This document shows positions 1-64,000 of a stretch of 64,000 nucleotides of DNA, piece by piece. Below the pieces are notes generated by a model. It was not told where the DNA came from. It was given only the letters and a program-made list of their open reading frames with translations, and searched no databases. How positions within the stretch are numbered: the first letter of the stretch is position 1; each line of letters starts with the position of its first letter. The translations under genes were made by a program, and so were the position numbers. The stretch lies in UHGV virus genome UHGV-0076294. One strand, 5' to 3'. The DNA comes from a virus.

Positions 1-168
1 GCAAAATTCCCTGGGTCAAAGAATCCTTATTTGCTGCTGGCTGTTATTGTTGCCCAGCAGAAACGTGCAGGCGAACGTTGGTTACCGAAAGAAGCGAAAG
101 AGTATATTCGTAAACATCCGAAGGCTTTCTATTCCGTAGGTCAATGGCGTAACCTCCCACTCTTTTAA
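1..168 (+). CDS. hypothetical protein, C-terminal fragment (gene truncated by window start)
   Basis: Frame +1 is open from base 1 to TAA at 166-168 (...YSVGQWRNLPLF*); co-oriented with downstream genes. Confidence 0.5.
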   Translation, partial: AKFPGSKNPYLLLAVIVAQQKRAGERWLPKEAKEYIRKHPKAFYSVGQWRNLPLF

Positions 169-221
169 CTTTTTTACAAAACCCTTAGTTGATTTGAATA
201 AACCTAAAGAGGACTATTAAA

Positions 222-1157
222 ATGACTTTTCCATCTGAAGTAATTTACGAACTGGCTAACACACTACGTCGTCACTATAGCGCCAAGATGATGCAAACCC
301 ATGTGGGTGCGACCGCTGACTTTTTGCGCGGCCATTTCCTGGGCAATAACCCGCCATCTATTACACAGGAAACGGTTTTCTCTATCGATCGTGCCTCCTT
401 AATTCTTCCAATCGACCACGCCATTGCGGTTCAAGAAGGGAATACGTTCAACTTCTCTATGGGAATGCGACGTTCGTCTATCGCCGTTAACTCAAACATG
501 GGAAATAACCCGTCTTTCGTACAGAACACGCACTCTGCAGAACACGGTAACTGGTTCGTTGTTGTAGAACAAGGCGTGAATCAGTATGACGTTGTTGCAG
601 CTCGCGATGAATCTTTCTTTGAGCTGGGACAGATTTCTCGCCGTCGTGAAATTGCGCTTGACCTACGTCAAGGTAATATCGGATTAAGTGGGACCAGTGT
701 CTATTTCATCCTGAGCAGTTGGGCACATGTAAGTTATGTGCTGAAAAATGCCAGTCCGACGTTCCACGCAACGACGGTAGAATTTCGTGGCCTTGAGATA
801 GAATATCGTGACGAAGAAGAAACGGTACCTGGCACAGAGGTCGCCATTTGTGAAAACTACGATGATCTGAAATCTGTGCTTGTTAAGCGTGATGTTTTCG
901 AATCGTTAAACTTGGATTTCCCCGGCGATGAAAATGAAATATCCGTAGCTGACCTGGTAGAAACATTGTGTCAGAAAGACCAAGCTAACGAAATTAGCGA
1001 CGAAGAAGCAGAACTCTTCCAAGTTCAACAACTCATCAGCAAGGTTATCGGCGGTCAGGAAATTGTTGACACCCTTATGGCTTTACCACCGAAGAAACGT
1101 ACTCAAAAGTACATTCGTGAACTGGTTCTTGAAAACCTGGGTCAAGCCAAAAAGTAA
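222..1157 (+). CDS. hypothetical protein (tandem paralog A1)
   Basis: 311-aa ORF with SD-like AAAGAGG upstream. N-terminus MTFPSEVIYELANTLRRH and block VYFILSSW align with the next ORF. Followed by a terminator. Confidence 0.85.
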   Translation: MTFPSEVIYELANTLRRHYSAKMMQTHVGATADFLRGHFLGNNPPSITQETVFSIDRASLILPIDHAIAVQEGNTFNFSMGMRRSSIAVNSNMGNNPSFVQNTHSAEHGNWFVVVEQGVNQYDVVAARDESFFELGQISRRREIALDLRQGNIGLSGTSVYFILSSWAHVSYVLKNASPTFHATTVEFRGLEIEYRDEEETVPGTEVAICENYDDLKSVLVKRDVFESLNLDFPGDENEISVADLVETLCQKDQANEISDEEAELFQVQQLISKVIGGQEIVDTLMALPPKKRTQKYIRELVLENLGQAKK

Positions 1158-1165
1158 TTTAAATC

Positions 1166-1199
1166 CCCTACTCCCGGAGGAGTAGGGTTAATTCTTTTT
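1166..1199 (+). terminator. rho-independent terminator, stem CCCTACTCC/GGAGTAGGG
   Basis: 9-bp stem, 4-nt loop, then TTAATTCTTTTT. Confidence 0.75.
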
Positions 1200-1218
1200 C
1201 CATCTTAGGAGTATTAAA

Positions 1219-1767
1219 ATGTTTCCATCATCTGAATATTTAACCCACCTGGCTTACGGTATTCGTCGAGGTTCTGTTTTCCGTACACGTTTAAAGGACG
1301 TAAATTTCCTGGCTAATTTCTTATTTAACCATTTGGGAGATGGAACTAACGTTTACAAAAAGATCACCACAACACAACTTTATTCCCTTATAGCGGCGTC
1401 TGAAATTGTACCTACAGATATTTGGCGATTCAAGCGTTATAACGGAGATATTACGATCAGTTTTCTTGATCATTCTCCTATTACCGTTGAAATCGTCGAA
1501 CGCGTTGATATTAATAGTGAAGTGTCTGGTTGGAAGATTCTGTTTGATTGTGGCAATCGTTATGCGGTACTTGGCTCCTCTGATGAACGTGACTTCCCAT
1601 TCGACAAACCCTACTACTACCTCAGCGAAGATGATTTCCCGGATAAAGAATCCAATATCTTTTTAAACGGGGATACCGTTTACTTCATTTTTCGTACTTG
1701 GAACGATGTTGCTGCTATGATTGCTCAAGGTGTCATCGATTACCGTAAACTAGAAGTCGACATTTAA
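1219..1767 (+). CDS. hypothetical protein (tandem paralog A2)
   Basis: 182-aa ORF, SD TAGGAG. MFPSSEYLTHLAYGIRRG and VYFIFRTW match the upstream paralog. Followed by a bidirectional terminator. Confidence 0.85.
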   Translation: MFPSSEYLTHLAYGIRRGSVFRTRLKDVNFLANFLFNHLGDGTNVYKKITTTQLYSLIAASEIVPTDIWRFKRYNGDITISFLDHSPITVEIVERVDINSEVSGWKILFDCGNRYAVLGSSDERDFPFDKPYYYLSEDDFPDKESNIFLNGDTVYFIFRTWNDVAAMIAQGVIDYRKLEVDI

Positions 1768-1776
1768 AATAAAAGC

Positions 1777-1813
1777 TACCCTACTCCTTTTCGGGAGTAG
1801 GGTAATTTCTTTT
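1777..1813. terminator. bidirectional terminator, stem TACCCTACTCC/GGAGTAGGGTA
   Basis: 11-bp stem between convergent genes; A-run upstream, T-run downstream. Confidence 0.8.
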
Positions 1814-2435
1814 AGTTAACTAACCCGTTAGCTTTAAGAATCTCTAACATCTGGTTGTTTAACTCTTTTAATTTTTTGTTTTCGTTTGTCAACGAAGTAA
1901 CTTGTTCTGACAACGGAATAGCCTCTCGAATTTTCCTTTTCCGAGCCGCTTCCATTTGCAGGTGTTGCTCCTCCGTCACTTTCCCTTCATACTCCATGGT
2001 CGTGATTTCGACTTTCGGGTCGATACCCAACGTACGGGTAAGAATATCCGAAACGTCTTTAGTCATCACCGACACATCTACATAATCCGGTACAAACGAT
2101 AAGTCCACCACCATCACATTACGCTGGTACGCGATTCCCGATAAACCGGGGCACGATTCTACGTAAGTGTCGGGGATATAAACGACTTGACCATCGCGTG
2201 ATTTAAACGTAAGTATTGACGCGTTAACAGTGGCATCAGCAAGATATTCTTCTCGCTCCAACCCAACGGGCTTGTAATACTCGTTGTAAACATCAATATT
2301 CTGACGTACTAAATCTGGGAAGGTACGTGATGCCTCCACCGTGAAGATAACCGTTTCGGCTAACGTAAACGGTGTTTTTACCTTAAATAAACCCGTTGTG
2401 TTAACGGGAACCAAAAGAGGTAAACGCGTAGCCAT
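1812..2435 (-). CDS. hypothetical protein with C-terminal coiled-coil-like tail (possible virion protein)
   Basis: 207-aa ORF starting 4 nt after the upstream minus-strand gene ends. Charged heptad-like C-terminus (EEQHLQMEAARKRKIRE...KKLKELNNQMLEILK). Confidence 0.8.
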   Translation of the reverse strand: MATRLPLLVPVNTTGLFKVKTPFTLAETVIFTVEASRTFPDLVRQNIDVYNEYYKPVGLEREEYLADATVNASILTFKSRDGQVVYIPDTYVESCPGLSGIAYQRNVMVVDLSFVPDYVDVSVMTKDVSDILTRTLGIDPKVEITTMEYEGKVTEEQHLQMEAARKRKIREAIPLSEQVTSLTNENKKLKELNNQMLEILKANGLVN

Positions 2436-2438
2436 TCA

Positions 2439-3812
2439 TTACTCCTCGTCGATTTCAGTGTACCATTTCGCTTTACGAGACAGTATGCGATATTCGACGT
2501 TATCGTATTCAAACACCCAGAAGTAGTTATCGGGATCAGCTTCATCAACGAGTTTCACGACATCCAGACTGGTCTGGTACGGATGGTATTCTTCCGCTGC
2601 TATTAGTGCCTGGAAGAACAATGCTAACCACTCGGTGGTGGATTTTGACATTCGTGCAATGTCTGGGTTCGTTGTTGCAATCAGTGCGTAGTCTGGTAAC
2701 GTCTCGTGTAAGGTATTCTTACGAGTGTCGTTCTCAGGGCCACTGATAACCACCATGTTCAGCGATTTATACACGGTAGGTAAATCGGTAACATCCGTTG
2801 TCGGTTTGCTTACCGTATTACTATTTCTTTCTGCAACAGACTGATCAGACCATTCCCCAAACTTTGTAATGGCTTTGACCCAGAAATCATATGGAAGGAT
2901 GGGGGAATAGAGAGCCGCCACGTCTTCCTCATTCGGTATACCACGGATTTTCCACCCCGGAACCATTGTGAATTTCGTAGTGGTAAAGATCTCAGGGAAT
3001 ACCTTCACCCCAATCGGAACCGTAAAGCTGGAGTTTGCAAGAATATGTTCACGCAACGCTTGCTTTATTTTCGTTGGGTTTTTTCCTGCACGTCCGTAAA
3101 TGATAACCGACATTGGAACAACCAGTGTTGACTCGTAGTTTTCTTGGTCATGCCAGGTGTAGTAGTTAGTTTGGATGGCAGTATACGGGAACCCTGCCAT
3201 TAACTCGTTGATTTTCTTATGGTGTTCGGTAAGGTTAAACCCTTCCATCGCTTTTTCAACGACTGACTTTGTGGCCAAGAATGTGTCGATTGGCTCAATC
3301 GGCATCTGTACTTCGATTTCAAAACCCGTGTAGTCCTGGTCGAAGTCTTCATCCGAGAACCAAACTATGATTTGGTTATCTACATCAGTGTCATCTTGTA
3401 CTTGATCTGCTGTTGCTTCATATTTCCAGCTCACCCAACGTGGGAACCAGTTACTGTTCGTCTGGATCATCGCACCGGACTGAACACCGGAAATGGTTGT
3501 TTGGAATTGACCTAATAATAGGCGCTGGAATTCAAGTTCGTCATTTCTCAGATTCCCCAAGATGGCTTGCTGGTAAATCCATTGAGAAACGGTTAGAATA
3601 TGATCAGAAAACTCGGCTGGAACAACAACCGTCTGTTTTTCTCGTTTAGACGTAAATGTCACCAACTGCACTTGCAGATTGGATTTAGTAAACGTCTGTT
3701 TACTCTTCGCGTACGAGAGGGTCAGATCAGACAGCTCACCTACCGGAGCGGTGACGCCGTCCTGATTGTCAAACAGAGCCGGTATCTGAATAAAACCTTG
3801 TAAGTCTAACAT
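2439..3812 (-). CDS. hypothetical protein
   Basis: The track ORF extends to 3872. The ATG at 3812 (MLDLQGF...) has GGAG 11 nt upstream and avoids overlap with the divergent gene at 3838. 457 aa. Confidence 0.75.
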   Translation of the reverse strand: MLDLQGFIQIPALFDNQDGVTAPVGELSDLTLSYAKSKQTFTKSNLQVQLVTFTSKREKQTVVVPAEFSDHILTVSQWIYQQAILGNLRNDELEFQRLLLGQFQTTISGVQSGAMIQTNSNWFPRWVSWKYEATADQVQDDTDVDNQIIVWFSDEDFDQDYTGFEIEVQMPIEPIDTFLATKSVVEKAMEGFNLTEHHKKINELMAGFPYTAIQTNYYTWHDQENYESTLVVPMSVIIYGRAGKNPTKIKQALREHILANSSFTVPIGVKVFPEIFTTTKFTMVPGWKIRGIPNEEDVAALYSPILPYDFWVKAITKFGEWSDQSVAERNSNTVSKPTTDVTDLPTVYKSLNMVVISGPENDTRKNTLHETLPDYALIATTNPDIARMSKSTTEWLALFFQALIAAEEYHPYQTSLDVVKLVDEADPDNYFWVFEYDNVEYRILSRKAKWYTEIDEE

Positions 3813-3837
3813 AATTAAAAATACTCCGAGGTGAGCA

Positions 3838-4341
3838 ATGGGTTCATTTCTTAAAGTGCTTCCGTTCTTCATTCAGATGTTGATGGAAGCATTTAAACCA
3901 GGAGAAGGAGAGAACGTATCAAGAGCAAACAAGATAATGACTTTAATCATCACGGTCTTGTTATCCTACTCGGCTTTCGTCTCCTATGCGTACGTAGTGC
4001 AGTTTCACAAGCTCGTTACAGTACAATCGCATGATCAATACATGTCGCAATCTTACCAAGAGATGAAGCAAGATCGTGACAAACTGAAAGATGATAATGG
4101 TAGATTATACGACAAGCTCTTTATTTGCCTCGGCCAGAAACCGCCATATGAAAGCGGGTACAGCTCGGTAAAAGAAGACGTCTCTGCCAAAGATTTAACA
4201 CCTAAGAAACCAGAAACTCCTGTTAGCCCAGCTTCAACACCAGAACAACGCAAAGAAGCTTCGGCACGACCTGTTGGTAGTCAAGACGCTAACAGTTTCC
4301 GTCAGGAGATCATAAAGACGTTATCGTCACCTAAGGAGTAA
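3838..4341 (+). CDS. membrane-anchored coiled-coil protein (i-spanin-like topology, function unproven)
   Basis: 167 aa with strong SD GAGGTGA 4 nt upstream. One hydrophobic helix (IMTLIITVLLSYSAFVSYAYVV), then a charged helical segment and a Pro/Ser-rich tail. Confidence 0.75.
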   Translation: MGSFLKVLPFFIQMLMEAFKPGEGENVSRANKIMTLIITVLLSYSAFVSYAYVVQFHKLVTVQSHDQYMSQSYQEMKQDRDKLKDDNGRLYDKLFICLGQKPPYESGYSSVKEDVSAKDLTPKKPETPVSPASTPEQRKEASARPVGSQDANSFRQEIIKTLSSPKE

Positions 4342-4344
4342 CTG

Positions 4345-4800
4345 ATGAAATCGCTGTTATTCATCATGATTTTGTGCGTGGGTTTGGTGAGTAATAGCTA
4401 TGGAGAACCCGGTAAACGGTCATCCTATACTGCGTTACAGCCTCCGCCAGCGCCACCTATCATGTTAAATTGGAAAATTGATAAAGACGCGATGCGGGAA
4501 TATGTTGCGGATGTGAATACATACGCTTATTACGTTTATCTCTACACACGAAACTTAAATCAGCAAGCAGTCAAACGCGGGTGGAATCCACCGATGTTAG
4601 CACCTATCTGCGAACGGTTTGAAATTCCTAAATTACATTCCGTTCCAGAAAAGATGCTATTAGACGAGAAAGCGTTAACGCCACAAGAAATCAGTCGGGA
4701 TTTATCACGTAAACTGAATTCGTTGTTGTGGAATTATCGCTCTGACCGGCAAGCTTTATTAGACGCCTACGATCAGTATCTGACAACGTGTTTGAACTGA
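4345..4800 (+). CDS. secreted/periplasmic protein with N-terminal signal peptide
   Basis: 151 aa, SD AAGGAG. Signal-like MKSLLFIMILCVGLVSNSYG then EPGK...PPPAPP. Followed by a UUCG-loop terminator. Confidence 0.75.
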   Translation: MKSLLFIMILCVGLVSNSYGEPGKRSSYTALQPPPAPPIMLNWKIDKDAMREYVADVNTYAYYVYLYTRNLNQQAVKRGWNPPMLAPICERFEIPKLHSVPEKMLLDEKALTPQEISRDLSRKLNSLLWNYRSDRQALLDAYDQYLTTCLN

Positions 4801-4805
4801 CAACG

Positions 4806-4845
4806 CCTCCTGTATCCTTCGGGGTACAGGAGGTATTTTCTTTTT
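4806..4845 (+). terminator. rho-independent terminator with UUCG loop
   Basis: CCTCCTGTAtCC ttcg GGgTACAGGAGG, then TATTTTCTTTTT. Confidence 0.8.
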
Positions 4846-4887
4846 AACGTTTAACCCCCTTCTAATGTATAGAGAAAGGAGCTTAAC

Positions 4888-5622
4888 ATGACATACCCGA
4901 AAACGATTCAACCCACCTTACCGACGCTGGTAATTGGTGCTGACGCAGAAACCAAATCACTGCGTCCTGATGCGTATTTGTTAACCACAGGCTTAGTTGC
5001 CTTTGACGTACCGACTTTAAAAATGGTAGGGTCGTCGTATATGCGTATTGATCCTAACGACCCTAAAGCAAAAGCTGTGTTCCACGAAGACCCGCAAACC
5101 GTGGGGTGGTGGGAAGGTAAAGGAGAACCTGAATACGCGCCGTCTCGTGAAGCCTACACGGAAGCATGGGGTGGTACAACTCCTATGCCGGAAGCGCTGT
5201 GGGCAATGCGGAAGTGGTTAGACGAAATCACCGGCAAACACAATTTCGTTATTACCATGCGTGGGCCAGATTTCGATTCTCCGATTTTCATGAACGCGTT
5301 CGCACAATGTGACGTCCCTCCAGGTAAGTTCCGTAAGTTTAGTGCGTTAGACAGCGACCGCACCGCAGAGCGTTTAGCGCTGGCGTTTGGTTTTGAGCCT
5401 GACTTGACCGTTGAGCAAGTTTACTGGACGCGGGGTAAACCGGCATTTGAACACCATGCTTTGTGGGATGCCGCGAAAGAAGCGTACACCACCGCACGTA
5501 TTTATCACCTTGCACTGATTACCCGCGAGTATGGGTACGAACGTGCTAAAACCTGTCACGAAGAACTGAAAACCGGTGAGTATATTCCACCACAGATTCG
5601 TGATCAGTTAACCAGGGATTAA
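4888..5622 (+). CDS. DnaQ-like DEDDh 3'-5' exonuclease
   Basis: 244 aa. Exo I VIGADAET, Exo II GPDFDSPIF and Exo III HHALWDAAKEA give the DEDDh signature. Confidence 0.75.
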   Translation: MTYPKTIQPTLPTLVIGADAETKSLRPDAYLLTTGLVAFDVPTLKMVGSSYMRIDPNDPKAKAVFHEDPQTVGWWEGKGEPEYAPSREAYTEAWGGTTPMPEALWAMRKWLDEITGKHNFVITMRGPDFDSPIFMNAFAQCDVPPGKFRKFSALDSDRTAERLALAFGFEPDLTVEQVYWTRGKPAFEHHALWDAAKEAYTTARIYHLALITREYGYERAKTCHEELKTGEYIPPQIRDQLTRD

Positions 5623-5624
5623 GA

Positions 5625-7136
5625 ATGAAGAACGTTGATGTTGCTGTACTTTATACCGACGGTAGCCATTTAACCTCACCGATGGGAACAGGCGGTGGGA
5701 TTCACGGCTACCTGTTTAACAAGGAAGAGATTGTTGACGGTGGCGTTTATCGCCACCCTACCATTCCCGAAGGGATTACGACCTCTGGTTATCGTCAGAT
5801 TAACAAAGAGGAAAAACTTCCTGCGTTACCAGACTCTGTTGAGTTCGTAGACTGTGTTATTCCGGTACCGAAACACCACCACTCTGATGTTGCAGAGATT
5901 GTTGCTTTTTTAACCGTTTTCGAAAAAGCACCGTTCGTTGCAAAAAACTACGTTATCTATATCGACGCGTCTTACGTTGTGAATACGTTTAACGATTGGA
6001 TTGACGGTTGGGCTAAGCGGGACTGGCGACGGGCTGATGGAACCCCTATCGCGAACCTTGAACTGGTTCAACGGATGTGGGAAATTAAGAAACGTCTGAA
6101 GAGAGAAGGGAAAGGGATTCGTGTTCTTAAAATCAAAGGACACTCTGGTCACTACGGTAACGAACGGGCTGACGGGCTGGCACGAAAGGGATCATCCATC
6201 TCTGCGCACGGAGAAGGTTTAGATTATCAGGCGTACTGGTCAGCAGACGAAATCCCGGAAGAACAGCAGGAAGAAATCGTCAGTGAAGGCGTTAACGTTG
6301 CCGCGTTTCCTGATATTTGCGTAACTAAGTTCTGTTACCCGATGGTAAATGAGCAACACCCTACGGTTAAAGTAAACGGTGAAAATCTCTATTACATGTT
6401 CGGGGGTAACCACGCAAAACAGAAGGACGATATTGTCTTCGTCGGAAAATACATCCCTGATGCGCAGTTTTGTGTGATGTTTACACGTGAACCGTGGACG
6501 AACGTTTACGATTTGGTTAACGCCCACGCTGCTAAAGCCTGGGAGGGCGTACCACGTTTGCGTCAGTTTGACCCTATCGCTGTTGTGTTCAACCTGTTCG
6601 TAAAACGTAAGAAGTTTGCGGAAGCAGCGGCTAACGGTATCCCGGTTGACAAAATGCACTTTAGCGAAGACAAAAACCTGTGGATGTACGAAGACTTGTC
6701 TATCAGTCGTATTCTGCGTCCCGCGTTATTGTCATACCGCTGCGTAACCATTCGTGATGAACTGGCAGAGTGGCTGCGTGACTGTTTGGAAGGCAAATCG
6801 AACGTTGTCTTAAATGACATTACCGATTTGCTTTATGACGAAAAAGGTAAACCCACCAAAGACTTTTACCGAAACGTGGATAAAGGGTTTGACGTTTCCA
6901 TTAAAATTCCTAACGGGAAGGTTGACGTTAAAACTATTCTGACGCGTGCTATCGACATACCGACACGTACGGAAATCAACCGTATCAAAGAACCAAACGG
7001 GAGATTCTACATTGCCGTACGACGTCCAGAACGTCAGTATATTGAATATGCGTTAGTGTATATCGGTGAGAAGTATCATGGTCTGTGGTGTGGTTATTAT
7101 TCAAACAAACGAATATTGACCGATAAGGAACTTTGA
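5625..7136 (+). CDS. RNase HI domain protein with ~310-aa C-terminal extension of unknown function
   Basis: 503 aa. The first ~190 aa carry RNase HI blocks YTDGS, AEIVAF, IDASYV and HSGHYGNERADGLARKG. The rest has no motif I recognise. Confidence 0.85.
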   Translation: MKNVDVAVLYTDGSHLTSPMGTGGGIHGYLFNKEEIVDGGVYRHPTIPEGITTSGYRQINKEEKLPALPDSVEFVDCVIPVPKHHHSDVAEIVAFLTVFEKAPFVAKNYVIYIDASYVVNTFNDWIDGWAKRDWRRADGTPIANLELVQRMWEIKKRLKREGKGIRVLKIKGHSGHYGNERADGLARKGSSISAHGEGLDYQAYWSADEIPEEQQEEIVSEGVNVAAFPDICVTKFCYPMVNEQHPTVKVNGENLYYMFGGNHAKQKDDIVFVGKYIPDAQFCVMFTREPWTNVYDLVNAHAAKAWEGVPRLRQFDPIAVVFNLFVKRKKFAEAAANGIPVDKMHFSEDKNLWMYEDLSISRILRPALLSYRCVTIRDELAEWLRDCLEGKSNVVLNDITDLLYDEKGKPTKDFYRNVDKGFDVSIKIPNGKVDVKTILTRAIDIPTRTEINRIKEPNGRFYIAVRRPERQYIEYALVYIGEKYHGLWCGYYSNKRILTDKEL

Positions 7137-7804
7137 TGCTGATTGTTTTTAGTCAAGCGTTATCGATGGCACCGAGTTATATCCAGATACGCTTTTCAGC
7201 AATTGCGCGTCAGCAGTGGGGCTTTAAAGCCCCCTATTCTGACGACCACTATACACTCGGTGAAGTAGCACTTGAACTTGCTTTACGTTCATTGTGGGAA
7301 ATCATTGCATTGTACAATGCAGGTTGTGATATACCGAAAGATTGTTTCCCACAGCGGGTGATTGCACAAGGCACTACGAACACTTACGGTAATCCGGCAT
7401 TGGTGGAAGAGTGCTTAGGCTACGCTAACCAGTCTGGGGAACTGCAACATAACTTTAATCTGGTGATTAACAAAGTCTGGAGTGAGCTGGAAAGCTACCC
7501 TGAAAAGATTATCTGGTTTGATCGTAACCAATTCGTTAAGGAGGTGGCCAGTAAACGACCCGTACGTTTAGTTGCCTTAAAGCCCACCGACCTTGATTTG
7601 AAACAAACCTATCCCTTCCCAGAGGAAATTCGACTTTCTCCAGAAACCGTAGGTCACACTATTTTCAAACAAGGTGACGCCTGGATACTTCCTCACGATC
7701 TAGACCGTTTCCTGCTCAACTCCGATCAGATTCACTCCGGCTATGATTCTCTCGTAAAAGAGTTTCACATCGATCCCTATTTCGCTAAAAACTTTCTTAG
7801 ATAG
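7136..7804 (+). CDS. hypothetical protein
   Basis: 222 aa from an ATG overlapping the upstream stop (TGATG). The track start at 7133 is TTG. Confidence 0.7.
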   Translation: MLIVFSQALSMAPSYIQIRFSAIARQQWGFKAPYSDDHYTLGEVALELALRSLWEIIALYNAGCDIPKDCFPQRVIAQGTTNTYGNPALVEECLGYANQSGELQHNFNLVINKVWSELESYPEKIIWFDRNQFVKEVASKRPVRLVALKPTDLDLKQTYPFPEEIRLSPETVGHTIFKQGDAWILPHDLDRFLLNSDQIHSGYDSLVKEFHIDPYFAKNFLR

Positions 7805-7821
7805 ATATTATTCAGGTGTAG
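7800..7821 (+). promoter_or_regulatory. promoter-like motif, copy 1: GATAGATATTATTCAGGTGTAG
   Basis: Shares GAYAGATATTAT + N4-6 + GTG(A/T)AG with three other sites. Lies 20 nt upstream of ATG 7842. Confidence 0.4.
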
Positions 7822-7841
7822 AACCCTCGGAGTTAATCACC

Positions 7842-8579
7842 ATGTTGAAAGTTTATGTCCCTCAATTACAACGTATTAATCCCTCGTTGTTCGAGGGATT
7901 CTTTTATAAAATTTGGCCACAATACTTCAATGAACACCTGAAAGACTCAAAATGGTCATCTGTCCAAGGAGAATTCTTTTACACCGCACAATCAGCCTGT
8001 ACAAATGTCTTTACCCACCTCATCTCTGAGGTTATTGACGCTGTCAACACCAACCGAAACTTTGACCTTCGTGACGTCATAATAGATCTCTCAGCGATCT
8101 TCGATAACTACGATTGCGATGACGCAGTATTCGAACATTTCTCCTCTGAAGATGTGTGGGAGGCCGTTTATCAATGGCTAGAATACTACGTGAATTTTCT
8201 ACTTTCCTCGAACATGTTAGAAAATTACAATAAAGCACTCTTTCCCATTTATAACGACTTAATGAACGTTAAACTGACAAAGAATCTCGTTGGTTTTTGG
8301 TATTCGACCTACGACGCTGAAAGCAGGTTGTGGGAAAAAGAAATGATCGCTTACGGCATCGAGCGCGGCGATTATGATGAATTATATCGATGTTATTGGC
8401 CATTCAATCATTACGAAAAAGGGTGTCAAGGCGATCCGTATTTGTGGTCTTTTTATTTCTGTAATCAGACTGGTGTTATTTATCTTGAAGACACCGGTGT
8501 ACGAATCCCTAACGGTACTGATGTAACATACTGCCAATTACGTAAAGACCGGGCTGACGCCATTTATCAGGATTATTAA
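7842..8579 (+). CDS. hypothetical protein
   Basis: 245-aa ORF, SD CGGAG upstream, co-oriented operon. Confidence 0.75.
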   Translation: MLKVYVPQLQRINPSLFEGFFYKIWPQYFNEHLKDSKWSSVQGEFFYTAQSACTNVFTHLISEVIDAVNTNRNFDLRDVIIDLSAIFDNYDCDDAVFEHFSSEDVWEAVYQWLEYYVNFLLSSNMLENYNKALFPIYNDLMNVKLTKNLVGFWYSTYDAESRLWEKEMIAYGIERGDYDELYRCYWPFNHYEKGCQGDPYLWSFYFCNQTGVIYLEDTGVRIPNGTDVTYCQLRKDRADAIYQDY

Positions 8580-8580
8580 C

Positions 8581-9123
8581 ATGAAATTACTTATCGATTT
8601 TTCTCTGAGTTCGTCACGCGACAGGCTAAATAAAATACTTACTGAAATGCGAAGTAAAGTGACGTTAGAATTGCACGATGCGATAGCGGTATACGAGAGA
8701 AAGCTAACGAAAGAGAACAACGGGGAGACCGTGGTGATCTTAGACGCTAAAGCGATGGTGGATTTTCTGGTAGACGTTTTAGAAAGACGGATACACGCAG
8801 TGATAGAACGACCCTACCTGGTTCGTGTGACCGACCCAGACACTACGGTAGATTCGATACTGGAAAAAGCATTCGTTGACGCAGCACACTATTTACAAAA
8901 TCATTCCCCAGACGATTTCGAAACGATTTACGTTGGTGTTATACAGCAACAGAATGCTGAAACCAACATAGTCGATACTGTGTGCTGGAGCGATATTCTT
9001 ACTAATGAAACCATGTCTCGCATTCGAGATATCTTTATTGAAAATTTGGCATTAGTAAAAAGGGTGTGTAGTTCCGAGATTATTTATTTATCATCGAAAT
9101 ACGAAAAACCTAAAGGGGTATAA
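8581..9123 (+). CDS. hypothetical protein
   Basis: 180-aa ORF starting 1 nt after the upstream stop. Confidence 0.75.
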   Translation: MKLLIDFSLSSSRDRLNKILTEMRSKVTLELHDAIAVYERKLTKENNGETVVILDAKAMVDFLVDVLERRIHAVIERPYLVRVTDPDTTVDSILEKAFVDAAHYLQNHSPDDFETIYVGVIQQQNAETNIVDTVCWSDILTNETMSRIRDIFIENLALVKRVCSSEIIYLSSKYEKPKGV

Positions 9124-9125
9124 CC

Positions 9126-9650
9126 ATGGATATTTTAATTCAGCTTCGTAAGAAAACAACCATTGCCACGCCGATAGCGTTAGAGGAGAAAATCTCTGGC
9201 GCGGTTGCACGCAAGCTCTGTGGTGCTCACGGCTTTAGCAGTCATCAGGAACAGGTCGTTACTGCCGCCACATTACACAACTTACGGCACACAGTACATT
9301 ACTGTTTAGCTGACAACGTCACCATCACTCTTGATGATGGCGCAGCAGCCGACCAACTGCGTCGTGAAATTGACCACAAGATCGGCGTTTATAAAAGACG
9401 TTTTGATCGTGCCTGTGCACGTTTAACCGATGACAAGGAATTATGGAAACGTTTGAAACTTGAAATTGAGTATGCGGCGCAGCGTTACGGGATTGGCGGT
9501 ACCGAACCGTTGCTGTCCGAACAAGAAATCATGTTAGCAATCGAAGTTTACATCACCGTTTGTATCGCCATCCTGAAAGAAACCGACTACGAAATTACAA
9601 AAGCGTTGTTAAACACCGCAGACAGACTCACCCCAATTTTAGGACAGTAA
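9126..9650 (+). CDS. hypothetical protein
   Basis: 174-aa ORF, SD AAAGGGG upstream, 2-nt spacer. Confidence 0.75.
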   Translation: MDILIQLRKKTTIATPIALEEKISGAVARKLCGAHGFSSHQEQVVTAATLHNLRHTVHYCLADNVTITLDDGAAADQLRREIDHKIGVYKRRFDRACARLTDDKELWKRLKLEIEYAAQRYGIGGTEPLLSEQEIMLAIEVYITVCIAILKETDYEITKALLNTADRLTPILGQ

Positions 9651-9651
9651 A

Positions 9652-10137
9652 ATGAACTTAAATGCAATTATCAATCTCTCTAATAGCGACATTGTCCACG
9701 AGTTTCTGAACCACTGCGATCGCACAGAACAGTCTATCCGTAACATGTTAGCTCCGAAAACAGTGGATGCCATTTGGATAGCTTCACAGGCAGCGGGCGT
9801 TATCGTTGCAAGATATCGCGCGACATTACTAATGAGTCTGGACATTTTCTTCGATCGACCAGGGCCTATTACATGGACTTCTATCGGACGTCGGCTTTAT
9901 GACATACGTATCGAAACCCTACGCTCGATAATTAATGGCTGGCACAACGGGTATATGCCTGACGTAATAGTACCCTACACTGTTCCCGAATGGCGACGCT
10001 TTTATAGTCAGATTTGGAGTAATGAAAGCGTTTATCATGAAATAGTGGCTCTTATCAGTGCTGACCAAAGCCAACTTGCATACCAGCTATGGGAGTGGCT
10101 AAAAGCTAATTATCCTGATTACGTCAAAATCGACTAA
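9652..10137 (+). CDS. hypothetical protein
   Basis: 161-aa ORF with a 1-nt spacer; followed by a terminator at 10143. Confidence 0.75.
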   Translation: MNLNAIINLSNSDIVHEFLNHCDRTEQSIRNMLAPKTVDAIWIASQAAGVIVARYRATLLMSLDIFFDRPGPITWTSIGRRLYDIRIETLRSIINGWHNGYMPDVIVPYTVPEWRRFYSQIWSNESVYHEIVALISADQSQLAYQLWEWLKANYPDYVKID

Positions 10138-10142
10138 TAGAC

Positions 10143-10174
10143 ACCCTAGCTTCGGCTAGGGTTACTTTATTTTT
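10143..10174 (+). terminator. rho-independent terminator with UUCG loop
   Basis: ACCCTAGC ttcg GCTAGGGT, then TACTTTATTTTT. Confidence 0.75.
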
Positions 10175-10196
10175 AACCATTTTAGGAGAATATACC

Positions 10197-11129
10197 ATGT
10201 ATTTGTACAAAAGTAAAAAAGTAAAAGGTATTAAAGACTGCCTTAGACAAATGGGGAGTCAGCATCTAGAAAATGTCATGGAAGAAAATCAAACAAAAGA
10301 AAATCCTGTCTCGAAATGGATAAAAAAGAATCGTAATCATCTAACCAATAGCTTTATACCGTATAATGAAGATTTAGGTCTCAAAGATCCACGTTCCCTT
10401 CACGCTCAAACATTGGCAATTGGATGGCTATACGGCGGGGCTTCCTTAATATCCGATCGAGCACTTAGAGAACTTGTTTTTGAGACTGAGATGCCCAGTA
10501 AATTCCCTGAAGAATGGTTGGACTTTATACCTACTTGGACTGTGGCAATCGATGTAGGTAAAGAGGATGAGACTTTCTTTCTCGGTTATCGAAAAAATGG
10601 GAAGAGAAGGTTTATTATAATTGCTACAAATACTGATTACGGGTTAACAGAAGGCGTTACCACGATTGCCACTTGTTCGTTAGAGCTTCGTAGTGCAGGA
10701 AACGGACTTGTGGAAATCGACTATGCCGACGGTGTGGAGAACGAACAAGAAAAGATGCTATGGTTATCTCTGGCCAAAGCCGCCACATCGATGATATTTC
10801 TGTGTACGCTAATCCCACCTAATCTCAAAACGTCTTACAATGACGTTAAGTTCAAAGAAATCAAAAAGAACGGCAGTATTAGCTACGAAGTCAAACCTCG
10901 TGAACGTGATGTTAAAGTGGATATCACACCAGGACAAGTAAAATATCTAAAAGGATTTAACACCGACTTGAAAGCCATGCAGGGTATCAAACACGCTAAA
11001 GCTGCGCACATTCGTCGTGCCCACTGGCGTAGATACTGGGTTGGTCCAAGAAACGGTGAAAGAAAAAGAAAACTTTGCTGGATTCCACCGACATTTGTTC
11101 GCGGCTACGTACCCCACACGCAAGACTAG
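10197..11129 (+). CDS. hypothetical protein (tandem paralog B1) with basic C-terminal motif AAHIRRAHWRRYWVGP...CWIPPTFVRGY
   Basis: 310 aa, SD TAGGAG. Blocks LGWLYGGASLISDRALRELV and the C-terminal 40 aa align with the next ORF. Confidence 0.85.
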   Translation: MYLYKSKKVKGIKDCLRQMGSQHLENVMEENQTKENPVSKWIKKNRNHLTNSFIPYNEDLGLKDPRSLHAQTLAIGWLYGGASLISDRALRELVFETEMPSKFPEEWLDFIPTWTVAIDVGKEDETFFLGYRKNGKRRFIIIATNTDYGLTEGVTTIATCSLELRSAGNGLVEIDYADGVENEQEKMLWLSLAKAATSMIFLCTLIPPNLKTSYNDVKFKEIKKNGSISYEVKPRERDVKVDITPGQVKYLKGFNTDLKAMQGIKHAKAAHIRRAHWRRYWVGPRNGERKRKLCWIPPTFVRGYVPHTQD

Positions 11130-11139
11130 GAGAATTATA

Positions 11140-12024
11140 ATGTTAAGACGCAGAATTTATGGAGACACGCTTCGACGTATTAGTGAAGCTATAGAGACTG
11201 CACACAAAGACTTGTTTGGTCTGAAGGAAGATCGTTTTCTAACGTTTGTCAGGGAACACAAGAGGCAACTTCCTGTAACCTTTCTGCCCGTTAACGACCC
11301 AACGTACCGTGTGTTCGGCACCACCAAACAGGTGCCGTATTCTATTCGCCAATCGTTAGGTTTGGGCTGGCAATACGCAGGTATTGAAATTATCTCTGAT
11401 AAAGAGTTGATGGGACTACTTGCAGACACAGAACGTTTAACGGATATTCCGTACGCGTGGATTGAAGCAATTCCTTCATTCACCTTTTCCGTGACTGTAA
11501 AGATTAACGAACTACCCGCTACGCTCTTTATCGGTCGTCGTAAATTCGAAGGTGAGGAAGTATTGTTCGTTTTACGATGGGTGGAGATAAATCAGCGGCA
11601 CTGTTGGTCAACCAAGATTTATCGGTTCAACAGAAAGGCAGATGACTTTGTTAGTTTAGAGCCTTACTTTGCTAACGAGTCAAAGGACGAGGAACTTCTG
11701 GATGAGGTACATATCGGTTTATATCTTTCCTCGCGGGTGAAGAAATCGGAACGCGAGAGACGGGAATACCGTGGTAGAACGACACGTTACGTACCTGATA
11801 CAGAAATCCTCCCACGCAGAGAACCTGTCGTCGTTGACGTAAGTCCAGTACAACGCGAAGACTTAGAAAAACAACGCAGGGAAGGCAGGAGAATCTGTTT
11901 AACGCCTCATCGCGCAGCACACATACGCAGGGCTCATTGGAAACGGGTCTGGTGTGGGCCAATGACAGGACCACGCTGGCAGGAGTGGCGATGGATTGCA
12001 CCCACCTTTATATCTGGTTTTTAA
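11140..12024 (+). CDS. hypothetical protein (tandem paralog B2) with C-terminal motif AAHIRRAHWKRVWCGP...RWIAPTFISGF
   Basis: 294 aa from ATG 11140 (SD TAGGAG 7 nt upstream). The track ORF from GTG 11017 overlaps the upstream gene and is probably an artefactual extension. Confidence 0.8.
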   Translation: MLRRRIYGDTLRRISEAIETAHKDLFGLKEDRFLTFVREHKRQLPVTFLPVNDPTYRVFGTTKQVPYSIRQSLGLGWQYAGIEIISDKELMGLLADTERLTDIPYAWIEAIPSFTFSVTVKINELPATLFIGRRKFEGEEVLFVLRWVEINQRHCWSTKIYRFNRKADDFVSLEPYFANESKDEELLDEVHIGLYLSSRVKKSERERREYRGRTTRYVPDTEILPRREPVVVDVSPVQREDLEKQRREGRRICLTPHRAAHIRRAHWKRVWCGPMTGPRWQEWRWIAPTFISGF

Positions 12025-12039
12025 TGTGAAAATAAAGAT

Positions 12040-12087
12040 TACCCCTAGACCACAAGGTCTAGGGGTAGCTTTTACTTTTTATTTTTT
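12040..12087. terminator. bidirectional terminator
   Basis: 12-bp stem TACCCCTAGACC acaa GGTCTAGGGGTA with flanking A- and T-runs, between convergent genes. Confidence 0.8.
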
Positions 12088-12834
12088 GTTTGCCTTCAGC
12101 GCTTTCAGGCGTTCAGCCGTCACGTTCAGACATTCAATCAATTCGTTCACCTGTTTCATGAACAAACCAAACAGTTCAACCCAATCGGATGCAAAGTCTA
12201 ACATCGCTGTCAGTTCTTTTGCCACGTTAGGATGAATGTTTTGTTCAGACAGAATCGTTGCAGAGGCTTTAATAGACTCGATGGATTTGTCGATGTTCGT
12301 ACGAAGTTTCTTCGTGATTTCAACGTTCAGTGCTTTTGCACGGTTAAACGCAATATCGATCTCCGTAGCACTGTGGTACGTTTTCTCAATCGGACGCTGG
12401 TCAATAACGTTGTTGATGTAAGACTTAGCCAACTGGTTAACCAGGTCTTTCGGATTCACGTTACGTAACGGAATGTTAACGTTTTTATAACGGAAACCGA
12501 TAGGTAATGACAGTACGCCCACATCATGTGTAAGGGCGGAAAGTTGCAACTCAACAGGTAAAAGGACACCGTCGTAGATCTTCTGTAATGAACTCCATAC
12601 CGATTCTAAGCGGTTAATGTGATCCATTACGTAGGTATTGAAGCCTGGCGGTACAATAACCAACATGCCTGCAAAGTGTAAGAATTTTTCCTGTTGCATC
12701 CACTTGGAAACGTCTGACATGTCGTCGTAAGTGGTTAATGCAATCTCTTGTTGAGGGCCACTGAACCCTTTGGGTAAGATTGCAGACGCTTTAGCGGCAA
12801 AGCTAGTTAACGCTGCAAGTGGATTTACGTTCAT
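12079..12834 (-). CDS. hypothetical protein
   Basis: 251 aa. Start context GAGGTTTTAAATG is shared with the minus gene at 16868. An isolated minus-strand gene between a bidirectional terminator and a divergent control region. Confidence 0.8.
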   Translation of the reverse strand: MNVNPLAALTSFAAKASAILPKGFSGPQQEIALTTYDDMSDVSKWMQQEKFLHFAGMLVIVPPGFNTYVMDHINRLESVWSSLQKIYDGVLLPVELQLSALTHDVGVLSLPIGFRYKNVNIPLRNVNPKDLVNQLAKSYINNVIDQRPIEKTYHSATEIDIAFNRAKALNVEITKKLRTNIDKSIESIKASATILSEQNIHPNVAKELTAMLDFASDWVELFGLFMKQVNELIECLNVTAERLKALKANKK

Positions 12835-12841
12835 TTAAAAC

Positions 12842-12907
12842 CTCGGATTATAAGTCAGGGTTACATAGTAAAGTCTTTTTACAGTTCATCCTGAACTTAT
12901 GACCGAG
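12842..12907. promoter_or_regulatory. imperfect 18-nt inverted repeat bracketing the divergent control region
   Basis: CTCGGATTATAAGTCAGG (12842-12859) versus CCTGAACTTATGACCGAG (12890-12907). About 16 pairs with one mismatch and two bulges. The left arm overlaps the SD of the minus gene. Confidence 0.45.
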
Positions 12908-12931
12908 ATTATCTCATAAAGGTAAAGCTCG

Positions 12932-13231
12932 ATGAAAATCAAATTACTGACTCGAAACACCACGCCTCGTCTGGAACCGGAAATCTATCTTACCCCGGTG
13001 AAAAAAGACAAAGAAGGTAAGCCTATTCAAGTAGGTAAGATTCTTAGCGTGACCTCTTTACCTAACGGTAAGCGCGTGATGGAATTAGAAATCGACGAGC
13101 GCAACAAACGTCGTTTCGAGTCTATTGAGAACCCCTATCCTGAAAAATCGGAAGAAGTCACCGAGTGGGTAGAGACCTACTTTGAATTCTGGCACAAACG
13201 CCGTCTTCTTCTTCCGACCAAGAATCGTTAA
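12932..13231 (+). CDS. hypothetical protein
   Basis: 99-aa ORF, SD AAAGG upstream, precedes the UvsX-like gene. Confidence 0.7.
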   Translation: MKIKLLTRNTTPRLEPEIYLTPVKKDKEGKPIQVGKILSVTSLPNGKRVMELEIDERNKRRFESIENPYPEKSEEVTEWVETYFEFWHKRRLLLPTKNR

Positions 13232-13246
13232 TTATTGGAGCGCTAA

Positions 13247-14743
13247 ATGGCAGGCCCAACTAAGCAAGTTATCGGTGAAGTAATTCGTCCTCGTTTTAAC
13301 GTTTATACCATCATGGACCACGCCTTAGGCAACTACGAAAGAGGCGAAGATGGTTTATACTACCTTAACGGTGGTTTTGCCCACATCATGGGTTTCGCGG
13401 GTCGTGGTAACACCTTCAAATCCACACTGTTGGATTTCTGTATCTTCCAAATCCTACAACGCTATAAAGCAGAGTGGGGTTCGAAATACGATACCGAAGT
13501 GTCTGCTGCCCTCGATCGCTTAGAGACCGGTTATATTTCTGCCATGCACGCCAACGGTATTGACGATGGAACTTCGGTACTGGAACTTATTCACGAAGGT
13601 CGTTATAACCTCGTTGGTTCTGACGTGATGCCAGGGGAACAATATTACAGTGACTATATTCGTGATGAAGTGGAAAAACGCTTCAAGCAGTATATGTCTG
13701 GTAAAACGCGTGTAACGCCGTTCCTCGACCCGGTTCGTCGTAAGCAAAAAGAAATCCTTGACCCGTGGCTGTATTCTATCGACTCCCTGTCGGAGTGGCA
13801 CTCGTCTTCTCTGGAAGACAAGCACGCTAAAACGGATATCGGTGATTCCGATCAGAACATCCTCAACGCCCACGACGCCTTACAGAAATCGAACATGATG
13901 AGCCGTTGGCCGTCTGCGTTTGCCCGTGGTGGTTTCTACATGGGCTTTGTTGCACAGATGGCCGATGACTCCGGTAAGGCGATGGCAGGCGGTCGTCAAG
14001 GACAGAAAGCAAATGCGAAACTGCTGGACGATGCGAACGACGATCTCAAATTCGCAGGGATTCCTCGTCGTCAGTTAAGCTTCCTGACTAACTCGTTTAT
14101 TGTTGCGACAAAATCAGGCGAGCTGAAAAAAGACCAGAGTTATAACGCCCAGACCGGTGTTAACGAAGAACTTTACCCAACCGCACGTTCAAAAGCCATG
14201 AACGCGTCGGTTAACGACCTGAAAGTTATCACCTTTACGCAGTACCGTGCTAAAGGCGGTCACACAGGCGTGAAGTTCCAGATGATCTTCTCGCAAGAGA
14301 TGGGTCTACTGTATCACCTGAGCCTGTGGCACTACCTGAGTGATACCCTGAAAAAATCCGAATTTGGATTTACATCCAGCGGTAGCGGTGGTTCCATTAA
14401 AGAACTCCAGATTCTGCCTGGTGTTAAATTCCAGCGTACGACGATTCGCGACATGATCGACGATAACCCGAAACTGCGTCGGGCATTAGAAATCACGGCC
14501 GCGATTGCGTACATGCAGAACAACTACCATCGTTTAGAGGTTAAATACCACCTCACGATGGAAGAAATCTACAAACTCATTGATGAAAAATGGGATTGGA
14601 ATGAGATTCTGGAGAACACCGTAGAATACTGGATGTTTAAAGACCAAGAAACGAAAGGTGGTAAACGTACGTTAACTGCCCGTACGATTCTGGGTATGGC
14701 CGTGGACGGCCTGGAACCGAAGTTCCTCACCAAAAAGAAATAA
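13247..14743 (+). CDS. UvsX/RecA-like recombination ATPase
   Basis: 498 aa. Walker A GFAGRGNTFKST resembles T4 UvsX LAGPSKSFKSN. Walker B LYSIDSLSEW resembles UvsX VFIDSLGNL. Confidence 0.65.
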   Translation: MAGPTKQVIGEVIRPRFNVYTIMDHALGNYERGEDGLYYLNGGFAHIMGFAGRGNTFKSTLLDFCIFQILQRYKAEWGSKYDTEVSAALDRLETGYISAMHANGIDDGTSVLELIHEGRYNLVGSDVMPGEQYYSDYIRDEVEKRFKQYMSGKTRVTPFLDPVRRKQKEILDPWLYSIDSLSEWHSSSLEDKHAKTDIGDSDQNILNAHDALQKSNMMSRWPSAFARGGFYMGFVAQMADDSGKAMAGGRQGQKANAKLLDDANDDLKFAGIPRRQLSFLTNSFIVATKSGELKKDQSYNAQTGVNEELYPTARSKAMNASVNDLKVITFTQYRAKGGHTGVKFQMIFSQEMGLLYHLSLWHYLSDTLKKSEFGFTSSGSGGSIKELQILPGVKFQRTTIRDMIDDNPKLRRALEITAAIAYMQNNYHRLEVKYHLTMEEIYKLIDEKWDWNEILENTVEYWMFKDQETKGGKRTLTARTILGMAVDGLEPKFLTKKK

Positions 14744-14749
14744 AGTCGT

Positions 14750-14774
14750 TAGGGTAGGGTAATCCCCTACCCTA
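14750..14774 (+). other. intergenic hairpin without U-tract (TAGGGTAGGG taatc CCCTACCCTA)
   Basis: 10-bp stem between the UvsX-like gene and the next SD. Confidence 0.5.
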
Positions 14775-14788
14775 GCTAAGGAGTCGTT

Positions 14789-15088
14789 ATGCGTTATCAA
14801 ACGGAGATTGTGGAGCGCTTAAGCGAAGGTTTAGCCAGCGTCAGTCTGGAAACAGCAGCGGCATTTCGTGAGACTTTCGCTACTTTCTTTCCCGATCGTG
14901 AATCTTTTTGTTTAAAGGTCGGTGAATATTATTCCAAGTTACTCGAACACTACGGTTACCCGCCGGTGAAATTCGACGTACCTGAAAACACCGACGACAT
15001 CAGTTATTGGATTGAAACCCTCGAAGCAGGGACACTTTCCAACTTGCGTAAGGCGGTAGAAAATGAGACTCGATCCAGCGCGGCGTAA
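14789..15088 (+). CDS. hypothetical protein
   Basis: 99-aa ORF, SD TAAGGAG; its 3' end overlaps the next gene by 26 nt. Confidence 0.7.
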   Translation: MRYQTEIVERLSEGLASVSLETAAAFRETFATFFPDRESFCLKVGEYYSKLLEHYGYPPVKFDVPENTDDISYWIETLEAGTLSNLRKAVENETRSSAA

Positions 15089-15731
15089 AAAAGCAGAAGC
15101 TTACGCCTTACAAATCTTAAACCTGGTTGACCCCTCTGGGATTAATGCAGAGGCAGCAAAGAAAGCTTTTGCTCGAATGACAGACGAACAGTTTAATCGT
15201 CTTCGTGAAGGGCTACCGATTTACAACCCGGTTGGCAGCAAAGTTAAAATAGACCACATGCGAAACGTTGAGCTATGTCGTGTTTTAGGTTTGAACCTGG
15301 AACAGCGGTTGTGGTTAACTGAGCCGAAAACGGGTGTTTTCCATCGTACCCGCTACCCACATCTGGTATTGCGCTTGCCTGCGCGTCGTCAAACGCAGAT
15401 GCAAGAAAAGAAAATGGCAGTAGCGAAGAACGACAAAGTTCGTGATAAACTCTCCGGTCAAGTTGTTGGTCCTTCTAAAGCATCTGGTGTATCTTTCCCA
15501 GAAGCGTACATCATGTACTCCGATGGTCACGACTGGACACTGAAAGAGTTTCTGTGGGCGCGTGGGGGTAACGAAGCTTTACAACGTGCGTTCTATCAAT
15601 CGTTACGTCAAACCGGTAAGGGACGTATTGACCTGCCGGGAGCAGAACGTACCAGTTCGAAAGCAACACGTACCTGGTCTGCGTATCTGAAAGCGATGCA
15701 CATTGGTAACAACATAGGCCATCCGTCATGA
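15063..15731 (+). CDS. RNA polymerase beta-subunit C-terminal module (split rpoB-like fragment)
   Basis: 222 aa. MTDEQFNRLREGLPIYNPV, RLWLTEPKTGVFHRTRYPHLVLRL, NDKVRDKLSG, SFPEAYIMYSDGHDWTLKEFL and SAYLKAMHIGNNI align by eye with E. coli RpoB ~1150-1342 ([91 protein letters not shown]). Confidence 0.65.
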   Translation: MRLDPARRKKAEAYALQILNLVDPSGINAEAAKKAFARMTDEQFNRLREGLPIYNPVGSKVKIDHMRNVELCRVLGLNLEQRLWLTEPKTGVFHRTRYPHLVLRLPARRQTQMQEKKMAVAKNDKVRDKLSGQVVGPSKASGVSFPEAYIMYSDGHDWTLKEFLWARGGNEALQRAFYQSLRQTGKGRIDLPGAERTSSKATRTWSAYLKAMHIGNNIGHPS

Positions 15732-16450
15732 GATTTTCTCGACGTTTTTTGATTGATATCGATGCGTTGTTTGACACCCGAATCGGTTGGGTCAAAGCCA
15801 TCAAACCTGAAAGATTGGAAATTATGGATTACGACGTTTATCGTCGTCGTTTTACGGAGGAATGGGCGACTGTCTTGGGGTTTGAGAATTGGAAAGAGGA
15901 ATATCAGAAACGTGATAAACGCGCGTTAATGAATGCGGAACCCACCGAACTGTTGTTGACGATGAAGAACGAGTTCGAATGTATGTTACTCGAAATCGAG
16001 ATGCATTCGCCTATCGAAAAACCGACGCTGACAATTAACACCTGGCCGTATACTGATCTTACTGACCAAGAAATGCAAACGTTCTTGCAGATGTTCCGTA
16101 TCTATTACGATATGGTGCAGGTTGAGTTAGTGTCGTGGCCGCATTCGGAACTTACGCCGGGTCGTTTAGCGACAGCTTGGGATTGTTGGATAATGTACGA
16201 TTGGTTCGCTTGGATTGAACTCAATGCGAAACATCTGAAAAAGCCTATCCCTAGCTTTACCATTACGCACCCTGCCCTGCTAACGCCGGAACTTACAAAA
16301 GAGACGGTAGAGCAGCTTAAACGCGATGGTGTGAATCCGTTCAAGGAACACATCCGGTTTATGGCAGAGTGGGTCGGTGTCGACCCACGTGATTCTGCGC
16401 TATTTAGTCTGGCTCGTCCGAAGAAGGACGCGCAAACGCCGCAGTCATAA
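15728..16450 (+). CDS. hypothetical protein
   Basis: 240-aa ORF with an ATGA start/stop overlap with the upstream gene. Confidence 0.75.
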   Translation: MRFSRRFLIDIDALFDTRIGWVKAIKPERLEIMDYDVYRRRFTEEWATVLGFENWKEEYQKRDKRALMNAEPTELLLTMKNEFECMLLEIEMHSPIEKPTLTINTWPYTDLTDQEMQTFLQMFRIYYDMVQVELVSWPHSELTPGRLATAWDCWIMYDWFAWIELNAKHLKKPIPSFTITHPALLTPELTKETVEQLKRDGVNPFKEHIRFMAEWVGVDPRDSALFSLARPKKDAQTPQS

Positions 16451-16868
16451 TGGACTTCACGTCAATTTGTTCGCCAACCGGAGCCAACTCCCCTTCCGAG
16501 ATTTCTACGTTAGGAATGTCTGGAAGGGTGGGTTGGTAACCATTATTTTCATCAAGTTCTTCATCGTGACGTTTTATTTTCACGTTACCGCGTTGCATCA
16601 GAATTGTATTCAGTGCGTTAGCCAAGTCTTGGTTCGCTTCACTGTTTTTCTGGGCAGCGGCAACACGACGTTTAGAAATGATCTGCTTATCTAGGTCGTT
16701 TAATAACGTCCCGATACGATCCACAGTCTTTAAGTCTTTGTGAGCATTAGGATCGTCTAAGATTAGATTGACGATTCTGACACGGGCTTGTTGCGTTTGG
16801 CGGAGAAGCGATTCTTCGTCGTCTACTTCACCATCTAACGCCTGGTATTTCACTTCTTCTTCAGCCAT
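16404..16868 (-). CDS. hypothetical acidic protein
   Basis: 154 aa. Start context GAGGTGGTTTTAAATG. Its 3' end overlaps the convergent gene by 47 nt. Confidence 0.7.
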   Translation of the reverse strand: MAEEEVKYQALDGEVDDEESLLRQTQQARVRIVNLILDDPNAHKDLKTVDRIGTLLNDLDKQIISKRRVAAAQKNSEANQDLANALNTILMQRGNVKIKRHDEELDENNGYQPTLPDIPNVEISEGELAPVGEQIDVKSIMTAAFARPSSDEPD

Positions 16869-16899
16869 TTAAAACCACCTCATTTTCAAAAAGAAGTCA

Positions 16900-16922
16900 G
16901 ACAGATATTATTTACGTGAGAC
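16900..16922 (+). promoter_or_regulatory. promoter-like motif, copy 2: GACAGATATTATTTACGTGAGAC
   Basis: In a divergent intergenic region, 20 nt upstream of ATG 16941. Confidence 0.45.
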
Positions 16923-16940
16923 ATTCTTTCGGAGTGAATT

Positions 16941-17489
16941 ATGTTTACAGGATTAATAACACGTTTTAAGAAACGTCTACAGCAAAAGCGTTTACAGGCT
17001 CTCAGAGAGTCTCTAAGGCAGGAGTTTCATAAGAACATCCATAACCCCTGCGCGAGAACGTTTAGCGGCTTACGGTTGCTTACGTTGCCTATAAACGTAG
17101 ATACCGAACCCTACCACCCCAGCTTACGTGGTAATCTCGAGTTACGTATCGCTAATCTCGATATTCTTTACCAACGTCTTGCTTTTTATATCAACGAATA
17201 CCAACGCACGATTAATGGAACCTCTATCGAGTGGTTATCATTGCCAGAGTCGTTAAGTAAACAAAAAGACTCATCGGAAAACCGCTGGTTAGACACTTAT
17301 TTTGGGACGTCCAATCCGGCGGTTGCCTATTATAAGCTAACGCAGTTACTCGAGCTTATCGAACCTTACGAAGATATTTTCTTAAAGCCCAAGACCGATG
17401 AAGATCGGGCATTGGTAAATCACTGTGCACATTTGTTTCGTGAAATGGAGGTACTCATCGAACACTACCTTTTAAACCGACCTGTTTAA
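16941..17489 (+). CDS. hypothetical protein
   Basis: 182-aa ORF, SD CGGAG; preceded by the promoter-like motif at 16900. Confidence 0.75.
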   Translation: MFTGLITRFKKRLQQKRLQALRESLRQEFHKNIHNPCARTFSGLRLLTLPINVDTEPYHPSLRGNLELRIANLDILYQRLAFYINEYQRTINGTSIEWLSLPESLSKQKDSSENRWLDTYFGTSNPAVAYYKLTQLLELIEPYEDIFLKPKTDEDRALVNHCAHLFREMEVLIEHYLLNRPV

Positions 17490-17522
17490 TAATCAGTTAA
17501 CCCCTTGTAACAAGGTGAAGTG

Positions 17523-18335
17523 ATGGATAACGAAGCAAAAGCAAAACTGCAACGAGACGAAGAAGAACGTGCGGGTAAACCGTTGCAAAAACTTTACTGG
17601 GAATATAAAACTCAGATTGGGTGGGAACCTAAAGATTATAAGCTTGCAGTTGCAAGACACATCCTGTCCCCTGATTTCCGCACACGTTCGAAGGCCGTTC
17701 TCGAAGATCGAGTACAACGCATCTCAACGAAACTTACCTCAGGTAACAACCGTGACTTACCAGTTGACCTCACGTGGCGAGGTTTCACGGAAGGGTTAGT
17801 GATTACCGGGGTGGAATCGTTGAGAATCTGTATAACGACTTACCGTGGACGTTTCCAGACAAAAACCATTTCTGAAGTCACCACACGAGTGCGTGACGAT
17901 CTTATCCGCTACGATTTTGAAGACTGTAACGAGAAACCGACGGCCAGTGCTAGTACGGAACTGAATCGTTTCTTCCGAGATTGTGCGGGGACAGCAAAGA
18001 CGATGGAGCACCCCCTTTCGAGACTCCTGTGGACAATCTTTGCGAATATCAAAATGACTTCGGATTGGTGGCATCGACTTTCAACGAACTATGTTAATAA
18101 TCCAGAGAACTGTCTTCCTATCGCTTCTAAACGCAATGACATGCGGCACAATATGCAGCACAACATGCGACTGAAAAAGAAGCTGTCTTGGAAATGGTTT
18201 ATGAGGATACTCAAGGCGATTGATGTGAAGAAATTCGATATTCTGTTGACGTTAAAACGCAAAAACGACAACAAGATTTACGAAGTCGTTCACACGGTTG
18301 ACCTCGAGGCTTATCAATTTCGGAGTACAGAATGA
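17523..18335 (+). CDS. hypothetical protein
   Basis: 270 aa from ATG 17523 (SD AAGGTGA 4-5 nt upstream). The track start at 17520 is GTG. Confidence 0.75.
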   Translation: MDNEAKAKLQRDEEERAGKPLQKLYWEYKTQIGWEPKDYKLAVARHILSPDFRTRSKAVLEDRVQRISTKLTSGNNRDLPVDLTWRGFTEGLVITGVESLRICITTYRGRFQTKTISEVTTRVRDDLIRYDFEDCNEKPTASASTELNRFFRDCAGTAKTMEHPLSRLLWTIFANIKMTSDWWHRLSTNYVNNPENCLPIASKRNDMRHNMQHNMRLKKKLSWKWFMRILKAIDVKKFDILLTLKRKNDNKIYEVVHTVDLEAYQFRSTE

Positions 18336-19606
18336 AACTCGATCAGATAACCGGCCAGATTAACAAAGGTCAATCGGCTATCGACAACTCGGTTAATACC
18401 GCGAAGAATGCGGTTAACCGAGTACAGTCTACGGTAGAGAACGCCGAACGTGGCATTCAGAATACCGTAGATAAAGTCAGCCAGCTTTCCGATCGTGCCG
18501 GTGAAACCTTTAACAAACTCATCAGCGGTGGAAGTGAACTGACCTCAAAAATCGGTAACCTATTCGGCGGTAGTGACATTGCCAGCGTGGGGGGTACCAA
18601 AACAGCAGGCAGCTCCACCTCCGGTGTTTCCCCAGGACAAAAAGTTCCTGGGTTTGCTTCTAACACTAAAGAGACACTACCTGTTCTCGATCCGCAGAAG
18701 CGTGATGTTTCAGAACCTTTCAAAAAGGTTAATGAGGAAGGGCTTAAAGCACTAGGGTATCTGTCACCCGGTGACTCAGGAAGTTTACTGGGCAAAGGTT
18801 GGGACAGCATTTCGTCGCTGAGTGATTCTCTTCTATCAGGAATTGGTACTGACTTCTCCTCCGTGAAGAAGCGTCTCGAAGGAACGCTGAATATCGCAGG
18901 TCAACTGGCTAAGCTTCCTTCAGAAATCAGTCATGAAGTCAACAACTTTATGTCTGAAGTCAACAGTATGCGTTACCAGATAACCTCGGTTATTGATGAC
19001 GTACAACACACGTTTGACAGCTATAAAGACCTTGACGATTTCTTAGCCATCGACAACTTGATTAACAGTTTCAAAGGCAGCGACAGTTTTTCAGCGTTAG
19101 ACATTAACACGTCGTCTGCTTTGATCTACGGTCTGTCTACGAAACTTAACAGTTACGGATTGCCTGCAAAAATCGACCCGATGATTCAGGCTATCAGTGA
19201 CGATCAAGCAAAAGAGGCGCTTTACGGGGAGCTGATGATTCAAGCTGCTGCTACCGGTAACTTGGACTCAACAGAATATTACCTGAACAAACTTCAGGAA
19301 GGTCAGGGCAAACAGATTGCGGAAACCGTGATTCAAAACATCATGGCTAACTTGCGTGTGGAAACCGGTACGAGTTTTAGTACGTACGGTACACGAATGT
19401 TAGCATTATTTAAAGCACTTGATGCCAAATGGGATAAAACGAAAAACGTTACTCCTGAAACTACCGAACTGAAACTTTATACTTACGCAGGCGCTAACGC
19501 GATACAAGCGCTGATGACCACCGAAAAACGTAACTACGTTTTAGCGGCAGGTAGTGTAAGTTATCAGTCTACCGATGAAATCGTGGAAGACTACTTTGCA
19601 ATCTAA
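18332..19606 (+). CDS. hypothetical protein, N-terminal amphipathic-helix repeats and Ser/Gly-rich linker (possible virion/internal protein)
   Basis: 424 aa with an ATGA overlap with the upstream gene. N-terminus NKGQSAIDNSVNTAKNAVNRVQSTVENAERGIQNTVDKV. Confidence 0.75.
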   Translation: MKLDQITGQINKGQSAIDNSVNTAKNAVNRVQSTVENAERGIQNTVDKVSQLSDRAGETFNKLISGGSELTSKIGNLFGGSDIASVGGTKTAGSSTSGVSPGQKVPGFASNTKETLPVLDPQKRDVSEPFKKVNEEGLKALGYLSPGDSGSLLGKGWDSISSLSDSLLSGIGTDFSSVKKRLEGTLNIAGQLAKLPSEISHEVNNFMSEVNSMRYQITSVIDDVQHTFDSYKDLDDFLAIDNLINSFKGSDSFSALDINTSSALIYGLSTKLNSYGLPAKIDPMIQAISDDQAKEALYGELMIQAAATGNLDSTEYYLNKLQEGQGKQIAETVIQNIMANLRVETGTSFSTYGTRMLALFKALDAKWDKTKNVTPETTELKLYTYAGANAIQALMTTEKRNYVLAAGSVSYQSTDEIVEDYFAI

Positions 19607-19616
19607 GAGGCCGGAT

Positions 19617-20438
19617 ATGTCCGAACCACAATTACTGCGCTCCGTATTAAAGAAAATCAAAAGTCAAAGTGAAGACATTCAATCACTGGCTTTAACGCTC
19701 GGTTATGCGCCGGGTGACTTACGTTCTAAATCCTACGTGAACGCGTCAAGCATTGTACTCACGCCTGATGAGCTCCTTGCTTATGTCCTATACCTGAGAC
19801 GGTTAGGCTATGTTTGTGCTTTACCTGAACAACTCCCGTTTACCGATGGGGTGAACCACATCAACTTTTACTCCAACGGTCGTACTACCGTGGGTAAGAT
19901 GATCAGTAACTTCTACGCGAAACCTGACGGGTCAAAATTCGACACGATACACGGTCAGTTCCTGACGTTAGAAGGTTACTATCACTACTTGCGTATCGTT
20001 GACTACATGTTACACATGGGTTACTCGATTAAAACGATGGGACGTCTGGAGACTGAATTTCCTGATATTCTTCGTTTACGTACGTTAACGGGTGCTGAGT
20101 GTATTCAGTTAGGTCGTCGATTAAAAGCGGCAATTTACGGGAAAACGGATTACCGTCCCGGTGAGTTTAGTAGCTACGCGACTGGCGCATTTAAGAATGC
20201 GCTGCTGCGTAAGTTGCACCTGTTGCAATACGACGGGTCTTGTTTAGGTAATACCCTGTCTTACTGCCATTCGATGAATCTTCCGTTCTTGCATTATTAC
20301 GTCATGAACGGTCGGGTGATTACACCACCACATTCTGAATGGCTTCCTAATCTGGTGGTTTCTATTGTTGAAAACATCGACTATAACGACTCGACGTTCG
20401 ATATTACGGACGTCAGTGAACGTATGGGATTAATCTAA
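19617..20438 (+). CDS. NADAR (YbiA/DUF1768-like) domain protein with N-terminal extension
   Basis: 273 aa from ATG 19617 (SD AAGAGG). HINFYSNGRTTVGKMISNFYAKPDG..IHGQFLTLEGYYHYLR aligns with E. coli YbiA INFYS..GDFSNFAAWPIKVDGKTWPTSEHYFQAQK. Downstream, QLGRRLK...AFKNALLRKL resembles ARMGRN..MRKALRAKF. Confidence 0.6.
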   Translation: MSEPQLLRSVLKKIKSQSEDIQSLALTLGYAPGDLRSKSYVNASSIVLTPDELLAYVLYLRRLGYVCALPEQLPFTDGVNHINFYSNGRTTVGKMISNFYAKPDGSKFDTIHGQFLTLEGYYHYLRIVDYMLHMGYSIKTMGRLETEFPDILRLRTLTGAECIQLGRRLKAAIYGKTDYRPGEFSSYATGAFKNALLRKLHLLQYDGSCLGNTLSYCHSMNLPFLHYYVMNGRVITPPHSEWLPNLVVSIVENIDYNDSTFDITDVSERMGLI

Positions 20439-21097
20439 TGGGATTGTTCGATACCCTAGCGCGGCTGGATAAAGCGCAGGAAGAAGAAATCATTCGTGTT
20501 GCTGGTGAGTCCATTAAACACGAAGTCGAAAAGGAATACTGCGTTTGGGTAAAACCTACGCAAGCGGGATGGGATTGGCTCCACGCACAAGAAGCCAAGA
20601 TGTTCATGGACATTCTCATGCCGATAGAAGGTGGGCGTCGTCGTATCCGTATTAAAGAAGACGGTACGGCACAGCTAACGCTTAAGCGTAAGTTCCAGGA
20701 CGGAAAGGTTGAAGAGAATTCGGATATCGGTATTAGTTCCGCACTCTCTTTTTACAAAGACGGTTATTTGGCACACCTGGTGAAACGTATTCACTTAGAG
20801 CCGGGTGAATTAGCCGAGAAAGGGGCTAAGCATTGGGATATTGATATTTTCACTATCACCACCGGACACCCTGCCATTGAAGTTTCAGCTGACTTTAACG
20901 ATCTCATCACCGAGATGCGTAGTAGCACCAGCGTTGGTGACTGGGTGAAAGTTGAACTGGAAGTCGAACGTTACGAGATTGCAGATGTGCTGTCTGTAAT
21001 TCCGTTTGAGTTTGACGGCCATATTCCGGCTACGCCGAAAGATCCTGAAGACCAAGAATATCTTCGTGATTACTGGGATTCAGTTACCCGTATGTAA
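20438..21097 (+). CDS. hypothetical protein; weak CYTH/triphosphate-tunnel-like pattern
   Basis: 219 aa with a TAATG overlap. HEVEKEY, RRRIRIKEDGTAQLTLKRK, VKRIHLEP..HWDIDIF and VKVELEVE follow the order of CYTH strand motifs (ExExK, RxR, T.K, K.R, D.f, ExE). The first motif is off-register. Confidence 0.3.
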   Translation: MGLFDTLARLDKAQEEEIIRVAGESIKHEVEKEYCVWVKPTQAGWDWLHAQEAKMFMDILMPIEGGRRRIRIKEDGTAQLTLKRKFQDGKVEENSDIGISSALSFYKDGYLAHLVKRIHLEPGELAEKGAKHWDIDIFTITTGHPAIEVSADFNDLITEMRSSTSVGDWVKVELEVERYEIADVLSVIPFEFDGHIPATPKDPEDQEYLRDYWDSVTRM

Positions 21098-21101
21098 CAC
21101 C

Positions 21102-21140
21102 TACCCTACTCCCAGACAGGAGTAGGGTATTTTCATTTTT
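21102..21140 (+). terminator. rho-independent terminator; stem identical to the one at 1777
   Basis: TACCCTACTCC cagaca GGAGTAGGGTA, then TTTTCATTTTT. Confidence 0.8.
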
Positions 21141-21160
21141 ACCCTAAAGGAGAATTTACC

Positions 21161-21529
21161 ATGCAAGCTCAGTTTTTTAATACCCCCAACGGGTTCGGTT
21201 TTAGATTCCCTGAATTTGTTTTACCAAAACAAGTTATTGAAGTACCCTTCCCCCGTTATGTGCTATTAGGACTGCGCACTGTACTTGCCAACTTTTCGGG
21301 AAAGACTGTGGAAATTCGTGTGTGGTCAGGTTCGGGAAGTCCTGGTGGTGTTTTGTTTGTCGATTACAATTGGATTAAAAGAACAGGTTTTCCGCTTGTA
21401 CGAAAAGTTGAAGCTGTACACGGATTATCCTTCCACACTCTACTAGGGGATTTATCGTTTCCTGAAACCGGCGATTATTCTTCTCCTGCGGATGACGAAT
21501 ACCAAATTCATCTTGTTTTGTTGAAATGA
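21161..21529 (+). CDS. hypothetical protein
   Basis: 122-aa ORF, SD AAAGGAG, directly after the terminator at 21102. Confidence 0.7.
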   Translation: MQAQFFNTPNGFGFRFPEFVLPKQVIEVPFPRYVLLGLRTVLANFSGKTVEIRVWSGSGSPGGVLFVDYNWIKRTGFPLVRKVEAVHGLSFHTLLGDLSFPETGDYSSPADDEYQIHLVLLK

Positions 21530-21589
21530 TTTTTACAGTTGGGAACAAACTTATGTCTCCCAAGACTGCGTTTAAGCGGAGAAACAATT

Positions 21590-22054
21590 ATGCGTGGATA
21601 TATTCTCGATCTTGCAATTTCTGTAGAAGAACTTGTGGAAAAACTCGGCGGTACCGGTCATGGGCTTCATGGGAAGACCAAAAGCATAGCTCATATTCTC
21701 GAACCAAAATACGAACGGAAACTCCACATGATTGCTTCCGTTCGCAACAAAGCCGCTCACAGGAGAATTCTTCCTGATCGCATAGACGACTATGAACAGG
21801 CTGTGGAAGAAACGAGGCTCTATTTAGAAGAGCTGATTGGGGAAGAAGAACGGAAACGTCGTTGTGAAGAGGAAATAAATCCCAGCTGTCTGGAACGCGA
21901 AGCGATGTGGAGAGAACGGGCAGACGAGGCCAAACGACGTAACGAAGAGAAAAGATGGGACGATATGAGTGTAATAGAAAAGATAGGTTGGGGTGCCGGT
22001 ATTGCAATCATGGGAGCTGCGGTTGCGTACCTTAAAATAAAGTCTCGTGACTAA
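21590..22054 (+). CDS. small HEPN/DUF4145-like protein (RNKAAH motif) with coiled-coil and C-terminal TM anchor
   Basis: 154 aa from ATG 21590 (SD GGAG 8 nt upstream). LHGKTKSIAHILEPKYERKLHMIASVRNKAAH fits the DUF4145/HEPN pattern and contains Rx4H (21743-21760). Charged EEERKRRCEEE region, then the hydrophobic helix IGWGAGIAIMGAAVAYL. Confidence 0.45.
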   Translation: MRGYILDLAISVEELVEKLGGTGHGLHGKTKSIAHILEPKYERKLHMIASVRNKAAHRRILPDRIDDYEQAVEETRLYLEELIGEEERKRRCEEEINPSCLEREAMWRERADEAKRRNEEKRWDDMSVIEKIGWGAGIAIMGAAVAYLKIKSRD

Positions 22055-22068
22055 ATCGGGTATCGGAA

Positions 22069-22614
22069 ATGAAACAAATACAGTTAACTGATCACGTTAA
22101 TGCGTTTAAACACTTTCTGGATAACGCGGGTATAAAACCTGGCGAACAGACAGACGCATGGACTGCACGTGTTTACGGAAGTATTGGCAAAGTCTGTGAG
22201 TCCACGACAACACAGGACGGGTTGTTTGTTGCTAAAGCAGTAGGTATTGCCTTGTGGGATATTGCTGCTTTGGTTTACGTGATGAATAACGGGGATTTAC
22301 GTCCCCTTGAAAAATCTTTACACCGACTACTGGCCATTAAGAAATGGAAAAATGAACATCCTGAGTCAATCGCGATTACGTTGATGCCAGAAGCGGTACT
22401 TGCTATCAAAGCGGTACGCAGTTGTACCGCCCGTGCACAAATGGAGCGTCGGTTACATCTCACGACGCTCTTTTATCAATTGGCCAGAATTGTAAAGATG
22501 AACGGCCTAATCTTCGACCGGGTTCTACAGAACGGACGTATAAGTTGGACAGAAGAACTAAGTAGTTCTCCGTTCTATACAAAACTGAAGCTTAAAGATA
22601 TTTTGAAGGATTAA
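22069..22614 (+). CDS. hypothetical protein
   Basis: 181-aa ORF, co-oriented, short spacers. Confidence 0.75.
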   Translation: MKQIQLTDHVNAFKHFLDNAGIKPGEQTDAWTARVYGSIGKVCESTTTQDGLFVAKAVGIALWDIAALVYVMNNGDLRPLEKSLHRLLAIKKWKNEHPESIAITLMPEAVLAIKAVRSCTARAQMERRLHLTTLFYQLARIVKMNGLIFDRVLQNGRISWTEELSSSPFYTKLKLKDILKD

Positions 22615-22615
22615 C

Positions 22616-22924
22616 ATGGAAAACTATTCGGGTTGGGCGATTTCGCAGTGCATTGGCTATTCTTTACGTTCTTTAGTGCGTACACTTTATAACAAAAACT
22701 CGGGTGAAGCTATTACACCGCAGTTATTGGGCAAACTGGAAGTCGAAGTTAACTATAAACTAAAACAGTTACTCGACAACCACGTAAGAACAATGCGTTG
22801 GGAGTTCTTGCTACGTGGTAAGAAGCCTTCAATTACCGTTGTAGCAGAAGGTAGTGAAATCGTACTGCAATCCAACGCAGACCTGTTTGAAATTTTAACT
22901 GAACTAGAAAAGGACAAAATCTAA
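22616..22924 (+). CDS. hypothetical protein
   Basis: 102-aa ORF; its stop overlaps the thyA start (TAATG). Confidence 0.7.
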
Positions 22925-23964
22925 TGAAACAGTATTTAGCGTTAATGCAAGACATTCTGGATAACGGCGTTGTCAAAAAAGACCGTACGGGCGTAGGGAC
23001 ACTTTCTGTATTTGGTCGCCAACTACGTTTTGACCTGAAAGAAGGTTTCCCATTAGTTACTACGAAAAAGGTTCACCTGAAAAGTATCATTCATGAACTG
23101 TTATGGTTCTTGAACGGTGACACTAACGTGAAGTACCTGCAAGAGAATGGGGTAAGAATCTGGAACGAGTGGGCGAATGAAGAAGGGGAATTAGGCCCTG
23201 TCTACGGACACCAGTGGCGAGAATGGATGGATACCAAACTGGTTTATCTTTGGGACGAGCGTAGCAAGGACGTATTGAGAAAACGAGGATATCGCTACGT
23301 TGGGACTATCGCAAAGGACGATCCTGAAGAAAGTATCGTTATTTATCGCAAATCTCACGACCAGATCAGCAAAGTTATCCAGCAACTTCGTGAAGACCCT
23401 GACTCCCGCCGTATTATCGTTAGTGCCTGGAACGTAGCCGACCTAGACGATATGGCACTTAACCCATGTCACAACTATTTCCAATTCTACACAACGGAAA
23501 TGACGTTGCCTGAACGACTGGATTGGTACGAAGTAAACGAACCGGAAAAATTTGCGAACGCACCACTTATTAATCACGAAGATATCGATAGCGAAGAACG
23601 ACTTCACGAAATTTTAGATCGTGAAGGTATCCCACGTCGTAAACTTTCGTGTTTTTACATGATGCGGAGCAACGATTACCTACTCGGCGCGCCGTTTAAC
23701 GTCGCTTCTTACGCGTTGTTAACCCACATGATTGCTCAACAACTCAATATGGTTCCAGACGAGTTAGTTTACAGTGGCGTGGACGTTCATCTGTACTCTA
23801 ACCATCTGGAGCAGGCAAAACTTCAACTTACTCGCGAACCTTACCCGCTACCTAAACTGGTTATCAAACGTAAACCTGATTCTATCTTCGATTACAAATA
23901 CGAAGACTTCGAATTGGTTGGATATCAATCGCACGACACAATTAAAGCTCCCATAGCTGTCTAA
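22924..23964 (+). CDS. thyA: thymidylate synthase (ThyA) with two insertions
   Basis: 346 aa, near-colinear with E. coli ThyA ([83 protein letters not shown]). Catalytic Cys (PCH) and the dUMP-specifying Asn (PFNVASY) are retained. Confidence 0.95.
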
Positions 23965-23971
23965 GGGGTAC

Positions 23972-24268
23972 ATGATGATTAATGAGAAATCGTACGCGGA
24001 GTTAACTTCTTTCGGTATTAGTCGATTAGCTGAACTAAAAACTATCACCGAGCGTGCCGGAATAGCATTGCAGGCCAAAGGTAAGTTTGATCAAGGCGAT
24101 ATCGAAATCTTAGAAAAGATTTCGGCAACGTTAAAAGACTTACGTGTATTGAATATTCTTGTTGGTAAATTGGGTGGCCTAAGTAACAAGAAATTGGCCG
24201 AAATACACGGAGTGACGCCAAGCCGAATATCTCAAATCATCAGCAAGGCCAAACGAGATTTTCAATAA
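23972..24268 (+). CDS. small HTH protein (sigma-70 region-4-like C-terminus)
   Basis: 98 aa. The C-terminal LSNKKLAEIHGVTPSRISQIISKAKRDF is a typical r4/LuxR-type helix-turn-helix. Confidence 0.55.
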   Translation: MMINEKSYAELTSFGISRLAELKTITERAGIALQAKGKFDQGDIEILEKISATLKDLRVLNILVGKLGGLSNKKLAEIHGVTPSRISQIISKAKRDFQ

Positions 24269-24302
24269 GGTTATTTCGCTTGTAGTTAAAAGGAACATTG
24301 AA

Positions 24303-24749
24303 ATGTCTAAAACTCATGTTAACTATAACATCGTAGTAGAAGAATTATCAAAAGGTTTAACCGACCTGGATTCTAAAGATAACCCATTTACCGATCGTTA
24401 TGGAGCCAAAGCTTTATCTGAGTTCCGTACTATCCGCTACGGTACAGGTAGACAGACAGGGCTTACAGACTTTGCTGTCGAGTTAGCTAAGAACCATAAA
24501 GGGAAGGTATTATTCGTTAATCCAAAAGGGTTCTTAGAGGACGATGTGCTATTCCGTTTGGGTCTCGAAGACTTACCGGAGAATATCACCCAAATCATTG
24601 GTTACCAAATGGGTACAGAAAAAGAAAAATACAGCCTTGTTATTGTAGACAACGCTGGGGTTTTCTTTAGCATTTTCCGTTACATGAAGTTCTTTCGCTT
24701 ACTGGCAAACTCAGTAACTAAAGACGTCGTAATACATTTAATGGGTTAA
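24303..24749 (+). CDS. hypothetical protein with degenerate P-loop (GTGRQTGLT) and Walker-B-like LVIVDNA
   Basis: 148-aa ORF, SD AAAGGA. The Walker A lysine position is Leu. Confidence 0.7.
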   Translation: MSKTHVNYNIVVEELSKGLTDLDSKDNPFTDRYGAKALSEFRTIRYGTGRQTGLTDFAVELAKNHKGKVLFVNPKGFLEDDVLFRLGLEDLPENITQIIGYQMGTEKEKYSLVIVDNAGVFFSIFRYMKFFRLLANSVTKDVVIHLMG

Positions 24750-24767
24750 TCAGTGGGGGTTAGTTCT

Positions 24768-24938
24768 ATGGAAGAATTAGAGGCGGTTCCCTGTTACATT
24801 CCTAGAAGAGGTGTTATAAAAGAATGTTTCATCGATCGTATTTTGATCTCTCGTATCAAGAAAGGTCCAAGAAAACATCAAACCAAGAAGGTATTTATTT
24901 ATAAATACTTCGAAAAGATTCTATTCCAACCTTACTGA
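24768..24938 (+). CDS. small basic protein, KGPxK family member 1
   Basis: 56 aa from ATG 24768 (G-rich SD 8 nt upstream; the track start GTG 24753 is the alternative). Motif RIKKGPRKHQTKKVFI. Confidence 0.6.
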   Translation: MEELEAVPCYIPRRGVIKECFIDRILISRIKKGPRKHQTKKVFIYKYFEKILFQPY

Positions 24939-24966
24939 CTAAATTAACTCAGGGAGTAAATTTGCT

Positions 24967-25164
24967 ATGTTAGACGATGTTCTTAATTTCACGATAATGT
25001 ATTTCGAACCGAAGAAGTTCCGTACTATCGCCACACGTTACTGTAAAGGGCCGAACAAAGGACGTAAACGTTTCCAAGTAATTCAACTTGATTATTCCAA
25101 GTTCCTTGTAGCTAATCCATTCGAGCGGAAACCTAATGAAGAAACTGGATTTGGTCAAAATTGA
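24967..25164 (+). CDS. small basic protein, KGPxK family member 2
   Basis: 65 aa, SD GGGAG. Motif RYCKGPNKGRKRFQVI. Confidence 0.6.
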   Translation: MLDDVLNFTIMYFEPKKFRTIATRYCKGPNKGRKRFQVIQLDYSKFLVANPFERKPNEETGFGQN

Positions 25165-25351
25165 TTATCTCGTTGGAGGGGTAATTTTTATCGGTTACGC
25201 GCATAAACGCAAAGGTCCTGGTAAATCCAGGACTCGCGGGTTCCGTATAGTGAAAAGAAACCATAATATTAATCCTCTAATAATGGTCTTAGGAAAGCTA
25301 ACCTTTTTAATTTCAAAACGTGTGCCATCTTTGGTAAAATTTGGAGAGTAA
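25136..25351 (+). CDS. small basic protein, KGPxK family member 3
   Basis: 71 aa, overlapping the upstream gene by 29 nt. Motif HKRKGPGKSRTRGFRIV. Confidence 0.55.
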   Translation: MKKLDLVKIDYLVGGVIFIGYAHKRKGPGKSRTRGFRIVKRNHNINPLIMVLGKLTFLISKRVPSLVKFGE

Positions 25352-25353
25352 AA

Positions 25354-25497
25354 ATGACTGAAGAAGTTAAAGTAGAAACCGTTAAAGAAACTGACGAATT
25401 TGCAATCCCTGGCTTAGACCCGGAAGCTACTGTAGAGAAGGGTGCTGACCCAACCACGGAAGACGATAACTGCTCAGGCGGGGCTTGCAAAATTTAA
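25354..25497 (+). CDS. 47-aa highly acidic peptide ending in CSGGACKI (below the ORF-track size cut-off)
   Basis: ATG 25354 with SD GGAGAG 5 nt upstream, 2 nt after the upstream stop. Translation: MTEEVKVETVKETDEFAIPGLDPEATVEKGADPTTEDDNCSGGACKI*. Followed by the hairpin at 25506. Confidence 0.55.
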   Translation: MTEEVKVETVKETDEFAIPGLDPEATVEKGADPTTEDDNCSGGACKI

Positions 25498-25505
25498 CAG
25501 TTCAC

Positions 25506-25542
25506 GGGGTGCTTATGTAGCACCCCTAATCCTTATTCTTTT
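25506..25542 (+). terminator. hairpin/terminator closing the small-gene islet
   Basis: GGGGTGCT tatgt AGCACCCC. The T-run (CTTTTTT) begins about 10 nt downstream, so efficiency is uncertain. Confidence 0.5.
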
Positions 25543-25565
25543 TTGTTAATCTAATGGAGTTTAAA

Positions 25566-26396
25566 ATGGGCGAACGTTTTGACATCAACGCTATCTACAA
25601 CATCGTAGTTAATCCTGGTCAACACCTGGAAGAAGTTAATGCACAACTGCGTGCTCTGAACGAGAAAGCGATTCAGTTTGATGCTATCTACACCATCGGC
25701 GTAAATCCTGGTACTAACCGTGTTCGTGTAGAAGGTAAACGCCACACCGGTAATCAGGAACTGGACATTGAAACGATCGAAGCCCCGATTAAACTTACCG
25801 ATGCCGAATATAACGGTACAGTAATGCACACCGTATCGGTTCCGGTCTACTCTATCGAGAACTGTGTAGAACGTGTTAAAGGTTGGTCTAAAGAACGTGG
25901 TATTCTCGACAACGGTAAACTGGAAACACAAATCACGAAGTTCTTTGAAGAGTTTGGTGAAATCGCAACAGGTATCAGCAAAAACAAACCTGAACTGATC
26001 ATGGACGGTATCGGCGATGCGTTAGTGGTTCTGGTGAACATTCTGGAACTGGGTAAAGAATACCATGACGAATACTTAACAACGGCCGATATTATTAGTA
26101 GCGGTTTAACTATGCAACTTCGTGATGTTGCAAATGTTGAAGCTTGTGCAAACGATCATAAATTCCCACATCGAAAATACCTGGAAGCAACTAATTCTTT
26201 TTCCACGTCTTTCTTAAATACTAACAAAGACGATAACCTGTTCGATCATGGTTTGTATTGCCTTGCTTGTCTCGCGCTGTATTACAAACTGGACATTCGC
26301 CATTGCTTCTCTTTAGCCTGGCACGAAATCAAAGACCGTAAAGGTTACCTGAACGCCGACGGCATCTTTGTAAAAGATGCAGACTTGGCGAAATAA
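25566..26396 (+). CDS. MazG-like nucleoside triphosphate pyrophosphohydrolase with repeat-containing N-terminal domain
   Basis: ATG 25566 has GGAG 5 nt upstream; the track start 25554 lacks an SD. MazG blocks FFEEFGEIATG and DGIGDALVVLVNILE. N-terminal duplicated FD..AIY.I.VNPG. Confidence 0.65.
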   Translation: MGERFDINAIYNIVVNPGQHLEEVNAQLRALNEKAIQFDAIYTIGVNPGTNRVRVEGKRHTGNQELDIETIEAPIKLTDAEYNGTVMHTVSVPVYSIENCVERVKGWSKERGILDNGKLETQITKFFEEFGEIATGISKNKPELIMDGIGDALVVLVNILELGKEYHDEYLTTADIISSGLTMQLRDVANVEACANDHKFPHRKYLEATNSFSTSFLNTNKDDNLFDHGLYCLACLALYYKLDIRHCFSLAWHEIKDRKGYLNADGIFVKDADLAK

Positions 26397-26404
26397 ATAA
26401 AAGT

Positions 26405-26450
26405 ACCTACCTCCTTTCGGAGGTAGGTTAACTTTCTTATTTTTTCTTTT
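26405..26450. terminator. bidirectional terminator, stem ACCTACCTCC/GGAGGTAGGT
   Basis: 10-bp stem, UUUC loop, T-rich tail, A-rich 5' flank, between convergent genes. Confidence 0.8.
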
Positions 26451-27014
26451 TTAAGCGCCAGGAACAATTCCAGAAGAGATATACGTCAAACCGTCAAGTT
26501 CGGTGACTTTAATCAACTTCGAAATGTCCTTACCGTCAGACGGCAGCTCTGTTAAGTACACCTCCAGCCGACCTGTCCACGCCAAAGATCTCCCATTCAT
26601 GATAATGATGGTTTTATCTTTGCTGTCTGGTGCAGCTGTTGGGTTCTCAACTTCGTCGTCGGTAATCTGTAAATTGTACTTATTGCGGAAAAGTTGTAGT
26701 ACCTCAGATACCGTAGTCGCATTAACACCCGCAACAGAAACTACAAAGTCACCTAAGAGGTGCTCTAAATCCAATCGACGATAAATAACGTCGATTTTAC
26801 CAAATGTTTTCTGCTCGATGATACCCTGGACGCTAAGTTGAGTATTTAATCGTGTAAATTGAGTTTCTGGTGTTTCTACCGCAGGAATATGTGACGGCGT
26901 GCCAAAATCCAACTTATCGATTGTAATACCTTTATCTACCAAACCTGGATTCTTTTTTACTAATAACTCATAAACCAGTTGTTTTCCTGATTTACCTAAT
27001 AGCGTATTAGCCAT
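26451..27014 (-). CDS. hypothetical protein (last gene of the minus-strand virion operon)
   Basis: 187-aa ORF, SD GAGGGAAGG; followed by a bidirectional terminator. Confidence 0.75.
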   Translation of the reverse strand: MANTLLGKSGKQLVYELLVKKNPGLVDKGITIDKLDFGTPSHIPAVETPETQFTRLNTQLSVQGIIEQKTFGKIDVIYRRLDLEHLLGDFVVSVAGVNATTVSEVLQLFRNKYNLQITDDEVENPTAAPDSKDKTIIIMNGRSLAWTGRLEVYLTELPSDGKDISKLIKVTELDGLTYISSGIVPGA

Positions 27015-27039
27015 TGCCTTCCCTCAGACTTTAATAACG

Positions 27040-29241
27040 TTATCGCGCTTGCGGTAGGAAGATGTTCGCGATTTGTCGTGCCGGGATAACATCCAACGCA
27101 GCGTTGATGAAACTCCCCTGCGACCACGCAGATGCCCAGTTCTGCGCCCAGATAGAAGCGTTAATCTTAGCGCGGGCGATACCGTTAGTACGTTCGTACA
27201 ACGTAGCACCACCTAAACACGCCATAAACTCACTGAACTTGTTATCGTCATCCCAGACCTTAGTGTCGGTCACAATCGGCATGTACATGACGCGAGTCAA
27301 ATCACGAATAGTAACAGAAATATCGCAGGACAGTGGAACACTATCACCAGGACGCCAACCTAGACCACCTACACCGAACTGTAAGGACATCGACGTTACC
27401 ATTGCATTACGGAACGAGAAACGTCCTTGAGAGTAACACTCTAAGTAAAACGGATGGGTAAAGGTTTGTTTACCGGTTGCGATCGGACACACTGCTGCAA
27501 TCCAAAACGAGAGCGGGACTAACAAATCCTGGAAAATGTCCAGGTCGTTACCCGACCAACAACGTAAAGGAATGGTTAAAGTAATGTCATCTCCTGATGC
27601 GTCAGAACTATCCCAGACTTCTGGGAAGTCTATCACTGAGGAGTTGTACAACGACATTATCCCCGTCAAATGTAGGGTGTCTGCAACGCCTCGCATCGCT
27701 GACTTAATACCGGAAACTAAAGCATCGACCGCACTAAAACCGGTTTGACCGCCAGACAGGTTAACTTCCAGCGAACGTGCTTTTGCTGTTGCGGAGTTTA
27801 CCATCCCGGAAATTTCAGGTTCTTTCGTGGAGTTAGAGAACGAACGCGAAACGGTGTCTTTACCGTCAATACGCCAAGTAACCCACTGTGAACCGTTCTT
27901 AATCTCCGACAAGACGTTATCGCCAACGTCTGCAACCATATCGGTAAACTCTTTAAAGAACGTTCCTACTTTGGATTCATCTTTACCTTTGTTCATCCAA
28001 TCTTGAACTTCAGCAATATCTCCTTCGGTAAGATCTTCTGGATTCTTTTCATCCAACGTAGAGTTCAGCTGCTTAGCTGCCGCTGCACGTTTCTCCATAG
28101 CCTGACGGGTTTTCTCCTGCTCTGACTGAATCTCTGCTGCTCGCTGCTGTAATTCAGTAGCAGTCCCCCCGACCACCAAGCTATTACTCATCTGGCCAAT
28201 CAATTGGTCTTCCTGAGTATCAATGTCCTGTATAGAGGAGGCATACCCACCCTTTTCACTTCTGGCAACTTTCTCCAAGTCGTATAACGAAACTTCAAAT
28301 CCTTCTGCTTTCTGTCGTACACGATCGCTATAAGTAGCATTATAGTAAAACGCGCGCAAACGACTGGCAAACAACTCTTCATCGTCGCCGGATTCTACAC
28401 GAATCATATCGATGGTTTTAGCCTGATAGTTCGCCAAGGTCTGGTAACGGTTAATCATTCGGTAAATGTCAAACTCACCATTCGCTTTCCAGACTTCTGG
28501 TAAGGATTTATACCACTCTTCACGATCTTTATGGTAGCTATTTTCTTTGCTTTCGGTATCGTAACCCAACGCAAAAGTCCCTAACACACCCGTTGGCACT
28601 AAACGACGATAAATTAGCTGGGTGTTCAGGATGTTTTGCACAGCGCGTAAATACAGATGCATTGCGGGCTTAACGTAATAGTATCTTGACGTTTCTTTAT
28701 TCAGTGCTGCCGAAAGAATCCTCGGTGTAATCAGAATCACCGCGAATGCTACAGTACCAACCGTCGCCCAAATAGCGGCCGCACCGATATACGAAGCTGC
28801 TGTTCGAATAATTCCTGGATAGTCACCTGTACGTGCGAGGTATGCCAGGTTAGAATCGTACATGTTCGCAAAGAACGAAGCCATACCCAGATACTTCGGC
28901 TTACCGAAACGACAATGAACGTAAAATGAGTTTTGGCTAATGCTTTCGTAGTAATACGTCCCTAAACGATAAGACCCTGCGGCTGAGGAGTTATAAAAGG
29001 ATTCACTACCGCTCTTAGTCGCATCGGGTTGTGCAAACGCGCCTGTTGAGGAAGGGTCTGCAAAAAGTGTAAACTGGGGCGGACTATTAATCGCTTTACT
29101 GCCACCGACTGTGGTGTCTTCAAACGACAACATACCACCGGAATAGCGGCGCAAGGCCAGGAAACGTTCATCTCGACCATCGACTGCGCCATTAAATAGG
29201 TTTTTGACCCAGCTTGAGTCGTTAACTGTTCTAGCGTCCAC
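27040..29241 (-). CDS. virion-associated protein, putative (one internal hydrophobic segment)
   Basis: 733 aa, GTG start with SD AAGAGG. Immediately downstream of the giant lysin gene. Hydrophobic stretch AAIWATVGTVAFAVILITP. The function is inferred from position only. Confidence 0.6.
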   Translation of the reverse strand: MDARTVNDSSWVKNLFNGAVDGRDERFLALRRYSGGMLSFEDTTVGGSKAINSPPQFTLFADPSSTGAFAQPDATKSGSESFYNSSAAGSYRLGTYYYESISQNSFYVHCRFGKPKYLGMASFFANMYDSNLAYLARTGDYPGIIRTAASYIGAAAIWATVGTVAFAVILITPRILSAALNKETSRYYYVKPAMHLYLRAVQNILNTQLIYRRLVPTGVLGTFALGYDTESKENSYHKDREEWYKSLPEVWKANGEFDIYRMINRYQTLANYQAKTIDMIRVESGDDEELFASRLRAFYYNATYSDRVRQKAEGFEVSLYDLEKVARSEKGGYASSIQDIDTQEDQLIGQMSNSLVVGGTATELQQRAAEIQSEQEKTRQAMEKRAAAAKQLNSTLDEKNPEDLTEGDIAEVQDWMNKGKDESKVGTFFKEFTDMVADVGDNVLSEIKNGSQWVTWRIDGKDTVSRSFSNSTKEPEISGMVNSATAKARSLEVNLSGGQTGFSAVDALVSGIKSAMRGVADTLHLTGIMSLYNSSVIDFPEVWDSSDASGDDITLTIPLRCWSGNDLDIFQDLLVPLSFWIAAVCPIATGKQTFTHPFYLECYSQGRFSFRNAMVTSMSLQFGVGGLGWRPGDSVPLSCDISVTIRDLTRVMYMPIVTDTKVWDDDNKFSEFMACLGGATLYERTNGIARAKINASIWAQNWASAWSQGSFINAALDVIPARQIANIFLPQAR

Positions 29242-29259
29242 TTTCTACCTCTTTAAGAT

Positions 29260-29279
29260 GGGGGTGGTTTCCCACCCCC
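29260..29279 (-). other. G-rich hairpin without U-tract between the giant gene and the 733-aa gene (GGGGGTGG gaaa CCACCCCC on the mRNA strand)
   Basis: 8-bp GC stem with a GAAA loop, 8 nt after the stop; the SD of the next gene follows. Confidence 0.5.
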
Positions 29280-29286
29280 GTGTTTA

Positions 29287-32200
29287 TTAACCCGCACGTC
29301 TAACGTTAAGCTGTCGTGCTGGCTGTTCAACGGACATTTGTCGTGATGCTGAGCCTGCTGGTGCCATAGGTTGGGTCGATACGGTGTTTTGTACCGGCTG
29401 CGGACGTTGTTTAAGAATCGTGACAATCTCTCTGAGATACCCCGCCGATTCTTTCGCAACAGCCAACTGCTGGACACTAATCGGATCACCGCTACTGAGT
29501 GTAGGCCCGTTTTGTGCATCAGAAGTAACCGCAGGTGCCGGTTTACTCGTTGCTGCTACGCGCTGCACAGCGCCTTCTTTCACCTTCTCGACATCTTCTT
29601 CAGGCAACCCTTCGTTTCTAGCTCCAGCCGCAACGGTCTCCGCAATCGTAGAGGCGTCGCCGCCAGCACTACTACCGCCAGGTGACGGTACTGCCGGACC
29701 ACCACTGGTTGCAGCTTTGACATTGTCTGCACCCATCGCACCTTTCTCTGCTAACGCATCGTCACGACGCGCAGCATTCGATGCGGGCAAGTTATCCGTC
29801 GCTCCAGAAATTGATGGATCGTTAGCTGCTCCTGCTGCTACCGCTGGAGAGGAGGCAACCGCAGGCGTTAGCCCTTTCACCATGTCTTTCGTTGAAGCTG
29901 GGTTAGCCGCAATTTCGTTTGTCGCCACAGCACCCATACGGCGGTTCAGTTCATTAATAACTTCGCCAACAGTACGAATACGAACAATCTGTTCGCCTCG
30001 CATTTCGTAGAAGACTCCCTTATTACCTCTAAGGATTTGAGGAGTAATACCTTCTGCTTTGTCGGCTGGCATGTTCGGATTCTGCCGCCATGCATTAAGG
30101 AACTTCTTACCACCGCCTGGACCCAAGAAGTGATACAGATACGCAACAGCCGGGGGCGGTTCTACACCACCCAGGTCTTTCTGCGCCTGCATGATATTAT
30201 CACGAATAAACTGTACCCCGAGGATGGTATTTGCCCACGGGTCATACTGGTTTACTTGCGGAATACCGTACCGACGAGAATACCCCTTCATCATTCCAGA
30301 CCACGTACTGTCGATGAACTGGAACAACCCTGCTGCTGACGCACCTGGGTTCTTGACGCCGTATCTGAAACCAGATTCAGCTTTCGCCATCGCAATCGCA
30401 ATCGCAGGCGGAACACCTAAGGTATTTGCGACATCTGCAATCATTGCTTTAACGCCTTCTACGTTAGGTGTCTTACCACTACCCAGTTTACTGATTGGAT
30501 ATTTCTCAGCCAAGGTTTTGTAATCACCTTCTTTGACGTCCCCGAGTTTAATCCCGGATTGGCCCGTAGAGAACTTCGCGTAATTGCTGATCCCCATCTC
30601 ACCCACAACTTGAGATAAGTCACCCGGTGTACCGTAAGACGACCCACCGTTTGGCAAGTACCCATCGTTAGACGCTGTACCCCAATCAACGACACCTTTA
30701 AAGCGTTCTTTGCCATCTTCGTCGGTTTGGTACATTCTCGTCGCACGATCGGCTTTCTGCCACTTCGCACGTTTACCTGCTGCGGGAGTAGAGCGCAGGG
30801 TGTTACGAACAGCCAGGTCAGGTTCTTTTGACAGTTCTTTCAGGTTGGCAAGTTCAGTAGCAACAGAACCTGCATCAGTGTTTGCTTCCTCGCCTAGCGG
30901 GTTGAATGGAATCTCCCACACGGACTGTCGAATACCGCCCTTCATGTTGTAAGCGCCACGAATCATCAACGCCAATTCGTACATGAACCCACCGGATACT
31001 TTCAATTCGGTAGGGTCTGCTTGCGGAATGTAACGTTTCAGACCAACGACGTAGGTCATATACGCCGGTAAGAAACGGTTGTAGAACCAGTTCTTACAAC
31101 GCTCCTCTTTAGGACCACCTATCAAGTCAGGCGAGATAACCGCAATGGCTTCTTTCCAGTTGCCTTTATAGGTACAGTTCTTCACATCAATGTCTTTCAA
31201 CACGTTCTTCTCTAACAACGTGAAAAGATTACGCGTTGTTTGGTTGATAGTAACCGCACCGTAGGTTTTCCACCTGACCGATTCCAGGTCTTCCAAATCG
31301 CTTTTCTTCGGTAATGAATGCCAGTCAACTTGGATTTGAACCTGCTCAGTCCCGTCTTCCCATCCTTCAACCTTCGCAACTTTCTCGTTACGTTCAGCAT
31401 CCGCATTCGCCAATACCTGACTGGTTTCAGCAACGGACGCAATTTTGTGGCCTTCGACAGCGTCACGCATACCTGAACGTTGTTTCCGTTTGTCGTCAGT
31501 ACGCATGTTGATTGACCGCCACACACGTTCCTGTGCTTCGACAACCTCTTCCCCTGACAAGAACTCTGCCGGAGTAAAGGTAACGAAATCCCACGCTTTA
31601 GAGAACCAACCCTGGTTAACTTTACGCGGGTCAGTCAACGAACGGAATTCCGCAGAATCTTTACCCATCTTCATTTTGTTGTAGAGGGTAATCATATCCG
31701 CTTTCGACACTTTCTTCGGATCACCAACATCTGCCAAAGCGATATCGTTATCCATAGACTTCAGTGCTGAAATCCAACGGAGGTAAATCGGTGCGAAACG
31801 TTGTAGCATAAACGCAGTAAATGCTAACATCTCACCACGTTCTTCCAAGTTTACACCAAACCCTTCTGCGAGTTTCTTCACGTCTTCGGAAGACAAGCCA
31901 CGTAATTGTGCTTCACCCCCTTCGGTATACGAGACGTAAGGTTTCAAAGCGTCTTCTAAATAACGGGCTTTCATACCGTCTTCAGAAGACCACTGGTCGT
32001 AGTCACGGAAACCGTATTGTGCCAGACGCATATAGTCGAGGTACTGCGCTTTCACACGGGTAGCGCATTTATACGCCCAATAACCCAGACCAGCGGCAGT
32101 CGCACCGATCACAATTGCAGGCCAACCCACCGCAGCTACCACCGTAGATGCAGCTGAGGCTACCGCAGTCACCGCCGGAACCGCTAAACGCTGTACGGCA

Positions 32201-35200
32201 AACTTACCAACATTCCACGCTGCTTTACCGATGAACCCGGTAGGTTTAAAAATACCCCACTTCGCAACTTTACCCAGTATGGAACCCACCGTACCTAAGA
32301 TACTCACGATTGGTCCTACTAACGGTAGCCCTTTGAGGAAGTCCATCACCCCGCCTTTACGTCCTTTCTGTTCGGCGGATTTCTTGGCTTTCTCTTCTTC
32401 CTTAGAACGTCTACGACGACGGAAGAATTGGAAGTAGTCGCGTTTTTCATCATTGGCTGCCGGTTTGTTACGTTGTCCGAACTTACTGAACATCGTACGA
32501 ATCAAGCCATCAGGCGCACCAGCACGTTCCGCAGAGTCACGCATGGTGTTAAACCAGGACATTTCCTGGAGGTTAACCATCCGGTTCAAACGTTCCAGTA
32601 ATGCTGAACCAACACTCTTCGCTTTCTGCTTACCTTTGTTGATAACGCGCCCTGCGCTATCCGTTGCGGTTTCGAAATCCTCCTTCGCTGCGTTAATCAC
32701 GCGTGTTGGAGAAACCTTACCACGGGCGTATAAGTGTTGGCGGTAAAACTCAGCAACGTCATCGTCACGACCTGCTAAACGAGACTCCGCCCGATAACGT
32801 GTACCGATATCGTAGCGTGGATCACGGAAGCTATCCACCGTTTCGCCAAAGCGTCCACGGAAACGGTCAAACCACCCTTTACCCGCAGCACCCCAACGAG
32901 ACAGTCTATCGCCAACACCCTGACGGAAACGTGAGAATCGGTCACGTTGTCTGCCTCGCCAATCCCGGAAACTCTGGAAATAGTCTTTAAACCCATCGCG
33001 GAAATCCTTAACGCGGTTAAGCATCCCTTTGATAGATTTCGACCCAACGTTTTTCTCCAGTTGCTCCGTCCAGGATTCATCTTCAGGCTCACCATCTAAA
33101 CGACGGTTAAGGAGTTTATAGATACGAATCAGGATATGGTTGGTCTTACGGCCATTCGACCAGGAGAACATGCTGAAACCGCCACCAGAACCCCCGTCCT
33201 TACGATTCTGCCACCACCGGGTAAGCGGGTTGTCGGTCGCTAACTCTTTGAATTTCTCAAAGCCACGTTTTGCATTGTTCCACAAACGAGCAGGCATTCC
33301 GGTTACACGGGAAATCATGCTTTGTAAACGTGTTTTCTCACTGCCTTCAGGAATCTCGTTAAGCCACTCACGTGCTTTCTCAAAGATAGACGCTGCTCTT
33401 GGTGAAATTAGACCAATAAGTTTCTTCGGTAAGTTAACAGCTTTGTTTACCGCTGTACCTGCTTTACCGGAGATATACTGGAACAGGGCCTGGAGTTTAC
33501 CGCCTTTATAGAAGCGCAGTTTACCCGCAGCCGCTAAGTCCGCCGCTGCGAGAATCAAGTTCCCGGCTTCGTCAACAATATCACGACCCAGCTTAATGTC
33601 GTCTAACGAGCGGAGTTGTACCAGTTTGTTGGTTTTAGGGTCAGCCTGATAATACTCACCTGCCTCTAAACGGTTTCCTTGTAAAACAACATTGCCTTTC
33701 TCGTCGTAGATGTCTCGAACACCAAGAACGCCTTTCCCGAACGCTACTGCTGAATTCCAGCCTGTGGACAGCGTACCAGTAACTAAACCTTTCAGTCGTT
33801 CAAAAACACCTGGACCGTCAGAAGACCCACCGGAGAACTTCCCACGGATAAAACTGCCCAGTGACTGTAAACGCCCTTTTCCTCTCAGGAACATGTTCTT
33901 CGCAAAACGACCAGCGCCCGTACCGGTGTCCCAAAGTACGCCCGCCCAACGACGGAACAGCCCGCTTTCACCAAGCACAATGCGCTTACGTTTGCGTTTG
34001 TTGCCGGTACTACCCGCGTCTTCGGATGCGACACCCTCACCGTCACGACCACCACCTAAGCTTGCCAACAGAATACCTTCTTCATCCATGTTCTTGACAT
34101 GTTTCAGAATTTCCTGCACGGTGTTGGATTCGGATTTGTTACGGATAGCATCAACGATTCTATCAAACTGTTGCTCTAAACCCGCATTAGTGTCAGGCCG
34201 TTCGCTTAACAGTTCAACAAAGTTGGTGGATTTTTCACCGTAGAGGACAGCAGCGAGTTGTCGTGCTGACAGCCCACGGCCACCACGTCCACCTTTACCT
34301 CTAACGGTGTCGATAGTCGACTCATCACCGGTTACGGAAGCGTCTACACCTAAACGACGCAAATAGTCACCTAACGCAGAACCGTTTTTCAGTTTGCGCT
34401 GGATTTCTTGTTCACGCGTTAACGAACGACCAGAGCGAGTTTTCCCCATGGCCAGGTCGTTGTATAGCGTATACGGATCGTTAATGTCTTTATCTACATC
34501 AAACCGATCGTTCTTCGCATCGTACTTAAAGATACCTGCGTCACGTAACGCATTCTCACCGTAGATAATTGAAGCTTCGTCTACCGTGTTTTGACGTGCA
34601 CGAATTGTTGACTGAATAGCTGAAATCTTACCAGCAATCTCATTGCTAAGTTCATGATGCCCACCAACCAGTTCCGCAGAACGGGCTTCTAAGACCGCCT
34701 GAATCGCTTCTACCGCGTTTGCATTCATGTAACGATACATGTGCATCGGGTCTTTCAGCAGACTGCCTACGTCGAATGCCTTACCTTCAGACGCACGGGA
34801 TTCGATATAGTCCGCCAGCGCCTGGCGAGTTTTCGAATCCAGAGTTTTGTCTTTGTCGATAAAGTCAACGGTTTCGTTAATGTACTGCTGTAAACGTTTA
34901 CGCTGTTCGTCATTAGCAACTGCCTTACGTACGCGATTGCCAATAACTTTACGATCCACCATACCTCGCGTGGTCAGGTCATAAACCTGATCGTGGTGTT
35001 CGCCATATCCACGACGAATAGATTTGTTAATCTCCGTCAGCAAGGTCGGGATGACTTCCGTGATGCTAAGATATGCTTTACGGTCGAACTTCGCTGCTGC
35101 TGATAACGCCTCTGCTGAACGTTCTTCTAAAGCTAATCCCTCACGACGCAGCGGTGTCACTAACCCCATCTCGTGCATTAAACGGAAGACAGTGGCCAAT

Positions 35201-36420
35201 GGACCATCTATCTCACCAGCTATCGCTGAGTTAGAGATAGAAGATAAGTTACCGAACCCGTAGCGTGCCAACTGAAGCCGTTTCATGACTTCTGGGTTCT
35301 TTTCTAACTCACTGCGTGTCCAGTTCTGTAAACGTTCTACTTGCGGTTGTAAGAATCGTTTTGCTAACCAACCACCGGCAAACCCTGCGACTTTACCTCG
35401 GCTATTCGTACGACGACGTTCTGGCGACAGTGTAGAACTGTCTTCCATGTCGAAGTCGTCTTCCTGACCCATTGACAGAACTTGTTCTAATAACCCACGT
35501 CCGTCACTGAAGATATTCGAAATCTTTTTCTTCGCGTTCTCACGGATTTGTTCAATGAACGAATCTGCGTAACGTAAGGGGTTCATCCATTCAGCGGCTT
35601 TACGTTTTACGTTAGCCCAACGAATTTCAGAGAATTCCTCTTTTGCATAATCCGGCAACGCGGTGTTTTTAACAATCGCTTCAAGTGCCGGAGTGTTACG
35701 GCTAAACTCGTCCTGTTTAAGTTTAGCAATATCTTGCAATGCGAATAACGTACGGTATTGCAGCTCTAGCTGTTTACGCTGAACGTTAAGCATCACCCCG
35801 CGACTTAAACTGGTCGTCAGGTTAACGTCTTTCGCAATACCGATAACCGTCTGGAACAGCGCATCGGACTTCATGTCCTTGATGGTGTCACGAAGACGGT
35901 CTTCTACCATTCCTTCCTGAACTTCACGTTGTTGTTCAGGTGTTTGTGGGGTACCTGCAAAAACAGTGTCTAACTCACGATCCATTAACGCTTGTTTAGG
36001 ATCGTAATTCCCGTAATCGTACTGGTCGCTTTTCGCCCATTTATCGATCTTACGGGTTACGCTGTCAGGCAAATACCGTTTTAGGGTTGGGCCTAATTGA
36101 CGAGCTTGTGCCTTCACCACGCGGGAGGTCTTTTCAATCTCGTCTTTCGTATGGGCCAGAATGTCTTGACCTGCGGCTTTGACGTTCTTATAACCTTCAT
36201 AAGCGTCAGACGCCGGTTTTGGCATTCCTTTTAAAATGACCTGATCACGTTTATTTTCGGGCCAGATAGTCGACAATGCCGACTTACGGGCAGCACGAAA
36301 TGTGTCCATGACCGGGTTACGCGATTGGTCTTGTTGACGAGGGGGCTCATCAAAATCGTCCCAGTCGTCCATGTTATCAAGATCGATTTCATCGAAATCG
36401 TCTTTACCTTTTTTAGCCAT
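29287..36420 (-). CDS. giant virion protein with lytic transglycosylase (SLT) domain; tape-measure/cell-puncturing lysin candidate (phiKZ gp181-like)
   Basis: 2377 aa. Acidic N-terminus, central hydrophobic cluster, Arg/Phe-rich repeats, SLT block AMAKAESGFRYGV..AAGLFQFIDSTW..YDPWANTILGVQFI, and an Ala/Ser/Gly/Pro-rich tail. Confidence 0.85.
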   Translation of the reverse strand: MAKKGKDDFDEIDLDNMDDWDDFDEPPRQQDQSRNPVMDTFRAARKSALSTIWPENKRDQVILKGMPKPASDAYEGYKNVKAAGQDILAHTKDEIEKTSRVVKAQARQLGPTLKRYLPDSVTRKIDKWAKSDQYDYGNYDPKQALMDRELDTVFAGTPQTPEQQREVQEGMVEDRLRDTIKDMKSDALFQTVIGIAKDVNLTTSLSRGVMLNVQRKQLELQYRTLFALQDIAKLKQDEFSRNTPALEAIVKNTALPDYAKEEFSEIRWANVKRKAAEWMNPLRYADSFIEQIRENAKKKISNIFSDGRGLLEQVLSMGQEDDFDMEDSSTLSPERRRTNSRGKVAGFAGGWLAKRFLQPQVERLQNWTRSELEKNPEVMKRLQLARYGFGNLSSISNSAIAGEIDGPLATVFRLMHEMGLVTPLRREGLALEERSAEALSAAAKFDRKAYLSITEVIPTLLTEINKSIRRGYGEHHDQVYDLTTRGMVDRKVIGNRVRKAVANDEQRKRLQQYINETVDFIDKDKTLDSKTRQALADYIESRASEGKAFDVGSLLKDPMHMYRYMNANAVEAIQAVLEARSAELVGGHHELSNEIAGKISAIQSTIRARQNTVDEASIIYGENALRDAGIFKYDAKNDRFDVDKDINDPYTLYNDLAMGKTRSGRSLTREQEIQRKLKNGSALGDYLRRLGVDASVTGDESTIDTVRGKGGRGGRGLSARQLAAVLYGEKSTNFVELLSERPDTNAGLEQQFDRIVDAIRNKSESNTVQEILKHVKNMDEEGILLASLGGGRDGEGVASEDAGSTGNKRKRKRIVLGESGLFRRWAGVLWDTGTGAGRFAKNMFLRGKGRLQSLGSFIRGKFSGGSSDGPGVFERLKGLVTGTLSTGWNSAVAFGKGVLGVRDIYDEKGNVVLQGNRLEAGEYYQADPKTNKLVQLRSLDDIKLGRDIVDEAGNLILAAADLAAAGKLRFYKGGKLQALFQYISGKAGTAVNKAVNLPKKLIGLISPRAASIFEKAREWLNEIPEGSEKTRLQSMISRVTGMPARLWNNAKRGFEKFKELATDNPLTRWWQNRKDGGSGGGFSMFSWSNGRKTNHILIRIYKLLNRRLDGEPEDESWTEQLEKNVGSKSIKGMLNRVKDFRDGFKDYFQSFRDWRGRQRDRFSRFRQGVGDRLSRWGAAGKGWFDRFRGRFGETVDSFRDPRYDIGTRYRAESRLAGRDDDVAEFYRQHLYARGKVSPTRVINAAKEDFETATDSAGRVINKGKQKAKSVGSALLERLNRMVNLQEMSWFNTMRDSAERAGAPDGLIRTMFSKFGQRNKPAANDEKRDYFQFFRRRRRSKEEEKAKKSAEQKGRKGGVMDFLKGLPLVGPIVSILGTVGSILGKVAKWGIFKPTGFIGKAAWNVGKFAVQRLAVPAVTAVASAASTVVAAVGWPAIVIGATAAGLGYWAYKCATRVKAQYLDYMRLAQYGFRDYDQWSSEDGMKARYLEDALKPYVSYTEGGEAQLRGLSSEDVKKLAEGFGVNLEERGEMLAFTAFMLQRFAPIYLRWISALKSMDNDIALADVGDPKKVSKADMITLYNKMKMGKDSAEFRSLTDPRKVNQGWFSKAWDFVTFTPAEFLSGEEVVEAQERVWRSINMRTDDKRKQRSGMRDAVEGHKIASVAETSQVLANADAERNEKVAKVEGWEDGTEQVQIQVDWHSLPKKSDLEDLESVRWKTYGAVTINQTTRNLFTLLEKNVLKDIDVKNCTYKGNWKEAIAVISPDLIGGPKEERCKNWFYNRFLPAYMTYVVGLKRYIPQADPTELKVSGGFMYELALMIRGAYNMKGGIRQSVWEIPFNPLGEEANTDAGSVATELANLKELSKEPDLAVRNTLRSTPAAGKRAKWQKADRATRMYQTDEDGKERFKGVVDWGTASNDGYLPNGGSSYGTPGDLSQVVGEMGISNYAKFSTGQSGIKLGDVKEGDYKTLAEKYPISKLGSGKTPNVEGVKAMIADVANTLGVPPAIAIAMAKAESGFRYGVKNPGASAAGLFQFIDSTWSGMMKGYSRRYGIPQVNQYDPWANTILGVQFIRDNIMQAQKDLGGVEPPPAVAYLYHFLGPGGGKKFLNAWRQNPNMPADKAEGITPQILRGNKGVFYEMRGEQIVRIRTVGEVINELNRRMGAVATNEIAANPASTKDMVKGLTPAVASSPAVAAGAANDPSISGATDNLPASNAARRDDALAEKGAMGADNVKAATSGGPAVPSPGGSSAGGDASTIAETVAAGARNEGLPEEDVEKVKEGAVQRVAATSKPAPAVTSDAQNGPTLSSGDPISVQQLAVAKESAGYLREIVTILKQRPQPVQNTVSTQPMAPAGSASRQMSVEQPARQLNVRRAG
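30061..30423 (-). other. SLT (goose-type/Slt70-like) lytic transglycosylase domain inside the giant protein
   Basis: Catalytic Glu in AKAESGF is encoded at 30376-30378 (residue 2015). Followed by GLFQF and the Y..N motifs typical of the family. Confidence 0.8.
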
Positions 36421-36449
36421 AACGTTTAATCCGTATCAGGAGATTTAGC

Positions 36450-38075
36450 GTGAATAAACTTAATTGGGTTGACTTTTATCTGCTCAATGTAAACAAGTCT
36501 CTTGTGTCGCGATTACGACCCGTCACGACCACAGATACTTTTCAAGGGTTGACAAAAAACTTTCACCCTGAAGGGTTGTACTCCACGGAGATTTTCGGTC
36601 TTACGGGAAGTGAAGCCCGAGACTCAACGTTTTCTTACATTGATATTAAATTAGATATCATTTCGCCGACGGTGTGTTTGGCGTTATTCCAACTAAAACA
36701 ACTCTACGAAGAAATTTGTTCTGGAAAACGCTACGCAACCTGGAACGAAAAAGAAAAAGATTTTGAACCGGCTTTGCCTGGCGACGCTGGCGCAGATACC
36801 GGTTTTAACTTTTTCCTTAGTCACTACAACGACTTAAAACCCGGACGTAACGAATCGTTACAACGTGACGAAACGGTGGATTTCTTCGAGAAGTTCCGTC
36901 CCGTGAGTCTTAGCCGCTATGTTCTCGTATTACCCGCGGGTTTACGTGATTTGGTGGTTAGACAAGACGGTAGGGAACAGGAAGAGGAAATCGGTGGGTT
37001 ATATCGTCGTTTGATTTCTTTGGCCAGGGCGATTCCTGACCGTGCTACACGGGTTGAATTAACGAACCCTGTGCGATGGAAACTCCAACAAACCTTTAAC
37101 GAAATCTGGATGTACTTCTTTAACATCCAGGACGGTAAAGGAGGTTTCCAACGTCGTAAAGTGACGTCGCGTAAACTGATGAACGGGACACGTAACGTAT
37201 TGTCCTCATTCTCCACAGGCTCTAAATGCATGGGGCGTGAGGATGCGATTCGACCGACCGACACCAAAATTGGTTTGTATCAGGGTCTGAAAGCGTTGCT
37301 ACCTGTTGCGCAATACCAGATACGTGAACGTTACCTCGGTAACATTCGTGCTGGCGATGGCAACCTTTATGGCGTAAACACCAAAACGCTTAAACGCGAG
37401 TTCTTGGAGGTTGGGGGTCGTGTTTACGACACCTTTACCACAGACGACGGTATCGAAACATTAATTAACCGGATGGAAGCTCGCGAGCTTCGTCATCAAC
37501 CGTTAATGATTAACGATACCCATTACGTCGCACTGGTCTACCAAGACAACAAACATTTTAAGGTGTTCTACGATATCGATGAACTGCCTAAAACGTTTGA
37601 CCGTAAAAACGTCCACGGAATGACCCTGGTAGAATTACTCTACTTATCGGGTTACGAACTGTGGAACAACTATTTCGGTTTCGTTACGCGTTATCCCGTC
37701 ACCGGTCGAGGCTCGACGTACTCATCGACCATAAGATTGGAGACCACCACGTCATCTTTATACCTAAAAGAACTGGAAGATGACTGGGAGACTGAAAAGC
37801 CACACGGAGCTATCAGTTATCCTGACAGGTCGGTTCCAACCTTTGTTGAGTCGATGGCACCGCACCCGTCACGATTGGGTGGCTTAGGGGGTGACTACGA
37901 TGGTGACACCGGTTCACTTAACGCGCCTATGTCGCAAGAAGCACTCGAGGAAAACCGTAACTGGATACACTCGAAGAACTACTGGTTCGATTCTGACGGG
38001 AATTTCAAAATCAATCCTGTCAACAACGTGATTAAACGTGCGACGCAAGCGTTATTAAAGAATCCAAAAGGCTAA
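36450..38075 (+). CDS. multisubunit RNA polymerase beta' subunit, N-terminal fragment (phiKZ gp180-like)
   Basis: 541 aa, GTG start with SD AGGAG 7 nt upstream. VLVLPAGLRDLV, VTRYPVTGRGS and GGDYDGDTGSLNAPMSQEALEE align with RpoC VLPPDLRP, NRAPTLHRLG and [22 protein letters not shown]. Confidence 0.85.
   Translation: MNKLNWVDFYLLNVNKSLVSRLRPVTTTDTFQGLTKNFHPEGLYSTEIFGLTGSEARDSTFSYIDIKLDIISPTVCLALFQLKQLYEEICSGKRYATWNEKEKDFEPALPGDAGADTGFNFFLSHYNDLKPGRNESLQRDETVDFFEKFRPVSLSRYVLVLPAGLRDLVVRQDGREQEEEIGGLYRRLISLARAIPDRATRVELTNPVRWKLQQTFNEIWMYFFNIQDGKGGFQRRKVTSRKLMNGTRNVLSSFSTGSKCMGREDAIRPTDTKIGLYQGLKALLPVAQYQIRERYLGNIRAGDGNLYGVNTKTLKREFLEVGGRVYDTFTTDDGIETLINRMEARELRHQPLMINDTHYVALVYQDNKHFKVFYDIDELPKTFDRKNVHGMTLVELLYLSGYELWNNYFGFVTRYPVTGRGSTYSSTIRLETTTSSLYLKELEDDWETEKPHGAISYPDRSVPTFVESMAPHPSRLGGLGGDYDGDTGSLNAPMSQEALEENRNWIHSKNYWFDSDGNFKINPVNNVIKRATQALLKNPKG
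37893..37907 (+). other. catalytic metal-binding loop DYDGD of the beta'-like subunit
   Basis: Codons GAC TAC GAT GGT GAC, residues 482-486. Confidence 0.8.
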
Positions 38076-38078
38076 TCA

Positions 38079-41000
38079 ATGCTGCTCATTAAACAGTTTA
38101 ACCAACGCTTCTCTGTGCGTAAAACAGACGAGTTTGGTAATCCGAGGATTATCCCGCTCGAGAAGCTCCAGATACCACGAGGCTCTATACTGCACGTCGT
38201 GGATCTCGATCAGGTGGTCTTAGCGCCACCTGCTACGCTGGAAATCATCCAGCCGTTGGAAAAACCTGCACAAATTCGCCACCACTTTAAACTTCCCGAA
38301 GAAGGGATCAGTGGGCATCCACGTAACAAACCTGTGCAGGGGCAAGAACGTGCTATCTTTGCGTACCATCGCGCTAACCGTCCAATTCGTCGCCTGACTT
38401 CAGACGACCTGATTCGTAAAGACTTAAAAGTTCTCCTTATCGAGAACTACACACCGATGTTATCGCATTACTACTATCCAGACACTCAGTTAGCCTGGTA
38501 CGATAGACTGCGTAACATCCAGCTGTTAATGACTAACCAGTTCAAATACGACACGCAAGAATACATGCGTCAAAACTACTTCGTGATTGAGCTGGGGTCA
38601 ACGTTACCGTCTTTCCAGAAGTTCCAAACGACGTATAACGATCGTGTTAAAAGCAAGATTGAAAAGTTCCAGGACTTTAACCTGTTGTGGTTATTGGAAC
38701 TGTTCGCTTGGGCATACGGTAAACAGTCCGATTCTCTGTTTGCAGGAATGGACTTAACGCAACTGTCTCGAATGAACTTCATCTTCACCCACAACAGCGG
38801 CTTTACGTCGATGAACATGGGTGTCGTGGAGAAGATGCGTAAATCGTCCGGTGGTCGTTTAAGTGACGATCAAATGGCCAGGATGTTCTATCGTACGTTA
38901 GTGCGTGTAATGACACAAGCACCGTCTAATGCGTACGAAGCTGAATTCCTGACACCGGAAGGTGATGAACGTATCTTTGTTAAGGACATCGAAGAGGATA
39001 CCGTTGACGTCGTTGACGATACAGACGTTGTTAACGACGCTGTGGTTGAATCGGATAACGCTTTCGATGAAAAAGAAGACCTCGTTATTGAGGAGCCGAA
39101 AGAAGACGTTAAGCCGACGACTATCGTTATCGAAAAAACGATTGCTCACGATGACATTATCAAACAGGAAGCGCAGAAACTGGCTGAGGCGGGCCGCTTA
39201 AGCTCCAAAGCGTATCAGTTCCTGTCTGATTCGACCAAACGTTTCGTTCAGTTACCAAACCCGTACAACCCGAAAGAGACTTACGGCGAAGCATTAACCA
39301 TTCACGAAAAAGACATTGCCGTGAAAGCGGAACCGAAGAAAGTCCAGCGACTGGTTACGGATGAAGGTTGGGCAGAAAACGTCACCGACCAAATGGTGAA
39401 ACAATACAACCAGACCATGATGAGTAAAGACGTGCTGGCAGCAGTCGCCAGCTCGCAGCGTCTTGGTTTGGCTATTCACAACCACACGATCGAGAAAGAG
39501 ATTTCCGTTACGGGAACTATCGAACACCACACCCTGCGAGTTCAACCGATTGGTGGTGAACCGACGACAGTGCGTTTCTCTATCCCTGGTTTAACCGAAG
39601 ACGGTACCTGGGTAGCAAACGGTGTTGAATACACCATGCGTCGTCAGCGTGTAGACGTGCCGATTCGTAAGGTCGCCCCAGACACCGTAGCGTTAACTAC
39701 CGCTTACGGTAAAAACTTCGTACGTCGTAGTGACAAAGTCGCAAACGACTACGGCCGTTGGTTAACGAACGCGATTATCACGCGTGCCGTAGACCCGACC
39801 AACACGGAGATCACAGACGCACGACTCGCGAACGTTTTCGATCCTACTGAGAAACTTCCTCGTCAGTACACGGAGATTGCACGTCGTATCGCCAGCTTCA
39901 ATGCAGGCGGGTATATGTGGAACTTCGATTATAAAGAAGCGGTTAACTTCTTTAATGACGAACAACTTACTGACGCAAATAACGTTGAGATGTTGCCGGT
40001 TGCGAAACGTCCGCGCAGTGAAGTTATTGTGGTGATGGATACCAAGTCCATGCTCTATACCGTTAAAGGTAAAGAGTGTACACCACTGGGTACCATCTTG
40101 GAAGTGCTTGGTTTCAGTAGCCAGAAAGCGCCAAGAGAAATGACTGAGCTTTCACTGATGGGCAAATCGCTCTCACTGGGCTTCATCTTCTCGTTCTATT
40201 TAGGTCTGCAAGGGATGCTTAAACATTTCGGCATTCAGTACGAAATCGTCCCTGTTGGCCAACGTGTAGATAAGAGCACGTACGATTCTATTATTCGTCT
40301 CCAGGACAGTAAGTTCCTGGTAACGTGTGATAACGATCAGCAACGAATGATTCTACACGGTCTGGATAAGTACCTGAAACACCTGGTGGCTTATACCGAG
40401 TCCGAAGTCGACCGCGAAGACATTTACCTGAACTTAATACGTGATGCAGATGGGCTAACCCCACGCTACATCAACGAGCTGAAACAAATGCGGGCCGCGT
40501 TTGTTGATGACATGCACGCACGTATCCTCAGGAAAATGGGTGAACCGGAAACCTTTATCGGGCTATTGGAACGTTCTAACGAACTGTTACAAACCGACCA
40601 CTCTTTACCGGAGATTAACGGTGATGAGATGATGTTCTTAGGGAACCAACGTATTTCCTACCACATCTACACTGCGATGGTCAGGGCGATGCGTAACTAC
40701 AACAACGCACCGAACAGTAACCGTAAGTTCGAGCTTACTCAGGACATGATTTGGGGCGCAATTAACTCCGACCCGTCTGTTCTGTTAGCGCCGGGTGCTA
40801 ACCCTATCCAGTCGATTAAAGAGAAAGACGTTATCACCATGGGGGGTACGGGCGGCCGTAACCGTAAAACAATGGTTTATCACACGCGTGAGTTCCAACC
40901 GAGTGACCTGGGTATTGTTTCCGGTAACACGGTGGATAACGGTGATGTAGGTATTACTGCTTTCGCCACTAACAACCCACGTTTCGATACCGTTGACGGC

Positions 41001-42245
41001 ACAACCTATAAACGGGATGAAAAGAAACTGAAACCGAGCGACACTCTGTCATTTATTGACGGTCTCGTGCCGGATACCCTGATGGATGACGCTAAACGTC
41101 AAAACTTCGTTGGGATTCAGTTAGGTTCTGCCACCAGTTGCAACGGCGCTACCACTACCCCTTATCGTACCGAACAGGAGAAATTTGTCGCTCACCGTAC
41201 GTCGGTGAAACACGCACGCGTTATTGATAAAGCAGGTAAAATCACCGGTCTGTCTAAAGACCATATCGAAATTACGTACGAAGATGGAAGTAAAGAAGCC
41301 TTTCCTCTAGGGCGCTGGTTCGGCCCCCACGAAGGTACCTTCTATCCGCACACCCTGGTGACTCGCTGGAAAGCCGGTGACAAACTCCCGGCCGGGGCAG
41401 TCATCACTTATAACGAGCAACACTTTGAACCCGATATCTACGACCCTACTCAGGTTTCCTGGAAAAACGGGGTGCTGGCTACCGTCGCTTTAATCGAGGC
41501 TGAAGAAGTAATCGAAGACTCCAATGCTATTTCTGAACGGTTCGCGAAGAAAATGGTTGGGCAGGTTACTAAGCTGAAAGAAGTGGTGATTAACAGCAAC
41601 CAGATGCTCCTGGAAATCGTTAACGAAGGGGAACACGTTGACGTCGACACAATCCTATGCACATTTACTGACGACCTTACGGGGGATATGAGTACCTTTA
41701 GTAAGGAAGCAGCACAAACGTTGCAAAGTTTAAGTTCGTACGCACCTCGTGCTGGGGTTCGTGGTATCGTGGATAAAATCGAAGTCGTGTATCACGGTGA
41801 AACCGAAGACATGACGCCTTCACTGGCAGAACTGGTACGCAAATACGATCGTATTCGTCGTAAAGCAGCGTTGGCTGTTAATCGTGGCGATCCGGTATCA
41901 GGGAGTGTTAATGGGGATTACCGTGTAGAGGGTGTACCGTTAGCCTTTAACTCGCTTTGTGTTCGATTCTTTATTACGCACGAAGTTGAAATGGCCGCAG
42001 CGGATAAGATGGTTATTGCTAACCAGCTGAAAACCACTGTACAAGAAGTGATGTACGGGGAAAACAAAACAGAAGATGGCGACGACATTGACATTTTGTT
42101 CGGTCGTGATTCTGTCGACGCACGTATTGTAGGTTCTATCCAACGAATCGGTACCGCAAATGCTGTGGGTGAACAAGCAGGGATTCTTATCGGTCGTATT
42201 CTCGACGGCGAGTCCGTGCCTGAGTTACCAGCGACACTTAAATAA
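38079..42245 (+). CDS. multisubunit RNA polymerase beta subunit, large N-terminal fragment (phiKZ gp178-like)
   Basis: 1388 aa. HTREFQPSDLGIVSGNTVDNGDVGITAFA (cf. HYGR.CPIETPEGPNIGLI), AADKMVIANQLKTTV (cf. GDKMAGRHGNKGVIS) and DIDILFGRDSVDARIVGSI (cf. VDIVLNPLGVPSRMNIGQI). Ends where the 15063 module begins in the RpoB alignment. Confidence 0.75.
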   Translation: MLLIKQFNQRFSVRKTDEFGNPRIIPLEKLQIPRGSILHVVDLDQVVLAPPATLEIIQPLEKPAQIRHHFKLPEEGISGHPRNKPVQGQERAIFAYHRANRPIRRLTSDDLIRKDLKVLLIENYTPMLSHYYYPDTQLAWYDRLRNIQLLMTNQFKYDTQEYMRQNYFVIELGSTLPSFQKFQTTYNDRVKSKIEKFQDFNLLWLLELFAWAYGKQSDSLFAGMDLTQLSRMNFIFTHNSGFTSMNMGVVEKMRKSSGGRLSDDQMARMFYRTLVRVMTQAPSNAYEAEFLTPEGDERIFVKDIEEDTVDVVDDTDVVNDAVVESDNAFDEKEDLVIEEPKEDVKPTTIVIEKTIAHDDIIKQEAQKLAEAGRLSSKAYQFLSDSTKRFVQLPNPYNPKETYGEALTIHEKDIAVKAEPKKVQRLVTDEGWAENVTDQMVKQYNQTMMSKDVLAAVASSQRLGLAIHNHTIEKEISVTGTIEHHTLRVQPIGGEPTTVRFSIPGLTEDGTWVANGVEYTMRRQRVDVPIRKVAPDTVALTTAYGKNFVRRSDKVANDYGRWLTNAIITRAVDPTNTEITDARLANVFDPTEKLPRQYTEIARRIASFNAGGYMWNFDYKEAVNFFNDEQLTDANNVEMLPVAKRPRSEVIVVMDTKSMLYTVKGKECTPLGTILEVLGFSSQKAPREMTELSLMGKSLSLGFIFSFYLGLQGMLKHFGIQYEIVPVGQRVDKSTYDSIIRLQDSKFLVTCDNDQQRMILHGLDKYLKHLVAYTESEVDREDIYLNLIRDADGLTPRYINELKQMRAAFVDDMHARILRKMGEPETFIGLLERSNELLQTDHSLPEINGDEMMFLGNQRISYHIYTAMVRAMRNYNNAPNSNRKFELTQDMIWGAINSDPSVLLAPGANPIQSIKEKDVITMGGTGGRNRKTMVYHTREFQPSDLGIVSGNTVDNGDVGITAFATNNPRFDTVDGTTYKRDEKKLKPSDTLSFIDGLVPDTLMDDAKRQNFVGIQLGSATSCNGATTTPYRTEQEKFVAHRTSVKHARVIDKAGKITGLSKDHIEITYEDGSKEAFPLGRWFGPHEGTFYPHTLVTRWKAGDKLPAGAVITYNEQHFEPDIYDPTQVSWKNGVLATVALIEAEEVIEDSNAISERFAKKMVGQVTKLKEVVINSNQMLLEIVNEGEHVDVDTILCTFTDDLTGDMSTFSKEAAQTLQSLSSYAPRAGVRGIVDKIEVVYHGETEDMTPSLAELVRKYDRIRRKAALAVNRGDPVSGSVNGDYRVEGVPLAFNSLCVRFFITHEVEMAAADKMVIANQLKTTVQEVMYGENKTEDGDDIDILFGRDSVDARIVGSIQRIGTANAVGEQAGILIGRILDGESVPELPATLK

Positions 42246-42251
42246 TCTCAA

Positions 42252-42272
42252 GGGGTGGGTCGCTCCCACCCT
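42252..42272 (+). other. G-rich hairpin without U-tract after the RNAP beta gene (GGGTGGG tcgct CCCACCC)
   Basis: 7-8 bp stem, 7 nt after the stop. Confidence 0.5.
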
Positions 42273-42292
42273 GATAAACTCCGGAGTAGAGA

Positions 42293-42586
42293 ATGTCTAT
42301 TTTAGATAAAATCAAACAGCGACACGGTATTCCGACTGGGAAAAATATTACCCAGCAAAGCGTGGAAGGCTATAGCCCTATCCAACGTACTAACTACGTG
42401 TCTTTGGGTAACACGGTTGAACTGACGACCGAAATCGTGCACGGATTGATTCGTGGCAATTCTGGAATGTCTGACCGTATCGGCGATCAGAAACTGCTGA
42501 AACGCGATATCGCTGACCTGGTGGGAGCTCGTTTGTACACGAAGCTTCAGGACGCCATCACCACCAACAAAGAGGCTAAACAATGA
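42293..42586 (+). CDS. hypothetical protein
   Basis: 97-aa ORF, SD CCGGAG; ATGA overlap with the next gene. Confidence 0.65.
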   Translation: MSILDKIKQRHGIPTGKNITQQSVEGYSPIQRTNYVSLGNTVELTTEIVHGLIRGNSGMSDRIGDQKLLKRDIADLVGARLYTKLQDAITTNKEAKQ

Positions 42587-44043
42587 TCAGTTTATACTCG
42601 CTGAACGCGGTTACCAACGCCATGAAGCTGTGCAAACAGCACAACATTCAACTCGGCACCGACGTTGACTCTCCGGTTGACCTGTTAAACCGTGCGGTAG
42701 ACCCATCGCGTGTTTTCGATACCACCATTACTGACGAACAGTTCTTCCAAGAATTGCCAGCAATCACTCAGCTGAAACGTCCGACGGAGGCAACGTCAGA
42801 AGCATCCGTTATCCGTGACGGTGCCATTGAGCCAGAAGCGCTGCGTGTTGACGATCATGAAACTACGCTGTTCGAACTGAAGAACATGGCAATTCAACGC
42901 TGCAACGGGATGCTTGATTTCGCCCGTAACGTGGTACAGCCGTTCGTTCAGTTGGTTATTCAGAACAACGTTATCGACGAAGTTAAACCGTTGGTAGAAG
43001 ACTGGAACCTGATTCCGGTGGGTATCGACAGCTGTGTTGATTCTCCAGTTGTCCAGGCGCTGGTTCAGGAAATCGCTAACCCGATGGGTAACGGGACGAC
43101 TTACGACCCGATTAATTTCGACGTTCCAACCAACATCGAAATCCCAGAAACCGGTGTTAAGGCGTACGACGAATTAGTACGTAGCCTGCTTAACGATTTG
43201 GATATTAGTATTTACGATGCGGCTAAACTGATCCTGGCCGGTAACAACACCGTACCAGTTGCAAGCAACGCACCGATGATTCTGAAAGAGCGTGTGCTGG
43301 TTCTGCTGCTGTCTTCCTACTACATCGAACGTCCTTGGCCTGACTCAGGCGTTGACGCTCTGAAGTGGAAAGCAGAGATGGGTCGTGCTTACTACACCTC
43401 TATCGGTTGGGTTTACGGTTTCGAAAAAGAAATCCTGAACCGTGTCGCGACAGGTAACATCATCTACAGCTACGACACCGATAAGAAAGACGTGTACATC
43501 TGTCAGGAAACGATGGATGACTATCTGTCTAAAGGTGGTATCGTTGAAGGTCTGCTGGGTGCTATCTATCTGATGGACGAAGGCGACTATAACGTTTCTG
43601 CGCGCGTTCCTTCGCTGCTGGAAAACCAGAATACGTACGTCGACGCTTATAACCGTCGTGCGATTATTACGCAGAAGAAAAACGAGCAGGACTGGGTAAC
43701 ACGTAACCGTCAGTCACTGAAAACAGCATTCTCTCTGGCTATCGACCAGCTTGACCAGGGATACTTCGATAACGGAGAAGACCAGCGTACGCGTGAAGAT
43801 GTGAAGCGTTGGGTCATGGCAAGTTGCGACACCTTCTTTAGCAATGCTGATGACGACATCACGCTCTTTATTATCCAAACCGCGTGTAACGACGTGTTCC
43901 GCGTATGGGAAATTGGCCCACTGATGCGGACGATTCACCAGGCGATGGTGGATAATCAAGACCCGTCACAAGCAGCAACCAGTTGGATGATTGACTACGT
44001 TCTGGACTGGATTTCAGGTTCTGTGTTTGTTGACAAACTCTAA
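42583..44043 (+). CDS. hypothetical protein, possible head/virion protein (position-based)
   Basis: 486-aa ORF with biased codon usage, upstream of the prohead protease. Confidence 0.7.
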   Translation: MISLYSLNAVTNAMKLCKQHNIQLGTDVDSPVDLLNRAVDPSRVFDTTITDEQFFQELPAITQLKRPTEATSEASVIRDGAIEPEALRVDDHETTLFELKNMAIQRCNGMLDFARNVVQPFVQLVIQNNVIDEVKPLVEDWNLIPVGIDSCVDSPVVQALVQEIANPMGNGTTYDPINFDVPTNIEIPETGVKAYDELVRSLLNDLDISIYDAAKLILAGNNTVPVASNAPMILKERVLVLLLSSYYIERPWPDSGVDALKWKAEMGRAYYTSIGWVYGFEKEILNRVATGNIIYSYDTDKKDVYICQETMDDYLSKGGIVEGLLGAIYLMDEGDYNVSARVPSLLENQNTYVDAYNRRAIITQKKNEQDWVTRNRQSLKTAFSLAIDQLDQGYFDNGEDQRTREDVKRWVMASCDTFFSNADDDITLFIIQTACNDVFRVWEIGPLMRTIHQAMVDNQDPSQAATSWMIDYVLDWISGSVFVDKL

Positions 44044-44060
44044 TGCAATAGGAGGTGATC

Positions 44061-44789
44061 GTGAGTGCGATTGAAACAGCCCGTCGTGATCCCACTAAGA
44101 TTCATGCGGACTTGGTAAATAACGGCACGGTCACCACTACCAAAGGGGGATGTTACATTTACATCCCCGTTGGGTTTGTGGCGAAAGAGTTGGCGGTTAT
44201 TTCTTCTACGGTAACGATTGTAGGTATTTTTGCTATCTCAACGGACCGTAAAACTTACGGGGTTTCCAGTGTCACTACACTGATTGAGATTACCCCAACG
44301 GCGTTTGAAGAGATTGACGTCTTTGGCGTCCCTTATTACGAATTTCGTTTTGACCCCGGCACAGTGGTTTTCCCCAACTGCAATTTACAGGTGTTATCCG
44401 CACCGATATACAACATTGCGTCGTATATTTACGACTTTGGTAACCGTCCTTTCTGGTTTACCGCTTACGACGATGCTGAACTATTAGCACCGGATAAGGT
44501 AAAGCGATGGAACGGTTTTACTGTATTTGCCGATCAGATTACCGCTGACGTTTATGCTGCACACACGCAGCGTAAAGTGGGTGATCCAAAAACGTTTTTC
44601 CGTTACACCTTGAAAAAAGACAGTGACTTAAACAACCCTGTCCAATTCATCCCACTACGTAGTGGGTCTCTTAACAAAACGTCGAGACTGGCGAAGCTTG
44701 CAGACGTAGAACTGAAACGTGGTATTCGTTCTGCACTACAAGTTGACCCAGTACGTGCCGAACCGCTCGAAGATTTGTTTATGAGGTAA
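44061..44789 (+). CDS. hypothetical protein, possible head/virion protein (position-based)
   Basis: GTG 44061 lies 5 nt after SD GGAGG; the track start GTG 44055 overlaps the SD itself. 242 aa. Confidence 0.7.
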   Translation: MSAIETARRDPTKIHADLVNNGTVTTTKGGCYIYIPVGFVAKELAVISSTVTIVGIFAISTDRKTYGVSSVTTLIEITPTAFEEIDVFGVPYYEFRFDPGTVVFPNCNLQVLSAPIYNIASYIYDFGNRPFWFTAYDDAELLAPDKVKRWNGFTVFADQITADVYAAHTQRKVGDPKTFFRYTLKKDSDLNNPVQFIPLRSGSLNKTSRLAKLADVELKRGIRSALQVDPVRAEPLEDLFMR

Positions 44790-44820
44790 TTTACCTTTTT
44801 ACTTTCACTCGGGGAAAACA

Positions 44821-45624
44821 ATGGACAACTTGACCCTACGTTACAATTGCGTAGCGTTAGCCGGTGTTAATGCTCCAGCCACTCTGGAGAAAGACGCGGA
44901 TGGTTATTACCGCGTATTATTGGGTGCTCTGAATATTTTTAACTCGGAAGGGATTTTCTACGCCTATAACGAGTCTAAGCACGTATTCGAGCGCTCTAAC
45001 ATTTTCATGCGTAAAGTAAAAGCCGGTAACCTGTTCGGGGAAGAAGACCACCCTGCACCAGAACCGGGAATGACCGAAGCGCAGTGGATTGACCGTAACG
45101 AATGGATTGAGACGAAAAACGTCTGTATGCACATTCGTGAAGTCGAAGTTATTCCAACCGATCAGACCTGTAACGGTTTGCCAGTAATGGAAATCTGGGG
45201 CTGGATTAAACCGAACCGTGAACGTGGTCCGTATCTGGCAGAAGCGTTAGAGAATCCACATCAAAACGTTTGCTTCTCTCTGCGTGCTATCGTACGTGAA
45301 GGGTATGTTGGTGGGGTGAAAACGCGTCGTCTGGATCGTCTGGTCACCTTCGACTGGGTTATCGAAGATGGGCTTCAGATTTGCAACAAATACTCCGCGA
45401 TTCAGCGTGGTAGCAAAGTGGCTCAGGAATCTACCCGTGTCCTGCTGGACCGTCGTGTATCGCTTCAGGCGCTGGAAGACATCCTGCGTAATCCAAACAC
45501 CACTTCAACTATCGCAACGGAATCTCGTCGCGGTGAAGTCCGTGCTTTGGCTCAGGAGTATCTGGCAATTGCCAACAAACGCACTAACCTGCGTGTTATG
45601 GGCTTAGGGAACGGGAAGTGGTAA
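44821..45624 (+). CDS. prohead core protease (T4 gp21 / phiKZ gp175 type)
   Basis: 267 aa. NSEGIFY, LFGEEDHP (cf. T4 gp21 LGELNHP) and VCFSLRA (cf. GVSSRG) appear in the same order as in gp21. Confidence 0.65.
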   Translation: MDNLTLRYNCVALAGVNAPATLEKDADGYYRVLLGALNIFNSEGIFYAYNESKHVFERSNIFMRKVKAGNLFGEEDHPAPEPGMTEAQWIDRNEWIETKNVCMHIREVEVIPTDQTCNGLPVMEIWGWIKPNRERGPYLAEALENPHQNVCFSLRAIVREGYVGGVKTRRLDRLVTFDWVIEDGLQICNKYSAIQRGSKVAQESTRVLLDRRVSLQALEDILRNPNTTSTIATESRRGEVRALAQEYLAIANKRTNLRVMGLGNGKW

Positions 45625-46263
45625 ATGGCTGATAATGTCGAACCTTCGCTGGTAAAGTGGTTGGAGCAACAGTTGCCACGTACCGCGAAAAAAGTTTCGT
45701 TGAAAAAACTGGATACTGCTCCACTCCATATCAGCGATAAAAAAATCCCGGTCTTTACGCCCAGGATTCCTCATAGCGTTTACAGCGACGAAGACAAAAC
45801 GGTTCCCCGTATTTGTTGTTCTGTCGATTTAGAAAAATGTTTGCGCGGCGTTCGACGTTACTTCGTACCGAGTCCTTATGAGGACCTGAGACACCGTTAC
45901 TATCTTCATGCATTTGATGAGCGCGACGTTGTTCAACCATCGGTAGAACTCTCAAGTGAACCTTTCCGTGCGAACGAGGTTTGGATTGTTCCACATCGTT
46001 TATCGAACTGGGAAATTAAACCCACCGTTATCGGTGAGTTGCGTTTAGTTCGATTAGCAGATAACGGATATAAACACACACTCGCTGTTGCATTACACGA
46101 AGACGTTCGTTTAAACAGTAACCAGCTGTTAAAGGCAGGTAAGTTTTACGAAATCACGGTGACTATCTCTGAACGGGAACCGTTGATTGTTGTTAGTGAT
46201 GCGACAGAAATCTCGCGTGGTATTTTTGACGCTGCGTTAAACGAATACACTGTAACTCCATAA
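45625..46263 (+). CDS. hypothetical protein
   Basis: 212-aa ORF starting immediately after the protease stop. Confidence 0.75.
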   Translation: MADNVEPSLVKWLEQQLPRTAKKVSLKKLDTAPLHISDKKIPVFTPRIPHSVYSDEDKTVPRICCSVDLEKCLRGVRRYFVPSPYEDLRHRYYLHAFDERDVVQPSVELSSEPFRANEVWIVPHRLSNWEIKPTVIGELRLVRLADNGYKHTLAVALHEDVRLNSNQLLKAGKFYEITVTISEREPLIVVSDATEISRGIFDAALNEYTVTP

Positions 46264-46312
46264 TCGCCCAGTTCATGGTCTGCAACCCGAATTTGTCGAT
46301 TGTGAGGGAAGC

Positions 46313-46612
46313 ATGAAAGTGGTTAACATTGCCATACCTCCGACTTTGCAAACTTTAACGCCTGAGGAATTGAAAGCACTAACAATCTTTGCCGTCCAAG
46401 GACGTGCAGGAAAGGAGGTGCTTTCCGAAATACTCGCTGAACGTTTCGACACCAAACGTAAAGTAAACAACATTGTCGCAGGTATTTCACAACAAGATAT
46501 CGCAAAGTTTTATTGCGACGTCCGTAAAGCTGGAACCGAAATCGACTTTACGCGTACGTATCTCTTGTTAACTGAACCTTGTCGGTTCATTCTTTCGATT
46601 AAGCAGTCTTAA
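46313..46612 (+). CDS. hypothetical protein
   Basis: 99-aa ORF, SD GAGGGAAG. Confidence 0.65.
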   Translation: MKVVNIAIPPTLQTLTPEELKALTIFAVQGRAGKEVLSEILAERFDTKRKVNNIVAGISQQDIAKFYCDVRKAGTEIDFTRTYLLLTEPCRFILSIKQS

Positions 46613-46670
46613 TTTTTTACAATTTCTACCGTTTACTGTGTCGGAGGAAAATTACAAAGGATAACCAAAT

Positions 46671-47222
46671 ATGTTTAATTTAGACAGCGACGGCGTTTTC
46701 GCAAACTGGCGTGGTTACGTTTTGGAACACCACCTTAAAGGAATGAGTATAGAAGAATTTCACGGAATGCCAGAGTTGCATCGTCGTGCTTTGATGCGGG
46801 AAATCTATTTAAACGACCCGGATCTTTTTTATAAACTAGACCCGATACCCGAGGCCGTTAAAATCCTCGAAACAGTAGAAAGTCTGGGAGAATGTTGGGC
46901 GATTTTAACGTCAGGTTCAGAAGATCATTTCGACCACGACCGTGTTGTAGAAAGCAAAAAATTATTCTTCGAAAAACACTTCGGTGTCCCTGGCCATAAA
47001 GTCATCGTGACAACTTCCTCTGCGGAGAAAGCGACCTACGCGGAGAAGGGAAGATTGTTGGTTGACGATTATGGTCGTAATTGCCGTGAGTGGGTGTTAA
47101 AGGGCGGGACCGCAATTTATACGCGGACGAACGAACCTGAAGTCGATGCGATTTGCCGACAAATCAGGACGTTTGCAGAAAGTCCCTTAGAATACTCAGG
47201 TCAAATTTTGTGCGTGCAGTAA
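46671..47222 (+). CDS. HAD-family 5'(3')-deoxyribonucleotidase
   Basis: 183 aa. Motif I FNLDSDGVFANW, motif II AILTSG, motif III/IV K..(GRLLVDDYGRN), as in the NT5C-type phage/bacterial nucleotidases. Confidence 0.6.
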   Translation: MFNLDSDGVFANWRGYVLEHHLKGMSIEEFHGMPELHRRALMREIYLNDPDLFYKLDPIPEAVKILETVESLGECWAILTSGSEDHFDHDRVVESKKLFFEKHFGVPGHKVIVTTSSAEKATYAEKGRLLVDDYGRNCREWVLKGGTAIYTRTNEPEVDAICRQIRTFAESPLEYSGQILCVQ

Positions 47223-47229
47223 AACCTTT

Positions 47230-47270
47230 CGGGTAGTCTATCCAGTGGATAGACTACCCTACCTATTTTT
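47230..47270 (+). terminator. rho-independent terminator
   Basis: 13-bp stem GGGTAGTCTATCC agt GGATAGACTACCC, then TACCTATTTTT. Confidence 0.75.
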
Positions 47271-47290
47271 AACCCTATTGAAAAATATCT

Positions 47291-47315
47291 TAGATATATA
47301 TTACTTAGGTGAGCG
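47291..47315 (+). promoter_or_regulatory. promoter-like motif, copy 3 (variant): TAGATATATATTACTTAGGTGAGCG
   Basis: Just after the terminator at 47230, 50 nt upstream of ATG 47365. Confidence 0.4.
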
Positions 47316-47364
47316 TTGTAGAATTACACGCTATTCGACTTGTTAACCTAAAGGAGTATTAAAG

Positions 47365-47754
47365 ATGAAAAACGAATTATTCAAAGACCCGTTTGTTGTA
47401 TTACTGATTTCTACTCGTGCTATCATGCGTCCAGATGACCTGGAACGATTAATTACAGACGAAGCTTATCTGTGCGAGCAGCGTGACAAACTACTGAACA
47501 AAGAATGTCCAGATGAGTTAATCGAACCTTTTGTACGTATCATTCGCGATGAAGAATGGCGTAAAAAAAATCAACTGTCTGAAAACATCGCCGTATCAGT
47601 TGGATGTCTGTTTATGGTTTTTAAGTTCGACAAAGACATCTGGTACCTCTTTACTGACGAAGAACGCAAAGTCTTAATGGACGATCTTCAACTTGCCACA
47701 AAACGTGTTAACAAATTCGTCGCTAACCGTACGCAGGTAAATCTGGAAAGATAA
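47365..47754 (+). CDS. hypothetical protein (tandem paralog C1)
   Basis: 129 aa. FKDPFVVLLIS and FVRIIRDEEWRKKNQL align with the next ORF. Confidence 0.75.
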   Translation: MKNELFKDPFVVLLISTRAIMRPDDLERLITDEAYLCEQRDKLLNKECPDELIEPFVRIIRDEEWRKKNQLSENIAVSVGCLFMVFKFDKDIWYLFTDEERKVLMDDLQLATKRVNKFVANRTQVNLER

Positions 47755-47755
47755 A

Positions 47756-48145
47756 ATGGAATGGTCAAAAGAACTTATCGAGGTCTGTCGTGACCCGTTC
47801 ACACTGTGGTTACTGTGCAGCTTACGACGTGACGACAGATTCTATACTTTCGTCAAAGACCCACAAGCGTTAGCCAATCACGTAAAACGTGAGGAGACGC
47901 GTTTAGAGACGCTTAAAGAGGAAAGTAATACCCTAGAACCAGCTGATGCGTTTTATGTCCGTATGATGTCTCCTACGTGGCGTAGAACGCATCGGTTAAA
48001 GGCACCGACGTTAGCAGATATGGTACAAGAACTTGCCCGAGCGGTGAGTTCTGACCATCTGCTCTATCGGAATATCATTCAACAACCTGACAGTTGGCAC
48101 GACTTACGTCTGATGTTAATCCGCTGTCAGTTCACTTTCTCCTAA
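47756..48145 (+). CDS. hypothetical protein (tandem paralog C2)
   Basis: 129 aa. CRDPFTLWLLCS and FYVRMMSPTWRRTHRL. Same length as C1, 1-nt spacer. Confidence 0.75.
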   Translation: MEWSKELIEVCRDPFTLWLLCSLRRDDRFYTFVKDPQALANHVKREETRLETLKEESNTLEPADAFYVRMMSPTWRRTHRLKAPTLADMVQELARAVSSDHLLYRNIIQQPDSWHDLRLMLIRCQFTFS

Positions 48146-48166
48146 TCGACATGTAAGGTTTTATAA

Positions 48167-48838
48167 ATGGAAGCTATCGAAATTAACAAATTCTGGGAAC
48201 AAGTCATTGCTCAATTCCGCGATTTCTATCGCTACACAGACAGCGCCCACCGTATTGACCACATCCAGTCAGTGAAGTCTAATGCCATCCGCATTGCTTA
48301 TCTGCTGGGTGAGTCTAAGCACCTTAAAAATATCCTGGTCGCTGTTGCGGCACATGACATATTCTCAACTAAAGCCGATCGTGCTTCCCATCACATCAAA
48401 GCCTTCAACTACGTTCTGGATTCTGCGCCGATTCTAAAACGTCGCTTTAAGCTTACCTGTGATGACGTTACCGAGATAGCTTACGCGGTACTAGAACATC
48501 GCAGTTCACACAAAGGCGGGTACAACTCTATCGTATCCGAAATTGTCGCGGCTGCGGATCGTGGTATCCCTTCTATCGATGAAGTGAAAAATTACATGTA
48601 CCGCTCTTACTTATACGCACGTGACCATGGAAAATCCATTACCGATTCGAAGTTCCATGCGATTCGTCACGTACAAGAAAAGTTCGGTCGCAATGGCAAA
48701 TCTCGCGTTCCAGAATGGTACGAGAAACTCTTCGCGAAAGAGATTCTGGAACGTCAAGAGTACGTAGAGATGCTCGGCCTCGAGCACTTTACTTTTGAAA
48801 TCACCAACGACTTAGAAAGTCGTATCCAAAACCAGTAA
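48167..48838 (+). CDS. HD-domain phosphohydrolase
   Basis: 223 aa. H..H...(x27)..AAHDI metal-binding pattern (AHRIDHIQSV...VAVAAHDIFS), later LEHRSS and AAADRG. Confidence 0.55.
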   Translation: MEAIEINKFWEQVIAQFRDFYRYTDSAHRIDHIQSVKSNAIRIAYLLGESKHLKNILVAVAAHDIFSTKADRASHHIKAFNYVLDSAPILKRRFKLTCDDVTEIAYAVLEHRSSHKGGYNSIVSEIVAAADRGIPSIDEVKNYMYRSYLYARDHGKSITDSKFHAIRHVQEKFGRNGKSRVPEWYEKLFAKEILERQEYVEMLGLEHFTFEITNDLESRIQNQ

Positions 48839-48859
48839 TAACCTGAAGGAATAAAACTA

Positions 48860-49342
48860 ATGGCTAAAGTAACTTCTATCAAAGACCTGGCTGCAATGAT
48901 CGATGCACTGGAAACTCCGGCAATGACCATGAACGACGACCTGGTGGTCAACGCTGACCCGATGGTAAAAATTTATGAAGAAACGCTGCCGGTTATCAAA
49001 GTTAACGATACTGACTATCGCTTAACGCTGAAAGACGCCGACGCGGTTCGTCAACACGATGCTAACTTCCTGGAAGTGTACGGGAAAGTCGCTTCTGGTC
49101 TGATTGTGGAAAAAGCGAAAGCCGATGCTGAGATGGCCGCGATGAACATCACCACCGAAATCGGCAACGCATCGTTCTCCACGGTGTTCTCTCGCCCGAC
49201 CGGGGACACCATCAGCCAGAAAGAATGGGCTGCATCCATCGGTTTCGGTTACGGTGTGCCGAAGTCTAAAGCACTGGAAGGCAAACTTCGTAAGCAATTC
49301 GCTGCGGACATGATGGCTTCCGATGACGAAGACGACGAATAA
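48860..49342 (+). CDS. hypothetical abundant-looking protein with acidic C-terminal tail (SDDEDDE)
   Basis: 160 aa, SD GAAGGA, strongly biased codon choice. Followed by a 155-nt structured region and a strong terminator. Confidence 0.8.
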   Translation: MAKVTSIKDLAAMIDALETPAMTMNDDLVVNADPMVKIYEETLPVIKVNDTDYRLTLKDADAVRQHDANFLEVYGKVASGLIVEKAKADAEMAAMNITTEIGNASFSTVFSRPTGDTISQKEWAASIGFGYGVPKSKALEGKLRKQFAADMMASDDEDDE

Positions 49343-49528
49343 GGTTGCGATACTCGGAGGGAAGGTAAAACATACCTATATCCCTCCTACACCGATTAAC
49401 CCTACGGCCTGGCAGAATCCACTCTCCAGAACGCTAGGGTTACCTAAACCGATTGACGGTTTGGTGTATCTGTCGCATCGACGGAGAAAATAAAAGTTAA
49501 GGCGGTTTTATGACCGCCTTATTTTTTT
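49343..49528 (+). other. structured 3' region / candidate small RNA ending in an intrinsic terminator
   Basis: Hairpins at 49356-49387 (GGAGGGA AGGTA aaaca TACCT ata TCCCTCC), 49398-49441 (AACCCTA...TAGGGTT with inner CTGG/CCAG) and 49446-49462 (AAACCG attga CGGTTT). Direct repeat ACCGATTRAC at 49391 and 49448. Terminator at 49498-49528. Confidence 0.35.
49498..49528 (+). terminator. rho-independent terminator
   Basis: 9-bp stem TAAGGCGGT tttatg ACCGCCTTA followed by T7. Confidence 0.85.
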
Positions 49529-49546
49529 GATCTCAGGAGATATAAA

Positions 49547-50107
49547 ATGTCAAACCCTAACCTTTTTGGTGGGCCTGTTACGCCAGGACATCAGATTGTC
49601 GACGATGTAAAACCGTTACCTAACGTCATGACGCGTACTGAGGTTATTAATCGCCTAAACCAAATCGGTGAAGTTTTTACACTGTCAATGAAATCTGTGT
49701 TGGAAGATGCGTTCCCACACATTGCAGGCTGGCCTGCTGAAACCATCCCCCACACCATCAACGGGTACCAACGTTTCCTGACTGAAATCAGATCAACGGC
49801 TTCGGGTAACATTATCGCCGGTTTTGTTATTCGTTTCAAACAGTTACTGTTAATCGAATTCGGTAAAGACGTTATCGATTCCCTTGAACGTGAACTGGTT
49901 TCGTTACACGACAACGAAATCGTACGTAACGAAAAAGGTGAGGGTTCCAACGGATTAACACTGTGGAAACTCGCTTATCCTGACGATATCACCAACACCC
50001 CACCGACCACTTACGATTTAATTTCAACCTTCCTGTTGTTGATGCAGATGAAAAACTTAATCATCCGTGCATCCGCATCGAAAGTCCTAGGAACGGAAGA
50101 AAAATAA
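49547..50107 (+). CDS. hypothetical protein
   Basis: 186-aa ORF, SD CAGGAG; followed by a bidirectional terminator. Confidence 0.75.
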   Translation: MSNPNLFGGPVTPGHQIVDDVKPLPNVMTRTEVINRLNQIGEVFTLSMKSVLEDAFPHIAGWPAETIPHTINGYQRFLTEIRSTASGNIIAGFVIRFKQLLLIEFGKDVIDSLERELVSLHDNEIVRNEKGEGSNGLTLWKLAYPDDITNTPPTTYDLISTFLLLMQMKNLIIRASASKVLGTEEK

Positions 50108-50112
50108 AAAAG

Positions 50113-50153
50113 TACCTACCTCCATTACGGAGGTAGGTAAACTTATTTTTTTC
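50113..50153. terminator. bidirectional terminator; same stem family and same 5' flank (AAAAGTACCTACCTCC) as 26405
   Basis: TACCTACCTCC attac GGAGGTAGGTA, then AACTTATTTTTTT; between convergent genes. Confidence 0.8.
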
Positions 50154-51029
50154 TTAACGAAGCTGATTGGCCATCTGCTCGTCGGACACAGAACGATAAC
50201 CGCCAGCCGTAGCATCGACGTCTGGGTTGATACCGTCGGTCTGTTGAGACGGAGTGAGCCACAGTTTGCGCTCGTAAGGACGCAGACCGTACAGTTTCAT
50301 ACGTTCCAGTTCCTTCTGCGCTGCCTGCATCGGACCCCAACCTGTCCATTGCTGGGAGGTAAAGGTGATGGACAGTTCGTTAGTTTGCGGACCGGTGTTC
50401 GGGTCACGTTCACCGATATCCTGACCGTTAGACTCAGGAGCCATGTTGGTCAGCCACCATGCGTTCTGCGGTTTACGCTGATACGCATCCGGTTCGAAGT
50501 ACAGCACAGTCATGCTGTACATATCCGGCAGGTGGTCAGGAACGTTCGGGTTGATTGCCGCCAGACCAGGGTGGCCTGTGTGCGGGTCACAAACACCGTA
50601 TACCAGCCACGCCCAGAGCATGTTCTGATACACTTTACCCAGTTTATCCGGGGTAGTGTGCGTAACAGAAGACAGAGCTTCCGTTACCAGACCAGCTTCA
50701 TACTGGACGCGGTTGTTACGACCCTGTTGGGTCTGCACGTACTCAGCACTCAGGGATTTATCCAAACCGGTAATCGTGGTGTGAACCTCGATAAACGATT
50801 TGATTGCCTGACGCCACAATTGTGGGTTCGGCATGTAATCAACCCAGCGAGGGAATTCCATCACACGGGCGATTACGTTACGACGCAGACGGTGGGCGTT
50901 GGTAACAAACTTACCAACCTGTCCGACCGGACCGTTTTGACCCGAGCTGAACGGGTTGACCATGTCGTACTGACCACCGTCAACATGCAAGCCCTGGTCA
51001 GGTAAAATCATGCGTTCTTTGATGGACAT
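50154..51029 (-). CDS. putative tail tube protein (position and size as phiKZ gp30)
   Basis: 291 aa with very strong codon bias, 3 nt downstream of the 685-aa gene. The assignment rests on gene order and size only. Confidence 0.4.
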   Translation of the reverse strand: MSIKERMILPDQGLHVDGGQYDMVNPFSSGQNGPVGQVGKFVTNAHRLRRNVIARVMEFPRWVDYMPNPQLWRQAIKSFIEVHTTITGLDKSLSAEYVQTQQGRNNRVQYEAGLVTEALSSVTHTTPDKLGKVYQNMLWAWLVYGVCDPHTGHPGLAAINPNVPDHLPDMYSMTVLYFEPDAYQRKPQNAWWLTNMAPESNGQDIGERDPNTGPQTNELSITFTSQQWTGWGPMQAAQKELERMKLYGLRPYERKLWLTPSQQTDGINPDVDATAGGYRSVSDEQMANQLR

Positions 51030-51032
51030 CTA

Positions 51033-53090
51033 TTAGCTCTCCGTACTGTCGCGACGATAAACTTTGATCGTCGTGTTGAACTGCGTCAACAGTACACCGC
51101 CTTCAGCTTTAATGTCCAGCGTGATGGAATAGCCGTTAGCTTTGTCATCCGCTGTCATGTACGCACTCGGAGTAATGTTGGCAATACTATCCAGGCGACC
51201 TTCCAAACGCTCGGTGATTTTGTTCTCAATCATTTTCGCGCGTTCGTCGTCCGTCATACGGCTCTCACCGGACATATCTGCCCAAACTTGATCACTGACA
51301 CGATAAACGTAGGTCATGATGAAGTTAAACAGTGCGTTATTCAGCACTGAACGTTCTTCGCTATAGATGGACTGAAGTGCTGGGATGAACAAACGATAGT
51401 AGTCGCGGGAACGTGCAGTAACCAGTGACACATCCCAGTCGGATGCGTAAATCTCGTTACCTTTCCACGGCATACTCAGATCGTACAGATCTTCGATAAT
51501 CGTCTCTTCACCACGGCTGAAGCGATAAGCAGGTTTAGCGCGACCTTCACCGGAACCCAAATACTTCGAGAAGAAGTTCGCGATGCTGTAACACATCGGA
51601 ACCGGTTTCTTGTAAGAGGAGTTACGGATGTAAGCGTCCTGACCACAAATCATCCCACGGCACGCTGGGGTACCGTAATAAGACGATTCAGGTACAGACG
51701 TGATCATTTCGATCAGCGCTGTCTTCACGTTCTCTTCCGTTTGCAGATCGTTACGACCTTGATTGTAAACGTGGGTGCAAAGAGTCAGGAACGTGTTACG
51801 AGAACGACCGATGAAGTTCGTCAGGGCTTTCTTGGTATCCATGCTGAAGCCGGAGTCCCAGAAGCAACCCAGAGAGTATTTCAGTTCGTTATCGTAGCGG
51901 ACTTTACCGCCGTCCGGGAACAGAGACATTTCACGGCGAACCAGTTCGTCGTAAACATCGTTGTTCATGGTCCCGTTACTACCGCCTTGCAGGTAGTGGA
52001 TATTCGAAGCAGAGAAAACAATTTTACCTACTTCTTCAGACGGGTTAACTTGTAAACCGTCGTAGAGCTGACCGGTTAAGTCAACGCCACCGAAAATATC
52101 GACCATATACGGATCGGTAATTGCCGGTTTTGCGTTTTGAATCTTAGATTGGGCCAGTTTCAGCACCGTTTCCAGGTTTTCACGGTAGATGTAAAACTCT
52201 TCGAACGGGCCGTAATCCGGCAGACCACCGATATCCGGCATCGTCTGACGATACGCATCTGGAACGACGACTTCGAAGTCCAGCTGGGTGCTCATCGGCT
52301 GATAGTATGCATCGGGCTTGAAGCTAACATTGATGCTGCTAAGACCTTTGAGGGTCTTCCAAATCACCGGTGATGTTACCCCTGCTAAGGTCTCGAACCA
52401 TTGCAGTGCGTACATACGTCCGCCTACATTCGTCTGATAAGCAGACGCAATAGACGGGCTGGATTTTTCGTTCAGCGGAACCAGTTTGAAACCAAATCCG
52501 TTGACATCAGAACCCGCGTACGGACCTTTGATATCAAAAATCGGATAGAGTTTTGATTTCGCCTGAGTCTCGGTATCAGTCATCGTACCTTCGGTGACGG
52601 TGCCCGCTTTTACGTTGCTGACATCATCGATGACGGACAGTCGGAAGACGATTTTCAGACCGTCTACCTGTTCTTTGACTTTCGGCTTACCGCTTACGTC
52701 GTACTGAATCGCGCCGTTCTCACGCTCATAAGCGGGAACTTTCGTTTCCAGTACGTCAGCAACCAGACGGATAGCTGCGGTTTTCGCATCATCCGGTACC
52801 AGGCGCTGATACATGCAATCGTTACCGTTAGCGTTGAACATCGCCTGGAAAGGTGTGTTAAACGTCGCGTAATCGCCACGCAGGTCGAACAAATCGCGAC
52901 CAAGCAGAGACAATGCATTATCCCCGGATAACGGGAACGCCTCGTCGTCTACCCCGCGTGAAGCAAAGGTGAAGATCAGCGGCTTATGAATCGGATCACC
53001 CGTGGGGGTCCGAACAAGCTCAGGGACAGAATTGTCCTGCCACCCCTGCTTGTTATTCAACGGCGCGCCGTTTCGTGGAATAAAACTCAT
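51033..53090 (-). CDS. putative tail sheath protein (position and size as phiKZ gp29)
   Basis: 685 aa with very strong codon bias, SD GGAG 8 nt upstream. A major structural gene by expression signature. Sheath versus another major virion protein cannot be resolved by eye. Confidence 0.45.
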   Translation of the reverse strand: MSFIPRNGAPLNNKQGWQDNSVPELVRTPTGDPIHKPLIFTFASRGVDDEAFPLSGDNALSLLGRDLFDLRGDYATFNTPFQAMFNANGNDCMYQRLVPDDAKTAAIRLVADVLETKVPAYERENGAIQYDVSGKPKVKEQVDGLKIVFRLSVIDDVSNVKAGTVTEGTMTDTETQAKSKLYPIFDIKGPYAGSDVNGFGFKLVPLNEKSSPSIASAYQTNVGGRMYALQWFETLAGVTSPVIWKTLKGLSSINVSFKPDAYYQPMSTQLDFEVVVPDAYRQTMPDIGGLPDYGPFEEFYIYRENLETVLKLAQSKIQNAKPAITDPYMVDIFGGVDLTGQLYDGLQVNPSEEVGKIVFSASNIHYLQGGSNGTMNNDVYDELVRREMSLFPDGGKVRYDNELKYSLGCFWDSGFSMDTKKALTNFIGRSRNTFLTLCTHVYNQGRNDLQTEENVKTALIEMITSVPESSYYGTPACRGMICGQDAYIRNSSYKKPVPMCYSIANFFSKYLGSGEGRAKPAYRFSRGEETIIEDLYDLSMPWKGNEIYASDWDVSLVTARSRDYYRLFIPALQSIYSEERSVLNNALFNFIMTYVYRVSDQVWADMSGESRMTDDERAKMIENKITERLEGRLDSIANITPSAYMTADDKANGYSITLDIKAEGGVLLTQFNTTIKVYRRDSTES

Positions 53091-53152
53091 GGAACGTCTC
53101 CATATTCAGTCTTTAAGACCTTGAAAAAGGGTCATACTAAGGTATCATACTC

Positions 53153-54058
53153 ATGGCACTCAAAAACGCTTACAACGGCACTCCCTTTAATACCATAGAC
53201 CTTACCCGCTTACACGCGGACTTGGAATTGGCTCGTAAGGTTAACCAAACTGTTGCTCAGTCTGAAGAAGTCCATTACGTTATCGAAACAGCCGATGTAA
53301 AACCGTTCCCGTTACCTATCGTCATTGGTGATGACGTGTACGTTGACGCACGAACTTTTACGACGCTCGATAAAAACGGCGAGTTAAAAATTCGTAACCC
53401 CATTGAGCACCAATTACGTCTAGACGAAGCACGTTGGGAATTAGTGTGGAAACGGAACAATGATAAGCTCGGTGCGTTGATGGCCCGAATGTCTTATCAC
53501 CATGAGATCTTCAGCAGGTGGATTAGCGATGCGATTGAACACACCTATGCACTTGCTCCATATCAAAGCGGTCAAGTCAAGGCACTCGCAGCGCTGTTTT
53601 CCGTAGGACAGTTCTATAACAACTTCGAAGATGAAGTAAAAATGCTGCGTATGCAGCAGCAGTTGGAACGTGAACTGCGACTCTCGCCGCAGTTTTTCGA
53701 AACCGTCACCGGTAATACCGAGTTTCTGTTCCCGCGTAATATCGGTGAATTCGTTGAGATGGTTAAAGCAGCGGGTATCCCGCGTCTTAATGAACTGAGC
53801 GTGGTTAGCTTGCAGTCAATGCTGGCGACCAGCTTAGGCAGCTACATCAGCTACGACCGCCAGTTGGTAACGAGCGCCATCGAATATCCGCCATCACTGT
53901 TTGTGATTGTCCGCACCTGTTTAGAAAACTCGGTGTTCAACCGTTCACGTTTGGGTGGGCTGATTAAGAAATGTGACGTGGCAAAACGTAAAGATGCGTT
54001 TACTATCGCTTACGATACATTACTGAACCAGAATACCAAACCCTTAAATATCCAGTAA
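53153..54058 (+). CDS. hypothetical protein, possible virion/tail protein (position-based)
   Basis: 301-aa ORF divergent from the sheath-like gene. Confidence 0.7.
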   Translation: MALKNAYNGTPFNTIDLTRLHADLELARKVNQTVAQSEEVHYVIETADVKPFPLPIVIGDDVYVDARTFTTLDKNGELKIRNPIEHQLRLDEARWELVWKRNNDKLGALMARMSYHHEIFSRWISDAIEHTYALAPYQSGQVKALAALFSVGQFYNNFEDEVKMLRMQQQLERELRLSPQFFETVTGNTEFLFPRNIGEFVEMVKAAGIPRLNELSVVSLQSMLATSLGSYISYDRQLVTSAIEYPPSLFVIVRTCLENSVFNRSRLGGLIKKCDVAKRKDAFTIAYDTLLNQNTKPLNIQ

Positions 54059-54068
54059 GAGGTCCACT

Positions 54069-56585
54069 ATGGAGAACTGGCTGGTCGCCCACGCCATCCA
54101 AAAAGCGTGGCAGCGTCCATATCTCGACGGGGTGTTGAACATTGCACCCTTCCGTCTTTCACCCAAGACCGGGGCGATCGGCTTTTTCAAACACGGTCGG
54201 ACACCGGTAGCGCTACCGAAAGAAAATACCTGGTGGCACGCATTCGTTATTGATAAACTTCACGTAAACTGGGGGAACTTAGCCATTCCCCTAAACCGCT
54301 GGAAGAAACTTTCAACGTGTGTGAACGGCTTCAGTACCTGGATGCTGGTCTACAACGAGAACGGAGTTTCGATCCCCTCTGAGTATGTCTACTTTTACCG
54401 CACCAGCACTGGGATGGTTTACATGGCTATCCCACAATCCGATCGCTATAGCTGGTTAGAAGAAGACATCTGCTACCTGCGAATTTATCCGGGTTACAGT
54501 GGGGGTGAAAACGCGCCGTACATTAACCCAACCACCGTTGAGTATTTCTCACCGCCCAACCGCGAACAGGTTCAGAGAGTCGTCGATCGGTATAACCTAC
54601 TTAAGCAACAGAATAAAGGTTACGTTGAGTTCTGGTTAAACGGTGAATTAATCGACTCACCGAAAACGCAAGACATTAAAGTCTGGGACGATATCGACAT
54701 TCGTGTTGATGGACGTGTACGCCGCATCGTTGAATTCCGTTGTGGTGACTTACCGACGTTTATGTCTACGCTCGACAGCAAGCGTAAGTATTTGCTCCAC
54801 ATTCCGAAAAAAGACGGGATTTGGATTTTCAACAACGACGCCGAAATTCAGCTGTTCTGGAAAGGTCGCGGTCGTTATTACCACCGTCATCGTCACCAGG
54901 CGATGCGTCAGCTAACGTGGAACGATTTGGCTATCCCAACTGAACGCATTGCGAAATACCGTAACGTCTTTAACGAGTCTATCACCGATTTAGATGAACT
55001 GGTCATTCGTCTTATTATCCGTGACGACTATCTGGACATTACGCCGCTGTATAACTCGTCCCACGTCCACGATTTGTATCGTCTCACCGACGAACTGATT
55101 ATCGACGCGATGATTGGCGCTAACGCCAACGTAACGGAGTGGCAAGCGGCTAACTTAGAACAAGCTGCGTTTAACCGTTTGGCTGCGGCTAAGCTGGAAA
55201 ACATTAACCGTGACTTGTGTACTGACGCTTACGGTTATAACGCCGTTACGCGTTACGCAGCTGACACACCGCAGCGCCTGACCTTAACCGAAGGTGGTTA
55301 TCGTGCAACGCTCCCTGCGTTACTGGCGGTTAACTCCACCGTATACGAATACGACGGTGATGGTTTACTGTTAGAGGCGCATCAAAACACGGGCTACGAT
55401 GTTTACCAAGCTCGCAATACCAACGCTCGCATTATCGAAGCGATTGCGGGGACAAAAGACGACGCGGTGACCATTGTCGATAACGCTGACGACTTCGTGA
55501 TTAACGAAGGTGAAAACGTTAACCTCTGGTTACGTAAAGTCATTGACGATATTCCTCGTGACGAGTATATCGAAGCGGTAGAAGGGACGGACTACGAACG
55601 GGACGGGAACAAGATTACCTGGTCGGTAGACAGAACGCGTCGTCATCCAACGGTGATTTACGACGATCGTCATTTGTTCTTCGAAACCACCGTTGCGGTG
55701 CGGGAAGGGGAAATCCGTATTCCGATTATGGCACGTAACCAGGAAGGGAATCAGCGTACGCTGTGGATTCCGATGGAAACCGTTGAAGTGTGGTTAAATG
55801 GCCACCCGCTGGTACACGGCATTGACTACCACGTTATTTGGCCTGAAATCGTGGTGGTGTGTAAGTCCTGGGTAAGTGACGATGAAGACAACCACATCGC
55901 CGTAAGGTGTCGTGGGGTAACGGGGACACTGCGTATACCGAAACACGGGTTTGTCTCCAGCGGCTTACTGTCTAACAACAGTCAGTTCGATTGTCGTGAT
56001 GACAAAGTCATTCGTGTTGTGGCTGGCGGCTCTTTACTGCTGCGCGATGAAGTGGTGTTCCGTGAGGACAACACCGTTGGGGTCAATATCGTTGACGATG
56101 GTTATCCGTATTCAGTTGATGACCCGACCATTCCGTTACGGACGATGGTTACCGGTGACACCTACGAGCTGCGTGACGTTGCCCGGGACCTGGACACGCG
56201 TGTTGAGAATTACATGACACACTGGTTCCCAACACCACCGCCTGAAAACCCGGTACCGCTACCGCACTTATACCACCTGTATTCGCCGACACTGAACAAA
56301 ATCATGTGGGATTACCTAAACGGTATTTTAATCCTGCGAGAAGACGATCCTGACTACCGTATCTCAACGACTCAGTTGGATGAGATCATGGAACGTTACA
56401 AAGATCTGCTTCCCTTCGACCCGGCGTATATCGGCTACGATAAAGCGTTCGTCAAACTCCACCCACACGTCAAATACGAGACGGTGGAAATCAACGAACT
56501 CGGTTTTGCGTTCTTAGACCGCGTAAACGAACGGTACCTGAACGGTGAAGTTCAGCTGAACCAGTATCTGAAAATCAAGGGTTAA
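54069..56585 (+). CDS. hypothetical protein, possible virion/tail protein (position-based)
   Basis: 838-aa ORF, SD AAGAGG. Confidence 0.75.
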   Translation: MENWLVAHAIQKAWQRPYLDGVLNIAPFRLSPKTGAIGFFKHGRTPVALPKENTWWHAFVIDKLHVNWGNLAIPLNRWKKLSTCVNGFSTWMLVYNENGVSIPSEYVYFYRTSTGMVYMAIPQSDRYSWLEEDICYLRIYPGYSGGENAPYINPTTVEYFSPPNREQVQRVVDRYNLLKQQNKGYVEFWLNGELIDSPKTQDIKVWDDIDIRVDGRVRRIVEFRCGDLPTFMSTLDSKRKYLLHIPKKDGIWIFNNDAEIQLFWKGRGRYYHRHRHQAMRQLTWNDLAIPTERIAKYRNVFNESITDLDELVIRLIIRDDYLDITPLYNSSHVHDLYRLTDELIIDAMIGANANVTEWQAANLEQAAFNRLAAAKLENINRDLCTDAYGYNAVTRYAADTPQRLTLTEGGYRATLPALLAVNSTVYEYDGDGLLLEAHQNTGYDVYQARNTNARIIEAIAGTKDDAVTIVDNADDFVINEGENVNLWLRKVIDDIPRDEYIEAVEGTDYERDGNKITWSVDRTRRHPTVIYDDRHLFFETTVAVREGEIRIPIMARNQEGNQRTLWIPMETVEVWLNGHPLVHGIDYHVIWPEIVVVCKSWVSDDEDNHIAVRCRGVTGTLRIPKHGFVSSGLLSNNSQFDCRDDKVIRVVAGGSLLLRDEVVFREDNTVGVNIVDDGYPYSVDDPTIPLRTMVTGDTYELRDVARDLDTRVENYMTHWFPTPPPENPVPLPHLYHLYSPTLNKIMWDYLNGILILREDDPDYRISTTQLDEIMERYKDLLPFDPAYIGYDKAFVKLHPHVKYETVEINELGFAFLDRVNERYLNGEVQLNQYLKIKG

Positions 56586-56587
56586 TC

Positions 56588-58228
56588 ATGGCCTTAACAA
56601 CTGACATTATCAACAAGGATCGCGGTTTCCGTGTATGGCGTCCTGAGGAGCTTTACGCGGCGGAACGACCTACCGGTTACGTACCGAACCCGAAAGATCT
56701 GATCGTTAACGATATCACCTCTGGTTTTGATATCGTCGTAAGCGTTAACTACGCGAAACCCTCGTGGGAAACTGAACCGTGGGGTGGGGTGGGTGTTGCC
56801 AACCAGGACGGACGTCTGAACGGTCACTACCCGTTACGAAGTGACAAATACCGTGTCTACGTGGACAGTTCAAAACTGCCTGCAACGATGGTCTTGGATA
56901 ACGCGTTGACGTTTGAAGGGCCTGACGTAGACGGTGTACGTGTCTTCCGTGGGAGCACCGTAGATGACCACGCAGAAATCCTGTCGGGGTATTACAAAGA
57001 CGGTAAACTCAAATACACGTACCTGCCCGTACAGACCATCTCGGTGGAAGGCGCTGAACGTGTTGTTAAACAAACGCTACCTGGTGCGTGTTTAGCCGAC
57101 GTTGAGAACGGTGAAGCGTGTATGTTTGCCGTGTACTCGGACGTAGGTAACGTGGTACAAATCGGCCATGCCCACATCATCAAAACCAACCTGGTGATGG
57201 CACAGGAAACACCGGTTCGTACGGTATTGGGTATTAAGCTGGTTTCTCCGTTCTTGGTGGACAACGACGGTACCACTCTGACACTGCCTATCAACATGCC
57301 TATCGACTCTATTCCGTTGTGGTGTGATGTGATTTACAGTGACGGTACCAAACGTTTACCGATAGACCAGGCTCGTGTGAAATTCAACGGTTTACGCAAC
57401 GCCGGTTCTCACGACACCTTCTACATCGCGTCTAACGCCGGTAACAGTCTCCCTTGCGTACTAAGTTACAAGCTCTCGAAAGGGGAAACCTACGGTGGTA
57501 CGGATATCGTTGGTGACACCATCGTGAAGAACTACACCGCTGTCACCGAACAGGTCGATGGGGCTTACTCCATGAAGCTGTTTGTGGTACCGAGATGGTT
57601 GGATGCTACCCGTGGTTATCGTCTGGACTTCCTGTTGTATAACCTGACGCGTGGTAAGGTTTACGATGCGACAGCACACGTGAACTACACGACGGGCACC
57701 ACGTTTGACCCGCTATTGATGGGTGTGAAGCAGCGTCTAAACGTCCAGGTTGACATCAGCAAGGTAGACAGTAAGTTCCGTGCGTTTATCCAGTCGCAGT
57801 CCTTTGCGATTACACTGGTAAATCCGGGTAACGAACTGAACACCAACTTCATTCTGGAGTATCTGCCTGACGGTGAGAAATACGGTGAAAACGTATGGGC
57901 GGAGTTCAAATACTCCAACGTTAACTACTCGGAAATCGACGTCAGTAACAAAGTCAGCTCGAAAACAGAGTGGCTTAAACTGCTGTACGAACCGATTTAT
58001 CCGTTGTACGATCGCCGTAACGAATCGGAACCGCCTGAACCTACCCATTTCGAAATTCACGTTGGGGGTAAAGTTTACACCTACAGCGTGGACGAGTGGT
58101 TAGATAAGAAAGTTATCGATTACCGCGTCCCGTTAGACGCAGCGCTGGTGATTCGTTGGATTCGTCGTACTCCAACCGATACGCTTAACCTTGCAGCGTC
58201 ACCGATGCTTGCGCATCACATCGAATAA
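56588..58228 (+). CDS. hypothetical protein, possible virion/tail protein (position-based)
   Basis: 546-aa ORF, 2-nt spacer from the upstream gene. Confidence 0.75.
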   Translation: MALTTDIINKDRGFRVWRPEELYAAERPTGYVPNPKDLIVNDITSGFDIVVSVNYAKPSWETEPWGGVGVANQDGRLNGHYPLRSDKYRVYVDSSKLPATMVLDNALTFEGPDVDGVRVFRGSTVDDHAEILSGYYKDGKLKYTYLPVQTISVEGAERVVKQTLPGACLADVENGEACMFAVYSDVGNVVQIGHAHIIKTNLVMAQETPVRTVLGIKLVSPFLVDNDGTTLTLPINMPIDSIPLWCDVIYSDGTKRLPIDQARVKFNGLRNAGSHDTFYIASNAGNSLPCVLSYKLSKGETYGGTDIVGDTIVKNYTAVTEQVDGAYSMKLFVVPRWLDATRGYRLDFLLYNLTRGKVYDATAHVNYTTGTTFDPLLMGVKQRLNVQVDISKVDSKFRAFIQSQSFAITLVNPGNELNTNFILEYLPDGEKYGENVWAEFKYSNVNYSEIDVSNKVSSKTEWLKLLYEPIYPLYDRRNESEPPEPTHFEIHVGGKVYTYSVDEWLDKKVIDYRVPLDAALVIRWIRRTPTDTLNLAASPMLAHHIE

Positions 58229-58238
58229 AAAATAAAAG

Positions 58239-58264
58239 ACCTCCTACCCGCAAGGGTAGGAGGT
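58239..58264 (+). other. hairpin without U-tract just upstream of the terminase SD (ACCTCCTACCC gcaa GGGTAGGAGGT)
   Basis: 11-bp stem. Its 3' arm contains AGGAGG and abuts the TAGGAG SD of terL. Confidence 0.5.
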
Positions 58265-58275
58265 TAGGAGTCTGT

Positions 58276-60384
58276 ATGATACTACGTGAATCGGACTGGC
58301 GTTATTATCCAGGCGCTATTGTTGACGATAAAACAACAAACAAATCCTTTATCAAGTTTGCTAACTTACTGAAAAAATTGGGTGTAAAACACTGGTACAT
58401 TCACCTGGCGTTACATAACCCACTGTTGCAGGGCGTAGACCCGTTCGATGAAAACCTTTCAGAACAGATGAAGGCATACATCGCCATCGAATGTGCTGAG
58501 AACCCGTGGTACTGGTTCAGGGAATGTGTCAGGGTGCCTGCGGACGGTATGAAGTACGGTTCCCCGTTCCGTATCGACCGTGGTAACTTCTCGATGTACT
58601 GGATTTTCTTTAACAACATCGACGTTGCTGTAGAGTTCTTACGTCAGCACGGTAAAACCGTCGGGATGAGTGGCTTACTGCTGTGGTTGATTCGTTTCTT
58701 AGAAAACTCCCGAACAATTCTTATCACAAAAGGCCCGGCACTGCGTGAAGAAACTATCAACAAACTGAAACAACTTCGTAACGGTTTACCGAGTTACCTC
58801 TGGCCAGCGCATCCTGATGACCCAGATAACCGAGAAACCTTTGCGTGTTTAGCCCAGGGTAACAAACTGATTACAGGTATCGGCCAAAACGACCCAGAGT
58901 CCGCTAACGGTATCGGTCGTGGACTTACCGCTGGTCGTCTGTTCTCGGACGAAGGCCCCTTTACCAAAAACGTACACCACATTCTACCGGCAGCCCTGGC
59001 ATCCGGTACAGCGGCACGTCGTATTAACGAAGCGGAAGGTGTTCCTTACGGTAACGTATTCGCAACAACCCCTGGTGACTTAGCGACGGAAGAGGGCAAG
59101 TACATGTACGAGCTGATGACGTCAGGGATTATGTGGGATGAGCGCTATATCGACATTCCAACCCGTAAACAGCTCATTGACATCATCCGTTCTAACTCCA
59201 CGGCAGAAGTACCACGTATCATGTTCTACGTGAAGTACAACCACCGTCAGCTCGGTACCACCGATGAACAGTTAGCGGCAATGATTGCGAACGCCAAAGG
59301 TACCCCTGACCAGATCCGTCGTGACTTCGGTGGGGAATGGACAACCGGTGGTCTGAACAAGCCGTTCTCAGCGGAAGATGCAGATCGTATGAATGCTTCA
59401 CGAATGCGTGCAGTGTTCAAAGATATCTCACCACAAAACTACGTTACCGACTGGTACTACACCGAAGAAGAAATGATGATGAAACTCAAAGATCGTCATG
59501 TCATCGGTTTGGATACCTCCGAAGCCGTAGGTCGTGATGCGATCGCTATGTCCATCGTCAACGCGGTCACGGCCGAGTACGCCGGTAAGCTTACCGTTAA
59601 CGAATCCAACGTTATTTCGTTCGCGATCCATTTAGCGGATTTTATGGTGCGATATCCGAACACGGTACTGATTCTGGAACGACGCTCAACAGGCTCATCC
59701 GTTGCAGATGCGGTTATCCTGCAATTGCAATCACGGGTGTCCGATTTACACCGTCGTTTGTTTGTGCGAATCACCCAGGACTACTCGCGTACGGACGATC
59801 TCTACAAAGAGTATCACCGTGGCCCAGTGGGTAGCGCAGAGAAATTCTGGAATAAATTCCGCAAATACATCGGGTTCTCAACCGACCAGGAGAAACGTCG
59901 TAAACTGTACGGTGAGGTATTCACCACTGCGTTGCGCTTGTCTGCCGATAAACTCCGTTGTGGAGAGCTCATCGACCAAATTCTTAACCTCGTGGAGAAA
60001 AATGGTCGTATCGACCACAAAGCATCTGGTCACGATGACCTTGTGATTTCTTGGTTACTTGCAATGTGGTTATTGCTACTTGGGAATAACTTAGGGCATT
60101 ACGAGATCAACAACAGCCGTTTGATGATGCGTAATCGTAACTTGGCAGAAAACCGGGAAGGGGTGGACGAAGAGTTACAGCTTGAAGAGGAAGCGCGACA
60201 GCAAAAACTGATGGGGGAAATTGAGCAGTTAGTGAGAACGACCCACGGGTTACTCGACCCGGTCCAAGCAATGGCCGCTCGTAACCGACTTCAGGCCCTC
60301 ATCTCTCAACTTAACACTGATACACAAAACGTGGCGTCAATGGAAAGCTTGAGAGAGCTTCTCCAACGCCAGAGGATGAAGTGA
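58276..60384 (+). CDS. terL: terminase large subunit (T4 gp17-like)
   Basis: 702 aa. Walker A LRQHGKTV (cf. gp17 SRQLGKT), Walker B GRLFSDEGPF, nuclease Asp blocks VIGLDTSEAVGRD and SGHDDLVISWLLAMW. Confidence 0.85.
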   Translation: MILRESDWRYYPGAIVDDKTTNKSFIKFANLLKKLGVKHWYIHLALHNPLLQGVDPFDENLSEQMKAYIAIECAENPWYWFRECVRVPADGMKYGSPFRIDRGNFSMYWIFFNNIDVAVEFLRQHGKTVGMSGLLLWLIRFLENSRTILITKGPALREETINKLKQLRNGLPSYLWPAHPDDPDNRETFACLAQGNKLITGIGQNDPESANGIGRGLTAGRLFSDEGPFTKNVHHILPAALASGTAARRINEAEGVPYGNVFATTPGDLATEEGKYMYELMTSGIMWDERYIDIPTRKQLIDIIRSNSTAEVPRIMFYVKYNHRQLGTTDEQLAAMIANAKGTPDQIRRDFGGEWTTGGLNKPFSAEDADRMNASRMRAVFKDISPQNYVTDWYYTEEEMMMKLKDRHVIGLDTSEAVGRDAIAMSIVNAVTAEYAGKLTVNESNVISFAIHLADFMVRYPNTVLILERRSTGSSVADAVILQLQSRVSDLHRRLFVRITQDYSRTDDLYKEYHRGPVGSAEKFWNKFRKYIGFSTDQEKRRKLYGEVFTTALRLSADKLRCGELIDQILNLVEKNGRIDHKASGHDDLVISWLLAMWLLLLGNNLGHYEINNSRLMMRNRNLAENREGVDEELQLEEEARQQKLMGEIEQLVRTTHGLLDPVQAMAARNRLQALISQLNTDTQNVASMESLRELLQRQRMK

Positions 60385-60620
60385 TGGCTCCAATATACTA
60401 TTTGCTCGTGTTCTTTTCGTGGATCGCGACGTACAAAATGATTAGACACAGTTACCAATCGATAGAACGATACGGTGCATCGCACGGTGTGTGTCATCGT
60501 ACGACGCGGTATGCGCAGGCGGTAGCAGTATTCGGATTAATGGTGGCAGGGACATCAGCGACTTACGCTCTAAACTTGGTGTACACTATCCACTTATTAG
60601 CGGTATCCGGGGCCCATTGA
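60384..60620 (+). CDS. small membrane protein (two hydrophobic helices)
   Basis: 78 aa from an ATG overlapping the terminase stop (GTGATGG). Helices YYLLVFFSWIATY and AVAVFGLMVAGTSATYALNLV. Followed by a bidirectional terminator. Confidence 0.5.
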   Translation: MAPIYYLLVFFSWIATYKMIRHSYQSIERYGASHGVCHRTTRYAQAVAVFGLMVAGTSATYALNLVYTIHLLAVSGAH

Positions 60621-60637
60621 AGCCTTTTAAAATAAAC

Positions 60638-60679
60638 TAGCCTGAGACCCACCGGGGTCTCAGGCTAACTCTTTTTTTA
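60638..60679. terminator. bidirectional terminator
   Basis: 13-bp stem TAGCCTGAGACCC accg GGGTCTCAGGCTA, then ACTCTTTTTTT; A-run upstream. Confidence 0.85.
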
Positions 60680-62053
60680 TTTCTGTAACGAACGAATCAG
60701 AAAGTAAAGCAGTAACGCATTACGCAGTGCAGCTAACGCAGACTCGTGACGAATGTGGGTCTCTTTCGCTGCCAGTTTCTCAATGCGAGAACGCAACGAC
60801 AACACATACGGGTTAGGCGATTTCGACGCCTGGTACAACGCACGCATACGCTGTAATACCGTGACCGCATCGTTGAAGTTAATTCGGTTGGTAACGATTT
60901 CGTCAAAAGCGTGAGACAGCGTGTCTTCCATGATGCTGTTAACCTCATCGCGTTTCTTCCCGATAGGGAGTCCTGCGATATACGTCAGCAACGTTTTCAG
61001 TGCCGCAGGTGACGCTTTCGGCACCATCTCCAACACCACACGCGCCAACTCTTCTTTGTACAAATTGTTGATATCGTAAGACGCATCAAACAGGTTCTGT
61101 TTTGCGATTTCCAACGCACCAACTTTGTCACGAATCACCGACTGACCGTCTAACTCCACACGCGCAGACTGGCTGACCACACGAGCGTTCTCACGACGTA
61201 CGCGGTCAAGCACCGCGTAGTAGTCTTTCACGGTTTGTTTCGTACGGGTGTTCAGGTCAGTGATATAACGCAACACCATATCCGGTGCATCAAACCGTTT
61301 TACCGCATCGTAGTTAGGGTATTCCGGGGAGCAGAAATACGTTGCACGTTCTGCCATGTGCAGCCCCCAATTCCCTAAACGACGAATATCGAATTTCATC
61401 GACAGCATCGAGTACGCGGCTTCGGCAGCAGGTAAGTCTACCGGCTTCGGGAAGAAGTGGTAGTAAATACTCGAGTAAAATTTGAACTGAAGAATCGTCA
61501 CCAGGTCGATACCCGCAGCGAGAATCTCTTTGTCACCGAACTTCGGAATCATCAGGTGCAGTAAATACACGATGGTCAGGTTATACGTGTCACCCGCCAC
61601 CTGCCAATCGGTATTGATGGAATGCGACTCTTTAATCAGCTCTGACAGATAGTCTTCGTCGATGTTAATCACCTCATCGAACAGACGGTTACGGTCAGAA
61701 TCGAAAAAACGAATGCTGTGGACACCGAGGAGGTTCGACCCTAACCACTCCACGTTGCCTTCACGAGAGAGTATCCCGCTTACGTAGTGACGCAGCTTAG
61801 ACGCCAACTTGCGGTCAATCACGAGTTTGTTAAACACGCTGTCAAACGCTTTACGTAAACGGTCATCGTGACGGGCTTCGTGGGCGACGGAGAATCCCAT
61901 CGGCACGTAGCCGCCAAAACCGTAGTCGTAGTACAACCCCGGTGAGGTTTCCGCGTTGTCGAAGTACGGGTCGTGACCGAACGATTCCTGAGCAACGCGG
62001 GTTCCGGTGGTTTGATAACAACCGGAGGTAAAATCATAAACCAGTTCAGCCAT
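60677..62053 (-). CDS. hypothetical protein
   Basis: 458-aa ORF, SD GAGG 8 nt upstream. Confidence 0.8.
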   Translation of the reverse strand: MAELVYDFTSGCYQTTGTRVAQESFGHDPYFDNAETSPGLYYDYGFGGYVPMGFSVAHEARHDDRLRKAFDSVFNKLVIDRKLASKLRHYVSGILSREGNVEWLGSNLLGVHSIRFFDSDRNRLFDEVINIDEDYLSELIKESHSINTDWQVAGDTYNLTIVYLLHLMIPKFGDKEILAAGIDLVTILQFKFYSSIYYHFFPKPVDLPAAEAAYSMLSMKFDIRRLGNWGLHMAERATYFCSPEYPNYDAVKRFDAPDMVLRYITDLNTRTKQTVKDYYAVLDRVRRENARVVSQSARVELDGQSVIRDKVGALEIAKQNLFDASYDINNLYKEELARVVLEMVPKASPAALKTLLTYIAGLPIGKKRDEVNSIMEDTLSHAFDEIVTNRINFNDAVTVLQRMRALYQASKSPNPYVLSLRSRIEKLAAKETHIRHESALAALRNALLLYFLIRSLQK

Positions 62054-62075
62054 CAGTGAACCTCGAAATTATTAC

Positions 62076-62099
62076 GGATAGATATTATCCTAGTGAGAG
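62076..62099 (+). promoter_or_regulatory. promoter-like motif, copy 4: GGATAGATATTATCCTAGTGAGAG
   Basis: In a divergent intergenic region, 27 nt upstream of ATG 62126. Confidence 0.45.
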
Positions 62100-62125
62100 T
62101 CTTATTACCTAAAGGAGTTTTTACC

Positions 62126-63250
62126 ATGAGAAATTATCTGCGCAAACCCGCTTGGCACAAGATGTTGCGTGAAGGTACCATCGACCGCGAACAGCAAGTC
62201 AAGATGTGGGTGCTTCCTCACGGCGTAATTTGTGACCTGGTCAGAGTCGGTGGGATGGACATCCTGCGTAACGGTACCTACGACGCCGTCAACTCGTTCT
62301 TAGCACGAGAACTGGCGGAAGCAGGGTTACAAGGTGAGGTGTTATTTTACACCACCCGTGTTATCCCGCAAACATTGTCTAAGTGGTTAACGTACTGGCT
62401 GTCTAGTGACCCTGACGCATCAGACCCCGAACTCAGTTCGGTAACGATTACCACACTAGGCCAGTATCCCACGAAACCCTTACCATTTCAGGTGAACGTT
62501 GTTGAGCCGTTAATCGTAAAAGCCGGTGACGTGTTTGACATGATTAAAGTCAAATCCCGTAACCAAGCCGTTTCCCAGTTTATCATCGAAACGGGTGAAC
62601 ACACATTCCGATTAGAACCTGTCCGTAAAACCGATGCGACGCTGCTGGCCGTAACGGATTACGGAATCGTTTGTCGTTCTTCCGAAGGGCACACCTTCCT
62701 GTGCACGATACTCTCACGACGTATTCAGGCACAGTTAGAACACTACAAACTTTCCCTGGAAGACATCGTCGGTACGACGTTACGTATCGAATACACGATG
62801 TACACGGAAGGGAATCGGTTGTGTAATTACAAGTCCCCTATCGCATACCGAGCGTTAGCGCTGGACAACATGGGAGACTGGGTCTCAACGACATACGAAG
62901 GGCCTTCCCCGTTCAAAACCATCCCAACCCAACGACCGGCGTTGTTGACCGTCACCCGCTGTAACCGTGCCGAGATTTTCGAGGAAGAGGGTGTGATTTC
63001 CGGTTACGAACGTGAAACAGGATTAACGCTTTTCCGCTTCCGACGGGGTGCGGAGTACGGTCGCTATGCTGCCGTGTTCGAACGAGACGGTAAGCAAGAA
63101 ACCTGGCTTTTCGATTCGGATTTCTCCGTTGAGGTGATTGACCCTGAAGGCTTTGTGGCTTCAGTGGGGAGTCAGATTTTCTACGCCACGGGCTACAGCC
63201 TGCTGGACGTAAAACTGCACTACCCTCAGAAAGAACAGGTCTGTCCGTAA
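62126..63250 (+). CDS. hypothetical protein
   Basis: 374 aa from ATG 62126 (SD AAAGGAG 8 nt upstream). The track start GTG 62093 lies inside the promoter-like motif. Confidence 0.8.
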   Translation: MRNYLRKPAWHKMLREGTIDREQQVKMWVLPHGVICDLVRVGGMDILRNGTYDAVNSFLARELAEAGLQGEVLFYTTRVIPQTLSKWLTYWLSSDPDASDPELSSVTITTLGQYPTKPLPFQVNVVEPLIVKAGDVFDMIKVKSRNQAVSQFIIETGEHTFRLEPVRKTDATLLAVTDYGIVCRSSEGHTFLCTILSRRIQAQLEHYKLSLEDIVGTTLRIEYTMYTEGNRLCNYKSPIAYRALALDNMGDWVSTTYEGPSPFKTIPTQRPALLTVTRCNRAEIFEEEGVISGYERETGLTLFRFRRGAEYGRYAAVFERDGKQETWLFDSDFSVEVIDPEGFVASVGSQIFYATGYSLLDVKLHYPQKEQVCP

Positions 63251-63258
63251 AAAATTAT

Positions 63259-63298
63259 CGGGTGGCTTCGGCCACCTGTTTTTTTTTATTTTTTTTTG
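63259..63298. terminator. bidirectional terminator
   Basis: CGGGTGGC ttcg GCCACCTG followed by T9AT9; AAAAAA on the 5' side serves the opposite direction. Confidence 0.8.
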
Positions 63299-63752
63299 CC
63301 AAAAAACTTCGACCTCCTCAGAGCGATTCTAACGTATTTTTAGGTCGAGGTGGTACGTTCGTATACCCTGGGTGAGTTTTTCTCGTTAGAGAGCTTCTCA
63401 GGAAGAATTTGACGGGGTTTTATTCCCTGTCGAAGAATTTATTTTAACCCAAACCGCAACAAACCCCAAAACCGGGTGCTGGGATGTCTCTGGAAACCCT
63501 ATCCGGTTGGTGATTTTTTAACCGGATTTCGTAAAACGCTCTAGAAACGATTTTAACGCGGTTTTTACCCCTACCCAGTACACTTGGGTTACCTGATCCT
63601 GTTTAGCGCGATGTGGAGCGATTGAGAAAGCGTACGACCCATTGCCGAGGGTGGGTGAGACCCGACCCTGCCACCCGACGGCCAGCCGCCGCGCCGATCA
63701 AAAAAACATTCACGCTTCGCGTACTAACGGATCAAGTGATTGGATCAACGTT

Positions 63753-63779
63753 TTGAATCTTCACACACTGAAGATTCAA
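63753..63779. repeat. perfect 11-bp hairpin TTGAATCTTCA cacac TGAAGATTCAA
   Basis: Read directly from the sequence. Confidence 0.8.
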
Positions 63780-63816
63780 GTTGAGTAGTTATCTTGCTTG
63801 GTTTTTTAAATACTCA

Positions 63817-63837
63817 CGAGAGACCTCAAGTCTCTCG
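63817..63837. repeat. perfect 8-bp hairpin CGAGAGAC ctcaa GTCTCTCG
   Basis: Read directly from the sequence. Confidence 0.8.
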
Positions 63838-63892
63838 GATCGATCTTAAAAATTTAACTCTCTCAAAAAACCTGATCTCAAAATCTCTTCCT

Positions 63893-63920
63893 TATACGCG
63901 TGTGCGTGCGCACACGTATA
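63893..63920. repeat. 28-nt perfect alternating pyrimidine-purine tract (YR)14, also an imperfect palindrome
   Basis: TATACGCGTGTGCGTGCGCACACGTATA. TATACG/CGTATA and TGTGCG/CGCACA arms. Confidence 0.85.
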
Positions 63921-63922
63921 GT

Positions 63923-63950
63923 ATAATATATTTATTTATAAATATATTAT
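63923..63950. promoter_or_regulatory. perfect 12-bp AT-only inverted repeat (ATAATATATTTA ttta TAAATATATTAT) carrying outward-facing copies of the ATATTAT promoter-like core
   Basis: Plus strand reads AAATATATTATTCC (cf. copy 1 GATATTATTCA). Minus strand reads AAATATATTATACTATACGTGTG (cf. copy 2 GATATTATTTACGTGAG). Confidence 0.4.
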
Positions 63951-64000
63951 TCCTTTAGGATCAAAATAATAATACCTTTAGGTATTATTTAATTATATAT

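What the first reader, a model, noticed from the sequence alone, without database searches (positions are those of the whole stretch)
10197..12024. Tandem paralogs sharing a conserved basic C-terminal signature AAHIRRAHW[RK]R.W.GP...(R/C)WI(P/A)PTF(V/I)(R/S)G(Y/F)
The 310- and 294-aa ORFs share a central block (LGWLYGGASLISDRALRELV versus LGWQYAGIEIISDKELMGLL; IPTWTVAIDV versus IPSFTFSVTV). They also share a nearly identical final ~36-42 aa (11001-11126 and 11914-12021) rich in His/Arg/Trp. The C-terminal element looks like a nucleic-acid-binding or nuclease-type motif, but I cannot place it in a named family. Duplication with strong conservation of only the tail suggests the tail is the functional core.
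Basis: seen in the sequence. Interest (0 to 1): 0.55.

Follow-up and report, generated by a model that had tools for sequence, protein, structure and literature searches.

The report
Two AcrVA2-like genes in jumbo phage
The two adjacent genes are diverged copies of the known AcrVA2/FinQ family, whose founding member shuts off one chosen protein by destroying its mRNA while it is being translated; the shared His/Arg/Trp tail is that family's essential motif, so the finding is real but falls in a known family.

Summary
ORF A (10197-11129, 310 aa) and ORF B (11140-12024, 294 aa) are true paralogs over their full length (25% identity, E 4e-26). Their basic tails begin with an identical AAHIRRAHW.

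Four results support this:
- A profile built from A, B and 45 homologs hits the AcrVA2 crystal structure at E 2.5e-38 over its full length.
- All five residues whose mutation impairs AcrVA2 are conserved in both copies.
- The family is large, with 642 representative clusters.

The window is a chimallivirus-like jumbo phage. It is 98% identical to a 222-kb "plasmid" of Enterobacter ludwigii.

Copy number at this site is 0, 1 or 2 among related phages. In this lineage the first ~205-217 codons of A, and separately the upstream 161-aa ORF, exist as deeply diverged alleles. These alleles recombine on a 95-100% identical backbone, while A's C-terminal module and B stay constant.

The most likely function is two nascent-peptide-directed mRNA silencers with different targets that are not Cas12a. 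The targets are unknown. Verdict: a new member of a known kind, of moderate interest.

The parts
10143..10162 (+). Terminator-like hairpin (ACCCTAGC-TTCG-GCTAGGGT followed by a T-run) just after the upstream 161-aa ORF. It marks the left edge of the two-gene unit.
   Evidence: Consensus scan and sequence read. Pattern match only; not shown to function.
10184..10188 (+). Shine-Dalgarno AGGAG, 8 nt upstream of the ATG of ORF A.
   Evidence: Sequence read.
10197..11129 (+). ORF A, 310 aa, an AcrVA2-like (PF26125) protein. It is the positional and closest sequence counterpart of the single-copy gene in Asesino (gp235) and in SPN3US-like phages.
10197..10845 (+). Variable module of ORF A: codons 1 to about 205-217, covering the N-terminal helices, the central beta-sheet and the long helix. 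It exists as deeply diverged alleles in otherwise 95-100% identical phage genomes. By analogy with AcrVA2 it is the inferred target-recognition part.
   Evidence: 59-82% nt identity here against 95-100% in the flanks; mismatches are dense up to 10808-10845. (dS 1.3-1.5 here against about 0.2 in the C-terminal part; omega about 0.2). (secondary structure).
10422..10478 (+). Conserved N-terminal block of A (GWLYGGASLISDRALRELV). It contains W77 and D87, the equivalents of AcrVA2 W79 and D89.
10846..11129 (+). Constant C-terminal module of ORF A (residues about 217-310). It is 95-100% identical in nucleotides among all lineage members, whichever N-terminal allele they carry.
11007..11027 (+). H-I-R-R-A-H-W of ORF A (H271, R273, H276, W277). 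This is the family's invariant HxRxxH motif and corresponds to AcrVA2 H286/R288/H291.
   Evidence: Function of the motif in AcrVA2.
11128..11132 (+). Shine-Dalgarno AGGAG for ORF B. It overlaps the TAG stop of ORF A and lies 7 nt before the ATG. The A stop and the B start are 10 nt apart, which implies co-transcription.
   Evidence: Sequence read.
11140..12024 (+). ORF B, 294 aa, the second AcrVA2-like (PF26125) protein. It is highly conserved (97-100% aa) within the lineage and is absent from all cultured-phage records searched.
11365..11421 (+). Conserved N-terminal block of B (GWQYAGIEIISDKELMGLL), containing W77 and D87.
11920..11940 (+). H-I-R-R-A-H-W of ORF B (H261, R263, H266, W267).
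12039..12068 (.). Bidirectional terminator-like hairpin (12-13 bp stem) between ORF B and the convergent 251-aa gene. It marks the right edge of the unit.
   Evidence: Consensus scan. Pattern match only.

Best explanation
ORF A and ORF B are two anciently diverged members of the AcrVA2/FinQ family (Pfam PF26125, 'AcrVA2-like'). They sit as a co-transcribed accessory pair in a chimallivirus-like jumbo phage of Enterobacter.

By homology with AcrVA2, each protein most likely works in two steps. Its N-terminal and middle domains recognise a short peptide in one specific target protein as that protein emerges from the ribosome. Its conserved basic C-terminal beta-domain (HxRxxHW...W.GP...WIPP) then triggers loss of that protein's mRNA, so the target is never made.

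Because the recognition parts of A and B share only 7-28% identity, they probably silence two different targets. These targets are most plausibly host defence proteins or proteins of competing mobile elements, not Cas12a.

Shown here: family membership, fold, conservation of all mutationally defined residues, purifying selection, and accessory status with modular allele exchange. Inferred: the mechanism and the kind of target.
For: **Family membership.**
- phmmer of A hits only AcrVA2 in the PDB (E 1.9e-4, tail plus a collinear N-terminal stretch).
- The profile of A, B and 45 homologs hits AcrVA2 at E 2.5e-38 over profile positions 16-307 and chain residues 14-318.
- Orthologs 95-99% identical to A and B carry precomputed PF26125 'AcrVA2-like'.

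**Functional residues.** AcrVA2 W79, D89, H286, R288 and H291 correspond to A W77, D87, H271, R273, H276 and to B W77, D87, H261, R263, H266. In AcrVA2, the H286A, R288A and H291A mutants keep binding Cas12a but lose mRNA down-regulation.

**Real genes.** Omega is 0.02-0.2. Both have AGGAG ribosome-binding sites. The pair is present in all 10 lineage genomes examined.

**Accessory, arms-race-like behaviour.**
- Copy number at the same site is 0 (phiEaH2), 1 (Asesino, EC001) or 2.
- The N-terminal and middle module of A is swapped between deeply diverged alleles while the C-terminal module stays constant.
[quoted passage not shown] They also report that homologs occur on plasmids and megaphages, mostly in hosts without Cas12a.
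Against: - No target is known, and no experiment exists on any phage member of this clade.
- Only 11-16% identity to AcrVA2, so functional transfer is long-range.
- How the tail causes mRNA loss is unknown even for AcrVA2. That mechanism still rests mainly on a preprint, conference reports and a review.
- Expression of A and B is inferred from selection and signals, not measured.
- The local Pfam copy lacks PF26125, so a direct hmmscan returned nothing. The Pfam assignment therefore rests on precomputed hits for near-identical orthologs.
Confidence: 0.6

Rival explanations
1. They are literal anti-CRISPRs against Cas12a (type V-A), like AcrVA2 itself.
For: They belong to the family whose founding member inhibits Cas12a. 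Al-Shayeb et al. listed AcrVA2-like proteins of huge phages as candidate Acrs.
Against: - The recognition domains are only about 11-16% identical to AcrVA2.
- Marino et al. report that homologs are typically in bacteria without Cas12a.
- The apparent host is Enterobacter. From general knowledge, not tested here, Enterobacteriaceae carry type I-E/I-F systems rather than V-A.
- Relatives are Chimalliviridae, whose phage nucleus already shields DNA from DNA-targeting CRISPR (stated).
- Two diverged copies argue against one shared target.
Confidence: 0.05
2. The basic His/Arg/Trp tail is itself a nuclease or a general nucleic-acid-binding module. The proteins act directly on DNA or RNA without recognising any polypeptide.
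For: - Tail pI is 11.6-11.8, rich in Arg, His and Trp.
- The His and Arg residues are invariant, which is compatible with catalysis.
- AcrVA2 activity ends in mRNA loss.
Against: - There is no Pfam, NCBIfam or PADLOC nuclease hit.
- AcrVA2 does not inhibit DNA cleavage by Cas12a in vitro. [quoted passage not shown]
Confidence: 0.12
3. They use AcrVA2-like chemistry for a different purpose: FinQ-style competition with other mobile elements (co-infecting phages, prophages, plasmids), or phage-directed shut-off or regulation of particular host or phage housekeeping genes, rather than counter-defence.
For: - FinQ, a plasmid homolog, inhibits F-plasmid conjugation and lowers tra mRNA levels.
- The phage can persist with its host as a circular 222-kb episome, a situation where inter-element conflict matters.
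Against: Nothing discriminates this from counter-defence at present. Presence/absence variation and allele swapping fit conflict genes of either kind. They fit housekeeping regulation poorly.
Confidence: 0.2
4. One copy is a decaying, non-functional duplicate.
For: B lies on a long branch, outside the group formed by A and the single-copy genes.
Against: - B is intact, 97-100% conserved in protein, with omega 0.03-0.13.
- B keeps every invariant family residue.
- B models confidently into the AcrVA2 fold.
- A is likewise under purifying selection in both of its modules.
Confidence: 0.03

Closest known systems
AcrVA2 (Moraxella bovoculi prophage anti-CRISPR; PDB 7CI1/7CI2; Pfam PF26125 AcrVA2-like)
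   Same: - Size is about 300-320 aa, with the same order of N-terminal helical part, central beta-sheet domain and small C-terminal beta-domain.
- The profile match covers the full length at E 2.5e-38.
- The HxRxxHW...W.G...W..P tail and the W/D pair in the N-terminal block are conserved.
- Both are encoded on a mobile element.
   Different: - Only 11-16% identical.
- The host is probably Enterobacter, and the carrier is a lytic, nucleus-forming-type jumbo phage rather than a Moraxella prophage.
- No adjacent AcrVA1-like partner gene was identified.
- Two tandem diverged copies are present.
- The target is almost certainly not Cas12a.
FinQ (fertility-inhibition protein of I-like/F-like E. coli plasmids)
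   Same: According to Marino et al., FinQ is an AcrVA2 homolog with the same C-terminal HxR domain and a divergent N-terminus. It lowers mRNA levels of a competing element's genes. It is therefore precedent for family members with targets other than Cas12a.
   Different: FinQ is plasmid-borne and acts on F tra genes. tblastn of A against 72,556 plasmids found only the phage episome itself.
phrog_6160 and the single-copy genes of cultured Chimalliviridae (Asesino gp235, EC001 MGA_211, SaP7, ChrisDB, the pEa_SNUABM series, AD1, Alexandra)
   Same: They occupy the same genomic slot: after the run of 160-180-aa ORFs and before the convergent 251-aa gene and the UvsX-like gene. They have the same length and the same tail (KAHMRRAHW...WIPPTFV). 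Identity is 20-32% to A.
   Different: These phages have one copy, and phiEaH2 has none. All are annotated 'hypothetical protein'. The B type is not found in any cultured phage record.
Shewanella phage vB_SbaS_Y11 ORF43 (putative AcrVA2)
   Same: It is another cultured-phage member of the family, recognised through structural similarity to 7CI1.
   Different: It comes from a 62.8-kb siphovirus, is present as a single copy, and is much closer to AcrVA2 (about 38% similarity reported).

Membership tests
AcrVA2-like (Pfam PF26125) / AcrVA2-FinQ superfamily | Significant full-length sequence match to the family or its founding member | tested here: met
   - phmmer of A against AcrVA2: E 1.9e-4.
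- Profile A2 against 7ci1_A: E 2.5e-38, profile positions 16-307 against chain residues 14-318.
- PF26125 is precomputed on orthologs 95-99% identical to A and B.
- Caveat: the local Pfam library lacks this model, so direct hmmscan gave no hit. B alone has no phmmer hit in the PDB.
AcrVA2-like (Pfam PF26125) / AcrVA2-FinQ superfamily | AcrVA2 fold (helical N-terminal part, central beta-sheet domain, small C-terminal four-strand beta-domain) | tested here: met
   - AF2 models have pLDDT 84.5 (A) and 84.2 (B).
- Foldseek gives E 1.7e-9, probability 1.00.
- Predicted C-terminal strands are 271-273, 276-282, 290-296 and 299-301 in A.
AcrVA2-like (Pfam PF26125) / AcrVA2-FinQ superfamily | C-terminal HxR(xxH) motif required for mRNA down-regulation (AcrVA2 H286, R288, H291) | tested here: met
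   The residues are A H271/R273/H276 and B H261/R263/H266. They are invariant in 47/47 aligned family members and align to AcrVA2 'HIRRGHW'.
AcrVA2-like (Pfam PF26125) / AcrVA2-FinQ superfamily | Conserved N-terminal W and D (AcrVA2 W79, D89), whose mutation partly inactivates AcrVA2 | tested here: met
   W77 and D87 are present in both A and B, with the same 10-residue spacing. In alignment A2, W occurs in 42/47 and D in 31/47 sequences.
AcrVA2-like (Pfam PF26125) / AcrVA2-FinQ superfamily | Encoded on a mobile genetic element (phage, prophage, plasmid or megaphage) | tested here: met
   The window carries a phage multisubunit RNAP beta subunit, a tail sheath and a terminase. Its closest isolates are Erskinevirus, family Chimalliviridae.
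AcrVA2-like (Pfam PF26125) / AcrVA2-FinQ superfamily | Activity: binds a specific nascent polypeptide and causes translation-dependent loss of its mRNA | not testable with these tools
   This needs expression, RNA-seq and co-immunoprecipitation. It has been shown only for AcrVA2.
Anti-CRISPR type V-A (functional class) | Inhibits Cas12a interference; the host encodes Cas12a | not tested
Indirect evidence argues against it: the Enterobacter host clue, and homologs mostly occur in genomes lacking Cas12a.

The most novel reading that the evidence does not exclude
The pair may be a modular counter-defence cassette of a nucleus-forming-type jumbo phage. In this reading a constant C-terminal 'mRNA-kill' module is combined, by recombination within the phage population, with interchangeable recognition modules: the alleles of A's first ~205-217 codons, plus the separate B copy. 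The phage could then retarget nascent-chain-directed silencing to whichever cytoplasmic defence proteins, or rival-element proteins, its current Enterobacter host makes. That would give the first natural non-Cas12a targets of the AcrVA2 family. It would also be a natural demonstration that the family is reprogrammable by domain swap.
Probability: 0.3. Interest if true: 0.65.

Novelty: new member of a known kind. Interest (0 to 1): 0.35.

Why it matters
AcrVA2 is so far the only bacterial example of a protein that recognises a nascent polypeptide and eliminates its mRNA. According to Marino et al., the targets of its roughly 1,800 homologs outside Cas12a hosts remain an open question, and so does the chemistry of the C-terminal motif.

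This locus offers a tractable case for three reasons:
- It has two diverged copies side by side.
- It has natural allele swaps that separate a variable recognition module from a constant effector module.
- A bacterial isolate, Enterobacter ludwigii 51A:C, appears to carry the same phage.

Identifying the targets would show what a DNA-shielded jumbo phage still needs to silence in the cytoplasm. It would also test whether the family can be retargeted by exchanging modules.

As a discovery, however, it is an annotation of known-family members. AcrVA2-like genes in huge phages have already been reported.

Tried and rejected
**Searches that found nothing.**
- Direct Pfam hmmscan of A, B and close orthologs gave no hit because the local library lacks PF26125.
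- NCBIfam and PADLOC gave no hits.
- PHROGs gave only phrog_6160, function unknown.

**Weak or limited searches.**
- The narrow 7-sequence profile (A1) hit AcrVA2 only weakly (E 0.017). Broadening it with hits from the representative library was needed.
- The word-indexed homolog search returned only 2-8 close relatives per query.
- B alone gave no PDB hit by phmmer.

**Hypotheses rejected.**
- Recent tandem duplication or gene conversion as the cause of tail identity. The tails differ at most synonymous positions, there are no long direct DNA repeats, and the tree places B outside the group of A plus the single-copy genes.
- Point-mutational positive selection in A's variable region. dS is raised 7-10-fold together with dN, and omega stays about 0.2. 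This points to allele replacement by recombination.
- A third copy elsewhere in the window. hmmsearch of the six-frame translation finds only A and B.
- The GTG-extended 335-aa version of B. It is rejected in favour of the ATG at 11140.

**Other.**
- The upstream 245, 180, 174 and 161-aa ORFs are not paralogs of A, B or each other by BLASTP.
Full report
**1. Observation**

The region holds two same-strand ORFs: A (10197-11129, 310 aa) and B (11140-12024, 294 aa from the ATG). The mechanical ORF list extends B to a GTG at 11017.

Each ATG is preceded by an AGGAG: at 10184-10188, and at 11128-11132, where it overlaps A's stop codon. Gene calls in related contigs give 310/311 aa and 294 aa.

BLASTP of A against B gives 25% identity across about 300 columns, E 4e-26. 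The pair are real paralogs over their whole length.

The quoted blocks and tail coordinates are correct, apart from one letter (IGW, not LGW). The tails are 21/36 identical, begin with an identical AAHIRRAHW, and have pI 11.6 and 11.8. Identity by 30-residue block peaks at 60% in the tail and 45% at residues 61-90. Other fully aligned blocks score 7-28%.

**2. What it is**

Local Pfam, NCBIfam and PADLOC return nothing. PHROGs places both proteins in phrog_6160, function unknown.

A phmmer search of the PDB with A returns a single hit, the anti-CRISPR AcrVA2 (7ci1/7ci2), at E 1.9e-4. The tails align as HAKAAHIRRAHWRRYWVGP...WIPPTFV against HTKRPHIRRGHWHGYWQGT...WQPAVFV, with a weaker collinear N-terminal stretch.

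An exhaustive HMMER search of 1.84 billion representative proteins with a profile of A, B and close relatives finds 642 clusters at E<=1e-3. The listed best hits are mostly 300-380 aa, with the motif near the C-terminus.

A 47-sequence alignment of full-length members shows H271, R273, H276, W281, G283 and W295 (A numbering) invariant. Its profile hits AcrVA2 at E 2.5e-38 over essentially the whole chain.

Proteins 95-99% identical to A and B carry the precomputed Pfam family PF26125, named 'AcrVA2-like' in the contig tables. The local Pfam copy simply lacks that model.

AlphaFold2 models of A (pLDDT 84.5, pTM 0.78) and B (pLDDT 84.2, pTM 0.77) match only AcrVA2 among solved structures:
- Foldseek gives E 1.7e-9.

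No nuclease fold is detected.

**3. What the family does (literature)**

Marino et al. (bioRxiv 10.1101/2022.11.29.518452) report the following for AcrVA2:
- It lowers Cas12a mRNA and protein more than ten-fold, independently of promoter and codon sequence.
- It binds the N-terminal Cas12a polypeptide at an LSKT motif.
- It needs the target to be translated.
- It is inactivated by H286A, R288A or H291A in the C-terminal region, and these mutants still bind Cas12a. W79A and D89A cause moderate loss.
- How the mRNA is destroyed is unknown.

They also report about 1,800 orthologs on plasmids and megaphages, mostly in bacteria without Cas12a. FinQ, a plasmid fertility-inhibition protein that lowers F tra mRNA, is a homolog with a similar C-terminal domain and a divergent N-terminus.

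A 2026 review and 2025 conference abstracts repeat this picture. Al-Shayeb et al. had already noted AcrVA2-like proteins in huge phages.

Counting along the alignment, PDB chain numbering is offset by +1 from the paper. With that offset, the five mutationally defined residues map as follows:
- A: W77, D87, H271, R273, H276.
- B: W77, D87, H261, R263, H266.

All five are conserved in both copies.

**4. Genomic and evolutionary context**

*The phage.* The window encodes a phage multisubunit RNAP beta subunit, a tail sheath, a terminase and a giant tail-fibre-like protein. Its nearest cultured relatives are Erwinia phages phiEaH2, Stratton and Asesino, at about 75% nt identity in a conserved stretch. 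These belong to genus Erskinevirus, family Chimalliviridae.

A 22-kb stretch of the window is 98.3% identical to 'plasmid unnamed1' of Enterobacter ludwigii 51A:C (222,441 bp, circular, non-mobilizable). This record also carries the gene pair. That 'plasmid' is evidently the same phage, and Enterobacter is the likely host.

*The unit.* The pair is bracketed by terminator-like hairpins at 10143-10162 and 12039-12068. Upstream is a run of 160-245-aa ORFs of unknown function. Downstream are a convergent 251-aa gene, a 99-aa gene and a UvsX-like gene.

*Copy number.* At this same slot Asesino and the SPN3US-like EC001 have one copy, and phiEaH2 has none. All ten genomes of the window's own lineage have two. 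tblastn finds one place per record in the 32 phage records matched by A and the 13 matched by B, and no B-type gene among them. The window has no third copy.

*Age of the duplication.* A neighbour-joining tree groups A with the single-copy chimallivirus genes and leaves B outside that group (85% bootstrap for the split). Both fall within a jumbo-phage clade (82%). The tails differ at most synonymous positions. The duplication is therefore old, or B has evolved fast. Either way, the shared tail is kept by selection on the protein, not by gene conversion.

*Selection.* Both genes are under purifying selection, with omega 0.02-0.2.

**5. A modular hot spot**

Against relatives that are 95-100% identical in nucleotides on either side, the interval from about 9650 to 10845 drops to 59-82% identity or lower. 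It comprises the upstream 161-aa ORF and the first ~205-217 codons of A.

In A's N-terminal and middle part, dS is 1.3-1.5 between allele classes. This compares with about 0.2 in A's C-terminal part and about 0.15 in B, and omega stays about 0.2. The pattern fits replacement by anciently diverged alleles, not rapid point mutation.

The 161-aa ORF alleles and the A alleles assort independently:
- L013 has the window's A allele with another ORF161 allele.
- L014 has the window-like ORF161 with another A allele.
- L007 has a near-window A allele with a 45%-identical ORF161.

L006 has the 161-aa ORF twice.

The constant part of A (residues about 217-310) contains a beta-hairpin, a helix and the four-strand C-terminal domain carrying the HxRxxHW motif. 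The variable part contains the N-terminal helices and the central sheet. By alignment, this part corresponds to the AcrVA2 region holding residues E98, D129 and D195, which contact a Cas12a peptide in 7CI2.

This variable-recognition, constant-effector layout is an inference from homology, not a demonstrated fact.

**6. Most likely mechanism and rivals**

*Best explanation (about 0.6 overall).* Family membership is about 0.97; AcrVA2-like mechanism is about 0.5-0.6. A and B are probably two nascent-peptide-directed mRNA silencers with different, non-Cas12a targets. They are used as accessory conflict genes.

*Literal anti-Cas12a function (about 0.05).* This is unlikely given the Enterobacter host clue, the very divergent recognition domains, the statement of Marino et al. 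that most homologs lack a Cas12a context, and the Chimalliviridae relationship.

It has no support from profiles or fold searches. It cannot be excluded, because the chemistry of the motif is unknown.

*FinQ-like inter-element competition or regulatory shut-off (about 0.2).* This is a variant of the main explanation that differs only in the kind of target.

*Pseudogenisation of one copy (about 0.03).* The selection data contradict this.

**7. Novelty and verdict**

However, the genes belong to a described family (PF26125), and AcrVA2-like genes in huge phages have been reported. This is a new member of a known kind.

The added value here has four parts:
- Explicit placement of phrog_6160 and the chimallivirus 'hypothetical proteins' in the AcrVA2 family.
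- The 0/1/2 copy-number series.
- The recombining recognition module.
- The host clue.

Interest is moderate (0.35). It would rise to about 0.65 if the modular-retargeting reading were confirmed and targets were identified.

Noticed in passing
window 9652-10137 (161-aa ORF); L006 2941-3426 and 3456-3941; L003, L007, L008, L014: The 161-aa ORF just upstream of ORF A is hypervariable among otherwise 95-100% identical phages. Protein identity to the window copy is 86%, 73%, 45%, 44% and 33%. It is duplicated in tandem in L006. Its alleles assort independently of the ORF A alleles. It has no PHROG, Pfam-type or PADLOC match. It may be a second conflict gene in the same hot spot.
   Followed up: partly
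L014 = NZ_CP134650.1 (Enterobacter ludwigii 51A:C 'plasmid unnamed1', 222,441 bp, circular): This RefSeq/PLSDB 'plasmid' is 98.3% identical to the window over 22 kb and carries the same gene order. It is therefore a jumbo-phage genome co-assembled with its host and filed as a non-mobilizable plasmid. It gives the likely host (Enterobacter) and hints at a carrier or pseudolysogenic state.
   Followed up: partly
L015 (phiEaH2 JX316028.1 110941-112237): phiEaH2 has no AcrVA2-like gene at the syntenic slot. The 164-aa ORF is followed directly by the convergent 251-aa gene, whereas its genus-mate Asesino has one copy. This is presence/absence polymorphism within a single genus.
   Followed up: yes
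Klebsiella phages vB_KpM_FBKp24 (MW394391.1 167470-167655) and vB_KpM_Centimanus (OZ240615.1 244687-244863): The tail of ORF B (residues about 226-294) matches 'hypothetical proteins' of roughly 300-kb Klebsiella jumbo phages at 43-45% identity (E about 3e-4). AcrVA2-like tails therefore occur in further jumbo-phage groups.
   Followed up: no
window 11017-11139: A GTG-initiated extension of ORF B (335 aa) overlaps the 3' end of ORF A in another frame. It is judged an artefact of mechanical ORF calling, because the ATG at 11140 has a ribosome-binding site and matches the orthologs.
   Followed up: yes
window 9126-9650 (174-aa ORF): There is a faint PADLOC match to BrxC/PglY (E 0.0097, 46 residues). 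It is probably chance.
   Followed up: no
window 10143-10162 and 12039-12068: GC-rich hairpins with T-runs flank the pair, and the second reads as a terminator on both strands. This suggests a discrete transcription unit. No sigma-70-like promoter lies upstream of A, as expected for a phage with its own RNA polymerases.
   Followed up: partly

What the first reader, a model, noticed from the sequence alone, without database searches (positions are those of the whole stretch)
15063..15731. Detached 222-aa RNAP beta C-terminal module encoded 23 kb away from the beta-N gene
The protein aligns block by block with E. coli RpoB residues ~1150-1342, as recalled from memory (blocks listed in the feature evidence). 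It starts roughly where the 1388-aa fragment (38079-42245) ends in that alignment, so the two together would make one complete beta. It sits in a metabolism/recombination cluster rather than among virion genes. It could therefore be the partner of the virion beta-N or belong to a second (non-virion) polymerase whose other pieces lie outside the window.
Basis: partly seen in the sequence, partly recalled or inferred. Interest (0 to 1): 0.55.

Follow-up and report, generated by a model that had tools for sequence, protein, structure and literature searches.

The report
Virion RNA polymerase beta C-terminal subunit
This 222-aa gene encodes the separately encoded C-terminal piece of the beta subunit of the RNA polymerase that phiKZ/SPN3US-type jumbo phages pack into their heads, a subunit already shown experimentally in close relatives, so the finding is correct but ordinary.

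Summary
The ORF at 15063-15731 (+, 222 aa) is real. It is 85.5% identical to Salmonella phage SPN3US gp218 and 36% identical to phiKZ gp149. Both are published beta-C subunits of the virion RNA polymerase (vRNAP).

A profile-profile comparison places residues 7-184 on E. coli RpoB 1133-1311 (94.6% probability; reversed-profile control 0.5%). The 1388-aa protein at 38079-42245 ends about 38 residues after the PSRM-equivalent motif, which matches E. coli ~1107. The two proteins are therefore collinear and do not overlap. A metagenomic relative (P0105, 1685 aa) carries both parts in one ORF and aligns without a break to RpoB 1010-1311 (96.6%).

The non-virion alternative is rejected. The protein has no detectable similarity to phiKZ nvRNAP gp73. 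In orthologues it is found in heads, is lost when beta-N is knocked out, co-immunoprecipitates with vRNAP and is injected with the DNA.

Verdict: observation confirmed, interpretation supported, already known.

Side observations from outside the window:
- In uncultivated jumbo phages the same module forms the extreme C-terminus of giant proteins that carry SNF2 helicase, HD/DUF5662, GNAT or SET domains.
- Its N-terminal helices align to the lineage-specific E. coli insert beta-i11, and the split lies at the edge of that insert.

The parts
15063..15731 (+). Gene for the beta-C subunit of the virion RNA polymerase (222 aa). It is the orthologue of SPN3US gp218 and phiKZ gp149 and corresponds to E. 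coli beta ~1133-1342.
   Evidence: ORF found. PHROG 3233, E 3e-93. 85.5% identical to SPN3US_0218 and 36% to phiKZ gp149. hhalign to RpoB 1133-1311 at 94.6% probability. In Foldseek against the PDB, 48 of the top 50 hits are bacterial RNAP beta chains and 2 are the AR9 nvRNAP beta-like chain.
38079..42245 (+). Gene for the beta-N subunit of the vRNAP (1388 aa; SPN3US gp241 / phiKZ gp178 type). It carries the two-lysine motif ADKMVIANQLKT (1308-1319) and the PSRM-equivalent DARI (1347-1350), and ends 38 residues later.
   Evidence: PHROG 3148, E 0, full length. hhalign places residues 1241-1350 on E. coli beta 1010-1107. Motif positions. 28% identical over ~1060 aa to the N-part of the natural fusion P0105.
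36450..38075 (+). Gene for the beta'-N subunit of the vRNAP (541 aa; SPN3US gp240 / phiKZ gp180 type) with the catalytic DYDGD motif at residues 482-486.
   Evidence: PHROG 2986, E 1.9e-235. 32.6% identical to phiKZ gp180. Motif.
44055..44789 (+). Gene for the candidate beta'-C subunit of the vRNAP (244 aa; SPN3US gp244 / phiKZ gp176 type).
   Evidence: PHROG 2926, E 3.3e-90. 29% identical to phiKZ gp176 over the full length. The role was assigned to gp244 in PMC5105663.
14789..15088 (+). Upstream 99-aa ORF whose end overlaps the beta-C start by 26 nt. It is probably co-transcribed and translationally coupled; its function is unknown.
   Evidence: ORF list. PHROG 6181, E 1.5e-18. Sequence read. 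The same arrangement occurs in SPN3US (gp217/gp218).
15728..16450 (+). Downstream 240-aa ORF whose start overlaps the beta-C stop by 4 nt (ATGA). It is the homologue of phiKZ gp147 and SPN3US gp219; its function is unknown.
   Evidence: ORF list. PHROG 3328, E 3.2e-81. tblastn to phiKZ gp147.

Best explanation
The window comes from a jumbo phage of the SPN3US / Asesino / phiEaH2 group (Chimalliviridae), about 75% identical in DNA to these phages. These phages encode a bacterial-type two-barrel RNA polymerase that is cut into several polypeptides and packed into the head. The 222-aa protein is its beta-C subunit.

What the subunit supplies. It provides the part of beta that follows the catalytic double-psi beta-barrel:
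- a small helical segment matching E. coli beta 1133-1180;
- the conserved block matching 1181-1311;
- probably the last ~30 residues.
In cellular enzymes this region lines the hybrid-binding site and ends in the part of beta that packs against the N-terminal clamp of beta'.

Inferred life cycle, taken from the orthologues:
- The gene is expressed with middle/late genes.
- The protein assembles in the cytoplasm with beta-N (1388 aa), beta'-N (541 aa), beta'-C (244 aa) and a beta'-M piece encoded outside the window.
- The complex enters the prohead in a beta-N-dependent way, at about 10 copies per virion.
- It is ejected with the DNA and transcribes the early genes.

Shown here: the ORF, its orthology, its homology and collinearity with beta, a natural fused form, conserved synteny, and partner genes in the window.
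Shown only in orthologues: virion location, dependence on beta-N, co-purification and injection.
Inferred: that the same holds for this phage, and the structural role.
For: Family and orthology:
- PHROG 3233, E 3e-93.
- 85.5% identity to SPN3US_0218 and 36% to phiKZ gp149, which is annotated as a structural head protein.
- The UvsX-like / small ORF / beta-C / gp147-like block is conserved in SPN3US, phiKZ and Aeromonas phage pAEv1810.

Homology to beta:
- hhalign gives 94.6%, E 7e-8, on E. coli 1133-1311. The reversed control gives 0.5%.
- The N-terminal 80 residues and residues 81-184 each hit the expected RpoB segment when tested alone (E 2e-5 and 3e-4).
- In Foldseek with the AF2 model, 48 of the top 50 PDB hits are bacterial RNAP beta chains and 2 are the AR9 nvRNAP beta-like chain.

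Collinearity with beta-N:
- Beta-N residues 1241-1350 map to E. coli 1010-1107.
- The natural fusion P0105 (1685 aa) has a beta-N-like part followed within ~7 residues by the beta-C module. Its contig places a gp177-like gene downstream, as in the window.
- With P0105 as master, one continuous alignment covers RpoB 1010-1311 (96.6%, E 5.7e-10).
- In all 39 N-terminally extended relatives the module is at the extreme C-terminus, with 0-6 residues after it.

Partner genes lie in the window.

Experiments on orthologues:
- gp218 is present in SPN3US heads and absent, together with gp240, gp42 and gp244, in the 241(am11) mutant (PMC5105663).
- gp149 co-immunoprecipitates with gp180, gp178 and gp80 (PMC10612078).
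- gp149-sfCherry2 is packaged and injected (bioRxiv 10.1101/2024.03.24.586471).
- Iyer et al. 2021 describe the separate beta C-terminal protein of vRNAPs (PMC7824862).
Against: - No curated model recognises the protein: Pfam gives nothing at E<=10 and PDB sequence searches give nothing. The link to cellular beta therefore rests on profile-profile and fold comparisons of moderate strength.
- The full-length AF2 model is poor (pLDDT 62), and Foldseek E-values are weak (best 1.5e-3, TM 0.24).
- Foldseek with the good N-terminal model is not significant.
- The last 38 residues could not be aligned to RpoB.
- The beta-N alignment on its own is weak (40% probability).
- The beta'-M (gp42/gp80-type) gene is not in the window.
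- There are no experimental data for this particular phage.
Confidence: 0.93

Rival explanations
1. The protein is the beta C-terminal piece of the non-virion RNA polymerase (the middle/late enzyme) and not of the virion enzyme.
Against: - According to Iyer et al. 2021, nvRNAP beta keeps the barrel and its C-terminal extension in one polypeptide. phiKZ gp73 indeed starts at the position matching E. coli ~1085 and runs to the end, so no separate beta-C is needed.
- The family profile shows no similarity to gp71 or gp73 (E 0.18-0.46).
- tblastn finds exactly one place per phage genome.
- The orthologues gp218 and gp149 are virion proteins that depend on, and co-purify with, the vRNAP subunits.
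- No nvRNAP gene lies in the window.
Confidence: 0.02
2. The protein is a head or ejection protein that has kept only a vestigial resemblance to beta. It rides along with the vRNAP, for example as a packaging or ejection adaptor, and is not a functional part of the enzyme.
For: - Many records annotate it only as 'virion structural protein'.
- E. coli H1237 aligns to a Gln in the family.
- The same module is appended to unrelated enzymes (SNF2, HD/DUF5662, GNAT, SET) in other lineages, as expected of a targeting or docking module.
Against: - The module is collinear with beta and is fused to beta-N in P0105.
- It has invariant motifs (RRQTQ, K117, TGQ-G-S, RGGN) at the positions of the most conserved RpoB blocks.
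- Without it the vRNAP would lack the whole region after the barrel, which every cellular and nvRNAP beta retains.
- A docking role and a structural role in the enzyme are not exclusive.
Confidence: 0.04

Closest known systems
Salmonella phage SPN3US gp218 (SPN3US_0218, 222 aa), the vRNAP beta-C subunit
   Same: Same length and 85.5% identity over the full length. Same gene neighbourhood (UvsX-like gp216, small gp217, gp218, gp219). Same set of partner genes: gp240, gp241 and gp244 equivalents at 36450, 38079 and 44055 (PMC5105663).
   Different: It is a different phage: about 75% DNA identity over this region and no near-identical record in the phage collection. The overlap with the upstream ORF is 26 nt here and 4 nt in SPN3US.
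Pseudomonas phage phiKZ gp149 (224 aa), a vRNAP subunit and structural head protein
   Same: 36% identity, alignable end to end. The genes are syntenic: gp152, gp149 and gp147 correspond to 13247, 15063 and 15728. The beta-N gene (gp178) is likewise ~27 kb away.
   Different: The sequence is much more diverged. phiKZ has an extra gene (gp148) between gp149 and gp147, and a gene (gp179) between gp180 and gp178.
Cellular RNAP beta subunit, C-terminal region (E. coli RpoB 1133-1342: insert beta-i11 plus shared regions b15-b16; Pfam RNA_pol_Rpb2_6 C-terminal part and Rpb2_7, domain names recalled from memory)
   Same: The order of conserved blocks is the same. hhalign gives 94.6-96.6% probability. 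Foldseek hits are RNAP beta chains.
   Different: It is a separate polypeptide, with only ~18% identity, and it is not recognised by Pfam. E. coli H1237 is replaced by an invariant Gln. The last ~38 residues are not alignable.
Beta-like C-terminal half of jumbo-phage non-virion RNAPs (AR9 nvRNAP chain C, PDB 7S00; phiKZ gp71-73)
   Different: There the region is continuous with the catalytic barrel in one polypeptide. No sequence similarity to gp73 is detectable.
HD-phosphohydrolase::beta-C fusions of Bacillus jumbo phages (Iyer et al. 2021, PMC7824862)
   Same: The same beta-C module is used as the C-terminal end of a larger protein. PHROG 23439 'hydrolase' matches residues 6-46 of the window protein at its own C-terminal part. 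HD or DUF5662 domains occur in 5 and 17 of the 39 extended relatives.
   Different: In this window the module stands alone. An HD-domain protein of the type that some fusion proteins carry (phrog_3921) is encoded separately at 48167-48838.

Membership tests
Chimalliviridae vRNAP beta-C subunit (phiKZ gp149 / SPN3US gp218; PHROG 3233) | Full-length sequence membership in the family | tested here: met
   PHROG 3233, E 3.1e-93, residues 5-220 on profile positions 2-224 of 225. 85.5% identity to gp218 and 36% to gp149.
Chimalliviridae vRNAP beta-C subunit (phiKZ gp149 / SPN3US gp218; PHROG 3233) | Single copy per genome in the conserved UvsX-like / beta-C / gp147-like block | tested here: met
   One place per record in 302 phages. 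The synteny holds in SPN3US, pEa_SNUABM_8, phiKZ and pAEv1810.
Chimalliviridae vRNAP beta-C subunit (phiKZ gp149 / SPN3US gp218; PHROG 3233) | Homologous to, and collinear with, the part of beta that follows the end of the beta-N subunit | tested here: met
   hhalign alignments. Natural fusion P0105.
Chimalliviridae vRNAP beta-C subunit (phiKZ gp149 / SPN3US gp218; PHROG 3233) | Genes for the other vRNAP subunits are present in the genome | tested here: inconclusive
   Beta-N, beta'-N and beta'-C are in the window. The beta'-M (gp42/gp80) homologue is not in the window, and the rest of the genome is not available.
Chimalliviridae vRNAP beta-C subunit (phiKZ gp149 / SPN3US gp218; PHROG 3233) | Protein packaged in the head, dependent on beta-N, and co-purifying with vRNAP | not testable with these tools
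   Shown only for the orthologues (PMC5105663, PMC10612078, bioRxiv 10.1101/2024.03.24.586471).
Cellular RpoB/Rpb2 C-terminal domains (Pfam) | Match to the curated Pfam models above the gathering score | tested here: not met
   No Pfam family at E<=10. The 1388-aa and 541-aa partner proteins also give none at E<=1.
Cellular RpoB/Rpb2 C-terminal domains (Pfam) | Remote homology by profile-profile and fold comparison | tested here: met
   hhalign 94.6% and 96.6%, with a reversed control of 0.5%. In Foldseek, 48 of the top 50 hits are bacterial RNAP beta chains and 2 are the AR9 nvRNAP beta-like chain.
Jumbo-phage non-virion RNAP beta C-terminal half (phiKZ gp71-73 type) | Catalytic barrel and C-terminal extension in one polypeptide, with sequence similarity to gp73 | tested here: not met
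   The window protein lacks the barrel, since it starts at the position matching E. coli 1133. The family profile against gp71/gp73 gives E 0.18-0.46.

The most novel reading that the evidence does not exclude
The detached beta-C may be more than a leftover of gene splitting. Its free N-terminus may be an evolutionary docking point through which enzymes are built into, and delivered with, the injected polymerase.

Support from relatives in uncultivated jumbo phages:
- The same module is the extreme C-terminus of 350-2600-aa proteins that carry an SNF2 helicase, HD/DUF5662 phosphohydrolase, GNAT acetyltransferase or SET domains.
- The helicase is the orthologue of a stand-alone helicase found in 302 sequenced phages, the same number that have the module.

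On this reading the stand-alone SNF2 helicase and the HD protein of SPN3US-type phages (the HD protein is at 48167-48838 here) would be non-covalent vRNAP partners.

Separately, the split lies at the edge of a segment that aligns to the lineage-specific bacterial insert beta-i11. If that homology is real, it argues that the phage beta derives from a bacterial beta carrying beta-i11 and not from a pre-cellular ancestor.
Probability: 0.3. Interest if true: 0.5.

Novelty: already known. Interest (0 to 1): 0.18.

Why it matters
For the window itself this only gives a correct annotation. The gene is the fifth known piece of the injected polymerase that lets these phages start transcription without the host enzyme. 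It has been described genetically, proteomically and by microscopy in SPN3US and phiKZ. No structure of any vRNAP beta-C is in the PDB, so the exact way the piece docks is still open.

The side observations could be of use to people working on jumbo-phage transcription:
- A natural beta-N::beta-C fusion gives a ready design for a single-chain beta for expression.
- The SNF2, HD, GNAT and SET fusions nominate candidate vRNAP-associated factors.
- The beta-i11 match bears on the disputed origin of these polymerases.

Tried and rejected
- Pfam on the 222-aa protein found nothing at E<=10. Pfam on the 1388-, 541-, 486- and 244-aa neighbours also found nothing.
- phmmer and a 27-sequence profile against PDB sequences found no hit at E<=10.
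- The full-length AF2 model was poor (pLDDT 62). Its Foldseek hits are consistent in kind but weak.
- hhalign of residues 175-222 or 185-222 alone against RpoB was not significant.
- hmmsearch and hhalign of the family against phiKZ nvRNAP gp71/gp73 were not significant.
- The word-index search with the beta-N C-terminus gave only 7 proteins, so the beta-N profile stayed shallow.
- The search for related loci with P0073 in viral contigs confirmed no relative. With the P0105 junction it found only a stand-alone beta-C.
- Neighbour genes of the fusion contigs had no tblastn match in the window or in the phiKZ regions held.
- phiKZ gp75 helicase as the SNF2 partner was rejected: there is no BLASTP match to the fusion proteins.
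- The Rfam scan and the tRNA scan of the whole window found nothing. The sigma-70 promoter and intrinsic terminator scan around the gene found fewer sites than in shuffled sequence.

Full report
**1. Observation**

The + strand ORF 15063..15731 (ATG start, 222 aa) exists as described. Its start overlaps the end of a 99-aa ORF (14789-15088) by 26 nt. Its stop overlaps the start of a 240-aa ORF (15728-16450) by 4 nt, so the three genes look co-transcribed and translationally coupled. The short ORFs on the minus strand inside it have no support.

The protein matches PHROG 3233 'RNA polymerase beta subunit' over its whole length (E 3e-93). tblastn finds one full-length copy in each of 302 sequenced jumbo phages. 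A profile search of 1.84 billion representative proteins finds 825 relatives. This is a real, conserved gene.

**2. Which phage and which gene**

The DNA is about 75% identical to Erwinia phages Asesino, phiEaH2 and pEa_SNUABM_8 and to Salmonella phage SPN3US. The protein is 85.5% identical to SPN3US_0218, which is also 222 aa. It is 36% identical, end to end, to phiKZ gp149, annotated as a 'structural head protein'.

The local gene order is kept in SPN3US, phiKZ and Aeromonas phage pAEv1810: a UvsX-like recombinase, a small ORF, this gene, then a gp147-like gene. In phiKZ the beta-N gene gp178 also lies ~27 kb from gp149. The 22-23 kb separation seen here is therefore an old, conserved feature of the family.

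**3. Homology to cellular beta**

Curated models do not see this homology:
- Pfam gives nothing even at E<=10.
- HMMER against all PDB sequences gives nothing.
- The 1388-aa and 541-aa polymerase proteins are equally invisible to Pfam.

I therefore built a 139-sequence family alignment and an 81-sequence alignment of proteobacterial RpoB C-termini.
- hhalign gives 94.6% probability (E 7e-8), with residues 7-184 on E. coli beta 1133-1311.
- The same query against the reversed RpoB profile gives 0.5%.
- Tested alone, residues 1-80 hit E. coli 1131-1202 (E 2e-5) and residues 81-184 hit 1255-1308 (E 3e-4). Residues 185-222 give nothing.

The structural searches agree in kind but are weak.
- The full-length AF2 model is poor (pLDDT 62). 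Even so, 48 of its 50 best Foldseek hits among 350,542 PDB chains are bacterial RNAP beta chains and 2 are the AR9 nvRNAP beta-like chain (best E 1.5e-3).

The start is near 1133, and the last ~30 residues remain unverified.

**4. Does it complete the 1388-aa protein?**

Yes.
[quoted passage not shown] ADKMVIANQLKT lies on GDKMAGRHGNKG, which holds the two active-site lysines. EDGDDIDILFGRDSVDARI lies on EDGTPVDIVLNPLGVPSRM. Taken alone this alignment is weak (40% probability).
- The protein ends 38 residues after that motif, and beta-C begins at the position matching 1133.
- Independent proof comes from a metagenomic relative, P0105 (1685 aa, a single ORF on a 6967-bp contig). Its residues 390-1451 are 28% identical to the window beta-N. 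The beta-C module follows within about 7 residues (1466-1685). The gene downstream on that contig belongs to the same family (phrog_3841, gp177-like) as the gene after beta-N in the window.
- With P0105 as master sequence, one uninterrupted hhalign alignment runs across the junction onto E. coli 1010-1311 (96.6%, E 5.7e-10).
- In all 39 relatives that are longer than the module, the module is at the extreme C-terminus, with 0-6 residues after it. That is what one expects of the end of beta.

**5. Virion or non-virion enzyme?**

It belongs to the virion enzyme.
- The non-virion beta keeps the barrel and its C-terminal extension in one chain (Iyer et al. 2021). phiKZ gp73 starts at the position matching E. 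coli ~1085 and runs on.
- The beta-C family profile has no detectable similarity to gp71 or gp73.
- No nvRNAP gene is in the window.

The orthologues have been studied directly.
- SPN3US gp218 (listed as 222 aa, 'beta C') is in heads. It disappears together with gp240, gp42 and gp244 when beta-N (gp241) carries an amber mutation (PMC5105663).
- phiKZ gp149 co-immunoprecipitates with gp180, gp178 and gp80 (PMC10612078).
- gp149-sfCherry2 is packaged and co-injected with the DNA (bioRxiv 10.1101/2024.03.24.586471).

The window also holds three partner genes:
- beta'-N at 36450-38075, with a DYDGD motif;
- beta-N at 38079-42245;
- the gp244/gp176-type beta'-C at 44055-44789.
The beta'-M gene is not in the window.

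**6. Mechanism**

The best-supported reading is this. The protein is made with the other vRNAP subunits and joins them before packaging. It supplies the segment of beta that follows the catalytic barrel. The complex is then ejected with the genome and transcribes early genes. Homology, collinearity and orthology are shown here. Location and assembly are shown only in relatives. The structural role follows from what this region does in cellular RNAPs.

**7. Beyond the finding**

(a) Fusions. Of the 150 best relatives, 39 carry N-terminal extensions. Pfam finds DUF5662 in 17, SNF2 plus Helicase_C in 10, HD in 5, GNAT in 3, SET in 2 and an intein in 1.
- The fusions are reproducible. P0084 is found in two ENA assemblies and P0061 in an ENA and a JGI contig. 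IMG/VR jumbo contigs of 278-361 kb carry ORFs of 1599, 1717 and 2608 aa.
- 31 of the 34 members of one beta-C clade are fused. None of the 35 members of the window's clade is.
- The helicase part is the orthologue of a stand-alone helicase found in 302 sequenced phage records, the same number that have beta-C. The two are never fused there. In pAEv1810 the helicase lies 4 kb from beta-C. It is not phiKZ gp75.
- Iyer et al. 2021 reported the HD fusion in Bacillus phages and predicted a helicase partner for the phage RNAP from gene neighbourhoods. I found no paper in the library that links SNF2 with the vRNAP of these phages.
- The HD-type domain found in several of the fusions (phrog_3921) is a stand-alone gene in this window, at 48167-48838.

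(b) The beta-i11 insert. Residues 7-50 align to E. coli beta 1133-1180. This lies inside beta-i11 (1122-1180), an insert found only in Proteobacteria, Acidobacteria and Aquificae (PMC2939025).
- The family-invariant D41 falls on D1166, one of the two conserved salt-bridge residues of beta-i11.
- The distance between the PSRM motif and the G-x-P-x-x-x-P motif is 88 residues in the phage (38 + 50). It is 72 in E. coli. In Thermus, 5 residues stand in place of the 59-residue beta-i11, which gives about 18.
- The split therefore sits at the edge of an insertion-tolerant surface element. The sequence signal is moderate (E 8e-5 for residues 1-60, reversed control 0.36). The structural test was inconclusive.

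**8. Verdict**

The virion option is the correct one. The feature is already known in close relatives, so interest is low. The fusion and beta-i11 observations are leads from outside the window.

Noticed in passing
Loci L086-L091 and L096, L097/L098, L111 (ORFs 2849-10675, 5864-10663, 5510-10663); proteins P0084, P0123, P0061, P0157, P0073 and others: In uncultivated jumbo-phage contigs the beta-C module is the extreme C-terminus of giant proteins (up to 2608 aa). These carry an SNF2-family helicase, often together with DUF5662/HD, GNAT or SET domains. The helicase is the orthologue of a stand-alone helicase present in 302 sequenced phage records, the same number that have beta-C, and the two are separate genes there.
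   Followed up: partly
L085:354-5411 (protein P0105, 1685 aa): A natural single-ORF fusion of a beta-N-like protein and the beta-C module, followed by a gp177-like gene as in the window. It was seen in only one 7-kb Logan contig, so an assembly chimera is not excluded.
   Followed up: partly
window 48167-48838 (+): A 223-aa protein of PHROG 3921, annotated in relatives as an HD-domain phosphohydrolase. The same domain occurs inside several beta-C fusion proteins, directly upstream of the module in P0084, P0123 and P0119. This suggests the stand-alone protein works with the vRNAP.
   Followed up: partly
window 15081-15212 (residues 7-50 of the 222-aa protein) and 42129-42245 (end of the 1388-aa protein): The N-terminal helices of beta-C align to the lineage-specific E. 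coli beta insert beta-i11 (1122-1180), with invariant D41 on D1166. The beta-N/beta-C split lies at the N-terminal edge of this insert. The sequence signal is moderate and the fold test was inconclusive.
   Followed up: partly
window 14750-14776: A perfect 10-bp G+C-rich hairpin (TAGGGTAGGG / CCCTACCCTA, 5-nt loop) with no following T-run. It lies in the 45-nt gap between the UvsX-like gene and the next ORF and could be a processing, stability or phage-RNAP termination signal. The generic terminator scan did not list it.
   Followed up: no
window 36450-38075 and 38079-42245: The two large vRNAP subunits (541 and 1388 aa) give no Pfam hit at E<=1, although they contain the DYDGD motif and the two-lysine motif. 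This shows how far these polymerases have diverged from the curated RNAP models.
   Followed up: partly
L097 and L098 (IMGVR_UViG_3300045988_163688, 361 kb): The same 20-kb locus with the 1599-aa SNF2::beta-C ORF is returned twice from one contig, at 15.7-36.4 kb (reversed) and at 324.7-345.3 kb. This points to a large inverted duplication or an assembly artefact in that contig.
   Followed up: no
window 29287-36420 (-): A 2377-aa ORF (phiKZ gp181 type) that combines a tail-fibre-like N-terminal part with a transglycosylase domain near residues 1986-2246. It is transcribed divergently from the vRNAP gene cluster.
   Followed up: no

What the first reader, a model, noticed from the sequence alone, without database searches (positions are those of the whole stretch)
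19617..20438. NADAR (YbiA-like) domain protein: candidate reversal enzyme for ADP-ribosylation-based defence
HINFYS...ISNFYAKPDG..IHGQFLTLEGYYHYLR (19857-19994) matches the signature N-terminal half of NADAR/DUF1768 proteins (E. coli YbiA INFYS..FSNFAAWPIKVDGKTWPTSEHYFQAQK, from memory). NADAR enzymes have been reported to remove guanine ADP-ribosylation installed by DarT-type toxins, so a phage copy is a plausible counter-defence gene. This copy has an ~80-aa N-terminal extension and a divergent C-terminal half: the usual WG.G region is not evident, and the position after the conserved Glu is Gly rather than His.
Basis: partly seen in the sequence, partly recalled or inferred. Interest (0 to 1): 0.55.

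Follow-up and report, generated by a model that had tools for sequence, protein, structure and literature searches.

The report
Divergent NADAR-fold enzyme in jumbo phage
This jumbo-phage gene, annotated everywhere as hypothetical, encodes a very divergent member of the NADAR family of enzymes that strip ADP-ribose off DNA bases, so it is a plausible but untested phage counter-measure against ADP-ribosylating bacterial defences such as DarTG1.

Summary
Window 19617-20438 (+) is a real 273-aa gene (dN/dS 0.11), and the quoted motif lies exactly at 19857-19994.

That test is invalid, though, because T4 gp30.3 (AdfN), a proven NADAR, also misses PF08719.

More sensitive methods agree on NADAR:
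- A 104-sequence family profile hits PDB NADARs by sequence (E 4e-6 and 2e-4).
- hhalign gives 95.4% probability against YbiA and 98.1% (E 1e-13) against the gp30.3/AdfN family.

Conserved positions map onto the NADAR active site: E119, R126, R167, K199 and H226. H226 is the histidine typical of gp30.3-type phage NADARs. The missing WGxG motif and the Gly after the Glu are also features of T4 AdfN.

Relatives are fused to Macro, SLOG, DUF4326 and nuclease domains.

The host phage is closest to Erwinia phage Asesino, a nucleus-forming chimallivirus. That group already has a macrodomain anti-DarTG2 factor.

Verdict: a new, unannotated member of a known kind. Enzyme activity and the anti-DarT1 role are inferred, not shown.

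The parts
19617..20438 (+). CDS of 273 aa (stop included): the NADAR-like protein, orthologue of Asesino gp246 and SPN3US_0224
   Evidence: dN/dS is 0.11 against the L009 orthologue. PHROG 652, unknown function, E 9e-67.
19605..19610 (+). Shine-Dalgarno-like AAGAGG, 6 nt upstream of the ATG; overlaps the stop of the upstream gene (19604-19606)
   Evidence: Read from the sequence.
19617..19835 (+). N-terminal extension, residues 1-73: a small alpha/beta unit (H5-16, H21-27, E30-32, H50-62, E65-67). It varies in length across the clade and is absent from the 150-190 aa relatives.
   Evidence: Nothing in the PDB matches it.
19836..20384 (+). NADAR (YbiA-fold) domain, residues 74-256
19845..19874 (+). 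First-strand motif DGVNHINFYS (residues 77-86). It aligns with YbiA IINFYS. D77, G78, H81 and N83 are near-invariant and specific to this family.
19905..19913 (+). SNF motif (S97 N98 F99), aligned with YbiA S30 N31 F32 and T4 S18 N19 F20
19971..19994 (+). EGYYHYLR. E119 is invariant in 104/104 relatives and aligns with the catalytic Glu (PnNADAR E43, YbiA E48, T4 E36). R126 aligns with the Lys seven residues on (K50/K55/K43).
   Evidence: Residue roles are from PMC11543638 and PMC11825919.
20112..20117 (+). G166 R167, aligned with the NADAR 'GR' motif (R79, a pyrophosphate contact in PnNADAR)
20211..20213 (+). K199, conserved in 98/104 relatives, aligned with YbiA K104
20292..20300 (+). H226 Y227 Y228 at the start of the last beta-hairpin. 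H226 (101/104) aligns with the invariant His of the gp30.3 family, the position held by Glu in YbiA-type and Asp in DarG1-type NADARs.
   Evidence: PMC11125620.
20340..20342 (+). W242 (97/104), at the start of the last core helix. It is family-specific and lies where canonical NADARs have the D..WGxG loop and helix.
   Evidence: Equivalence to W133 is not established.
20438..21097 (+). Downstream 219-aa gene whose ATG overlaps the target's stop codon (TAATG), so translation is probably coupled. Orthologue of Asesino gp247. Function unknown.
21102..21139 (+). Intrinsic-terminator-like hairpin (11-bp stem, then a T-run) that probably ends the transcription unit

Best explanation
The gene encodes a divergent NADAR-superfamily (YbiA-fold) N-glycohydrolase. 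It belongs to a large clade with no Pfam model, found mostly in phages, whose closest characterised relatives are the gp30.3-type phage NADARs (T4 AdfN).

The proposed mechanism is inferred by homology. The domain binds an ADP-ribose moiety N-linked to a nucleobase. Binding uses the conserved SNF loop, R167 and K199. The ribose-base bond is hydrolysed with E119, R126 and the last-strand H226. This would remove ADP-ribose placed on guanine in phage DNA by host DarT1-type ADP-ribosyltransferases and restore replication and transcription.

The 75-residue N-terminal extension would help with substrate recognition or localisation. That is speculative.

The enzyme would complement the macrodomain AdfM (anti-DarTG2) that relatives of this nucleus-forming phage already carry.

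Shown here: the fold, the homology, the conservation of active-site positions, purifying selection and the operon context. Inferred: catalysis, substrate and the defence system countered.

For: **Sequence.**
- The family profile A3 hits 8bau at E 3.8e-6 and YbiA at E 1.8e-4 in the PDB.
- hhalign gives 95.4% / E 1.8e-8 against YbiA over 136 columns.
- hhalign gives 98.1% / E 1.1e-13 against the gp30.3 family over 137 columns.
- That is better than gp30.3 against YbiA, at 96.9% / E 1.6e-10.

**Active-site positions**.
- E119 is invariant.
- Position 126 is Arg or Lys in all 40 jumbo-clade sequences. A gp30.3-family member, Ec_Makalu_003, also has Arg there.
- R167 is present in 40/40 jumbo-clade sequences, K199 in 98/104 relatives and H226 in 101/104.
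- H226 aligns with the gp30.3 invariant His.

**Known activity of relatives.** T4 AdfN and other NADARs hydrolyse guanine-ADPr, and AdfN counters DarTG1 (PMC11825919, PMC11125620, PMC11543638).

**Domain fusions of relatives.** They are fused to Macro (weak hit), SLOG/YAcAr, DUF4326, PD-(D/E)XK, a metallophosphoesterase and a virion RNA polymerase. This is the ADP-ribose-processing neighbourhood described for phage NADARs (PMC9503650, PMC7824862).

**Phage context.** The nearest phage, Asesino, forms a nucleus (PMC11724907). The nucleus alone does not protect against DarT2, and chimalliviruses need AdfM (PMC13309987).

**Evolutionary rate.** The gene is 46% identical to its Asesino orthologue, whereas its two flanking genes are 59% and 64% identical.
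Against: - There is no biochemical or genetic data for any member of this clade.
- No curated model hits it: Pfam PF08719 and PF08010, NCBIfam and PADLOC are all negative. A YbiA HMM also misses it.
- Foldseek against the PDB found nothing.
- The jumbo clade alone aligns poorly with YbiA (7% probability).
- The D130/W133 'D..WGxG' pyrophosphate-binding motif of canonical NADARs is absent.
- The Lys-equivalent position 126 is basic in only 38/104 of the wider family.
- The C-terminal residue equivalences come from profile alignment, not from a structural superposition.
- YbiA and T4 AdfN hydrolyse guanine-ADPr in vitro yet fail to rescue DarT1 toxicity on their own (PMC11125620). NADAR homology therefore does not guarantee anti-DarT1 function.
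- Iyer et al. argue that most phage NADARs target small ADPr-derived signals instead (PMC9503650).
- No DarT or ART gene, or other ADPr-related gene, was found among the 10 neighbouring ORFs.
Confidence: 0.55

Rival explanations
1. It is an active NADAR-fold glycohydrolase whose substrate is a small ADP-ribose-derived molecule rather than DNA. Candidates are cADPR isomers or other Thoeris/TIR-type immune signals, ADPr-1''-phosphate, and RNA-repair by-products. It would blunt NAD+-based signalling immunity.
For: [quoted passage not shown] Relatives of this protein show such fusions: SLOG/YAcAr, a weak Macro hit, DUF4326 and a metallophosphoesterase. The canonical pyrophosphate-binding D..WGxG motif is replaced, which suggests an altered ligand.
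Against: Every NADAR assayed so far, including the closest characterised family (T4 gp30.3), hydrolyses guanine-ADPr on DNA (PMC11125620, PMC11825919). No NADAR has yet been shown to degrade an immune signal. Fusions to PD-(D/E)XK nuclease, Pol III alpha and virion RNA polymerase point to nucleic acids.
Confidence: 0.17
2. It reverses ADP-ribosylation of a different macromolecular target. Examples are RNA bases, cytidine or other bases, or modifications made by the phage's own or another host transferase. In that case it is not specifically an anti-DarT1 factor.
For: NADARs have recently been reported to reverse cytidine ADP-ribosylation and to act on RNA ADP-ribosylation (abstracts of PMC12945103 and PMC11833690). 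In a nucleus-forming phage, cytoplasmic mRNA is more exposed than DNA. The family-specific conserved residues D77, H81 and W242 could reflect a different substrate.
Against: There is no direct evidence. No transferase gene is linked to it in the window. The AdfM precedent shows that DNA inside the phage nucleus is reachable by DarT (PMC13309987).
Confidence: 0.13
3. It is a metabolic N-glycosidase like E. coli YbiA, acting on riboflavin-pathway or other nucleotide intermediates as part of the phage's nucleotide-metabolism region. Alternatively it is a catalytically dead structural or regulatory protein that merely keeps the fold.
For: YbiA is a characterised N-glycosidase of riboflavin intermediates (cited in PMC11543638). 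The gene lies a few kb upstream of thymidylate synthase. It has no hit to any curated model, and the Lys-equivalent is lost in much of the wider family.
Against: The catalytic Glu is invariant in 104/104 relatives and the last-strand His is conserved in 101/104, which argues against a dead enzyme. The protein is closer to gp30.3/AdfN than to YbiA. SPN3US gp224 is not mentioned in the main text of the virion proteome study. No riboflavin genes are nearby.
Confidence: 0.1
4. The resemblance to NADAR is a chance match of a short motif, and the protein is unrelated.
For: Pfam, NCBIfam, PADLOC and Foldseek-PDB all gave no hit. The jumbo-clade profile against YbiA gave only 7% probability.
Confidence: 0.03

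Closest known systems
T4 gp30.3 / AdfN (Pfam PF08010 Phage_30_3): gp30.3-type phage NADAR, a DNA ADP-ribosylglycohydrolase that counters DarTG1
   Same: - Best profile-profile match: 98.1%, E 1.1e-13, over the full 152-aa protein.
- Both have the SNF loop, an 'LEG' catalytic Glu followed by Gly, a basic residue seven positions on, a G-(R/K) motif and an invariant His in the last strand.
- Both lack the D..WGxG motif.
- Both are orphan phage genes with no adjacent toxin.
   Different: - There is no PF08010 hit, and the profile alignment shows only about 17% identity.
- This family has its own near-invariant DG..H.N.YS, HYY and W242 motifs.
- The query carries a roughly 75-aa N-terminal extension and an insert between the catalytic helix and the GR helix.
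- It sits in a nucleus-forming jumbo phage rather than a T4-like phage.
- Its activity is untested.
E. coli YbiA and P. nicotianae NADAR (Pfam PF08719; PDB 2B3W, 8BAU)
   Different: Only 16-17% identity. PF08719 does not detect it. The last-strand Glu (E125) is replaced by His. The D130/W133 WGxG loop is absent. It has an N-terminal extension.
DarG1 (BC4488-type NADAR antitoxin of DarTG1; G. lovleyi, PDB 8BAT)
   Different: No adjacent DarT1 gene. It has His where DarG1 has the catalytic Asp. No relation between the two N-terminal extensions could be shown.
AdfM (chimallivirus macrodomain anti-DarTG2 factor, e.g. Asesino gp217, PhiKZ gp104)
   Same: The proposed job is the same kind: enzymatic removal of DarT-installed ADP-ribose from phage DNA, in the same phage lineage (PMC13309987).
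   Different: It is an unrelated fold (macrodomain) with thymine-ADPr specificity. The AdfM orthologue would lie just outside the left end of this window.

Membership tests
NADAR superfamily (YbiA fold) | YbiA-like alpha+beta fold: a core helical bundle flanked by two small beta-sheets | tested here: met
NADAR superfamily (YbiA fold) | Statistically significant sequence or profile relationship to accepted NADAR families | tested here: met
   The family profile hits 8bau at E 3.8e-6 and 2b3w at E 1.8e-4. hhalign gives 95.4% to YbiA and 98.1% to gp30.3. For calibration, gp30.3 against YbiA gives 96.9%.
NADAR superfamily (YbiA fold) | Conserved catalytic Glu and the Lys seven residues on (PnNADAR E43/K50; T4 E36/K43) | tested here: met
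   E119 is invariant in 104/104 relatives. Position 126 is Arg (33) or Lys (7) in the jumbo clade, but basic in only 38/104 of the wider family.
NADAR superfamily (YbiA fold) | Charged or polar catalytic residue in the last strand (Glu in YbiA, Asp in BC4488/DarG1, His in gp30.3 phage NADARs) | tested here: met
   H226 (101/104) aligns with the invariant His of the gp30.3 family and lies at the start of the predicted last hairpin. The equivalence comes from profile alignment, not 3D superposition.
NADAR superfamily (YbiA fold) | D130/W133 'D..WGxG' ADP-ribose pyrophosphate-binding loop | tested here: not met
   It is absent from the query and its family. It is also absent from the active T4 gp30.3 family, so it does not define the whole superfamily.
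NADAR superfamily (YbiA fold) | ADP-ribosyl-guanine (N-glycosidic) hydrolase activity | not testable with these tools
   Needs biochemistry.
Pfam PF08719 (NADAR domain) | Score above the gathering threshold of the curated HMM | tested here: not met
   0 Pfam families at E<=10. A YbiA-clade HMM also misses it. None of 41 homologues carries a precomputed Pfam domain. T4 gp30.3 likewise does not hit PF08719.
Pfam PF08010 (Phage_30_3 / gp30.3, AdfN-T4 family) | Score above the gathering threshold of the curated HMM | tested here: not met
   No hit at E<=10, although profile-profile similarity to an 8-member gp30.3 alignment is 98.1%. It is a sister clade, not a member.
AdfN (functional class: phage anti-DarT1 NADAR) | Removes DarT1-installed ADP-ribose from DNA and restores phage growth on DarTG1 hosts | not testable with these tools
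   Only homology and lineage precedent are available (PMC11825919, PMC13309987).
DarG1 antitoxin of DarTG1 | Encoded next to a DarT1 ADP-ribosyltransferase | tested here: not met
   Ten flanking ORFs have no ART or DarT hit in Pfam or PHROGs. The context is a phage operon conserved in Asesino and SPN3US.

The most novel reading that the evidence does not exclude
This clade has no Pfam model, and the profile search found 759 cluster representatives at E <= 0.001, counted at the 50% identity level. It has its own invariant set of residues (D77, G78, H81, N83, E119, H226-Y-Y, W242). It may be a functionally distinct NADAR lineage with a substrate not yet assigned to NADARs, such as an ADPr-derived immune signal or an RNA or other base adduct. 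In chimalliviruses it may be imported into the phage nucleus, or delivered with the genome, as a second ADP-ribose eraser alongside AdfM.
Probability: 0.2. Interest if true: 0.6.

Novelty: new member of a known kind. Interest (0 to 1): 0.4.

Why it matters
Phage NADARs that erase DarT1 marks (AdfN) were described only in 2024-2025. They were found in T4-like phages and in a few T5-like and Vequintavirinae phages. For nucleus-forming jumbo phages, only a macrodomain anti-DarTG2 factor (AdfM) has been reported, together with the finding that the phage nucleus is a leaky shield.

If this gene is active, it would be the NADAR counterpart for guanine ADP-ribosylation in that lineage. It would also give a function to a large protein family (PHROG 652 and its 150-190 aa relatives in Ackermannviridae, vibriophages and crAss-like virion RNA polymerase proteins). 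That family is currently 'hypothetical' in every record seen and is invisible to Pfam, NCBIfam and PADLOC.

There is a practical lesson too. A PF08719 scan is not an adequate test for NADAR membership.

Tried and rejected
**Searches that found nothing**
- Pfam, NCBIfam and PADLOC scans of the protein: no hits.
- PHROGs gives only an unknown-function family.
- The 7-sequence clade profile against PDB sequences: nothing. The broader 104-sequence profile was needed.
- The jumbo-clade profile against YbiA by hhalign: 7% only.
- Foldseek against the PDB: no significant hit.
- Megablast of the locus against phages: no match.
- Neighbouring genes: no Pfam function and no PDB relatives.

**Things that were unavailable**
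- The AFDB50 fold library was not available.
- Supplementary tables of the NAD-ADPr survey and the AdfN paper are not held. I therefore could not check whether those authors already list this family as NADAR.

**Literature checks that came back empty**
- SPN3US gp224 and Asesino gp246 are not mentioned in the main text of the virion-proteome or Asesino cell-biology papers. There is no evidence on packaging or localisation.
- The DUF488 literature search was uninformative.

**Ideas considered and dropped**
- A second NADAR or a paralogue in the window: none.
- A link between the N-terminal extension and the DUF488-N3a gene found next to short homologues: no similarity.

**Not possible**
- A residue-level 3D superposition on 8BAU, because model coordinates are not exposed.

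Full report
**1. The observation**

An ORF runs from 19575 to 20438 on the + strand. The likely start is the ATG at 19617:
- an AAGAGG ribosome-binding site lies at 19605-19610;
- the upstream gene stops at 19604-19606;
- the closest orthologues begin with the same MSEPQ.

This gives a 273-aa protein. The quoted motif (HINFYS ... ISNFYAKPDG ... TLEGYYHYLR) is residues 81-126, nt 19857-19994, exactly as stated.

Against an 83%-identical orthologue from a 225-kb metagenomic contig, dN/dS is 0.11. It is therefore a real gene under purifying selection.

The gene is the penultimate member of a co-directional cluster:
- The upstream gene ends 11 nt before the target's start.
- The target's stop codon overlaps the ATG of a 219-aa downstream gene.
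- That downstream gene is followed by a strong terminator-like hairpin at 21102-21139.

**2. The genome it sits in**

The window comes from an undescribed jumbo phage.
- Its conserved genes are about 75% identical at the DNA level to Erwinia phage Asesino and relatives.
- Gene order matches Asesino gp221-gp260 and SPN3US gp216-gp235.
- The target is the orthologue of Asesino gp246 (46% identity) and SPN3US_0224 (44%). Both are annotated 'hypothetical protein'.
- Asesino is an experimentally confirmed nucleus-forming chimallivirus (PMC11724907).

**3. Curated-model searches fail**

- Pfam gives no family at all at E<=10.
- NCBIfam and PADLOC give nothing.
- PHROGs gives only phrog_652, 'unknown function'.
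- None of 41 homologues carries a precomputed Pfam domain.
- An HMM built from 33 YbiA-clade NADARs does not detect the ORF even with filters off.

That criterion is not valid, however. T4 gp30.3, which two groups have shown to be a NADAR-fold DNA ADP-ribosylglycohydrolase (AdfN; PMC11825919, PMC11125620), also fails to hit PF08719. It matches only PF08010.

**4. Sensitive searches agree on NADAR**

(b) *Sequence.* An exhaustive profile search found 759 cluster representatives at E <= 0.001. Most are 145-190 aa single-domain proteins sharing DG.xHIN.YS ... LSNF ... EGYW/Y.W/YL ... G(R/K) ... K ... LP..HYY ... W. None of the 10 sampled carries a Pfam NADAR or Phage_30_3 domain. Nine have no Pfam domain at all, and P0102 has only a C-terminal PD-(D/E)XK nuclease domain.
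- A 104-sequence alignment of this family hits PDB NADARs by plain hmmsearch: 8bau at E 3.8e-6 and YbiA at E 1.8e-4.
- hhalign gives 95.4% / E 1.8e-8 against a YbiA alignment over 136 columns.
- hhalign gives 98.1% / E 1.1e-13 against an 8-member gp30.3 alignment over the entire gp30.3 length.
- For calibration, gp30.3 against YbiA, two accepted NADAR subfamilies, scores 96.9% / E 1.6e-10.

This clade is therefore at least as close to gp30.3 as gp30.3 is to YbiA.

**5. Active-site mapping**

I combined the HMMER and hhalign alignments with the residue roles reported for PnNADAR, E. coli C7 DarG1 and T4 AdfN (PMC11543638, PMC11825919).

| Canonical position | This protein | Conservation |
|---|---|---|
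| YbiA I17-S21 (INFYS) | I82-S86 | N83 104/104, Y85 103/104 and S86 101/104 in the wider family |
| S30-N31-F32 | S97-N98-F99 | 102, 98 and 96 of 104 |
| Catalytic Glu (Pn E43 / YbiA E48 / T4 E36) | E119 | 104/104 and 40/40 |
| Lys seven residues on (K50 / K55 / K43) | R126 | Arg 33 / Lys 7 in the jumbo clade; basic in only 38/104 of the wider family |
| G78-R79 | G166-R167 | R in 40/40 of the jumbo clade; R or K in 75/104 |
| K104 | K199 | 98/104 |
| Last-strand Glu / Asp / His | H226 | 101/104; aligned to the invariant His of gp30.3 |

One gp30.3-family member (Ec_Makalu_003) also has Arg at the Lys position.

The literature states that a His at the last-strand position is the hallmark of gp30.3-type phage NADARs (PMC11125620).

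Three things really are different here:
- family-specific near-invariant residues (D77, G78, H81, Y227, Y228, W242);
- an insert between the catalytic helix and the GR helix;
- a roughly 75-residue N-terminal alpha/beta extension. It is longer (about 130 aa) in other jumbo-phage orthologues and absent from the short relatives.

I could not superpose coordinates, so the C-terminal equivalences are alignment-based.

**6. Context and fusions**

The ten flanking ORFs carry no ART, Macro or other ADP-ribose-related domain. They include a virion RNA polymerase beta fragment, proteins of unknown function and thymidylate synthase. There is no second NADAR or paralogue in the window.

In more distant jumbo-like contigs, a 192-aa version sits at the syntenic position. 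It is preceded by a gene with a DUF488-N3a domain.

Multi-domain relatives of the family are fused to:
- a macrodomain (weak hit, below threshold);
- SLOG/YAcAr (DprA-like) domains;
- a PD-(D/E)XK nuclease;
- a calcineurin-like phosphoesterase;
- Pol III alpha plus DUF4326;
- an N4/crAss-type giant virion RNA polymerase protein.

These are the architectures the Aravind group described for phage 'NADAR' domains in NAD+/ADP-ribose conflict systems (PMC9503650, PMC7824862). That group's sensitive searches probably already count this clade as NADAR, but I could not verify this because the supplements are not held.

**7. Mechanism**

*Best-supported reading (confidence about 0.55).* It is an active NADAR-type N-glycohydrolase that removes ADP-ribose from nucleobases. 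The most likely substrate is guanine in phage DNA modified by DarT1-type toxins, making it an AdfN-like counter-defence.

The lineage precedent is strong. Chimalliviruses, including Asesino (gp217), encode the macrodomain AdfM, which erases DarT2 marks. The phage nucleus alone does not keep DarT out (PMC13309987). The AdfM orthologue would lie just beyond the left end of this window. The gene also diverges faster than its flanking genes: 46% identity against 59-64%.

*Against this reading:*
- There are no data on any member of the clade.
- YbiA and T4 AdfN hydrolyse guanine-ADPr in vitro without rescuing DarT1 toxicity (PMC11125620).
- The pyrophosphate-binding WGxG loop is missing.
- The Lys-equivalent is not conserved across the wider family.

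*Rivals:*
- a small-molecule ADPr-signal hydrolase (0.17);
- another macromolecular ADPr substrate such as RNA or cytidine (0.13);
- a metabolic or inactive protein (0.10);
- chance resemblance (0.03).

**8. Novelty and verdict**

Phage NADARs as anti-DarTG1 enzymes are known. [quoted passage not shown] This is therefore a new, unannotated and highly divergent member of a known kind, not a new kind of system.

Its value has three parts:
- It assigns a testable function to a large family of hypothetical proteins.
- It predicts a NADAR partner to AdfM in nucleus-forming phages.
- It shows that PF08719 scans miss whole NADAR clades.

Interest 0.4.

Noticed in passing
L004:5297-6004 and L008:5196-6008 (distant jumbo-phage-like contigs): The short (about 192 aa) homologues of the target are immediately preceded, with overlap, by a gene carrying Pfam PF22751 (DUF488-N3a). 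That gene has no counterpart next to the target in this window, and it shows no similarity to the target's N-terminal extension.
   Followed up: partly
Relatives P0078, P0087, P0115, P0102, P0122, P0139, P0181 (one search hits): The NADAR-like domain occurs fused to several other domains: a weak macrodomain, SLOG/YAcAr, PD-(D/E)XK nuclease, Pol III alpha plus DUF4326, a metallophosphoesterase, and an N4/crAss-type giant virion RNA polymerase protein. The last suggests delivery with the genome in some phages.
   Followed up: partly
L003:10308-10766 (T4 gene 30.3): The experimentally proven NADAR enzyme T4 gp30.3/AdfN does not hit Pfam PF08719, NCBIfam or PADLOC. It hits only PF08010. Curated NADAR models therefore miss whole active clades.
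   Followed up: yes
window 21102-21139 (+): There is a strong intrinsic-terminator-like hairpin (11-bp stem, 6 G-C pairs, then a T-run) right after the 219-aa gene that is translationally coupled to the target. It probably marks the end of the transcription unit.
   Followed up: no
window 18332-21097: The target is 46% identical to its Asesino orthologue (gp246). Its two flanking genes are 64% (gp245) and 59% (gp247) identical, and a nearby virion protein (window 2439-3872) is 82% identical. The NADAR-like gene is the fastest-evolving of the set.
   Followed up: partly
window 29287-36420 (-): This is a giant 2377-aa ORF. Residues about 1993-2060 resemble the Asesino gp218 transglycosylase, and the syntenic giant gene in L008 carries an SLT domain. 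It is probably a virion-associated, cell-wall-degrading giant protein.
   Followed up: no
window 15063-15731 (+): A 222-aa ORF matches the virion RNA polymerase beta-subunit fragment (PHROG 3233; orthologue of SPN3US gp218 and Asesino gp240). This is typical of the split multisubunit RNA polymerases of chimalliviruses.
   Followed up: no
left of window position 1 (not in the window): By synteny with Asesino, the macrodomain anti-DarTG2 gene AdfM (gp217) should lie 2-3 kb beyond the left edge of the window. No homologue is present inside the window.
   Followed up: yes
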